A stretch of DNA of 46,188 nucleotides, counting the filler, from Sphacelaria rigidula (lineage: Eukaryota), in NCBI GenBank assembly GCA_964200075.2. It is 2 parts of 2 records of this genome, joined end to end, with 100 filler letters (N's around TTAATTAATTAA, not from the genome) between each part and the next. Parts side by side here need not be neighbours in the genome. Positions count along the whole stretch, not along the records: positions 23,147 to 46,188 come from CAXNAA020000290.1; 1 more part is not named here. One strand, 5' to 3'. Below the pieces are notes generated by a model. It saw nothing but the letters and a program-made list of their open reading frames with translations, did not search any database and was not told the DNA's origin. Shown here piece after piece: positions 1 through 46,188 of the stretch. Numbering within the stretch: position 1 is the first letter of the stretch; every line of letters begins with the position of its first letter. A program made the position numbers and the translations under genes.

Positions 1-143
1 CCGGACAAATGGCTGGGTCGGCGTAAGGTCCGCCCCCCCCCCCCCCACCCCCCCCCCCCCCCGAGCTCTGGAAACCCCCGGATGCCTCGGAACTGTCAGC
101 CTGTACAACTGTTCCGAGGCGACGCTCGTCGTCCAAGGGTTAA
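1..143 (+). mobile_element. 3' end of piggyBac-like non-autonomous element (family A), truncated by window start
   Basis: AACTGTTCCGAGGCGACGCTCGTCGTCCAAGGG-TTAA (107-143) closely matches the right end of the 14622-15369 element (AACTGTTCCGAGGCGACACTCGCTGTCTAAGGG). It ends in GGG followed by TTAA. Confidence 0.7.
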
Positions 144-535
144 TGGGTTCCTCTCGGTAAGCCAATTTTGTCGTGTTCAAAGATAAGGCGATATTTCTTC
201 TGGGGGGTCGGAAATGCAGTCAAGCATGTCCCGAAACTCAATCTCGAAATTTCAAAATAAAATTCCAAAGCTTCGCGTGACCATGAAGAGGGACCAAAGA
301 AGATTTTTTGAGCGTTGTAAACTGTGGACCCGCTATACCGCCGGTTATATGTCGTTTTGCCTCCTCACACCACCTCAGCGGTATTGTGTATCAAACAAGT
401 TCATCCGCCAACACACACGCATGAGAGCAAACGTGTAATACAGATAGTACGCGTCAACGCTGGCACAGAATTTTTTGTGTTCACTTGAGAGTTCTAGAAT
501 CGGTCATGGTGTATCGAAGAGGTCAATTACATTCT

Positions 536-951
536 AACAATGGATTCTCGAAAATGGGGTTGAAAAAAATGAGGTTCAACTCAAAAACCGTGCTTTCCCT
601 GACCTAAATTCATGACAAATGACTTTCATATGGACCACCCCATCCCTCACGACCTCCCTCGAACTATTTCGGGGGATTTTTAGCCTTCTGTTCCCCCAAA
701 GGCTATGTGCGAAAGCACGATTTCTTGGCCAAAAAACGTATTTTTTTCACCCCGAAATCGAGGCAAAAATGTGCTTTCGCACATACTCTTCGGAGGAATG
801 GAAGGCTACAAATCTCCCAAAATAGTTTTTGGAAGGTCGAGAGGGATGGGGTTGTCCATATGAAAGTCATTTTTCATCAATTTAGGTCAGGGAAAGCACG
901 GCTTTTGAGTTGAACCTCATTTTTCAACCCCATTTTCGAGAATCCACTGTT
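536..951. repeat. Long imperfect palindrome / foldback (MITE-like), about 415 bp
   Basis: Left arm TGGATTCTCGAAAATGGGGTTGAAAAAAATGAGGTTCAACTCAAAAACCGTGCTTTCCCTGACCTAAATT is the reverse complement of right arm AATTTAGGTCAGGGAAAGCACGGCTTTTGAGTTGAACCTCATTTTTCAACCCCATTTTCGAGAATCCA. Pairing continues inward to about 720/765. Confidence 0.9.
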
Positions 952-2296
952 TTTTCATGAGATATTTTCCAGTTTCGTGTATTCGGGGCAATAGGTGGTG
1001 GGGAAAGTTCGGTGGGGGTGTTATCGGTTATCACCCATGTTTTTGGTCCGTGAAAACGTTTTTTGGCTATGTTGTAATGAAGTACTGGAAAAAAATAACG
1101 TGGCTGAGCGATGCGATTGGTCATACAGCGATCAGGATTGTTTCTATCGAGCGGAAGTGTTTGAGAGCCTGGGGAAGACCTGGGGATGTGATCTCAGAGG
1201 GCCCCCGACGATCGGTTCGCCCGTGTGTCGTTCAAAGATGACTGTAGAAATTGCGTTTTGAAATGTGTGTTGGGTAGTGTACTTTGGGGATATCCCTCAG
1301 ATGTCATTTTCTGGGATGAACCTTTCGTTGCGATACGCGTTAACCGTTGTTTTCAATCTTCTCATCGGAAATTCTTGGTTTGACTGTGTAGTGACAAAAT
1401 AGCAAGGGTGCATCGGCAAGTGCTGTACAATTTGGACAAACAAATACGGATGTTGCACGGGGACAGGTGCCGAGACGAGCGGCAATTTTACGTTAGCCCA
1501 ACCCGTATGTGTATACGCTATATTCACCTGATAGTTCCATTACCGTGGTCTCAAACGGTAACCGACAGGTCGTCTTTATAGCCATATATACGTGACTAAA
1601 TATACGCGTTCAGCGCGATTCATTGTAGGTTTTCATCGTAAGCCTATGAAACGCTAAATGTGTAATTTACGCGACTGAAAGGGCGAATATGACAACAGGA
1701 ACACATCTTGTATCCCTTACGGAGTGAAAAAAACAGTTGCTTCCTTGAACAAAATAGTCTTTGCACGGTTTGCGTGCACATTTCCCACTCCCGTTTTTCA
1801 ACTTTGTCCAAAGCTTGAGCAGCATTTTTCCACGGCCACGCAAGTTTTCGTCCCCCGTTTGGATTATGTGCACTCCTCGAAAATCGATACTGCTGCTTGT
1901 TTCTTGTTTCATGCAGCTTGACCCCTTGACCGCCTCGACACTGCGAACACCATAACGGCAGTGCGCTGTGGACGTGACCACTCTTTCCTTAGGGGTGATC
2001 ATGATATTAAAAAAAAAATGCGTGCTAGTACGCACACTTCAAGACGGGTGTGGAATGTAGCAAGTGTGCGAGAACCATTAATTATTTACGTACTGTTGTT
2101 TTCCCATTTTCCGGGAAAACAGGCGGGAAGCTTGCCAAAATCAACTCCACCGTTTTGAACGGACCAAAGGAGCCTGTGAGACTGTTGCGACGTTGTGAGG
2201 CTTTACACCTACCGAGTGCTGCCGGCGGCACATTTCCCTGAGCCGTACTCAGCGCGCTCTGCTGCTGCGTGTGTGCCTGTGTGCATTATAAAACAG

Positions 2297-5200
2297 GTTT
2301 GTAGACGAGTTGCGACACACCCGTTGCCCATGAGAGTGCTCTCTGTTACAGGGCACGGCGAATTTTTCAATGCCGGCGATCCCATCCCGAAGAGCGCTAC
2401 GCTAGTGGTCCAGGGCCCGGAGGACCCTTTGGTAAAGGGGTTACGACTAGCAGCGCTGTGCTCTGCGGCTTTATCTGAGAGGGCCCGACGGCGTAATGAG
2501 CAGGTCAAAAACTGATGTTCGCTGTACTGTCTGTTGCAGTGGCGTGTGCGTGTGTGTATTGTCTTCTCATCTATCCTGGACGTCCGTCTACACTCTTCCG
2601 GGCTATGTACGCGCATCAGTCGGGTTCACAACCTGTGCTAATCATATATATCAAGACAAGACTTCTCAGGTCAAAATATTATTGAGAAGCCCACCTGCCC
2701 CAAAAATGTCGGTCAGAAATTATTTTTCGTAAGCTCTAGTACAGGCTCTTTTTCTCACCACTGTGTTACCGCTGCCTGCTTGCTGTTGATAACGCGCTGT
2801 AAGGTCGCGGTGTTCCCGATCTACCCTCTTGTGCCAATACTTTTACCCTCGCTTGTAACGGAGCATGTTGCAGCAGCAAGTCTGCGAGTGCCATAATTTT
2901 CTACCGTCACGAGATTGTGTTGAACTCCTGACGCTTGCTCGAGAGTCAATCTTGACCACGTAGATTCTCCCACAGATGGTGGACGCAGTTCACGAGGCCC
3001 TGGGAAAGGATGGCGGCGGAGCCATGTGCGCCAGTGGCACGGGCGACGACAACGGGGGCGCAGGAAAGGAGTGGTGGACTAAGCTGTGTGCCAACAAGCA
3101 TCTCACGGAGGACACAAAGCTGAAGCGGGTACGCAATACGGTGTTCCCTCCACTTATATAGTCAAGCTTGCTCGTGTTGAGTGTGTTTGTAGTCTACCCC
3201 CATGCTGCTGCAGGATCGCGTGATCAATTCATGTCGACGTGCGAAATACCCGCCTACCGCGAGTCCCGGATCAGACATGAACGCTTTCACCCTTTCCAGT
3301 AAAAGCTTGCGAAAAGGGTAGCTGTGCATTTCACCTTGTCATTTTCATGGCCCTTGTCCTACCTCTCGTGTCTTGCTGTGCGCAATAGGTCCGAGACGGG
3401 GAACCTTTGGGAACAGTTGCCGACGGCGTAGAATGGGCATTGCTGGAGGTCATACGGGCTAGAAACGGTAATGCTTCCGCCGCAGGCTCCTCTTGCAGGT
3501 GTGTTCGGTTGCTTGGAAGGTACCATGAAATGTTCAACTGTGGAACGTACAAACGATATTTTGCAGTGGTAAATATTTAGTTTAGCACTCGAACATGTAA
3601 GCTACCACGGCTGTGTAGCTCAATATGCGTACTTGTCACGACTCGAAGGCGCACCCCGTTTGTCTGTTTTTTACGATGATTCAATCTCCTGGTTATCCAA
3701 AGTGTTGTATACTTTTGTGCTGGTTCGCTTGTACACATTTTGCTCAAAATCCTCTGCTCGGAGCTATGCCGCTTCAGCTCACAGGGCTTTCCACGATGTC
3801 TACTGGTGCCTGTAGCCCGCTTCAAGCTCGCTTCTACACATGATGGCCGTCGCAGAAACACGGGTTGCCGACACAACACCATCTCCAAAAACGATGCTCT
3901 TCCCTTTTGATTCATCTTGTCTCAACATGCTGATGAAGCTACAGGGGCAACGATGATGTTAAGATTTTGGTGAGGGTGGCGCGACAGTGGGCCCAGTGTC
4001 TTACCTGGAGCCGCGTGGCTCATGGGTCTTGGAGCCACGAGGAGATCACGACCAAGCTTCTCAAACACGGTGTTCCGCAAGTTGATGTGAGTCAGTTCAC
4101 AAGATTATTCCAGCTACGTTCCCGCGTTCATGCTACTCACGCAAGGCGCTAATCTGGTTGCTTTTGTTGGGTAGGAAAATGTCCTGAGTTCACCATCTGG
4201 ACCGATATAATCATCCTCAATAGTACGATATACCTCTTCTAGTATACATGTCGAGCGTGGCTCCGGTGCAACGAACGCGCCAAAGATCCAGAGACACCCT
4301 GTCATGGTGTGGGCACCCTCTAATCTGTATCTTGTGATCGCCGAGGGAATCAACAACCGATACTCTTCACTACCAGGTGATCGTCAAGACTGTTGCTGAG
4401 CCAAGTACTCCTGTGGTTACCACAGAGAAATCATCCACAGCCACAGCCGTCAAGACCGCATCGAGAACGCCGTCAGGGTGTGCGGAGGAGCTGCCACAGC
4501 TCGGCGTGTCCGCAGTGTCAAGTATTGCCACATGTCACGACGCGAACGACACAGAGAGGGAGAGCGTAGCGAGCCATGATCAGTGCGGAAAAGGTTGTTA
4601 TAGTAGCGATGATGATGGCGGTGGTAGCCGCGCAAGAGACAGTGGCAATGGCAACGACAATGGCTGCAATGAGAACCAGGGTGTGTCTGTGTGGAGACCT
4701 GACGCTCGAGATGTTGGCATGAATCTAGCCCGTGTCTTCAGGGAGGAGGGTATAGCCGGAGCGGCGAGGGGCGCGGCCGCGGCCACGGCGAAACGCCTCG
4801 AGGTGCTGGCACGCTGCCATGCGCTTCTTCGTGCAGCTCTGCGAGATCTCATCGAGGGCCAGGTGATTTGTTTGGTGATCGATCAACCTGAAGTTCGATT
4901 ACTGTCTTGAGGTGCAATGTCAGCCCCCACTTTGGCTTGAGCTGAGGTGTGGTCTCGTCAAGATTGTCCGTCATGGAGGTGATGAACGCCACACACCTGC
5001 TCTCTTGGTATCTGAACGCCTCGTGTAATTTCTTTTTGGCCCATTCCATATGGACTGCACTCTACAACAGGCATCAATCCCCATGATGGAAGGTGTGAAC
5101 AGCTATGCTGTCGCAGAGGCACTATTAATTTGGCTGCAGGAAACGGTTGCTCCTCGCAGGGTGCTTGCGGACTGGGCTCGGAATAAGGAGGCCGTTTCTC

Positions 5201-7586
5201 AGGTAACGTTTTTGAAGGCTAGACTAAGCGCCGGATTCTCTTGCAATGCAAAAAGTGGGGCATGAGTGGAAAATCGCACAATACCGCCAATTTTTCCCGT
5301 GCGCCTCATGTTTTTTCCGGGAAGCGAATTCGGTGAAATCAAGTAAGAGAACTGCGTAGTTATACCTCTAAAACTGAAATTGATTTATTTGGGGTTTTTC
5401 ATAGGACAGGGGACAAGCACGTACGCTGTTTTCGAGATGATAGTACGGATTGGTCGCCACTCGGAGAGAAGCGTTGTGACTAAAATGACTTGATAGCTGG
5501 CTGAGTTTTGAAGTTGCCTGGAGACCACGCTGCTCTCAGAGTACTGGTGTAGAATAAGGTCAGTCCACCTAACGAGTTTTCTATCCACTTTACATCATTC
5601 CTACAGCTGATGCAGCTATTATAGAGGCCTCTATATTGCTCTTGCGGCGGTTTCGACAAATCTGTAAGATTTCTCTGTAAGGCGTAAGAAGGGTGGGTGG
5701 GTGTGGGGGGGGTTGTGCAGAAGCTGAGAGATGTACCACACCTTGTGCAATTCGTCCATTCTCATATTTGCCATTTCCCCCCCTACTTGTTGTCACACTT
5801 TCACGCCCCCCCTCTTCCTCGGGAGGGATTCGTAGTCTCTACGAATCAACCTTTATCTTTCTCTGCCTTGATGACTTCCATTTATGTGCTCCAAACGAAT
5901 AAGATTTGTGGACTCAGCCCTCAAGTTGTGCTTCTGTGCCAACACAAGTTGGGGTTTTACTTACGAACTCTTTCACGCAAACCGCCGCTTCAAAGTAACA
6001 TGATGGCCATATGTATGCCGAGGTAGCTCTGTAGCGTTACTTCCTCCCCCGTTCCCAGGTGCCTGGCGTTCCTGTGACTGTCCTGATCGCACCGTCTCGC
6101 CGAATGCTCACAAAAAATCATTTTGCATGGGTACACAGGTTGTCGGTTGCATTGCTCTGTCGATTGAGCGTGAGGCCAAGGTCTCCGAAGCCGTGATATC
6201 ATGGTTCAACAATGCGCGAGAGCAGCACGTCGTGGTCGGGTTCACCCCTCCTGAATTCTTGCGCGATTCGGTCGTTTCCGAAGCAGAATTCAACGACCTC
6301 AAGCGCGCGGAAGTTCAAGGGAAGAGGGAGACGGACGCCGCGGCGGTGCTGGTGTACCACACGCTCTACTTGGTGTTGCCTTGTCAGCCGGTGAAGTTTC
6401 ACTTCATATGGGGCCGGTTTATGCGCTTTTACTACGGCATGAGCCTTTATCAGTGAGTGGTGTCAGTTCACTTTACTCTGTCGTCGTCGATATAGAGAGT
6501 CATCAACTTTCTCCCATATTTTCCTGGTGGTTGTAGACGATCGTGATATCTTGTCGAGACGAACATTAGCGCACTACAGTTTGCGGAGGTCAGCAGTCAG
6601 TGTCGACGGTAGACGAACGTCTCTGATAGTTTTCAAAACTTCGGTGGAGATTCCACAGGTGCGCAGTAGGGTTACTGCTGTCAATTCTGCAACGCGGCGT
6701 AATCTGATTGTCAGTCATTGATTGGCGCCTACTTAGCCCTTACCGGTCGTTGCAGGTCATGCGTTCTCCACACCCGCATTCCTAGTAAATACAAAAAGCC
6801 GTATCGATGCTGTGATTATTACCCAGGCACATCGCGAGCTACTACACGGAGGTGACTCAAAGACGAGGGAGTAGGGCTTGGTTCGAGAATAGCAGAAGTC
6901 CCACCACCCCGCAACAACAGCACCAAGAGCGACCACCAGGCGTCTCTCTTACCGTCAGTGGTACTAACCCCACAACCCCCCAGCCTCCCAACAGCGCGGC
7001 TGGAATCTCTACAGCGAGTGATCACCAACATGGACAAGAAGACGCTTCGTCGCGACAACCATCGCCGCCGTCGTCGCGCCATCAGGTAGCCCGGAACCTC
7101 GTGAAGGCTAGAGAGTTAGAGTACCGCCCGAGCTTCCGAGTTGCTACTTGGACTCCCCCCGCCCAACCACTCCTCACATCCGAGACGCCAGCATCAGAAC
7201 ACAACGCCCAACCACATCGACGGCATCAGCAACGCAATGCACGGCGGGAAGTAGCACAGCAGGAACCGCCACCCGCTTTATCTCCGATGGAGGCGGCCGT
7301 GGCCAACGAGTGTCTGGTGTCGCTTTTGGCTGCGTACGGTACGGCTAACCGCTTGGCCACGGGGCCCCAGGTGACCGCCGCCCTAAGTCGAGAGGGTTTC
7401 CCAGAGCCTGACGAGGCGCTAGCTTTGCTGAAGGATCCGAATGCTCTTCGGGGCAGAGGGGTTTGCGCGCGGCGGTGGAGGGAAAGGAGGGGGGCAGCGC
7501 TCATCAGGCACAGATGTCAAGATTCCTTGTTTGCCCTCGTGCCGCCTGAGGTGTATCGCTACATGCTCCGATTCCTTGCTTCCTGA
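2297..7586 (+). CDS. Multi-exon hypothetical protein (about 767 aa modelled; 5' end incomplete)
   Basis: GT-AG exons with compatible phases: 2297-2503, 2976-3128, 3389-3498, 3945-4086, 4377-4862, 5071-5202, 6139-6452, 6827-7586 (TGA). They total 2304 nt in one open frame. A further upstream exon is possible at 2123-2175. No family recognised. There are low-complexity S/T/D/G and P/Q stretches, and the C-terminus ends LVPPEVYRYMLRFLAS. Confidence 0.7.
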
Positions 7587-8941
7587 TCTGCGTCTTTTTT
7601 TGCATGGTCTTACGTACCAAGTGTATTCCACGGTCCATATTTGTGCACGGATAGCTCTTGGGAGGAAAGGATGCCATTCGGAGGGGGGGGGCGTACTCAT
7701 TTGTTGCTTGCTTCAGTCGTTTGACCATTGACCACGCATCCCTTTCGAGACGAAGCAAATGGAGCAGGGGGGGGGGCATTATGAGAGGTTTGGAGGCTAA
7801 GAATCATATGCTGTTCGAAATTAGATTTTCCTGAGACGCAAAATCGACCCTCTCGCGCGGACGTAGCCGGAGTGCTGGTTTAGCATCTGGAAACGTGAAT
7901 GGGCTCTGTTTTGTTCAATGAAGTATAGCGTGACGGTGAAAGAAGACTCTCGTGCTTCACTGGTTTGGCACTGAAGCGACGTTTTGTGCTTGTGCTGCTG
8001 TTTCCGCGATTGAGAACTTACTAAGATGTACTGTACCTTGATGGTCTGTGTTAAGTGTGTAGCAGAGCGTTGACGGGGGAAGATAGTGGTAGATGCGTAG
8101 GGTTGTGTGCATTTGCTTGGTTTGGTCTTTTTGCCTATGTGTCTAAAGTTCATGGCACTGAAAAGTGAAATAACGGCAGGGGCGGAGAATGCGGATGCGC
8201 TGTCGCGTATTTCAGAGTGATGTTACGCTAGGGGGGGGGGGGGCTAGAAGAACTAACTAGCAGGGCTCATGGGTGTGTCGGACAACCTAAATACTCGCGT
8301 TGCGTTTATATTCGGGTGAACACGGTGTCAAGTGGTATGGATGAGAGTGTCCATTGATAACAAGCGCGGTCGAACAAACGTGACTTCTGTCAAAAACGAT
8401 TTGAGGTGAAACTTCGTGACAGAAATTGCGTAAGATCCCCCCGCTCTCTCCCCCCGCTCTATCGTGGTATCACTCGTCACCCCCTTGATATCTCATCTAC
8501 GGACACAGAAGATGCGATACGTGACACGAATGCTGAACCGCACAACATAGCCCAAAAAAATTATATATGAAGCTTGCCAGGAGAAAACCACCAATAAGAC
8601 ACCATTCTGCTAGCTTTTCCTGTGGCTACGATTCCGCCCGACTCAAGACGGACCGTGTGGCGCACACAGGTGGCGGAGTATATGGGGAAACATGGGCGCA
8701 TTCTTCACAAACCAATCGACTTCGTCCAGTCGTTTCGTAATGTTCTGCTCTGGGCCCTCCACCAAACATGTGTTACTGCCCTGGACTTTTTACAATAAAG
8801 TTGATGACTCTCGAACCAGAAGGCGCCGAAAATACTACGCTTTCCCACCAGAAGCGACATGGGTCGTGGGCAGAAGTTTCGCGCCGTCAATGCATGTCTT
8901 TCATCTGAATCATGCTGCATGACTGGTTGGACATCGCACGA

Positions 8942-9052
8942 TTAACCCTTTGACCGCGAGGGTAGAGGTCACCTGCTGGATCGGCACCAATTTCACTTTG
9001 AAAAAGTATGTGTGATCCATATGGACAACCCGCATCGCGGTGTAAGGGTTAA
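8942..9052. mobile_element. Tiny piggyBac-like MITE (family B), 103 bp plus TTAA TSDs
   Basis: TTAA|CCCTTTGACCGCGA ... TCGCGGTGTAAGGG|TTAA. These are 14-bp imperfect TIRs with CCC/GGG ends and a TTAA duplication. Confidence 0.75.
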
Positions 9053-9295
9053 GAGCCATCCTACGGTAGGGGGGTATTTCGAGCCACTTCTTGCACGAAA
9101 TCCCAATTCAAAATACCGTTGAAAGCAGCAACAACGGTTGATCGAACGAGCTTGGCATAAATATAACACTCAACTCATACTACTTGACATCGTTTCTAAC
9201 TAAATACAAGTGCACCGCAAGTAGCGTGGCAGCAGGTCGTCTGACACACCCATGAGCCTCTTTTTTCGTGCAATCAATTACCCCCCCCTCCCATC

Positions 9296-9620
9296 GTAGT
9301 GTGTCATCAATGGTGAGGCACCCATGAGGCAGCGTATAATAAGCCGTGGCTGTCCAGGAAGTGGCGATACCAGAAAATGAAGCAACTCATTGGAGGCTGT
9401 CATCCAAATGCAAGATAAATCAGTGCGCTTCGGGCCGAACAATCTTAGCAGGATGCAGCTCACCCTTCATGCGCCTCGCCGAACACACCACGGCGCTTGG
9501 TGATCGAGTGCGAGCCTGGTCCGGCAAAAACCCGGCGTGCTCCGTCCCGGCATTGTAGGGATACGAGGCCAGTGGTCTCATGACTATGGCATGCATGACT
9601 ATGAGTACACCCTCCCACCG
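9296..9620 (+). repeat. Dispersed repeat, copy 1 (inverted relative to 17633-17959)
   Basis: GTGGCGATACCAGAAAAT, GGATGCAGCTCACCC and GGCATGCA...ATGAGTACACCC recur as reverse complements at 17633-17959. Confidence 0.8.
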
Positions 9621-11582
9621 TAGTAGGATGACTCTTAGAACTGACGTGCCACGAATCTCGCCGTGGTCACGACAGAAAGAACCCACGGCAGATGGACGAA
9701 AAGTCGCCGGAGGAAACTCGAGGAAAGAGCAAAATGAAGGGGAAAATTGAGCGAACGATGAAAAGGAACGGGAAAAATGGAAAGAGGAACGCAGGAAATG
9801 TACGTCAGGCTCAAATCTAGTATTACCACGGGTTCCTCGAACATTCCCGCAGGTTCTACAAGTGCTTCAGGCCAGGCCATGCAAAAAAACTGATGTGGGG
9901 GAAGAGATTGCGACCCTGCTACAAGCAAAAGAGAAAAAACTCCTGTGTTGGCCATCCCGCTCTATGATTCCGGCTGTTGCGCCCACATATACCGAAAGGT
10001 GCCGACCGGCGTTCAGAATAAATAGGACGGCAGCAACACACACACTAATGATTTGGTTCAGTTTGTCATTAATCGGCTTTGATTTTTAGTACTACTGTAA
10101 TCATTTGGACTCCGTGCTCTCCAGCGTCTCCCTCGACCCGTTGTTCCTGTCGTGTCGCTGAGATGTACGTAGGGGGTGGGAAGGGTTTGGTCTCCACCGC
10201 ACTTGGGCATGCATGTCCGCCTTGAGAACTCAATCGTCGTATGGATGTCTAGCGTTTTACAACTTGACTCGCAGGCTTGCGTTCTCGGGTCGAAGCCCAC
10301 CCACGACCGACGGGTAGTAGAAAAATTGGGGGGAACACATAATAATAAGAACATCTTCGGAGATTTAATCGACGAAGATTGTCACAGGAAGGTCGGTTGC
10401 GCCGCTTCCTCTCATAGATAACACTGCACTGCTGCTGCCCTCTACTCTGTGAGCTGTTACGATGGCGTGGATGGTGCTGGACTTTCCAATACTCCTCTTC
10501 TCCGCATTTTTTTCGGTCATGTTGGATTTGATTTCGCGAGTAATGCATGCCAGCACGGCTGTGCACAAGGTCCTGAAGAAACTTGATCGTGGCAAGAGAA
10601 GGGTGAGCTTGAGGCGAGAGCTGAGAGGGCAGATATCAGATATAGTAACTGAATGCGGGTGTCGTGCCGCATCGGTACTGATCGAGGTCGTACTTGCTTG
10701 CACCTTTGATTTCACATTCGTGCGTTGTCAGCCACACGCATATGGCGATACATATTCTACGCTTACAAATCGCGTGCACTAGATACGAGTCACTGTTTCC
10801 CATCAGCTGTTGCATTGTTACCAATCCCCCGTTGCTGCTGACAACAAGATATACCGTGATCTCGGCTGCCGGGGTCGCCCAATATCACAATCTCCCCAGT
10901 ATAGTCGTAGCAAGTCAGTATCTTCGCAGGAAAGTGCTAACCGTTTGAACGCCAGGGTGGGTCATCTGTTGTATTGTCATCATTTTCACTTGGATAGTGA
11001 GTGTGAGGGGGTGTCTTCGAAAAGGCCACGAGTACAGACTGGTTCACGTCTCACCTAAAATTGTGTCGTCAGGAAATGCCTTTCGCAACTCCTACCCAAT
11101 AGTCGTATACATGATATCATACTGACCGCCATGGACAGCTGAAGAGCGTGGCACATCCGGATTTGTGTTTGAGGCCATAGTGGTGGCACGAAGGGCGAAA
11201 ACGTACCTCGACCAATCAGCGTCTTTCAAATTGTTCTAAAATCTAAAATACGAATTCCAAGCCCAAGTTCCACCCAATTTCCACATGCTTCAAATCGTGG
11301 TAATCGCCATCAGCTTGGGAATCTGACGGGAAAAAACAGATTTGAGAACGGTTACTACGGGGTCGAATTATACCCGAAACTGTGGTGTTTCGGTGATGTG
11401 AGGTTTTGTCGTCGTCTAATTTCCACTCATGAACCACACGAAAGACTCAGGGAGCCTTGTAATGGTTTCCCGTATATCTGTCGTAAAAAAGATGAAAGTG
11501 CCCTCAAACTTGGCAGTTCCGTAGATACTGATGATTCGAATGTAACTATTGTATTCTTGACAATATTTCAAAGTTTCTCCGC

Positions 11583-11628
11583 TACCGCCTTCCGGGGATC
11601 CCAGGGTGAAGACCCCCGGAAGGCGGTA
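11583..11628. repeat. GC-rich hairpin with perfect 15-bp stem
   Basis: TACCGCCTTCCGGGG-N16-CCCCGGAAGGCGGTA, with an A-run about 11 nt downstream. Confidence 0.7.
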
Positions 11629-12001
11629 CAGAATGCCTGAAAAAAAAAGATGCGTCCAACCAATCCCGAAATAACCCCCCCACAAAAAGTGCACCCGAGA
11701 CCGTCCGACAAACCGGCTGCGATCCCAGTATTGGGCTCGTGTGCAGTAATTTCAACCACATAAGAGGTGTGTAGCAGTCCGAAATCAGCTATAACGCCCC
11801 AATGAGTCCCGTCGTGCAGCACGAAACCAGCTCGAACGGCATTTATGATCATCGCGTCCGTGAATTATTTTGGCCGGTACGGGGAGGGGGGGGGGGCTAT
11901 CTTAGCAGCAGTCGTCCCGGGGTAGTCCAAGGAACATATGTACAAAGTTTGGTCGATAAACACGAAAACCTCATACAGATTTTTTCGACTTGACGTTGTA
12001 A

Positions 12002-13036
12002 ACCTTTTGGGACCGACCCCCCACTAACACAGAGTTGACCCCATTTTAGCGAAACAATAAAAAATAGGTCTTCGAGCGACCTGCCCAATCACGGCGAGGC
12101 GAAATTCATCGGCCAGACCCGAACGACCAGCGCGGGGAATGTTGGCGAGTATGATGCCGCTGCAAAGATCGTGTGGGGGCCCTATCCCAGGCCCAGATGA
12201 GCCTCCCCAGGTTTCCAAGTACAAGGCGGTCGGAGCTGGGTTTTATGGTATTACTTGCACTCAGTATAGCGTTCCCGAGTTCGTCCGGAGTTTTTTTTTG
12301 TCACAATTCTATACTAAAACGTAGTAATTACACTAACATAGGGTGGAGAGGGGAAAACCGGGAAGGAGTGTACATGCCACAATGTGGTCATTTTCACGAG
12401 GCACAAAAACCAGGTGGGCCGTGGAAAGACAAAAGGAGCTACCGTCATGAGTTCTGCTTATCTCTCTGCCGATGACTTGCAGTGTGCAGTGAACATATAT
12501 GTAGTGGATGGGGATGAAGAAGCTGAATATAGGCAGTTGATCTCGGTAGCTGAAAACTGCCCAGAACGTCTGCGTGAGTATGCCGCTGCAGCCGCGACGG
12601 CGATCGGGGAGGCGTACTATTATACACTGTACTGTACTATACTGTGTGCATGCGCGCCGCAACGCTGATACCCTTCGAAGAGAATTTGCCGCATGCAACA
12701 AAGAGGGAAATTGCGGCCCACCCCGACCACAAATGGCTGTGTGGCGAAGTGATGGGAACAAAAGTATCATCCAAAGCCACNNNNNNNNNNCCCGCCGGTC
12801 GCCGCATCCTGTTGGAAGCTCTCCACCGCGACCCATACTGCTTGCTACATCAGATGAACACCACCTAATGCGCACCCTGCACCTGAAAATAGATTGGATA
12901 AAACTTTCAGTCTTCGTCATACCCCTGCAGTTGCACACGCGGATTTTCATCAACACATCACTGTTTCGTGCAGACTTCAGACACGTCATTCCTAACCAGC
13001 CGCATTGGTCGTTCTGGAGGCCCGGTCCCGAAAGGG
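12002..13036. mobile_element. Possible degenerate piggyBac-like element (contains the N10 gap)
   Basis: ACCTTTTGGGACCG at 12002 versus CGGTCCCGAAAGGG ending at 13036 (12/14 inverted match). The flanks GTAA/TTGA are only TTAA-like. Confidence 0.3.
12781..12790. other. Assembly gap (10 N)
   Basis: Run of 10 N. Confidence 0.99.
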
Positions 13037-13884
13037 TTGAGTTCACCCAAGGAAGATGTTTCCATACTAAAACCAAGCAGTCGTAAGTTTGCACGTTTCA
13101 AGCTCAAAACACCGCACAGATGCGCAAAACTTCACGCCGTTTCTAGGAGTTCGACCCTGAAACTTCGCGCAATTGCGTGTGTGTTGTCGTCCCATCTATT
13201 CTGGAGGCCGGCCTACACCTTTCGGCGTATGTGGGCGCACCAGCCGGGGTCACACAGGAGGAAGACCAACACAGGAGCTTTTCTTTGTTTTAGTTCTCCT
13301 TCCTCCTGTGGTGCTTGCCTCTAGTTTTTCATCGCGAGAGGGGTTCAGCAGTCCCTTCCCCTCGTCGACTATTGAGTCGAATTTTGTGAACCCACGGCAT
13401 ACTTGATACCTCACAACCCCTTCGATATCAGTTTCAGTATAGAGCGCAACTCATCATCATTGAGTGATCGAGTAGACGGGGTTGTAGGGTAGGTATTATC
13501 AAAATGAGCGACTCTACTGGACGCACATGTGACTCCTCCATGGGAGAGTCAGCGGTGGAAACAGTGCAAGACGCGGAATCATCGGAGCAGTCGCCAGAGG
13601 AAGGAATAGAGAAAGACGCGATGGGGTCAGGAGTGATGAACCTGACCCCAAAGAGGCTCCGGCGGTCCGCGTTGTAGAGGTGGCCCATTTGGCTTTGATC
13701 CAAATGTTTTCTTGAATATGCATCCGAATCTTTGTTGAAGTTTGATCGGGAATCAGCGCTAATCATGGGTGTGCAACTCGGGGAATACGTCGGTGTTTAC
13801 CCTACCCGAGTTTGAGTATCTTGCGTACGAACTTGAATACCAAAGTTAAAGTTATACCCAAGGTTTTGGTACATCGGGTCCGGC

Positions 13885-14470
13885 CTCAGATACTCTACCC
13901 AACTTCCGGGTAGATTGGGTATGACCTCAAATACTCTACTCAAAATTTGAGTAGATTGAGTATGGCTTCAAATACCGTGCTCGATTTTTGAGTGGATCGA
14001 GTACGGTCTCAAATACTCTACTCAATTTTTGGGTAGATCGAGTATGACCTCAAATGCTCTACTCAATTTTCGGGTAGATCGAGTACGACCTCGAATACTC
14101 TACTCAAATATTGAGTAAGCACTCTCGGTAATACTTGAGTATAGAGTATTACTTGGGTATGACCTCAATACTCCACTCAAATTTCGAGTAGGTCGAGTGC
14201 GGCCTCATACACTCTACTCAAAATTTGAGTAGATCGAGTACGACCTCCAATATTCTACTCAAATACTGAGTAAACACTTTCAGTGATACTTGAGTATAGA
14301 GTATCACGTGGGTATGACTTCAGTACTCTACTCAAAGTTTGGGTAGGTTACGTATGATCTCAAATATTGAACTCGAACTTTGGGTAGATTGAGTACGACC
14401 TACAATACTGTACTCAAAATTTGAGTACAAAAATTATGACTCTTCGAAAATACTGAGTATTGAGTATACT
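13885..14470. repeat. Minisatellite, about 41-bp unit with internal hairpin, about 12 copies including two about 74-bp variants
   Basis: Consensus is approximately CTCAAATACTCTACTCAAAATTTGAGTAGATCGAGTATGAC. Each unit holds the inverted repeat CTACTCAA-(A/T)3-TTGAGTAG. Confidence 0.9.
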
Positions 14471-14617
14471 CCATTCGACCTGCCCTTGAATAGATCTATC
14501 CCTGCAAGGCTATTCTGGTCTTTTTACCCCAGGAGCGGTTGCACATCGTTGGAGGGTTATCGAAGTCAGTTCACAATATTCTTATTGTATCCATGGGCTC
14601 AAAATGGCCACTGGCAC

Positions 14618-15373
14618 TTAACCCTCAGACAGCGACCCCCCCGCACGTGGACGGAGATGGGCTATGCCACAGTTGGGGTTCACAACGGCTCATTTTTTCG
14701 CTACGCAAAACGCCTTTTGACATCAACATGTGGATGTTGGGCATCTACATAATTGGGAATAGTCCCGGAGAACCCCTGACCGGTTTTGACCCTGCAGTGT
14801 ATTGCGTACAGTCAGTACAGTATGTGTGCTGTCTACCTTCGCTGGATACAACGTCAAGAAACAGCCACCGTGCCATCGTTCTTCACGGAACACAGTCTAC
14901 TGCATGCTGCTGATGTCCCTGCTCAGTGCTCCACAACAACACTGCAGACGGTGTAAATCTATGCTGGCAACATATGAGGGATCAGGCAGGCGTCAAAGAC
15001 CATGGCCAGAGTGAAAAATACGTTTTTGTACCCATGTAATCTATGGTTGAATTGTCATGACCGACATGAGAAACACGGCTAGGCAGCGAAGTAGTCCACC
15101 TGTAGTCCACCTGTAGGGTAACGAAGTGACCATTTTGATAGCCGTGATTCGTCAGAATGGTCGCTCCGCTCCTCTCGGGCATCGTCCCTGCCTTATAATA
15201 TGCCGTGGAAAACTTCTAAACAAACATGGTTGACTTGGTGAGCTTTTCAACTGTTCTGCGAACAGGCCCCACCCGCCCGTCAAAAACCTCCTCCCCGCCC
15301 CCTATTCCCGGATGTATCTGGACTGTTAGCCTACGAAACTGTTCCGAGGCGACACTCGCTGTCTAAGGGTTGA
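14618..15373 (+). mobile_element. piggyBac-like non-autonomous element (family A), about 750 bp, apparently complete
   Basis: TTAA|CCCTCAGACAGCGA (14622) ... TCGCTGTCTAAGGG|TTGA (15369), a 13/14 TIR match. The interior is homologous to the reverse complement of 36068-36670 and 39230-39287. Confidence 0.8.
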
Positions 15374-16506
15374 CAATCGCAGCTCCAATCTAGCAGCTTC
15401 TGTATTGATTGGTACGGGTCGCTATGTTTACTGTATAATATAATGAAGCTGACGTCAGCCGTTTTTTTGTTATTTTCCATGATTATCGTACGGATTCTGT
15501 TCCGCATTGTTCTCAAAGTACCAAGACACAAGCGCCGAGGTATGCCGTCTAAAGAAAGCGACGTCAAAACACAAGGGGTCGCACACTCGAGAGGGAGAAT
15601 CGACTAGTTGATCCATGTTGCGTGCTTAGTCATCTTCGCCGTTGTCCCCCAACGACTCTCTGTCGCGGTACTGAGTGTACCGCTCTGTGCCGCGAGATGC
15701 TATACGCCAGCCTTGGGCAGCCAGTGAACCTGTATTTTGTGCTATCGTACGGCGCCGATCGACCCGAGCCGTTGGAATGACGGCACGATAGCAAGCAGCA
15801 GTAGCACTGCCGTGTAACACAAGAGTGGGTTAACCCGTTCCAAGTTTCTTTCCCACGATTGTGTTCCGTCCAGGTAGCATGACACATACACGACGCAGAT
15901 GGTAGAACCACTTTGTTGCCTCTAGGCCCGTATCCAACGGCGCACTCTCTGTAAAGCAAACAAGCCCGGATGGAAAGTACATCGCTAGTTCTGGCCAGTA
16001 CAACCCCACAACGGGCACGGCGACACTCAAAGCAAACGTTGTGTACACCTCCGCGCGCACAAATATACGACAGCACTTGTGCAGAGACCCTACCCTGGAT
16101 ATCATACTAACCTGTTACTGTACTGTATTGCGGGTGCGGGTCCCAGAAGTCGAGCAAAAACATGTGCAACGGACTGCATACTACACTCAAGTTTGTATCA
16201 TATAATGCGCGACATTCGTATTGCGGCACTCGTCGAAAGGGTGCAGCAAGTTATTTGAAAACTGTACGTCATTGTTTGACCCGTAACTATGAAGGTACCG
16301 CCGACAGTTTGTTGCGGGATATTTTCAAGGCATTTCTGTCTTGCCAACTTTGCCTTTGCATGGCAGCTGTCCCGACCGTCAGTATAGTGAGTAGAGTGCA
16401 GTGGCATAGAAAACACAGCGTATGCGTGAAGCAGCAATATAGACGCACTCGGAACATCGCGCGCATGCATGCGCATCACTGCCGACAAGTCATTTGCCGC
16501 GATTCA

Positions 16507-16870
16507 TACAGTGCCGGCCCGCTCATGAGAAACAGGTATTTTGAGCGGGGCTCAAAATCTGACTTTGGCAACCAAAATGAGAGTCATTTTCTTTTCAACA
16601 TTCGTCATGCCTGGCCAAGAAAATTGCATCTATTTATGATATTTGGTCATTCCTTAGTCCCAGCCCAGCAATTGCGTTATATTTCCTATCCCAGTTATTC
16701 TTCAAACGTACGAACTTTCGTTGTACAATGTCGTTTGATTTCCTACCGCTCTATTTCTCATCATGTCCCATCTTCTGAGCTCAACTGCGTACGGTAAATT
16801 TCTTAGTTTTTCGAAAATCTGAGGCTCAATTTCAAAAAATGACGTTTCTTATGAGCGGGCCGGCACTGTA
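16507..16870. mobile_element. Tc1/mariner-type MITE, 360 bp, TA target duplication
   Basis: TA|CAGTGCCGGCCCGCTCATGAGAAAC ... GTTTCTTATGAGCGGGCCGGCACTG|TA. The TIR is 25 bp with 1 mismatch. CAGTG termini with TA flanks are typical of Tc1/mariner. Confidence 0.88.
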
Positions 16871-17124
16871 ACGTGATCACGCACACAAGATGAAATGTGG
16901 ATTTTAAATCATGGGAAAGGTATAGTTCAGATATTCGTGTGTCTGCGCATCGTTCGTGCATTAGCTACCGGTCACGGCGCTCTTACATCTTGTTTCGGAG
17001 GTCTCGGTGAAAACATCTGGAACTAAAAATATCTCGAACGGAACGAGGTGGAAACTCGTGAAACGTACACTGTGGTGCCTCGGAACGTCTTGACCTGTTC
17101 CGTATGCCGTTCGCTTTCGCTCAG

Positions 17125-20100
17125 GTACCGCCAAACTTGCCTATGGTCGGACCTTGGGACAAGCTGACGGATGCGGTCGTGAGGATTAACGGCTTGAATC
17201 CTGGCATGGTAAGAGCGCCAAGATATTCGAGCAGCAGTCAACTTGGGCAAATATTTGTCTCAATTTAGGATAGTATCGTGCCGCAAGTTGGGAGTGAGCC
17301 GCAGGGGGGGAAGGGATACATTTGTCATACAAATATGTATGGAGTGCTCGCAGCACAAGATAAACATTTGCTAGAGGTGAAACGAGCACTCGTACCTGCG
17401 GCAGGCTTACTTCGTTTCTGAAGGGAATATTTAGTTCACGAAGCCGAGCGGTGTGCGTCGCCGTAGCCGCCGAGATAAGGTGTTGTTCAAGACGTCGAGG
17501 GGCGTGCGTCTCAGTACCCGTCGAAACGATAGGTTGTTAAAGAGGATGGGCACTGTGCCATGCCCCCGAAATACTGATGTGCACCTGTTCTTTCACGTTA
17601 TAGTCCAGTTGGGGTGTGTGTGCCGGGGGTGGAGTGGGTGGGGTGTACTCATGATCTTGCATGCCATAGTCTTATGACCATTGACCTCGCATTCCTACAA
17701 AGCCGGGGCGGAGCATGCTGAGTTTTCGCCGGACCAGGCTTACAATTAATCACCAAGGGCGGAAGCCCGTGATGTGTTTGGCGAGTCGCATGAGGGGTGA
17801 GCTGCATCCCATTAAGAATTTTTGGCTGGAAGCGTACTGCTTATCTCGCATTTGGATGGCAGCCTACAATGAGTTTTCTATTTTCTGGTATCGCCACTCA
17901 CAGAGACAGCCACGGGTTCCACACTGCTTCATGGGTGTCTCACCGTTTAAAGCACTGCGTAGCATGACCATCTCCTTCGTGCGGTTTTGAGGTTCTCCAC
18001 AATACGATCTAGCTCGACCATCGTCATGGTCACCCCCCGTATCCTGGTTGCCTAGCTTACGCAGTGAGTGGCGTGTTCTACAGTGTCGTTGCCAATCGCC
18101 GTCAAGACTCAGAAGGGGGGGGGGAGGAAGGGATCTGCCCTCACACCCCGAAGCTACCACCAGAAATGCTCTGTCAGCCATACACGTTCCCAAACATGCG
18201 CCGGACATATTCCCGTACATGAAAAGAGTATAGAGCACACGCGCAGTGTCAGATACTGCAGAGTTCGCCGGTTAATACTGTTCACAGGACTGCAGCACCA
18301 TGTAGATAGACTGTACGACGAGAGATACAATCAGTACCGTACGTTACAGCAGTGACGTACAAGCACTCCGCGATCATCTCAACAGTGCTGTGCATGCACC
18401 CAGCTGTGCACGGTTATCCTAACACCGCTGTATTGCACCTCTCACAGGGAGTACAATACTGGGTTCTACGGCATGGTGCCTGCAAGAGACGGCACTACAG
18501 AACGGAACAGCCAACACGTATGTGTCGCACATGTTACAAACTGGAGTACCGCGTGCGTGCTATGTATCATGACGTCAGCGGCATTTCTGCTGCCGCTGCA
18601 GTGAAACCTTGTCAATCTCTCTCCGAACTGCTGAAATACTTGCGTTTCGTCCCCTGAGAGGCACTCCTAGCAGCAGATATGTTCGACTCTTTGACAGGAA
18701 TGCTTTTCACCGGGGCTGCAAAGTTGGGGTGGTGATATCGAGCGACTCCTGCTGGGGGGGAAGCAACTCTTTTGGTGGGGCCTCGAAAAAAGGCCGGTTT
18801 GTGTGTTGTATAGCAGCGGGGTTCCTCTGAAGAAGAAAAAAACGTTCGGGAAAAGAGTACGATGGGCCCGAGTTTTGCCACTAATTGTCCGAACCTCGCT
18901 TATATCACGGGACAGAGGGAGTAGTTACTCAAAGCCTGAAAGAAGGTACGGGATCAGCACATCTCTCTCCGAACTACGAAGTCATACTGAGTATTCCAGA
19001 TCATCATCAAAATTGCACCTGAGCTTCTGTATCCTTCCGATGGGGTACAAAGAAGCCGGAAAATTCCAGGATCAGGGGATAATAACGCACCATCCCCGCC
19101 TATGTATGTGTGTGTGTTTTTTCAATTCCAATGTGTTGTGAGGAACGCGTATCGCTAGAGTAGTCAGAGACCTACGAGGCAGACTGCCGTCCTGATGCCG
19201 AAAGAACTCCGAGGTTGGCAATGATTTCCTCTTGTATATGTTGTCAAGAAGTGGTCGCCAAGGGCTACCAGTTCCTCGGGGGATGTTGGACCGTCCTAAT
19301 ATGAGGCTCTTCCTGGAATCCCCCCGAGTTGTCTTGTTTCGTTGGCATTACAGGGTCCTCGGTAATCTGGTCCTTCCGGACCGTTCCTACCTTGTCCCTG
19401 CTTGCGCTGGTTCTTCATATATATGTGGCATCAGTCTCTGATATGTCACTGCAAAGAGGTGTCTTCAACAGTGTTACCTGATCATATACAAAAGTTGTTT
19501 CACCGTCGACAGTGCCCAAATGGCCTGTTTTTGACTATATAACACAAACCTTGCTTACATTCTGGACATCGGAGCCTCGCTTACATTACGGGACAGAGGG
19601 AGTACGTGATAGGTTGCGGAATATCCGCGCGTATGTGTGTCCTACCTTACAGAAGAGACGGCGAACCACCACGGTCTGTCGAGGACTCATGGCCTTTATA
19701 CGTAGTATTACATCGGCTTCACCTGGCGTAAAATCTGTGCGATGTATATGTACAGCATGTGTCGCAACTCGAGTAGATTTCTGAGCGGCTATTTTTCCAT
19801 AGCAACCATGCAGTAGACAGCATCGAGGGACGGACAGCACAGCGTGTGGCACTACTCTTTTGAAATTGTTGCCATTCTCAGTCTGTTGCACCATTTCCTG
19901 TTTTGTGTCCCTCTTGCGGAGCTTGATCAGAAGTTTTCGCTCAATTGTATGCGCACACCGTCTATCATGCCCAACAAAACCACACTGATCCACGATTACG
20001 TTGCTTAACGCCTCTCCGGGGTCACCCTTCATTCCCCGCTGCTGTGCCCCGTATAGCACACCCTGCAGGGAACGAACTGCTATCTTGTCGGCAGTGGTCC

Positions 20101-21698
20101 GAAGAGAATACTGGTTGATACGGGCGAGGGCATCAATGGCTTTGTTGACTTACTACTGGTGAGGGTCCTACAACGTGCTCGCACGGACTGCCACGGTGAC
20201 AAACTTGTATCAGAGCAAGACGTAGCGAAACAACAGTGGTGGGAATTTTGTAAATTTGGTTGGGCACGTTAGCAAAGCGCGCAAATCAGGTATTACCGGG
20301 CGACACTCCTAAAAACCGAGAACAAGGTAGCATACCCTGGAAAATAGAGTACATTGTCAAAAACTGTACTGCGTACAGTATGGGATCTATTGTGTCGATT
20401 GATTAGACAGTAGATTCTACACTGTACGCAGTATGCGTTTTGATGATGTAATGTATTGCCCAGGGCGTGCAAAGCGGCCATATCTGGAGGTGTCGCCATG
20501 TTTCGACATTGAACCTGCTGTTGTGGTGGACTTCACGAGTTCTCGAGTTTCAAAGAAACGAAGATGCTAGGATTTCAAATCAATCAATGCGTAATCTCTT
20601 GCGATTTCTCTAGCGTTGAATATGATACAGTCCATGCCACCAGTAGTTCGCCTTGGCACAATATGGCAAGAAAAAACAACAACAGAATTGTGTACTAGAT
20701 GAGCGACATATATCGCCGTTGCCATAGACGGCACTTGGTAAGCGCAAAGCGCTGTATTGAGTAGTTTGTAACGCAGTTAGTTGCACAGGTATGTGGCCGG
20801 GTAGCTGGTTGCACGCCCCTCATTGCACGAGCTTCACTTACGATGAATAACACCCCCCGCACTCCTCACCGCATGGCACACGATTGCGCGTATTCGTGTA
20901 GGAAGTGATGCGAGAGGTTGGATGCAAAGAAGTCAGCGCCATCTTGCTCACGCACTGGCACACGGACCACACCGGGGGCGTCCTGGATATATGCAAGGCG
21001 CTCGGCAACGCTGACATCCCTATCTTCAAGAGGGTGAGTAGACTTGCGATCTTTTGGAGTCAATGTACTCTGCAAAGTGCGGTAGTAGTTCGATTTCGGG
21101 ACTATTTTGTCCCAGTACAGCACTCGGCAGTCGAAGGCCTGCCGGCGAGTGTTGGTACACTCTCTTGATGAAAGCGACGTCGTGTACCCACCTGAAATAT
21201 CTGTCGTGATCGGAGGTACCGATGCCACCCCGTGTTTTGACGCCGGACGCACGGGTCCGTGTGGGGAAGTTGCCAGACGATTCCCAACCGTAAATGGCTT
21301 ATGCATACTGTAACGTAGAGAACGCGGATTCGTTCGCAGATTTGTTGTTCGGATCGTGGTGCCGTCGTATATCGTGTCGCCCAGGGTACTAGTTCTTGTT
21401 CTGCCTCTTTGTTCACGTTTCGATGTGTGCTGATGCATGTCGACGTCGAGAGTAGAGTGCGCCGAAGCGCCCGACGGACCGTCGCGGTGGTCCTATTTTC
21501 ACTTCTTGATCGTTGCTACTACTTTTTTCGCGTCGGGGAATTCCAACAAATGTTGAGGTACACACAAGAGCTGAAAAGTTCAAGTACAAAGGGATCGAGG
21601 ACAGACAGGTGTTCGCCACGACGGGCGCTACGCTGGAGGCGATTCACACACCCGGACACACCGTCGACCACGTGTCTTTCGTTCTCAAAGAAGAGCAG
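17125..21698 (+). CDS. LACTB2: LACTB2-like metallo-beta-lactamase-fold protein (endoribonuclease LACTB2 family), internal exons only
   Basis: Phase-0 exons: 17125-17208 (VPPNLPMVGPWDKLTDAVVRINGLNPGM), 20057-20158 (HTLQGTNCYLVGSGPKRILVDTGEG...), 20902-21033 (...ILLTHWHTDHTGGV..., the HxHxDH metal motif) and 21558-21698 (...TGATLEAIHTPGHTVDHVSFVLKEEQ). They join to the LACTB2 signature NPGxxTLQGTNxYLVG. The start exon and the C-terminal exons (FSGD/YPGHG motifs) were not found. Confidence 0.9.
17633..17959 (-). repeat. Dispersed repeat, copy 2 (in LACTB2 intron)
   Basis: Reverse-complement homology to 9296-9620. Confidence 0.8.
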
Positions 21699-23046
21699 GT
21701 GAGACTCGAAATGTAGCTATGGGATAGCCGCATTTGCTTGTGCATACCGGAAGCTGATGCCACAACACACACGAGCGATCAGGAGGCCCCCGTGTCGCGC
21801 GAAGACCATTCCGACGGTGACATGGGGCGGGCCAGCCCGAAAGGGTACGTCTCGCCCGTATTTCTGTCATCTCGTGACCCTAGACATCAGCCTGCGTTAC
21901 CAATAGAGAACACGATATTACGAGGCCGGTAACATGAGCTGGTCACAACTCGTCTGGCCTCATTTTCCCTCCGACATAGTACGACGAAAAGTGACCCATG
22001 CCCAGGCTACCACTGGGCATCAGAAAGCGAACAGCGATCATTAGCAAGAGAAGCTGGATACACTCCCTCTTCGGCAGCTTCCACATTCTTACCTTAGAGT
22101 ACGTTAGCGTGCTGCTTATCGCTATCTTCGAATCATTCGGGATGGTTCGGTAGGTAAAGTCCATCCGCGAGCGGTCCCATGTCCTTGCAATGGCAAACAC
22201 AGTAAGCCTTTGCGCCCCAGTGCGTGTTTGTGCTACGAAAATTCAGCGTTGATGCTGTTCTTTTTCTATTTTCCGGTGGTGCTAAACCTATCATATCAGC
22301 AGAGTGTGGAGCGATCAAGTGCCCAGCGACCAAAAATGGGCAATTTTTTATTTCATACCGGAAAGGCGTGCCGAGGCGAGAATATGCCCCATATTGTACT
22401 ACAACTTCTACAGAGGCAACTATGGCGCGGATGTTGTGGTTGAACGGCCTCGGTCTTCCTCTTCACTTCATGTGTTTTTTTGTTTGATCGTCGCACTTTA
22501 CCTGACCCCCCAGGGATCCAGCCGTGGTCGCATAGTAGACGTACCCAAGACACAACAAAAGTGAAGCACTCCCTGAAGTAAAAGAAGAATCAGAAAGAAA
22601 TAGAACAGGACGACATGGTAGACTAAGACGTACAAAGAAGAAAAAAATAACAGAAAAAATCAATAAAGAAAAAGAAAGCACAGAAAGACATGGCCAGTCT
22701 CTGCCGCAGGGCTTCGGCGTACAAAGTCTTGCGCAGAAGCACACTCATATCCAGTCGTAGAGGACAAAAGGCCGTGGAAACGAAACGATTGCAGCTCATC
22801 TACTGCAAGCGCTCTATTTAGGGTATGGGCCTGCTCATCTACGAGGAAACACAATGAAGCGAGGTACCGCATAAAATTGAATACAGTTTAGAAAAAGGCT
22901 TCATCTTGTCGTGCGAGCATCTATCATCTAGTTTTGGACTACGGTATAAGCATCGACGAATCCGCGTTGACTACCCCCCCCCCCCCCCTGAGCGATAGAG
23001 TACCAAAGCCGAAGGCGCAATGGACATGGTCGAGGCAATGCAAAAG

Positions 23047-23146
23047 NNNNNNNNNNNNNNNNNNNNNNNNNNNNNNNNNNNNNNNNNNNNTTAATTAATT
23101 AANNNNNNNNNNNNNNNNNNNNNNNNNNNNNNNNNNNNNNNNNNNN
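23047..23146. other. Artificial contig-joining spacer (N44-TTAATTAATTAA-N44)
   Basis: Exactly 100 nt and symmetric. The central 12-mer puts stop codons in all six frames. Confidence 0.95.
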
Positions 23147-24158
23147 TCGACTCATCATACTAAAACCAAGTAATTTTCGGACGAATAATTATTTGTCCGA
23201 CCCTTGGAATTTTCCCTCGTGGATCCCGAGCTGACTTGTCTACTAAACCCAAGTGAGCAGGCCGTGAATCTAAAAACTACCCCATCCCACAATCCACCTC
23301 GTAACTATAACCCCCTCCTTGCACGTGCACACAGGGATAGATGCGAACATGTTTGGTGCGGTTACGGTGAGGGGACAGGATCGGGCCTGTCGCTGTTTGC
23401 TTTATCCAATAAAACCAGCGTAATCATATCTCCATCTCTCCCCAAGATAAACTTAATCCTTGTGAGGTTTAGCAAGTGTAGGGATACTAACTTTTGGTTC
23501 GAGAAGGATAAATATAGCCAAGTATGGACTTCGGACGAGACATATACATATGTATATGTATGTATACGTATTGACAGGTAACAACAGGTACGGTCTTTCA
23601 TAACTCGAGAGCGCGCAATGAGAACAGCATCAACAATCAACATATAAAACAGTACAGAAAACAGCAAATGTTGGTCCAGAGAGGATTTGCATGTAAACAA
23701 CGTGAAGTAAAAATGACACGACAGCGTCGGCAACAAAGACACCAGGCCATGAGAGAGCTTTGTTGGGGGCGTGTATGGTCCGCTGAATACAAGATCTCAA
23801 GAATATGAATGACGAATACTGGACAAGCAAGACGTTGACCCCATGCATGAACTTGCAACGATCAATACGCCAGCTTCGCTTCTCGCCTCTCGTCATCGTG
23901 CACGGTCGCCCGACAACCATTAGTACTATTGATAGCTACCCTTTACTTGAAACTCAACACGACACTCATATTATTCAGCACGGGCAGTCAGTGACCGCCC
24001 GAGCAACCACCCAAAATCTTTCCACCACGTGAATGGCGGGCCGAAAGCATGTCACTTAACAGGTGGGCTTCAAGTGCTGCACACGCCAAGCGTTCATTGT
24101 ATGCGTCACAATTTCATCCATGACTTTGATCAGCGCGTGAAACGTTCAGTCACTCCAC

Positions 24159-27100
24159 CTTCGCTACGCGTTCCATGTCATCTTGCGCCACGCGACCGGC
24201 GCAGAATAGGTTGCGGTCGGCGAAGAACTGTGTTGCCAAATCTCCCACCGGAAGCTTGGACAGGATGATATTTGCTCCGCTCGCCACACACCTGATAAAT
24301 TGTTCCGAAGATATAGTAGTGATACGAGAAATATTGTCAACGACCAAGACAGGAACATACCACACTTTCGAAAACGGAAAAGCACGGGCAGAGAATAGCC
24401 GTAACAAACGTCGATGCAGCAGGTGACAGCCCAGCTCGTGGAGAGAACAACCACGGACAACGCCTACTCGCCGTATTTGCTGGTTCTGCGTCAATACATG
24501 CTGTGTGTTCCCTACATGATAGAGGGAATCTCATCATTATAACGCACTCACGACCAAGTTTCGGAACCGTTAAACTTCGTTACCACTTGACTCACTTTTC
24601 GAGCTTGTCGTAGATAATGCTCCATTCTGCGTCCACGATCTCTTGGTACATGTCTGGGTCCGAAATTCGTACCTCCGCAGATTCCTGGTTCAAGCGAGAG
24701 ACACGAAAAGTATAGCATGGGATCGATGCTCCTGACTGGAACTTACGAGATGGAGCGTTCGTTTGACAAGTTGCACATCCGTCCCTCTTCCACGTTCGTC
24801 ACGAGCTAGCCGCCGGAGGCTACCGTGTGTACCACCCCCAGGGTGATAGCTCCTCGTGAGGGGGATGGTACACAACGTACAGGTCATTGCACCGCAACCC
24901 AACGGGGAACGGCTTCCTCAACAAGATGTTTGTGTGCCATGTCCACCTTCTCGCTCTTGAGCTCTAGTTCCACGTTCAGCAGAAGGATCTTGGGGCTGTC
25001 GAATGACTTGGGCTGCTGCTCGAATCCGGCGTAGCTGAACGTCTTCTTGAAGGCAACCCCTGTCACCAAGAAACTGTCCGTTACGCTGCCGCCCCCGACC
25101 TTTTTCACTCCCACCTACAGAAAGGACAACGTATCGTCGTTGTCCATAGCAACCACGAGCGAAGAGAAAAAAAAAAGACGAAAAAAAGAGTGCGATTGTG
25201 GCAAATGGCGAGGCAACACGCGTACAAGTGGAGGTGAGTACATGGACTATGGCAAACAGATACAGTGAGTCAATTATTATCGAAAACGGGACTTCCGTGA
25301 CGGGGAAATGATCATTCATCTTCCCGCTCCCAGCGTTTCTCATGATGCCCGCACAAATAATGCAAGATGCAACGGACACAGCATACCAGCAATACGAGTA
25401 ATCGTATGGAAAATAAAACTATCTGCTCCCGCGCAGTGCATTATGATCTATGATATTGGTTTTTCGAGTTTCCCTTTAGCAAGACTTTTCGTTCATGCTC
25501 ATCCTACGTATATCTTGTGGATAATGACCACCACTGGGTATCTTGGGGACCAGTCAACGTGCGACAATCAATCCGTCAATCGAGCATTGAACGTTGGCTT
25601 GAAATCAGTATGAGAAACGTGCCACAAAAAGGTACTATTATATTAATATCAATATCTGACTCGTACACATGTACTGCAACAAATCAGCTGCTGAATACCT
25701 GTGTCATTATTTTCGCTGCCCATTCGCACCGCTCAAATTTCGCTGTCACCTTGTCTTGTCGTGTTGTTGGCATTCTCCAATTTTTCATCAATTTTTTCAA
25801 CCCCTCCACTTCCCCTCCTCTCCTCCCAGAACGCGTCCGTAGTCTCAACCCATTCATCTCTCCACCAGTATAAACCGAATATCGAGCATTGGATGCTGAC
25901 CATCTACACTACCTACACTCCGGATATCAACACATCTGCCATGTGCTCTCGCGCCTCAATACTTTCCACGACCGAACCAAAATAACAAACTCATCCATAT
26001 TTCATCCATGCGTGTGTGTACTGGACATGGGCATGTATCTACTTACTATAAAACCTGGCATACCGTACAAGGGTATGAGGGAAACGATAGCGACACCGCT
26101 GTGTAACGTGTCACATCGTGCTGCTGCATTCGACACACTCCGATACTTCCCTCCTAGCATGCGCCACTGTGCGAGTATGATCATCGACATTTATCTCGGA
26201 CGATCGATAAACCCGACAGAAAGACAGACAGACAGGCAGCCGAAACCACAACCACTCACCAGGCTAAGGTCGAGCAGCTGCTGGTCCAGCAGCGACAAGG
26301 CCTCCACCACCATTGGCGCAAACAGGCTTTTCTGGGAAGATATGAGCTTCGAGTTCAACGCCGTCCCTGCACATCTTATCAGTACGTCTTTCGCCTGTAG
26401 CAAACCATATCCAAAATGGGGTCAGGTCAGGGTATCGTACCGTCGCCTTCCAGATGACCTGCTGTTAGTTGCTACACAGGTACACTGAGGATCTCGGGGT
26501 ATTACTGCAGAGGTATCGACGTGAAAACATCGAGGTGTAAACCGGACAAGATTCTCGACTAATACATCGACTATTCCAGGGGTGCCTGAAAAACTGAGCT
26601 GCTCTCGTGTGATGTCTCACCCTCGCCCGTACCTCCTTGTGCAAAAAATCTTTGAAAAGTAGTACGGCTGTCCGGCTTCGAACGGTGCGCATTGCCCCAG
26701 TCATAGTGATACAAGTGTGAGAAGGATGCGAAGCGTCGTCGGTAAAATAAATCGGGTGCGAAGATACTTCATAGGTGGTATGGATGCATGTGCATGGACA
26801 GTCCCGCTACGTGAATTGTACTCCAGGTTCTCACTGGACCCCTAGGGGGTCGGTTGAGGTGCGAAATCAATCAATCAACCAACGTTTTTCTTCATCCATT
26901 CAACGTCTCATCGCCTTCACCTTGAACGTGTACCATATTTGCCAAGCATGTCGAAGGTATAGTAACTACTTATCACTCCTTTGGGTGGTATGTGTCCATT
27001 GTCTCTCAGACCCACTACAAAACAGGCAGCAGGAAACACACGACTTTGCGGATATGTCTCACACCTTCGGAGACTACGACGCTTTTGGCATCTTTCCTGC

Positions 27101-30100
27101 TAGGGCATTCACACATGATTATCACGTGCGTCACGAACGTCTGAACTGGCAGTCATGGACGCACTGGAAATGATTAATCTAGTCAATTCGCAGTGTAAAA
27201 GTCAACGCTTTGACGGCAAAGCATTTGCAGACATTTATGCTGAGGGAGCATACGTGCATTACTTGTTTTGTCCCCTTTTCGAGTTTCCTTTGGTGAGTGT
27301 TTACGTGTGTCTACCTTGCATTTAATTATCAGGGCTATATTCCTAGCGGGGCAGTCAATGTGCGGCCATGAAACGATCAACCGTTGCAATCAGTGCAGGG
27401 ATATTGTTTGGAATATCGAGACTGTGTTCGCGAGACTATGCAACAGGCTGTCAGTACCGTATCGCACCGCACCATACCGTCCCGCACCCAACCCCCTTTC
27501 GTAAGAGGTTACACTCTCCCTGCCCCCACACCCCCTTAAGCGTGAACGATTGACTTTTGTTTTGGATCCCATGTTAGCTCCCCGGCTTCTTTTATCTCAA
27601 AGAGTCTACAGCTGCTCATCTAAGTTGCGATGATACTGGCATTCGAAATGAGCGTTCACCCGCTCGTGAAACATTATATATTTTGTCATACATGACCCGT
27701 ACACTACGCGCAACTACCCCCACCACTCTTTAGATACTCCTCATGGCCATGTTTGGAAGTACATGGCAAAACTGGGTCGGCTGTATTCTCATGCCCAACA
27801 AATGTCCGCGGTGATGAAGAAGAAAGTGCTGCCGCTTCCTCTAACGGAAAGTTGCAATAGCTTTGCGAATTCATGCATCCATACTTAGAACTTCCCTTCG
27901 ATATGCGCAATCCCCTCCCCCCTGCTCGTGTCTCTGAAGAGACGAAAATGGCAGACAGGAACAACGAAGCACAGTTGACGAGGTTAACGGCGGACAAAAA
28001 ACTTGTCCCAAAACAAGTGTGAAGCTGTAGCGAAGGCGAACGCTCACCTGTGCGTCGTCCACAGGTTTGACGGATACCGCCTCCAACCTGGCTACCGCAA
28101 CCTCGCAAGCTTTTCTTATCCCGCGGCAGATCACCTGCTTGTTACCAGATAGATAGCGCAAAGACGGCAAAAGAGTACCTCACATCAACGTGAAGTCAAC
28201 AACACCGCCGACAACATTCAGCAACAAGCCAAGAGATGTCGAGGCTCGCCTGGGGGTGGAGTCCATCTTCAACGAATGTCTTCACGTGTTTCAAGATCTC
28301 TCCTGCCAGGAGGACCACCGACGTTGTGCCGTCACCGACCTGCACAAGTCGTACACCACAAAAAAAGGCAGCAAGGGGCAAGGGGGGACTGAAACAAGAC
28401 AACTTTCACTGCCGAGATTCAAGGATATTTACCGCAGGGGGCGTTCGTATATTGGACGAGGCAAATCGTCTGGACAAGGTACACATTCCCGTAGATACCT
28501 ATTTGGCCTAAGAAACGGGGCATGATTGATGCTTCTACACTCATTTCTATACATTTCGGTAACGAAGTAGTCAATAAGGAGAACATAATTCAGTTCCGGC
28601 ACGACTCCTCCCCCGCCACACCAAAGCAAGTTGATAGCCCTTGCTGTTTTCTCATTCACGCGGGTGTTCCAAATATTTAGTTTACTCCAAGACAATCGAA
28701 CTAGTGCATTTTCTTACTACCTCAGCAGTACCCCTTGGAAGCCATTGGCGAACAACTCAGATCAGCATCTCTACGCTTCAAAACAACAAGCCTGGGCCGG
28801 GTTCCTATGATCCTTGGCGAGCGGCTTCTGCACGTTTCGTATAAGTCGGAGTGATAGTATAGTATTCATGAGTATTCTTGCCTTTCCCGCACGAGAACTA
28901 TACACCGCCAAATACGCGACAGTGATTGAAAAGAGAAAGCAAATAAGAAACAGGGATGTGTGGTCCTAGGAGCTCGAGACAACGCTAGAATGCGGACCAT
29001 GATCCCCATCTCTCGCGTGTAAAATGACAGCTAGGATCATCACAACGCGACCAGGTTAGGTTACCTGAGAAATATGTTTCTGCAATCTTGGACGGTAACT
29101 CTTTTGTCCCTCAACAATCGCAACACTCAGTCGGACTGGTGCCGTACTGTACTTTACGATAAGCCATGTTCCGAGCACCCTGACTTTGGAAACCTGGGAA
29201 GGTTTATTTATCTGGGCCAGGGATGGGGCCCCCACACGATCTTTGCAGTGACAACACACTCGGCAACAGTCCCCGCGCTGGTCGAAAAAATTTGCCTCGC
29301 CGTGATTGAGCCGGTCGCTCCCCGGCTTGTTCTTCATTATTCCACCAGCACATGGTCAACGCCGTGTCAGTGAAGGGCGAGCACTCGAGTCATTGCTCGT
29401 TGTGGGAAAAAATACTAGGGCGAGAACTTGAGTCATTGCTCGTTGTAGAAAAAATAATAGGGCGAGCACTCTAGTCATTGCTAGTTGTAAAAAGAAGTAG
29501 TGACTCGAGCACATGAGTCAATGCTCATTGTGAGAAGGAGTGATGACTCGAGCACACGAGTCATGCTCGTTGTGTTGTCAAAAAACATCCACGAATGCAC
29601 TCGTTTCGACGAATAAAGATTCGTTTGACGTGTGATATTTTGTCAGCACACGTTTTCTTTTTTCGTCAATCTATCGTTCTGTCTCGTCAGCGTAATTAAA
29701 ACATGACATTAACCCCTTCGAACATTCTTCAATTCTTCTTCCCCTACGTGGTGCATGCGAAACTTGAAGCGTGATAATTGCAATTTCTCCAAAGTGTCAA
29801 CTTCATCATTAATATATTTGATGCGGTAACGAAACTTACACTAACAAGTTTTTTTTTCTTTCATTCTTTCTGAGAGTCTCGATTTTCTCGTTTATCTCAT
29901 CAAAAACATGTACGCGGGAGAAAAATGACTGATGATTGTCTGAAAACACATGATATGTGTGTGTTGCCGTTCTATATGGCAGCGGAGGATCATCTATTCA
30001 GTTGTGATAACGGTTTTACTTTCTTTCACCAGATATCAATCAATCATCGTACGAGTCACGCCGGCGATAAAAATTGATGGACGTCATGCGTGACATATGC

Positions 30101-31575
30101 CTGCCTAAACGGCGTAGGGTGTCTTCGAGAGCTTGCAGCGACGAAGGCAGGGGAAGAGCCGACAGCAGCGCCAGATATTCTCGTGCCCATCGCAGGAGGC
30201 CATAGCTGCAGGCATCACGTGCCGTCCTTTGCCATCGAAGGCAGGGGAAGAGCCAATAGCAGCGCAAAATATGTCACGTATGACGTCCATCAATTAAGAG
30301 CGGATCCAAATTTCGGGGTTGATATCTGAAATGAGGTTCAAGTGGCTTTTTTTTTTTGTTGCAGGGATGACGCGAAACAGTTACACGGAGCGAAACCATT
30401 TTTCCCCCCAGGAGTACTCGTCCATGCCCAGAGTGTTCGTACCTCTGCGTCCTGGGACATGGAAATGTCGACGAGAGTCTTGGCTGCTGGGTGTGCGATG
30501 TCCAAGAGCTTCATTATGGTGGCGCCGTCGTTAGAAATGGTCACCTTCTGTCCGTCAAACACCAACTTGTCCATTCCTCTGGGACCCAGGGTGGATCGTA
30601 GTGTATCCATCACAGCCTGCTCGGGGTGAAATATGAGAGCACCATGTAGAGTCGAACCAGCCGAACGGCATGTACCGCGGAGGGAAAATGACTTTGCACG
30701 TCACACCCAGGGACTGTATGGTGTGCACTGGGCTACCGCTACAAGTACCCCACACGTAGTACTACAATGTACCACTGGTGCGCAAACAGGTATTGTGCCC
30801 GCTCAGTGTCCAGAGGCAGCCCACGTCTTGTTCAGATCAGTGCTTGGCACATCTTGCCCGTGTTTCGGTACACAAGACACTGGCTTTGCACTACAGTCAC
30901 TTCAGGTCAGTGCGGTCGGTGCAGGCCCTCTTACTCTCGGCACCAATGACTACCCACATACTTCCAAGTACAACAGTACGGTCACCTCACGATTGCGCTC
31001 GACGCATCAGTGTACGTCGCTCCTGTGTTCGCCCCACTACAACATGTGGTAAGTCTACGGTAATAACTGCACTCACTTCCTTGGCAGGCAACAGAGGGCA
31101 GGGTGGTGAAGCTACACAAAAAAAGCAATTGTTCTCGCGTGTTCTGTCGTCAGCCCTACTGGTCGCTATTTTTCGGTGAGTGTTCATCATAATACGCTGC
31201 AGGATTATCAACTTGTACTGGAACATGATCATGCGTCATCATACGTCTCACTGGCCGGTAGTCATTCGACGTGTTCCTCGTGTCACTCCACGGATCGATG
31301 GACGGAGGAAGCTCCTCCTGCCCCACTCTTTGTCCGTGACAGAAGTCAGCAAAATTGTTGTTTTCAAGACGAGGTTCGTGGCCACAGGAGGAAATGGTAC
31401 AATCAAGCGGATTTAATAAAAAATGAACCGGCTGCCGTTTTTCTGTACCATGTTCAAAATCATTCTTCACACTTGCCTGGCAGGCATTAATGTTGGAAAC
31501 TAGCTGCGCTTTTCCCTGACTGCTGTCTGTCCCCTCACGCAGCAAAATGATCCCCGGCTGATTCATGTATGACAT
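24159..31575 (-). CDS. CCT7: T-complex protein 1 subunit eta (CCT7), 5' half: exons 1-8, residues 1-325
   Basis: Exons (minus strand): 31575-31477 ([33 protein letters not shown]), 30616-30443 (...[11 protein letters not shown]...TISNDGATI...QDAE), 28339-28250 (VGDGTTSVV...HPQ), 28134-28048, 26394-26260, 25114-24947 (...[18 protein letters not shown]...[11 protein letters not shown]), 24684-24596, 24291-24159 (...[22 protein letters not shown]...RVAK). All phases are compatible. [14 protein letters not shown] and GDLATQxFADR are eta-subunit signatures. Confidence 0.96.
29374..29575. repeat. Minisatellite, about 43-bp unit x5, in CCT7 intron 2
   Basis: AGGGCGAGCACTCGAGTCATTGCTCGTTGT(A-rich) units start at 29374, 29417 and 29459, with degenerate copies near 29502 and 29545. 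Each has a CGAGCA...TGCTCG inverted repeat. Confidence 0.85.
30072..30295. mobile_element. Small TIR element (MITE-like, 224 bp) with internal direct repeat, in CCT7 intron 2
   Basis: AATTGATGGACGTCATGCGTGACATAT ... ATATGTCACGTATGACGTCCATCAATT (27 bp, 1 mismatch). CGAAGGCAGGGGAAGAGCCxAxAGCAGCGC occurs twice inside. Confidence 0.75.
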
Positions 31576-32264
31576 GGCTGCGGCCGGATGTTCGCCGAGC
31601 ACAGATGTTACTGTTCAGCCCGCGCCCTGCTGGAAACGAAGGGGGAATAATCGAGGCAGGTACGAGAATGTTGGGGTTAGAAACTTGTTCGGATCCTTCT
31701 CGGTTCAAGGTTCAAGACGATGTTCGGCATCTCCATGCGAGTAGCGGTGGAAGCCCTCGATTACATTCCATGCAACCCCGGCTGGCGACGTGCTACTACT
31801 GCAGGGTTAGGCTTCTTGGGAAAAGTCGCAGCGGAACGACCAGCACACGAGGTTGGCGCATAAGGACTTCCCCCGACAATGTTGGCCTCGCCGCCCACAC
31901 CATCATCTACAAAACGGCCCCGCTCGCTGAAACTCAGCAATCTGGGCCCAAGCTGAGCCAGCGTTCCATCGTGATATCTGGTTTCAGCTTCATGTCATGT
32001 ATTCTCACTATTAATAGCGTTTTTCACATTATCGCCAACGGCTTTGACGAGCTTCGTCTCCACTATCGACTATCGTGGATATCTTATTGCGGTGCACATG
32101 GCAGCGTCGTTCGACTTTCAAAATGTGTGCGTCATGCTTCTCATGTTTGTTTTTTTTGCCTTCAAATACGGCTCTAACTTCACGTGCATGTACTCGCACC
32201 CCCAAGGCCAACATAGTGAGGAATCCTTCTTCGAAGCCTAAGGTCGCTCCATGTAGCACACAGA

Positions 32265-32675
32265 GAGAAAATCCTGTAAAACGCTGTTTTTGGTCTTTCT
32301 TCGTTGTTTTATGCCCTAAAAGAGAGCTAGGCGTAGTTTGACACGGTGGAATGACTCACTGTACTTATTCGAGCGGTTCCAGGACATCTTCGCGTTTTCT
32401 GGTGGCCGCAGTTTATTTGGTCGCCAAACAAGCATTTTTGTCCAGGGACGGTCAAGTCCAGAGAAATATGGCAGTTCTTTCTACACTTGATCGTTCTTGC
32501 ACAAAAAGTCAAGTTTGACCAAAATAGAAACTGCGGACATCGGAAAACGCAAAGATACCCTGGAACCGCTTAAACGAGTACAGCAAGTCATCCCAAGGTA
32601 TCAAACTCTGCCTGCCTCTGTTTTAGGGCGTGAAACGACGAAGGACCAGAAAAGTATTTTTACGGGACTTTATTC
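32265..32675. repeat. Degenerate foldback element (family F), about 700 bp upstream of the CCT7 ATG
   Basis: The ends are inverted (ATCCTGTAAAA...GCCCTAAAAGAGAG versus CTCTGTTTTAGGGCG...TTTTACGGGA). The interior is homologous to 43578-44042 (e.g. TGGAACCG...CGAGTA.AGCAAGT.ATCCCAAGGT.TCAA). Confidence 0.8.
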
Positions 32676-35600
32676 TTGTTTGCTGTAACGAGCGGTCTAA
32701 GGAAGTCGGCAAGTCGAAACCGAAATAATGACAAACCAGCACCTCGGCGGTCCTGGTATTGAGTTGTTCAGAGTCCCGCTCCAACGAGGGTCAAATCCCC
32801 CATCAATAACGCGCCCACATGTGTCCATTTGTTAGGATTGGCGCCCATGTGACTCGATATGTGGCTCCATTCTTCAGGTTGCCAATCTGCGAGCACTTGA
32901 AGGGTATATGGCCAGCCCCTTCGGTTCGCTAATACTGCACTGCCTGTACTGTACTGTGCTGACTGGGCTGTTTTTTAAAAAGGTAGCCAGAGTGAGGTAA
33001 GGTAGCATGCGGGTACGGCTCAGTATATCAGGTTTTGTTACATGCTCAGTATTTTGGACAGTCGGTGCTGGAGATACCCACCTAACCCCAGGTACCCTGG
33101 GCACTGCACCTCTCCTGAATCACTTTTGGATCCTACATCGGATGATGAAGTAAAGTACCCTTGATATTTATAGTTTCCAAGTTCTTGTGCCAAAAGCTGC
33201 TGGGGTCGACTAACGAGGAATGAGAGTGGTGGGGGTCTCGCTTGTAGTCGGAAAAAATTGGAAAATATCAATAGGGGGTGGTATACCCCGTCACACCAAA
33301 GTATCATGCTGTACCTCAAAGACCAAATCGATGTCAAACCCTTGGGGGTGCCCGCGGCTAGTGTTTCTCTTCGGTAATACGCGGTACTTTGTTAACAGCA
33401 AAGGTGTGCAATCACAGACGCTGTGCGACGCGGTATTTGAAAGCCCTACTGATGATTGACCCAAGGTACTGACGTTCCGACCTGAACACAACACGAAATC
33501 CAGGTTACAGTTGTTGTGGATCAGCACAACACAAATGATGCACGGCATGGCCGCAACGAGAACTATTTGCCCCAAGCGCGACAGGATCACTCTCCATCAC
33601 GATCTCAGCTAATCATATGCCGCGCTTTATGCTCCTGTCGTGGACTGTTACCGGTGAGGTACAATCATTATGTTCAGCATAACCATCTCCAATGCAAGCT
33701 CCAGTTCGACCGTGTGGTGCAGTACCCGAGTATTGTACTGTGCGGTACTCTGCATGGTACAGCGGTGTAGTTGTACGACTGTGTACGACTGTTAAGTCAA
33801 AAACCGCGCCCCCGAGACGGCGTAGACGGAAAATATCGTGAGCTCTAGGTTTGCTCCCTATCAACACAGAACTGCAGAGCTGATGAGAGGCTTTCGCAAG
33901 TGACCTGGAATTTATCGAAGTTACGACAAAGCATCGACTACCATCAGCTCGTTTTTTAATCACGTGGAGTGAAGCACACTGTACTTATGGAGTCGACCTT
34001 GTGCGAACTCACAAGACGATAGCACATGGGCCACAGGATAAGCGGGCTGTGGCAACGTATTTGACTTTTTCTCCCAACACAAATAGATCGTCAGCACCAG
34101 GGAGTACAGAAGTGAGATCAAATGTTGTCATCCATGGCTATAAGCACACTCACGTTCGAGAGCAGGGATCTTCAACTCCACCTCTTGTCACGCTGTGCTG
34201 CCCGCCGAAGGATAGTGCCAAATACACTGTTAGTCTGGAGTATGTTCTGGTTATCAGTTACGATATCTGTATACATACTCAGACCCGTCGCGTGAGGATA
34301 CCCGTTTACGTGAGAGATAACGGTGGACAAGAATGAAGAATACTGGAACACGCATAAATATCTTCTCAGAAAAGTAATGTGTCCTATATACTATATACCA
34401 TACAAAAGGGAACCTCACATCAAGTATGCGTGAAAACATGCATTTACTTTTGTACAAAACGTTGAAGGTTTTGGGACAAGAGTATGGTAATAGGTGCCGC
34501 GTAGCATTCCCTTCCCTGGGTGTTGGGCTTTGCTGCTGGAGCAGGTCGGTACAACGAGACAGGCCCGCCGAACGCTAGGGGGCTGCCGGGACTTAACAAG
34601 TGAGTTGAAGAAGATCAAAAGATTCCGTTTTGAAGAAGTATAGTTCTTGACTATTTTACCACTCGATAGTGCAAATATCGGAAGTGCTTTGTTTCGTAGT
34701 TGCAGAAAGCGTGGTCGCAAAATGATATTTTCTTCCATTCACAGCCGAATCAGGTGCGCTCTCCGCCTAAATGGCGGCACTGTTGTAGTAGCCTCCACTG
34801 TTGTATCTACCAAATCAGTTGTGCTGATGCAGCCCTGCACCGAATCTCGTGATCCACCATGCGGCACGACAGTGAATTGCACTACAAAAACTACAGGTAC
34901 AGCCACACAATTTGTGCTTGATCGTTTCCATTAGCACGTACGCGGTGCTGCCCGTATCTGTCCGTTATACTGATACTGCACTGTTGTGCACCAAATCTCC
35001 CGTTTCGAACTTCGGCACGGCAGTACAGCAGAACAGTACAGTACTCGTATTAATGAGACATGAGTTCAGAGTATGAGCACTGCACCGTAGTTCGTGATGA
35101 GCTGTTTCCATCAGCATGCAGCTGACCACGATCATTGCACCGCCGGTCTCTATTCTGTGCATGTACCTTGAGAAACGGACCGCCTCTGCTGTCGCCAAGC
35201 AACATCTCGACGGGCATTTCCAAGGGGTGTAAATGATATTGCACAGTGAGGCCTTGTCGTCTGGAAAACACCGATAATTTCATACGCACACTCAAGTTCT
35301 CTTCAGCGCAGGAGCACGTCCGCACTCGCTGGTGCAGCCATTGCTAGGATACAAGGCGGTGCGATACTGGTGTACCTACTATCCCGGCGTATATACTGAT
35401 GTGCAAGTAGCTCTGTCATGCAAAAATGGATCGTTTTGGTAAATTCACTTTGTGCCAGACGTTGCTCCCACGTGCTGGGAGGCCTTGTTGACGTGTCAGG
35501 AGCATCAGTCCCAGCCGCCGAGCAGCAAGCACCCTCATCCTGAACTCTCTACTGTTCATGCGGAACAGTTTTATCCGACCAACACACCAGTACTTACCCC

Positions 35601-36910
35601 AGCAGCCCAAACACTAGCGATACTATTCCAAATTTATTGAGAGATATATCCTATTCTGAAATCTCCGTTGACGGCACTGTGCCGTGCTCAATTTTCTGCA
35701 CCGTCCTGAAGTACTTTGCTGCGGCATATCCTGACCATCTCCGCAGGGGCAAATCGCTTAATTGAGTGACGGGGAATAACACCCCCTGCGGGAGGTGAAG
35801 AGTTTTGCCATCTCAACTTTTTCGAAAACCGCCCCCTGTCTCGCGGCGGAAGCTGAGTAGGAATCATGGATAAATATCAAGATGTACATCTCCGGCGTGC
35901 AGGCCACAACCACCACGACAAAATCGAGCTGAAAACCAGTTCTGTACAATTATTTTCCTGTAGCCATTCCCGAGGTGGTATGGGGACATCCGCGATCCTC
36001 AAGGCTACGTTTTTGAGGTTCTTGAATTCAATTGGTTGAAAAAATCACCATTATTTATTTATGTCAACCCTTCGACAACGAGCGTCGCCTCGGAACAACT
36101 TCACTAGTTGGCGGTCAAGGGATATCTGAGGTTTTCCAGGGGGGCGGGGGATGGTTTTTGAAGGGAGGTCGGGGGCCTGTTTCCACGACAGCCGAAAAGC
36201 TCACCGTGTCAACCAGGTGTGTATGAAAGTTTCCCGAGGAAAATTACAAGCGGAAGGGAGCACGAGAAGAGCGGAGTGACCATTCTCGCCAATTACGGCT
36301 ATCAAAATGGTCGTTTTGTTCCCCTACAGGTAGACTACTTCGCTGTTCAGTGTTTAGCCGTATTTCTCATTTTGGTACTGATAATTCAACCATCGATGAT
36401 ACGGACACAGCATCGAGCCTGATACCCTGCTCGTGATCAATGGCGCCTGCCTGATTCCTCATGTTTAGCCACCATAGCTTCACATCGTAGTGTCGTTGTG
36501 GAACACTAAGCAGAGACATCAACAGCATGTAGTCACCTGTTTAGTGGAGAGCAATGACACGCTCACTATTTCTTTCCGTGGTGTCCAGCGAAGACATAGA
36601 GCACACATACTGACTGCAGGGTGAAAACCGGTCATGGTTTCTCCGGTACTGTTTTCTATGTAGAGGCAAATGTCCCCGATTAAGATACGATAAAGGCATC
36701 TGACGGGAAAAACTGTTTTCGTGGGAACTAGGGCACGTAGAACAATGCTCAGGGTATCCGGAGAGAGAAGTCGATCATCCGTCATCTAAGCGTTCCAAAA
36801 TAAAATAACTGGAGTATATCGCTCAATTGACGTGAAAGATGCAGCCAAAATACCCTCTGTTCCAATTAAGGTATACTTACGTAACTGTTGATCCCTCGTG
36901 ATTAGAGACG

Positions 36911-37900
36911 TTTCAGACCTTCTCCTTTGGTACAAATGTTCATGAGATCAGTGCGGTCCGTTTTGCAGAATAAAAGAAAAATAATTGAATGCGGGGACGA
37001 CAGTGGTTATCCCCTGGTTTTCGGAACAAATTTGGTCATTTGAGTCTGTGTTTGGCAACGCCGTACTCGACGAAAACTACACTTTTTTTCTCAACCCATT
37101 AAAATACGTCTTGACAGTAATCTCCCATAATTTGGTGTTCATGGGTCACGATTAAGGTACTCGCTGCCGCACGTTGAGTGATGCCCCATAGTCACTCATT
37201 TTTTCACCAGAAATCGACGGTGACGACGAAAATGGAACACGTGGTCCGTTTCAGACCTTCTCTGATACAAATGTTTATGAGAGTAGTGCGGTACGTTTTG
37301 CAGGGAAAAAAGAACAGTTGAATGCGGGGATGATAATTGCCCATCCCCTGGTTCTCCGAACAAATCTGGCCATCAAATCTGTGTTTGGCAACGCCGTACT
37401 CGACAATTACATTCTTATTTTCTGTTTGTAACCCATCGAAATACGTTTTGACAGTAATCTCCCCAAAAAAGGTGTTCATGGGTTACGATTAAGGTGCTCC
37501 GACGCACGTCGAGTGATGCCCCCTAATCACTCATTTTCCACCAGAAATCGACAATGATTACGAAAATGGAACACCTGGGATGTTCCGAATCTCCTTTGGC
37601 ACAAACCTTTACGCATCACAATGCATCACTTTCCGGCACCAGAGAAGGAAAAGGGTCATATCGGGGATGAAATTGACCTTTTCCCGGATTCTCGGAATAT
37701 TTTTGGGCATTCTTCTCAGTGTTTGACAACGTCGAACTCGACGAGCACTTTCGCAGAGCTCTATGCTTCCCTTTATTTAGAGCTATCCAACCGATAAGAA
37801 TTTGTTTCAACATGATTCTCGCAAAACTTGGTGTTCGACGGATGTGACTTCGTTACGCCCACACAATCTTTTCACCAAAGTCGACAACGACTACAAGAAC
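36911..37900. repeat. Tandem repeat of about 335-bp units (2 close copies plus 1 diverged)
   Basis: TTTCAGACCTTCTC at 36911 and 37249. TGTGTTTGGCAACGCCGTACTCGAC and CACCAGAAATCGAC recur at about the same spacing. A third degenerate copy spans about 37583-37900. Confidence 0.85.
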
Positions 37901-38399
37901 GACAGGCGCAGCTATCAGACAACAGCGAGCACGAAACAGAGCAAACCAAGCAGCGAAAACTTCGCCAAATCTTCCCCGGCGATGACCTTCCACGCTGTGG
38001 TCTCTTGCGGAGTAACACCTACGACGAAGATATCCACTGGTGGCGTGTGTAGGGGGGGGAGGGCGGGCGGGGGTATTGCGTGATACTGCTGTACGGTACC
38101 GAGTAGTACGTCGAGTATCGGGTGGTTCGCACAGTACTGGCACCACCTCAAATGACGGTACTTACCATAACTCCAGAGAATGTATAGGCAGTACCTCTAA
38201 AAAGAGGAGTCGTAATCAACAGAACACGCCGAGACAGCAATGAGCAGGCAAACGCCAAGTGCTGCATTGACAAAGAATACAGCGTGAATGACGCCGTTTC
38301 AAATGCAGCATAACTAATTGGGAGCAGACAAACATCACTCCATAGCAACAGCTTCGGGTTCTAGCTCTAGATATATGCGTTGTATCACCCCAACGAAAC

Positions 38400-38927
38400 G
38401 GCTCGTAATAGACTGTAAGGCATCTGTCTCGTCAGTGTTCCATATGTGGTCGGTTGCTGGCTCCTTGTCCACATCCAGGCCGCGTAAAACTCCCGCATGC
38501 AGTCTTCCTCGTCAGCCACGATCCTGTCGGTCTCGTGGATGTGGCTGCTGCGCTCCGCTAGCCGCGGGTGCCTCTGAAGGAAGAAGTCGAGCAATTTTCG
38601 ACCGGGCCTAACGGCCGGGTCCCATGGCACCGGTCGGTTGTCGCTCCAGAGTGCCATAACCGCCTGCTTCAGGCCATCTCTATTTGGGGCCAATTGACCA
38701 GCTGCGACGAACGTCAGCGTATCTTCGATGGAATGTTTTTCCTCCGTCGACAGTACAACATCCGGGCCAACCCTGCCAGCTATGCTCACGCTACCACTGA
38801 CACGCTCCTGCAGCGAACCAATGGAGATGTGAACGATCTACGTAGAAGCACGGAAGGTCATGCGACCGCTGCGTACCGCTTCTGCGGCCTCTACTGAACG
38901 TTCTGGGCCCACCCTTGCTCGCTGCAT
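38400..38927 (-). pseudogene. pogo/Tigger-like (Tc1/mariner superfamily) transposase relic
   Basis: The minus strand reads SVEAAEAVRSGRMTFRAST*IVHISIGSLQERVSG (pipsqueak-type HTH with a stop). It continues VVLSTEEKHSIEDTL...PGRKLLDFFLQRHPRL (CENP-B/Tc5-type HTH). After a frameshift comes HIWNTDET, the first DDE aspartate motif. The rest of the catalytic domain is not recognisable. Confidence 0.8.
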
Positions 38928-39287
38928 GCTCAGCAGCCGATCGACCTAAAAGTTGTTATTGGAGAAAGACACACGCGCTTTTGCGCAGTGCTGTGTGATA
39001 ATGTCTTCTGATGCTTTAAGCACGTGCAGGAGCTCAAACGAAGCGTCATGCTCTTGTGCACACTCAGCAAGGAACAGAATTGAAAGCAAACAATATTTCG
39101 CGGCGTTATGAACGATTAAAAAACTCCATCCTGATTGGTACTGTATCTTGAAAGGGACATTTACTTCTAGGTGTCAAAGCACCCACATGGTTACGTGAAC
39201 GGCGTTTGGCGAGAAATGAGTTGTTCGGTACCCCAAATGTGGGATAGTCCATGTCAGTCCACCTGCGGGGGGGTCGCTGTCCAACGC

Positions 39288-40819
39288 TTTACCCTTTTGG
39301 AACCCTCCCCTCCTGTCCCCTGGCCAAACGCCTTATTATGAGAAGCCCTGACGAAGAGGAAAACATGGTAACAGAATAGGCCGACGGCAACCATTTTTAT
39401 AATGGAAGCCCGGAGAACAATGTCTTCCCTGGAGAATTCGGGTTAGGTTTGTCCAATCATACCACGCAACGGATGAAGTGTGTCCAATTATATCCATCGA
39501 CAATATTCAGCAAAACCACCATGAAACATTCCATTAAAAAACATAGCAATGGGCTCCAGGGTCCGACCTGGCACGTTTGTATATTAGCATTTGTACATAA
39601 GGGAAGCACCGCTTTGACGGGCTGCAGCATCGGGTGGCGAGTTTGCCAAGCCACACCGTACATACAGCACAGTATGACTGAACCCAGCGAAATCCCGCCA
39701 CCACGTGTGGAAGGCACAGTGGGTTGTGCGGGCCGTACATGGCGGGTGTAATCGCAGGCGTCCGAACAGGCGATATACATGTACACGGGAGGCAGCCGAC
39801 GGACACCGCCTACAGCAATCAGGCCAGATGAAGAACATTACAGTCAGTAAATACAGTAGGTTACAGTATTGATTTGCGGCTACACTCCGTGCAAGATGAA
39901 TATGGGCATGTCGTGAAACGTCGGCCACAAGAGTAGACGGCACGAGACGATAGCGGTAGCCGGCGTCATGAATCTCATGCAGCATGAAGTATGTCTATGC
40001 AACGATCGGGAACGATCAACCCGCGATATAGATGTGGTGGGGCAACTGTGCCTTTCGCTACGCCGTTGCGTAATAGTCAGCCCGAAGTATGATGTTGTCG
40101 GCACGTACTTGGCAGAGCGCAGTTCTGTGCATGCCCCGCTGTTCACAGAGATATTTTTAAAATACAAAACAGACATGACACGAAGCAGTAAGGTATCACC
40201 CCTGGGGCGACGGCACTTGGCAGACTCTACACCACAGAGACGGTGCATAACTGCAGGGTACATGGCGTCTGCGTTGCCTCTACCCATTTTTCAAAGGGCG
40301 GGATGGTGCTGTCGGAACGTGCATGGGCGCGATGTTGTGCATGACGTGAGTCTGCAGTCGAGATTACCTCAAAGTGCTGTAAACACACCCAGTACTGTAC
40401 AGGGCAGTGTCGCAGCACCCCCGGCGGCACGGAAAGGTGACTGCCTGGGATTGTATACCACCCACCAGTTTATCCATTTAGCGAATGTGCCATCGGCGTT
40501 GCCCGTGTTGCTATGACACTGCAAATAGTATAAACTGCAGCGGGCAGGGCGTGCAGGTCAGGCCGGAAGCATGCTTCACAGAGGCCTGCCGCGCACTGTG
40601 GCCGAGCAAGGACCTCATGAGTGTAGAAGAAAAAGTCGGCGGATCAAAGCAAGAAAAATAGGAAACCTTCTCTTGTTCCACTTGTCACTCGAACGGGTCT
40701 GAAGAATACGCGTTTGGCCAAAATTGTTGCGTCTAAGCTATGAACCATGAACCATATCTTGCTCAAAAATCGTCAATTGCAAATGATCAATTTTCCATTG
40801 TGAGTTCCGAAAGGGTTAA
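39288..40819. mobile_element. piggyBac-like non-autonomous element, about 1.5 kb, abutting the family A copy
   Basis: TTTA|CCCTTTTGGAAC (39292) ... GTTCCGAAAGGG|TTAA (40815), an 11/12 TIR match. It shares the 39288-39291 tetranucleotide with the neighbouring element. Confidence 0.55.
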
Positions 40820-41080
40820 TGTCGTTCTCCGTGCTATGCTCAACGTCTAACTTGCGCAGAGTGGAGTGTACAACTCGTCTGACCTCCATGCCTAGGTGAG
40901 TGGCCACTGAAAAATGTGGCGGCTCTGTCTCCGTCACAGAGCTTTGAAAACGTGCCGTTCCGGTGAGATGAGTCAACTTTGAGCTAACCTCTTCCCACCC
41001 CCCCCCTCTCGTGCGCTGCTGTGGTGCACTTTTTTGTTCGCTTGCTGTATTGCTGTTGTTCATGGGGTGATTTGGAGCAG

Positions 41081-44000
41081 TTTATGGAAGAGTCTCACCG
41101 AAGTATCCACGACTCCCTCATGATCGTCAAGCGCTGTCTCAAGAACCGAGAGGTACAAAGTAGAGTTGCTGACACGTGGACACGTTACGTTACATACAAA
41201 ACAGAGTTGCATGCCACATATCGCGTTGATGGAGTAAGCGCTGGTAGAATGCGTGTATTGTACTGCAGGTGCCGTCCTTCATGCCAAAACTACGAAGACT
41301 AGGAGTACTGACTGACAGCAAACGGTGTTCGAGTATTACAGTTCATTTCCTTCTTGGGCTTGTTTCAGTATGTTGTGACGCTTGAATGAACTTTTATGTG
41401 TGGTAATATGCACACTCCCACAAAACAAATCCCAAGCTGTTTGACACCGATTTTTTTTTTTTTCTCACTCGTGTCAATGGTACGGTACGGGATGCGTCTA
41501 TGTGTGTCGCGGTTAGGTGGTGGCCGGGGGAGGGGCGATCGAGATGGAGCTGTCCAAGACCTTGAGAGATCACTCCAAGACCATCAAAGGCAAGCAGCAG
41601 CTCATCATGACGTCGTATGCCAAGGCGTTAGAGATCATCCCGAGGCAGCTGGTGAGACGGAACATATCATCGAAACACAAGATGGAGTGGAGCAAACTAG
41701 TTCGTATTCGGCCTGATGGTGTGCATGCGGAAATATTAGTTGTGTAATCCTGGTAGATGTTGGCGGAAATCATTTGAGCTTTTCTGATGATTTCTGCGCA
41801 GATGCTTCCGTCTTTGCAGCCCCCCTACTCTGTCCCACTTTCGTGCCGTCGTCTCCTCCCGCCTGTCTCAATGAGCTGAACATGGTGGACCTGTGTTTCA
41901 TTGATGACTCTATGAATCCCAATACCACCCTCAAATGCTGCGCCCTGCACGTTGTACCTGGTTGGTCTTACGGCGGTTAGGACGAAGTTGAGGGTAAGGC
42001 TTCAACTCCCAGCATAATTTTTTGTTGGTGCTGATGTACATCTGATCTCCGTTCTAGAGAGCGGGAAGACGTGATCAGCAAACATCGATTCAGGACAGTC
42101 GACGCCGTGCAGGGGTGCTGATCCAACCTGCACTGTTTCATCATTATTATCACTGTGATTCCCGCACATTGGTCCGATCTTGCGAATCCGTGGTCACAGA
42201 CGAAGACTCGCTTTTTCAAAACCGTCCCTGCTATACGTTCCAAGACATATTCCCAAGAGTACAGAGAAGAAGAGAGACAGCACGAAACCCGGTGAGAAGT
42301 AGCTCCCCGGGTTCAGCGAGGAGAAAGAAGAAACAAACAGCAACGCCGGGTCTACCAAAAACGTACACCGATCGAAAGGAAGAGGAGATAATAAAAGACA
42401 AAACAAGATGAGACAGGTGACACGGGGAGATTAGCATGGCCACTATGTCAATGTTCAACTCCAAAACAACCCCAGGAGATGCGATGACAAAATTCAAAGC
42501 TTGCACCGACAGGAGAGAAACGGGCTGGTTCCTCGAGGCTACGGACTCGTGTCGAGCCAGGGCGGATACTGAAGAGATGACACAAGAAGGGTACTGTTTA
42601 TTGTCTCTGCCCCTATCTCGTCAACCCCCCCACACCTTGAACACATACATGTTGTCGAACCTCAGGCGGACAACGCTGGCTTTGATGCGACGGATCTGCT
42701 GAACAGACTGCGCCAAAAGCACGCCACGGCAGGGGAGGCTGGCAAGTGGTTTGGCGTCGACGTGGACACCGAAGGTGTGTTGGAAGTCGTGCTGCTCTCG
42801 TTGGGGGCAGTTTAGGCGCAGTCCCTGTTCTCTCTAGCTTTTGATTTCACCTGGAAAACGAAGGAAAAGACGAAAATATGACAGAAGCGACTCTTTTCAT
42901 TTCAGTATGTGAAGAAAACGCTGTAATGTACGAGCTGGGCCAGCCCAAGAAGGGATTCAAGCTCTCAAAGCGATATCTCAACGACATGGACGAGCTGGGC
43001 CGTGATCCGCATATCGTATTTATCGTCTAATCAAGGGGAAGGTGCCCACCTGCTCAAATATCTGGGCCAATTTTTTCACTTTGATTGAACCTCATGTCTA
43101 GTAACGCCTAGACTAAGCTGATATAGCGTCCACACTAGAATCTATATCAAACCCCGAACGATCGACTAAGCGGGTGATGGCGATTTTTGTCGTGGAACTT
43201 CCCTGGAGCACGGGGAGACGATAGATACCCTCACCTTCACCTAATTCGTAATTCATCTCGAGATATGGCGCACATAAATTTTCATACTAAAATCAGTATA
43301 TTACGAGCAGATGCACTCGATGACCCAAATCTGGATATCGCGTCTCAGTTTTTGGGAGTTGTGCCGTAAAATTTGGTATAGAGAACCGCTAATGCATGAT
43401 GTAATAAAAAAACAAAGCTTTTCCGTTTTTTGTCGTTTTTTTTTTTTTATTTTTTTGGTTTTTTAGGGGAGTTTTGAGGAGAAATGAACGTTGCTCTTTA
43501 GCCTTCTCTCAATTTTTCAGCTCAATTTTTAGAATTTTGATTTGAAACTTGGCATAGAGAACGGCAGAGGTATGCTGAGGCTACTTCTCATGTATCAGGA
43601 GATAAATGTTGTTGAAGAGTGCATTTTTTGGCCCTTCTCTGTGGTTTTTACCCCGAAAAGAGGGCTAGGCGGATGCTGACACCTTGGAATGACTTACTCT
43701 ACTCGCCGAGGCCGTTCCAGAGCACCTCTGCGTTTTCCGTATGTCACGGTTTCCTTTTTGGTCGAACTTGCATTTTCAATAACGAACAGTCAAGTTACCA
43801 AAAAACGCCAGTTTTTACCTTGTTTTCTGATAACTTGGCCGTTTGCTATGTAATTTTAGCCAAGAATGGAACTGTGACCTACGGGAAACGCACACCTGCT
43901 CTGGAACCGTCTCAGCGAGTAGAGCAAGTGATCCCAAGGTGTCAACTTCCGCCGAGCCCTCTTTTCGGGGGAAAAACGACGGAAAAGGGCCAAAAATGCA

Positions 44001-45397
44001 CTTTTCAACAAGATTCATTTTTTGATACATGAAAAGTAGCCTGAGAAAAGAAAAAAATGGCCCTTAATTTTTTTCTGAGAGGTTCGGGCGTTGTCGTAGA
44101 CAAATGGTCGTTACCATACTAAAACGCCCTCAATCAGTAAAAAACCAAAAATAAAACCCAACCTCACCCGTTTTTCCTGGTTCATCATGACCTAGCGAGG
44201 TCCCGCACAAAGTTTCAACCCACAAACACCTAACGTGGGCCCATAAACGGCCTGCAAAATACTGTTCCGAATTTCCGCCGGCCCGGTTTTTCAACGGAAA
44301 ATCCGCACTTTTTTCTTGGAGTTGAACACTGAAATTTGGTACAACAATGAACAGGGCATGAAGAAGAGCTGTCTGTGAGGTCCCGAATTTTTTTTTTCCA
44401 TGAGTTGAGGGCATTTTACTAAAACCTGAAGACTGATTATTGCTCTTAACTCATGAAAAAAACAAAACTTTCGGGACCTCACAAACAGCTTTTCTTCATG
44501 CCCGGTTGGTTTTCCATACCCATTTTCGCTTTCCACCTCCAAGAAAAAAAATGGCAAATTCGCCTGCAAAGTACAAATCCGCTTGTAGGCTGGCCCAACC
44601 TGCATATTTATGAGGTGGCGTTGCCTTCTACCGCGGAGAGTTTTTGCAAAGCAAGGCTTTTTCCCCCCCGAGGAAAATGAGTCCGCCAGAAACGACATCA
44701 AGAATAAGAGTGTAATCTGTCTTCCAAAACAAGCTCACATGGATGTTAGGCCTACCTCTCTCTAGCCTTTGGTTCGTGTTTATGCGGAATTGGCAGGCCG
44801 GTTGACGCTTTCCCGTGCAATTGCGATATCGTCGCTTTTTCGCAGATCCTGGTCCTGCTCAACCCCGTCCATGCTCTGAAATGATTGCCGACCGGTGTGC
44901 ACGTTGTTTCGACTTTGGTTTGGTAACCCGCAGCTTACTCCGCAGCTGGGGTTCTTGATATATTCTTCATATACGCACGTTTGTGGTGCACCCTTTCACT
45001 TGCCAGCCTTAGTCTGCAGCAGGGCAACATGGGATCTCATGTGTGTGTGCTGTATGTTGTCTTTATATTTTCGCACTGGCTGTAGTTCGTTTCGCTTTGC
45101 AATACTGTACCACCAACACCACATGCCGTTTTTCATCGTACACCTTGATGTCGGAGTTTCTTGTGGTGACACTAGGGCGGACAGTCGTGTACTATACGTC
45201 CTGCTCCCAACACCACCGCAGCTCAGGTTTTCGATGTACCTTGTATCCGGGGTGTGTCGTCTGGCGTGGCAGGCGTGTGTGATACGTTCGAGTCGGGAGT
45301 ATGGGAACCTACGATCAACAAGCGTAACTCTCTGCGCTCGGCCACGGAGGCGGCCTGTCTCATCCTGTCCATCGATGAAACTGTCAAAAACCCGCAG
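41081..45397 (+). CDS. CCT7: T-complex protein 1 subunit eta (CCT7), 3' half: four exons, 147 aa; last exon not found in window
   Basis: Exons (plus strand): 41081-41152 ([24 protein letters not shown]), 41517-41651 ([14 protein letters not shown]...GKQQL...ALEIIPRQL), 42666-42774 ([20 protein letters not shown]...WFGVDV), 45273-45397 ([42 protein letters not shown]). All are GT-AG with compatible phases and no stops. Confidence 0.95.
43578..44042. repeat. Long foldback element (family F), about 465 bp, intronic in the CCT7 3' half
   Basis: AGGCTACTTCTCATGTATC...TTGTTGAAGAGTGCATTTTTTGGCCCTT pairs with AAGGGCCAAAAATGCACTTTTCAACAA...GATACATGAAAAGTAGCCT. Pairing continues to a short central loop near 43810. 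Confidence 0.88.
44295..44562. repeat. Second foldback palindrome (about 270 bp) in the same intron
   Basis: GGGCATGAAGAAGAGCTGTCTGTGAGGTCCCGAA...CATGAGTTGAGGGCA versus TGCTCTTAACTCATG...TTCGGGACCTCACAAACAGCTTTTCTTCATGCCC. The outer arms are TTTTTTCTTGGAG / CTCCAAGAAAAAA. Confidence 0.85.
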
Positions 45398-46145
45398 GTG
45401 CGTCAAACCCTACACCCCTACTTTAGATCGGGATATGGTATGAATCACATGAGATGGGGACGGGGGAATGCGTTGTGTTCATCGGTTGATGATTTCGGAT
45501 ATGTAGCCGATTTGCCAGGAACGCCCACCTACTTTGAAAACGACGGTGGGGGGATCAACATATCTTCTGCGTTAACAGGCTGTCCCTGTCTGCGCAATAT
45601 TGTTCACGTATAGTAGGTGGTTGTTGCATCCACCACGCGTCCTACGAAACACTTCAGGAGAGCGGAGGCGCGAGGACGTCTATACTCGTGATGTCGCATG
45701 CTCTGGTCATCTGACCCTCTGCCTCGAGCCTGCATCGATGCCCTTGCAGAATGACTATGCGCCAGCCTTTGCGGTCGGAGAATATGTTTAGGGAGGTTGA
45801 TACCCAACTGCTAGTCAACCTTGCGTTTCCGTATCGTGGAACGGCATAACCGTCCGCTTAGATGGTATCTGGCGATTTCAATATTTTCTTCCTTCTTTTC
45901 GACTTTTGTTACCCAGATCACCCTGTTCTTGCCTTTCTTTCACCATTTCACCAGTTTCTCGAGTTTCCTCTCTCAAGGGTTTCCTTCATTTACCTTGGTT
46001 GTGTCCATGTTGCCACCACGGCTGGTTTCGTGGTGGAGTGGCGGATGACCGACAGCAACCCTTTGAGTGATTTGGTTCCTATACTTTTTTTTCCAAGTGG
46101 CCATGATGCCGATCCAGCAGATGGCCCACTCTCGGGGTAAAAGGC

Positions 46146-46188
46146 TTAACCCTTCGACCGCGATATTAGTCTTCTGTTGAATCAGCAT
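46146..46188 (+). mobile_element. Left end of piggyBac-like MITE (family B), truncated by window end
   Basis: TTAA|CCCTTCGACCGCGA matches the 8942 terminus TTAA|CCCTTTGACCGCGA, and similarity continues (GTC.(C/T)CTG.TG.ATC.GCA). Confidence 0.65.

What the first reader, a model, noticed from the sequence alone, without database searches (positions are those of the whole stretch)
24159..45397. CCT7 gene split into two intact halves on opposite strands (candidate trans-splicing, inversion or misassembly)
Seen: exons for residues 1-325 lie on - and point left. Exons for the later part (FMEES...KNPQ) lie on + and point right, starting 9.5 kb from the ATG in a divergent arrangement. The halves do not overlap in protein sequence, both have clean splice sites and no stops or frameshifts, and no N-gap separates them. 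Known: CCT7 is an essential subunit of the CCT/TRiC chaperonin, so a full mRNA must be made somewhere. Trans-splicing between opposite-strand exons is documented (e.g. Drosophila mod(mdg4)). Inference: a gapless misjoin in the repeat-rich 31.6-41.0 kb interval is the most parsimonious explanation. If the layout is real, a housekeeping mRNA would have to be built by trans-splicing, or this is an inversion allele or a partial duplicate.
Basis: partly seen in the sequence, partly recalled or inferred. Interest (0 to 1): 0.8.

Follow-up and report, generated by a model that had tools for sequence, protein, structure and literature searches.

The report
Split chaperonin gene, probably an assembly error
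A brown-algal gene for an essential protein-folding subunit looks cut in two and flipped in this assembly, but the cell makes one normal continuous message from it and one exon is missing, so a faulty join in repeated DNA is the likeliest cause.

Summary
The layout is in the sequence as described. Eight CCT-eta exons (codons 1-325) run leftward on the minus strand, 31575 to 24159. Four exons (148 codons, QFMEES...KNPQ) run rightward on the plus strand, 41078 to 45397. No N lies between them.

- 55 residues that sit between the halves in 15 of 15 brown-algal orthologues are nowhere in the window.
- The "gap" at 23047-23146 is an artificial six-frame-stop concatenation spacer. The piece holding the gene therefore starts at 23147, 1012 bp past the exon-8 donor and inside a high-copy repeat.

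One RNA-like run holds a single 2545-nt contig, identical to the window, that carries exons 4-8 and 10-13 and is flagged as an opposite-strand joint at 24158|41078. Both halves lie at single-copy depth in three DNA runs. No DNA contig bridges 36.1-40.8 kb, which is high-copy repeat.

- **Best reading (about 0.8):** an inverted misjoin or wrongly oriented block, with the middle exon orphaned between repeats.
- **Real inversion rescued by trans-splicing (eri-6/7-like):** not excluded, about 0.04.
- **Partial duplicate or pseudogene:** rejected.

Reads spanning the interval are the missing test.

The parts
24159..31575 (-). CCT-eta exons E1-E8 (codons 1-325): E1 31575-31477, E2 30616-30443, E3 28339-28250, E4 28134-28048, E5 26394-26260, E6 25114-24947, E7 24684-24596, E8 24291-24159. 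Introns 1 and 3 are GC-AG, the others GT-AG. E8 ends in phase 0 with donor AAG|GTGGAG.
   Evidence: TIGR02345 matches; own profile; RNA contig joints in X6; splice sites and phases.
41078..45397 (+). CCT-eta exons E10-E13 (148 codons, QFMEES...KNPQ): E10 41078-41152, E11 41517-41651, E12 42666-42774, E13 45273-45397. E10 starts in phase 0 after acceptor ...TTTGGAG|. The E13 donor CAG|GTGCGT is inferred only.
   Evidence: RNA joint 41150>41515 and a loose end at 42780 that reads into 45279 onward.
23047..23146 (.). Artificial spacer: 44 N, the palindromic six-frame-stop linker TTAATTAATTAA, 44 N. It marks a concatenation of separate assembly pieces, so adjacency across it carries no evidence.
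   Evidence: That such linkers are used for concatenation is general knowledge, not a tool result.
23147..24158 (-). Start of the scaffold piece and the first 1012 nt of the intron after E8. 23147-23206 is a high-copy repeat (the 23147-23813 bin reaches word depth 83508 in X1); the rest is single copy. It holds no exon for the missing 55 residues.
   Evidence: DNA contigs of X1 and X4 start at 23188 and that of X3 at 23222. No profile or tblastn hit.
31576..36095 (.). Single-copy sequence upstream of E1, interrupted by a 466-bp foldback element at 32237-32702 (arms 71% alike). The core of the foldback, 32327-32436, is high copy and unbridged. No Pfam domain found; X6 RNA depth is 0 to 0.7 in the three bins from 33152 to 35152.
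36096..40789 (.). Mosaic of high-copy repeats (bin word depth 7e3 to 8e4 in X1, against about 70 for single copy). Three single-copy islands lie at 37050-37404, 37624-37943 and 38863-39283. A 334-bp tandem sits at 36988-37675, with a weaker third copy reaching to 37858. Repeat-family junctions fall at 36940, 38462, 38850 and 40655. This is the stretch in which a misjoin or a real inversion breakpoint must lie, together with 32327-32436.
   Evidence: No Pfam family at E<=0.1 in 21 of the 22 ORFs of 31.5-41.1 kb tested; the one match (Herpes_UL14, E 0.052, below cut-off) is on an ORF at 32029-32355, outside this stretch.

Best explanation
The gene is an ordinary, single-copy, expressed CCT-eta (CCT7) gene of a brown alga. 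Its split, divergent layout in this record is most likely an assembly artefact.

The block carrying the upstream region and exons 1-8 (about 23.1-36.1 kb) is bounded by high-copy repeats on both sides. It has been joined in the wrong orientation to the block carrying exons 10-13, through the repeat mosaic at 36.1-40.8 kb or through the foldback at 32.3-32.4 kb.

The 55-codon middle exon (or exons) probably sits on a short unique island between transposon insertions in introns 8 and 9. That island was left out of this scaffold, which is why the scaffold ends 1 kb after exon 8.

- **Shown:** the exon layout, the missing exon, the spacer, the repeat boundaries, single-copy depth, and one mRNA contig holding both halves.
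- **Inferred:** that the true DNA is collinear.
For: 1. The missing exon lies exactly between the halves. Profile positions 327-377 and P0006 residues 326-380 have no match in any frame of the window. Yet 15 of 15 brown-algal sequences spanning the junction have exactly 55 residues there.
2. The piece starts at 23147, directly after a six-frame-stop concatenation spacer, inside a high-copy repeat and 1012 nt past the E8 donor. The assembly is therefore demonstrably broken inside this very gene.
3. In 3 of 3 DNA runs laid (X1 and X3 from one study, X4 from another), contigs end at the same repeat borders. No listed contig bridges 36.1-40.8 kb or 32327-32436.
4. One X6 contig (2545 nt, depth 788, 0 other letters in its two listed pieces, E5 and E6) carries the E4/E5, E5/E6, E6/E7, E7/E8 and E10/E11 splice joints plus the joint 24158|41078 on opposite strands. 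A normal continuous mRNA therefore exists.
5. 12 of the 22 brown-algal CCT-eta models in the two protein clusters are marked 'partial', some on contigs of 816-1459 nt. Draft brown-algal assemblies commonly break in this gene.
6. Base rates (general knowledge): orientation errors at repeats are common, and protein-coding genes rescued by trans-splicing after an inversion are extremely rare.
Against: - No read-level discordance was seen, because the runs were available only as contigs.
- The join is gapless.
- The window's repeat copy at 39.4-40.6 kb differs from the family consensus at many places, about 30 of them listed and mostly transitions (table 3). It looks like one genuine diverged copy, which an assembler could traverse correctly.
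- No inverted-repeat pair was found in the window that would explain a simple misjoin. The 60-nt repeat at the scaffold start has no copy in the interval.
- Flipping 23147-36100 in place would put exon 8 next to 36.1-40.8 kb, but the missing exon is not there. A simple one-block flip is therefore not the whole story.
Confidence: 0.8

Rival explanations
1. The layout is real and the gene is rescued by trans-splicing. A transposon-associated inversion turned exons 1-8, or 1-9, onto the other strand. Two pre-mRNAs are transcribed divergently and spliced in trans into one CCT-eta mRNA, as at the eri-6/7 locus of Caenorhabditis elegans. The 55-codon exon would lie left of 23147 on the minus strand, on another assembly piece.
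For: - One RNA contig identical to the window holds both halves.
- Both halves are at the same single-copy depth as their flanks in X1, X3 and X4, and no contig of 90% likeness or more points to a second copy.
- The join is gapless, and the repeat copy next to exon 10 looks like one genuine diverged copy.
- The interval is full of mobile-element remains.
- Precedent: an inversion induced by Polinton insertions and repaired by trans-splicing at eri-6/7 (PMC11414722, abstract read).
Against: - It needs the missing exon to come from outside the window.
- No direct or inverted repeat links the two intron sides that could pair the pre-mRNAs, although the relevant intron is not in the window.
- The scaffold breaks inside the gene.
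- Very low base rate.
- One full-text search listed no paper with trans-splicing and brown algae in its title or abstract; I did not open the listed papers.
Confidence: 0.04
2. The inversion is real in the sequenced individual but is a broken allele. It would be a heterozygous or culture-acquired rearrangement, with the mRNA coming from an intact collinear allele that has identical exons.
For: Exon-identical alleles cannot be told apart by the contigs, and the breakpoints would lie in the unbridged repeats. The independent strain X4 (about 1% different) shows the same contig pieces.
Against: - An essential gene broken in one allele would be exposed in the haploid generation of a brown alga (general knowledge).
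- Depth on both halves equals that of the flanks, which is uninformative here.
- No evidence of two junction types was seen.
Confidence: 0.06
3. The two halves are relics: a partial duplicate or pseudogene pair, with the working CCT7 elsewhere.
For: None beyond the odd layout.
Against: - There are no stops or frameshifts in 473 codons.
- The halves are 93-97% identical to brown-algal orthologues.
- All tested splice joints are used in RNA contigs with depths of 788 and 1166, and the two listed pieces of the 788-depth contig show 0 differences.
- Depth is single copy, and no second copy of 90% likeness or more was laid.
Confidence: 0.01

Closest known systems
CCT-eta / CCT7 of brown algae (e.g. 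P0123 Ectocarpus siliculosus, 580 aa; P0006 Pylaiella littoralis, 580 aa)
   Same: Codons 1-325 are 92.9-95.3% identical over 322-325 aligned residues in 9 of the 10 models that align over all or nearly all of them (Ascophyllum P0135: 90.5%). The 148 later codons are 95.9-97.3% identical to the 16 models that cover all 148. TIGR02345 is the best family for each exon that scored.
   Different: The window lacks the 55 residues 326-380 and the C-terminal tail 529-580. The two parts lie on opposite strands.
eri-6/7 of Caenorhabditis elegans (inverted 5' part, mRNA repaired by trans-splicing)
   Same: 5' exons and 3' exons lie on opposite strands with transposon remains between them, and a single mRNA holds both (PMC11414722 abstract).
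   Different: At eri-6/7 the genomic inversion is established and direct repeats flank the inverted part. Here no spanning DNA evidence exists, no such repeats were found, and an exon is missing from the record.
mod(mdg4) of Drosophila (constitutive trans-splicing, some 3' exons on the opposite strand)
   Same: Exons on opposite strands are joined in one mRNA (PMC13490949 and PMC4387717, abstracts in the search listing only).
   Different: mod(mdg4) uses many alternative 3' exon sets and defined intronic promoting motifs. Neither was looked for here, and there is a single 3' set.
Orientation or misjoin errors at repeats in draft assemblies
   Same: Breakpoints are confined to high-copy repeats that independent contigs do not bridge; the scaffold ends in the same gene; a small exon island is lost.
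   Different: The join carries no N, and no read-level discordance could be examined.

Membership tests
CCT-eta (NCBIfam TIGR02345, chap_CCT_eta) | The eta model is the best-scoring CCT subunit model | tested here: met
   TIGR02345 is the top family for 11 of 12 open frames. The twelfth (exon 4) had no hit at E<=1.
CCT-eta (NCBIfam TIGR02345, chap_CCT_eta) | Full-length match above the curated cut-off (669.2 bits over a 523-position profile) | tested here: inconclusive
   Only single exons were scored (27-96 bits each). Together they cover profile 2-321 (except 118-146, where exon 4 did not score) and 373-522; positions 322-372 have no counterpart in the window. The joined protein was not submitted.
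Trans-spliced split gene (eri-6/7 type) | One mature mRNA holds exons from both strands | tested here: met
   X6 contig of 2545 nt with joint 24158|41078 'opposite strands' plus five splice joints. It is a contig from one run, and that the run is RNA is the tool's guess. Exon-only depth and spliced joints support the guess.
Trans-spliced split gene (eri-6/7 type) | The opposite-strand layout exists in genomic DNA (spanning reads) | tested here: inconclusive
   No listed DNA contig of X1, X3 or X4 bridges 36.1-40.8 kb or 32327-32436. Only contigs, not reads, were available.
Trans-spliced split gene (eri-6/7 type) | No collinear copy elsewhere in the genome | tested here: inconclusive
   Depth is single copy on both halves, and no second copy of 90% likeness or more was laid. 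No whole genome is held.
Trans-spliced split gene (eri-6/7 type) | Repeats or complementary intron sequences that bring the two pre-mRNAs together | tested here: not met
   No direct or inverted repeat links 23147-24158 with 31.6-41.1 kb. The intron after the missing exon is not in the window, so the test is incomplete.
Assembly misjoin or orientation error | Candidate breakpoints lie in repeats that independent assemblies cannot bridge | tested here: met
   Contigs of 3 of 3 DNA runs stop at 36095/36385 and resume at 40779/40790, with only small islands between.
Assembly misjoin or orientation error | Clipped or discordant reads, or long reads showing another arrangement | not testable with these tools
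   All four runs were served as contigs, and the read laying cap is one call.

The most novel reading that the evidence does not exclude
The inverted layout is real. A transposon-driven inversion split the essential, single-copy CCT-eta gene of a brown alga, and the cell rebuilds the mRNA by trans-splicing two divergently transcribed pre-mRNAs. I know of no reported case of this eri-6/7-type repair in a housekeeping gene or in a stramenopile; that is from memory, supported only by one search listing.
Probability: 0.04. Interest if true: 0.85.

Novelty: not a real feature. Interest (0 to 1): 0.2.

Why it matters
If the layout is an artefact, as I judge, the value is practical:
- This scaffold has a wrongly oriented or misjoined block of about 13 kb.
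- It has a lost exon, and it carries concatenation spacers that must not be read as adjacency.
- Gene models here will give two truncated CCT7 proteins.

If it were real, it would be a rare natural case of an essential gene kept alive by trans-splicing after an inversion. It would also show that brown algae can splice protein-coding pre-mRNAs in trans.

The question is now narrow. A contiguous mRNA and single-copy status are shown, so only DNA evidence spanning about 4.7 kb of repeats is missing.

Tried and rejected
- **Whole-genome search for a second copy:** no genome is held for this window.
- **Earlier notes of this scan:** none.
- **RNA holders:** The look-up of sequencing runs listed no holder on record as RNA. 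X6-X9 are guessed to be RNA. Only X6 was laid, and 4 of the 11 listed runs were laid in all.
- **Exact 30-mer of exon 8 in metagenome contigs:** 0 matches, so no independent contig shows what follows exon 8.
- **The search for related loci with P0006 in metagenome contigs:** 233 stretches matched a pattern, 142 encode relatives and 80 were kept. All are distant (59-65% identity in the best segment), and each is listed as one match on one strand. None is a close relative, so nothing was learned about this lineage.
- **Protein database:** none of the 120 best of 5382 hits, and none of the 22 members of the two brown-algal clusters, is identical to the window. The organism's own protein, with its middle exon, was not recovered.
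- **Pfam on ORFs:** of 22 ORFs in the interval, none matched except one chance-level hit (Herpes_UL14, E 0.052). Of 109 ORFs in 1-23046, only one matched.
- **Whether the 2545-nt RNA contig carries the 55 codons between exon 8 and exon 10:** the output does not say. The joint has 'both' = 0 and starts exactly at 41078. A direct E8|E10 junction would let the terminal AG of E8 also fit 41076-41077. This hints that other letters lie between, but it rests on my reading of the tool's conventions, so I do not count it as evidence.
- **Simple model rejected:** a single inverted-repeat pair that explains both the scaffold end and the join. No such pair exists in the window.
- **Parts of the stretch without X6 cover:** not used as evidence.
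Full report
**What is in the sequence.** The window has 46188 bases. Its only N runs are at 12781-12790, 23047-23090 and 23103-23146. I scanned stop-to-stop open frames of 23-46 kb against NCBIfam. The CCT-eta equivalog TIGR02345 was the best family for 11 of 12 frames tested. These cover profile positions 2-321 on the minus strand and 373-522 on the plus strand. The twelfth frame (exon 4) gave no hit at E<=1. I then built a profile from 44 full-length homologues and ran it with all filters off over every six-frame open frame of the window. It gave the same picture, picked up exon 4 (12.2 bits), and found nothing better than noise (i-Evalue 32-49) for positions 327-377.

**Exact exons.** RNA contig joints and splice-site inspection fix the exons.
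- Minus strand: E1 31575-31477, E2 30616-30443, E3 28339-28250, E4 28134-28048, E5 26394-26260, E6 25114-24947, E7 24684-24596, E8 24291-24159.
  - These are 975 nt, 325 codons, with no stop.
  - E8 ends in phase 0 at AAG|GTGGAG.
  - Introns 1 and 3 are GC-AG.
- Plus strand: E10 41078-41152, E11 41517-41651, E12 42666-42774, E13 45273-45397.
  - These are 148 codons, starting in phase 0.

1. A piece of the protein is missing.
   - The nearest proteins are brown-algal CCT-eta. P0006 (Pylaiella littoralis) is 92.9% and 97.3% identical to the two halves. P0123 (Ectocarpus siliculosus) is 94.8% and 96.6% identical. None is identical.
   - In 15 of 15 brown-algal sequences that span the junction, exactly 55 residues separate the end of the first half from the start of the second.
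   - A permissive tblastn with P0006 residues 316-390 finds only the ends of E8 and E10 in the window, and nothing for 326-376.
   - The C-terminal tail (P0006 529-580) is also not found before the window ends.
2. The gap at 23047-23146 is an artificial spacer.
   - It is 44 N, then TTAATTAATTAA, then 44 N.
   - The 12-mer is its own reverse complement and puts a stop in all six frames. From general knowledge, this is a spacer used to concatenate separate assembly pieces.
   - The piece that holds CCT7 therefore begins at 23147, 1012 nt beyond the E8 donor. What lies left of the spacer is not evidence of adjacency.

**Public reads.** Eleven runs were listed for 24100-34099, from three studies. 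None is on record as RNA, and four are guessed to be RNA. I laid X1 and X3 (one study), X4 (an 'algae metagenome' of another study, about 1% different from the window) and X6 (guessed RNA, a third study) on 23147-43146. All were available only as contigs.

- **X6 behaves as RNA.**
  - Its depth is high on exon-bearing bins (97-346) and 0-12 in most purely intronic bins; a few intron bins that hold repeats are higher.
  - One contig of 2545 nt (depth 788) has 0 other letters in its two listed pieces. It carries the joints 26393>28047, 25111>26257, 24683>24946, 24288>24593 and 41150>41515, and a joint 24158|41078 flagged 'opposite strands'. It runs on from 42780 into letters that lie at 45279 in the window.
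  - A second contig (depth 1166) joins E1 to E4.
  - One mRNA contig therefore holds exons 4-8 and 10-13, made from exactly these exons.
  - The output does not say whether 165 further letters lie between E8 and E10 in that contig. By homology they should, which is an inference.
- **The DNA runs show single-copy contigs.**
  - In X1 (depth 64-79) they lie at 23188-29237, 29583-30101, 30370-32326, 32437-36095, 37050-37404, 37624-37943, 38863-39283 and 40790-42982. X4 shows nearly the same pieces, and X3 shows shorter ones.
  - Depth on both gene halves equals that of the unique flanks. No contig of 90% likeness or more suggests a second copy.
  - Bins in 35.8-41.2 kb reach word depths of 7e3 to 8e4, which means high-copy repeats.
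  - No listed contig bridges 36.1-40.8 kb, the core of the foldback at 32327-32436, or the repeat at the scaffold start.

**The interval itself.**
- Self-comparison shows a 466-bp foldback at 32237-32702, with a relative in intron 12 (43624-43788).
- A 334-bp tandem lies at 36988-37858.
- A repeat at 36062-36667 is shared with 14741-15375.
- No inverted or direct repeat links the scaffold's left end to the interval.
- Of the 22 open frames of 86 to 208 codons that I took from the interval, none matched a Pfam family at E<=0.1, apart from one chance-level hit.
- Loose ends mark repeat-family junctions at 36940, 38462, 38850 and 40655.

**Interpretation.** Three readings survive.

1. **Artefact (about 0.8).** The 13-kb block bounded by repeats on both sides is joined in the wrong orientation, and the 55-codon exon is stranded on a small island between transposon insertions.
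   - This explains four things at once: the assembly breaks inside the gene, exactly the exon between the halves is missing, no independent contig crosses the repeats, and the mRNA is normal.
   - Draft brown-algal assemblies often break this gene: 12 of 22 cluster members are 'partial' models.
   - Against it: the join is gapless; the repeat copy beside exon 10 carries many private, mostly transition differences, as a genuine single copy would; and a simple in-place flip would predict the missing exon in 36.1-40.8 kb, where it is not.
2. **A real inversion repaired by trans-splicing (about 0.04).** The precedent is eri-6/7 of C. elegans (PMC11414722, abstract read).
   - It is compatible with the mRNA and the single-copy depth.
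   - It needs the missing exon from elsewhere, lacks pairing repeats in what can be seen, and has a very low base rate.
3. **A real but broken allele beside an intact one (about 0.06).**

A relic or duplicate reading is rejected by the expression and depth data.

**Comparison with relatives.**
- A scan of metagenome contigs with P0006 kept 80 loci at 59-65% identity. Each is listed as one match on one strand, and none is close enough to inform on this lineage.
- An exact exon-8 30-mer found nothing there.
- One search listed no paper with trans-splicing and brown algae in its title or abstract. I looked at the listing only, and the listed papers' own mentions of the terms were not opened.

**Verdict.** The most likely cause is an assembly error, and the exotic reading remains open at a few per cent. 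It can be settled by DNA reads spanning about 4.7 kb of repeats, or by finding the contig that holds the missing exon.

Noticed in passing
window 23047-23146: The spacer is 44 N + TTAATTAATTAA + 44 N, exactly 100 nt. It is a palindromic six-frame-stop linker, so this record is a concatenation of assembly pieces. Neighbours across such spacers should not be read as linked.
   Followed up: partly
window 30617-31476 and 28135-28249 (minus strand): Two of the seven introns of the first half use GC-AG boundaries. Both are confirmed by RNA contig joints.
   Followed up: yes
window 32237-32702; 43625-43996; 44309-44548: Foldback (palindromic, MITE-like) elements. One lies upstream of exon 1 (arms 71% alike) and has a high-copy core at 32373-32414. 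A related one sits in the intron between E12 and E13 (arms 82% complementary). A further hairpin lies at 44309-44548.
   Followed up: partly
window 29374-29573: A 43-nt tandem array (4.7 copies) in intron 2 sits in the bin with the highest word depth of the stretch (about 3e5 in X1). Many variant joints appear in all three DNA runs. It is a very abundant satellite-like or mobile-element motif.
   Followed up: no
window 20902-21165 (+): The only Pfam hit among 109 open frames of the left piece is a metallo-beta-lactamase-fold exon (PF00753, E 2.1e-08). It probably belongs to a gene that runs toward the spacer.
   Followed up: no
window 38385-38837 (-): A 150-codon open frame lies inside the high-copy region with no Pfam match. 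A repeat-family junction at 38462 falls inside it. It may be a remnant of an unclassified mobile-element protein.
   Followed up: no
window 45398-46188: After KNPQ the frame meets a donor-like CAG|GTGCGT. The Gly/Met-rich C-terminal tail seen in brown-algal orthologues is not found before the window ends, so at least one more exon should lie beyond 46188.
   Followed up: partly
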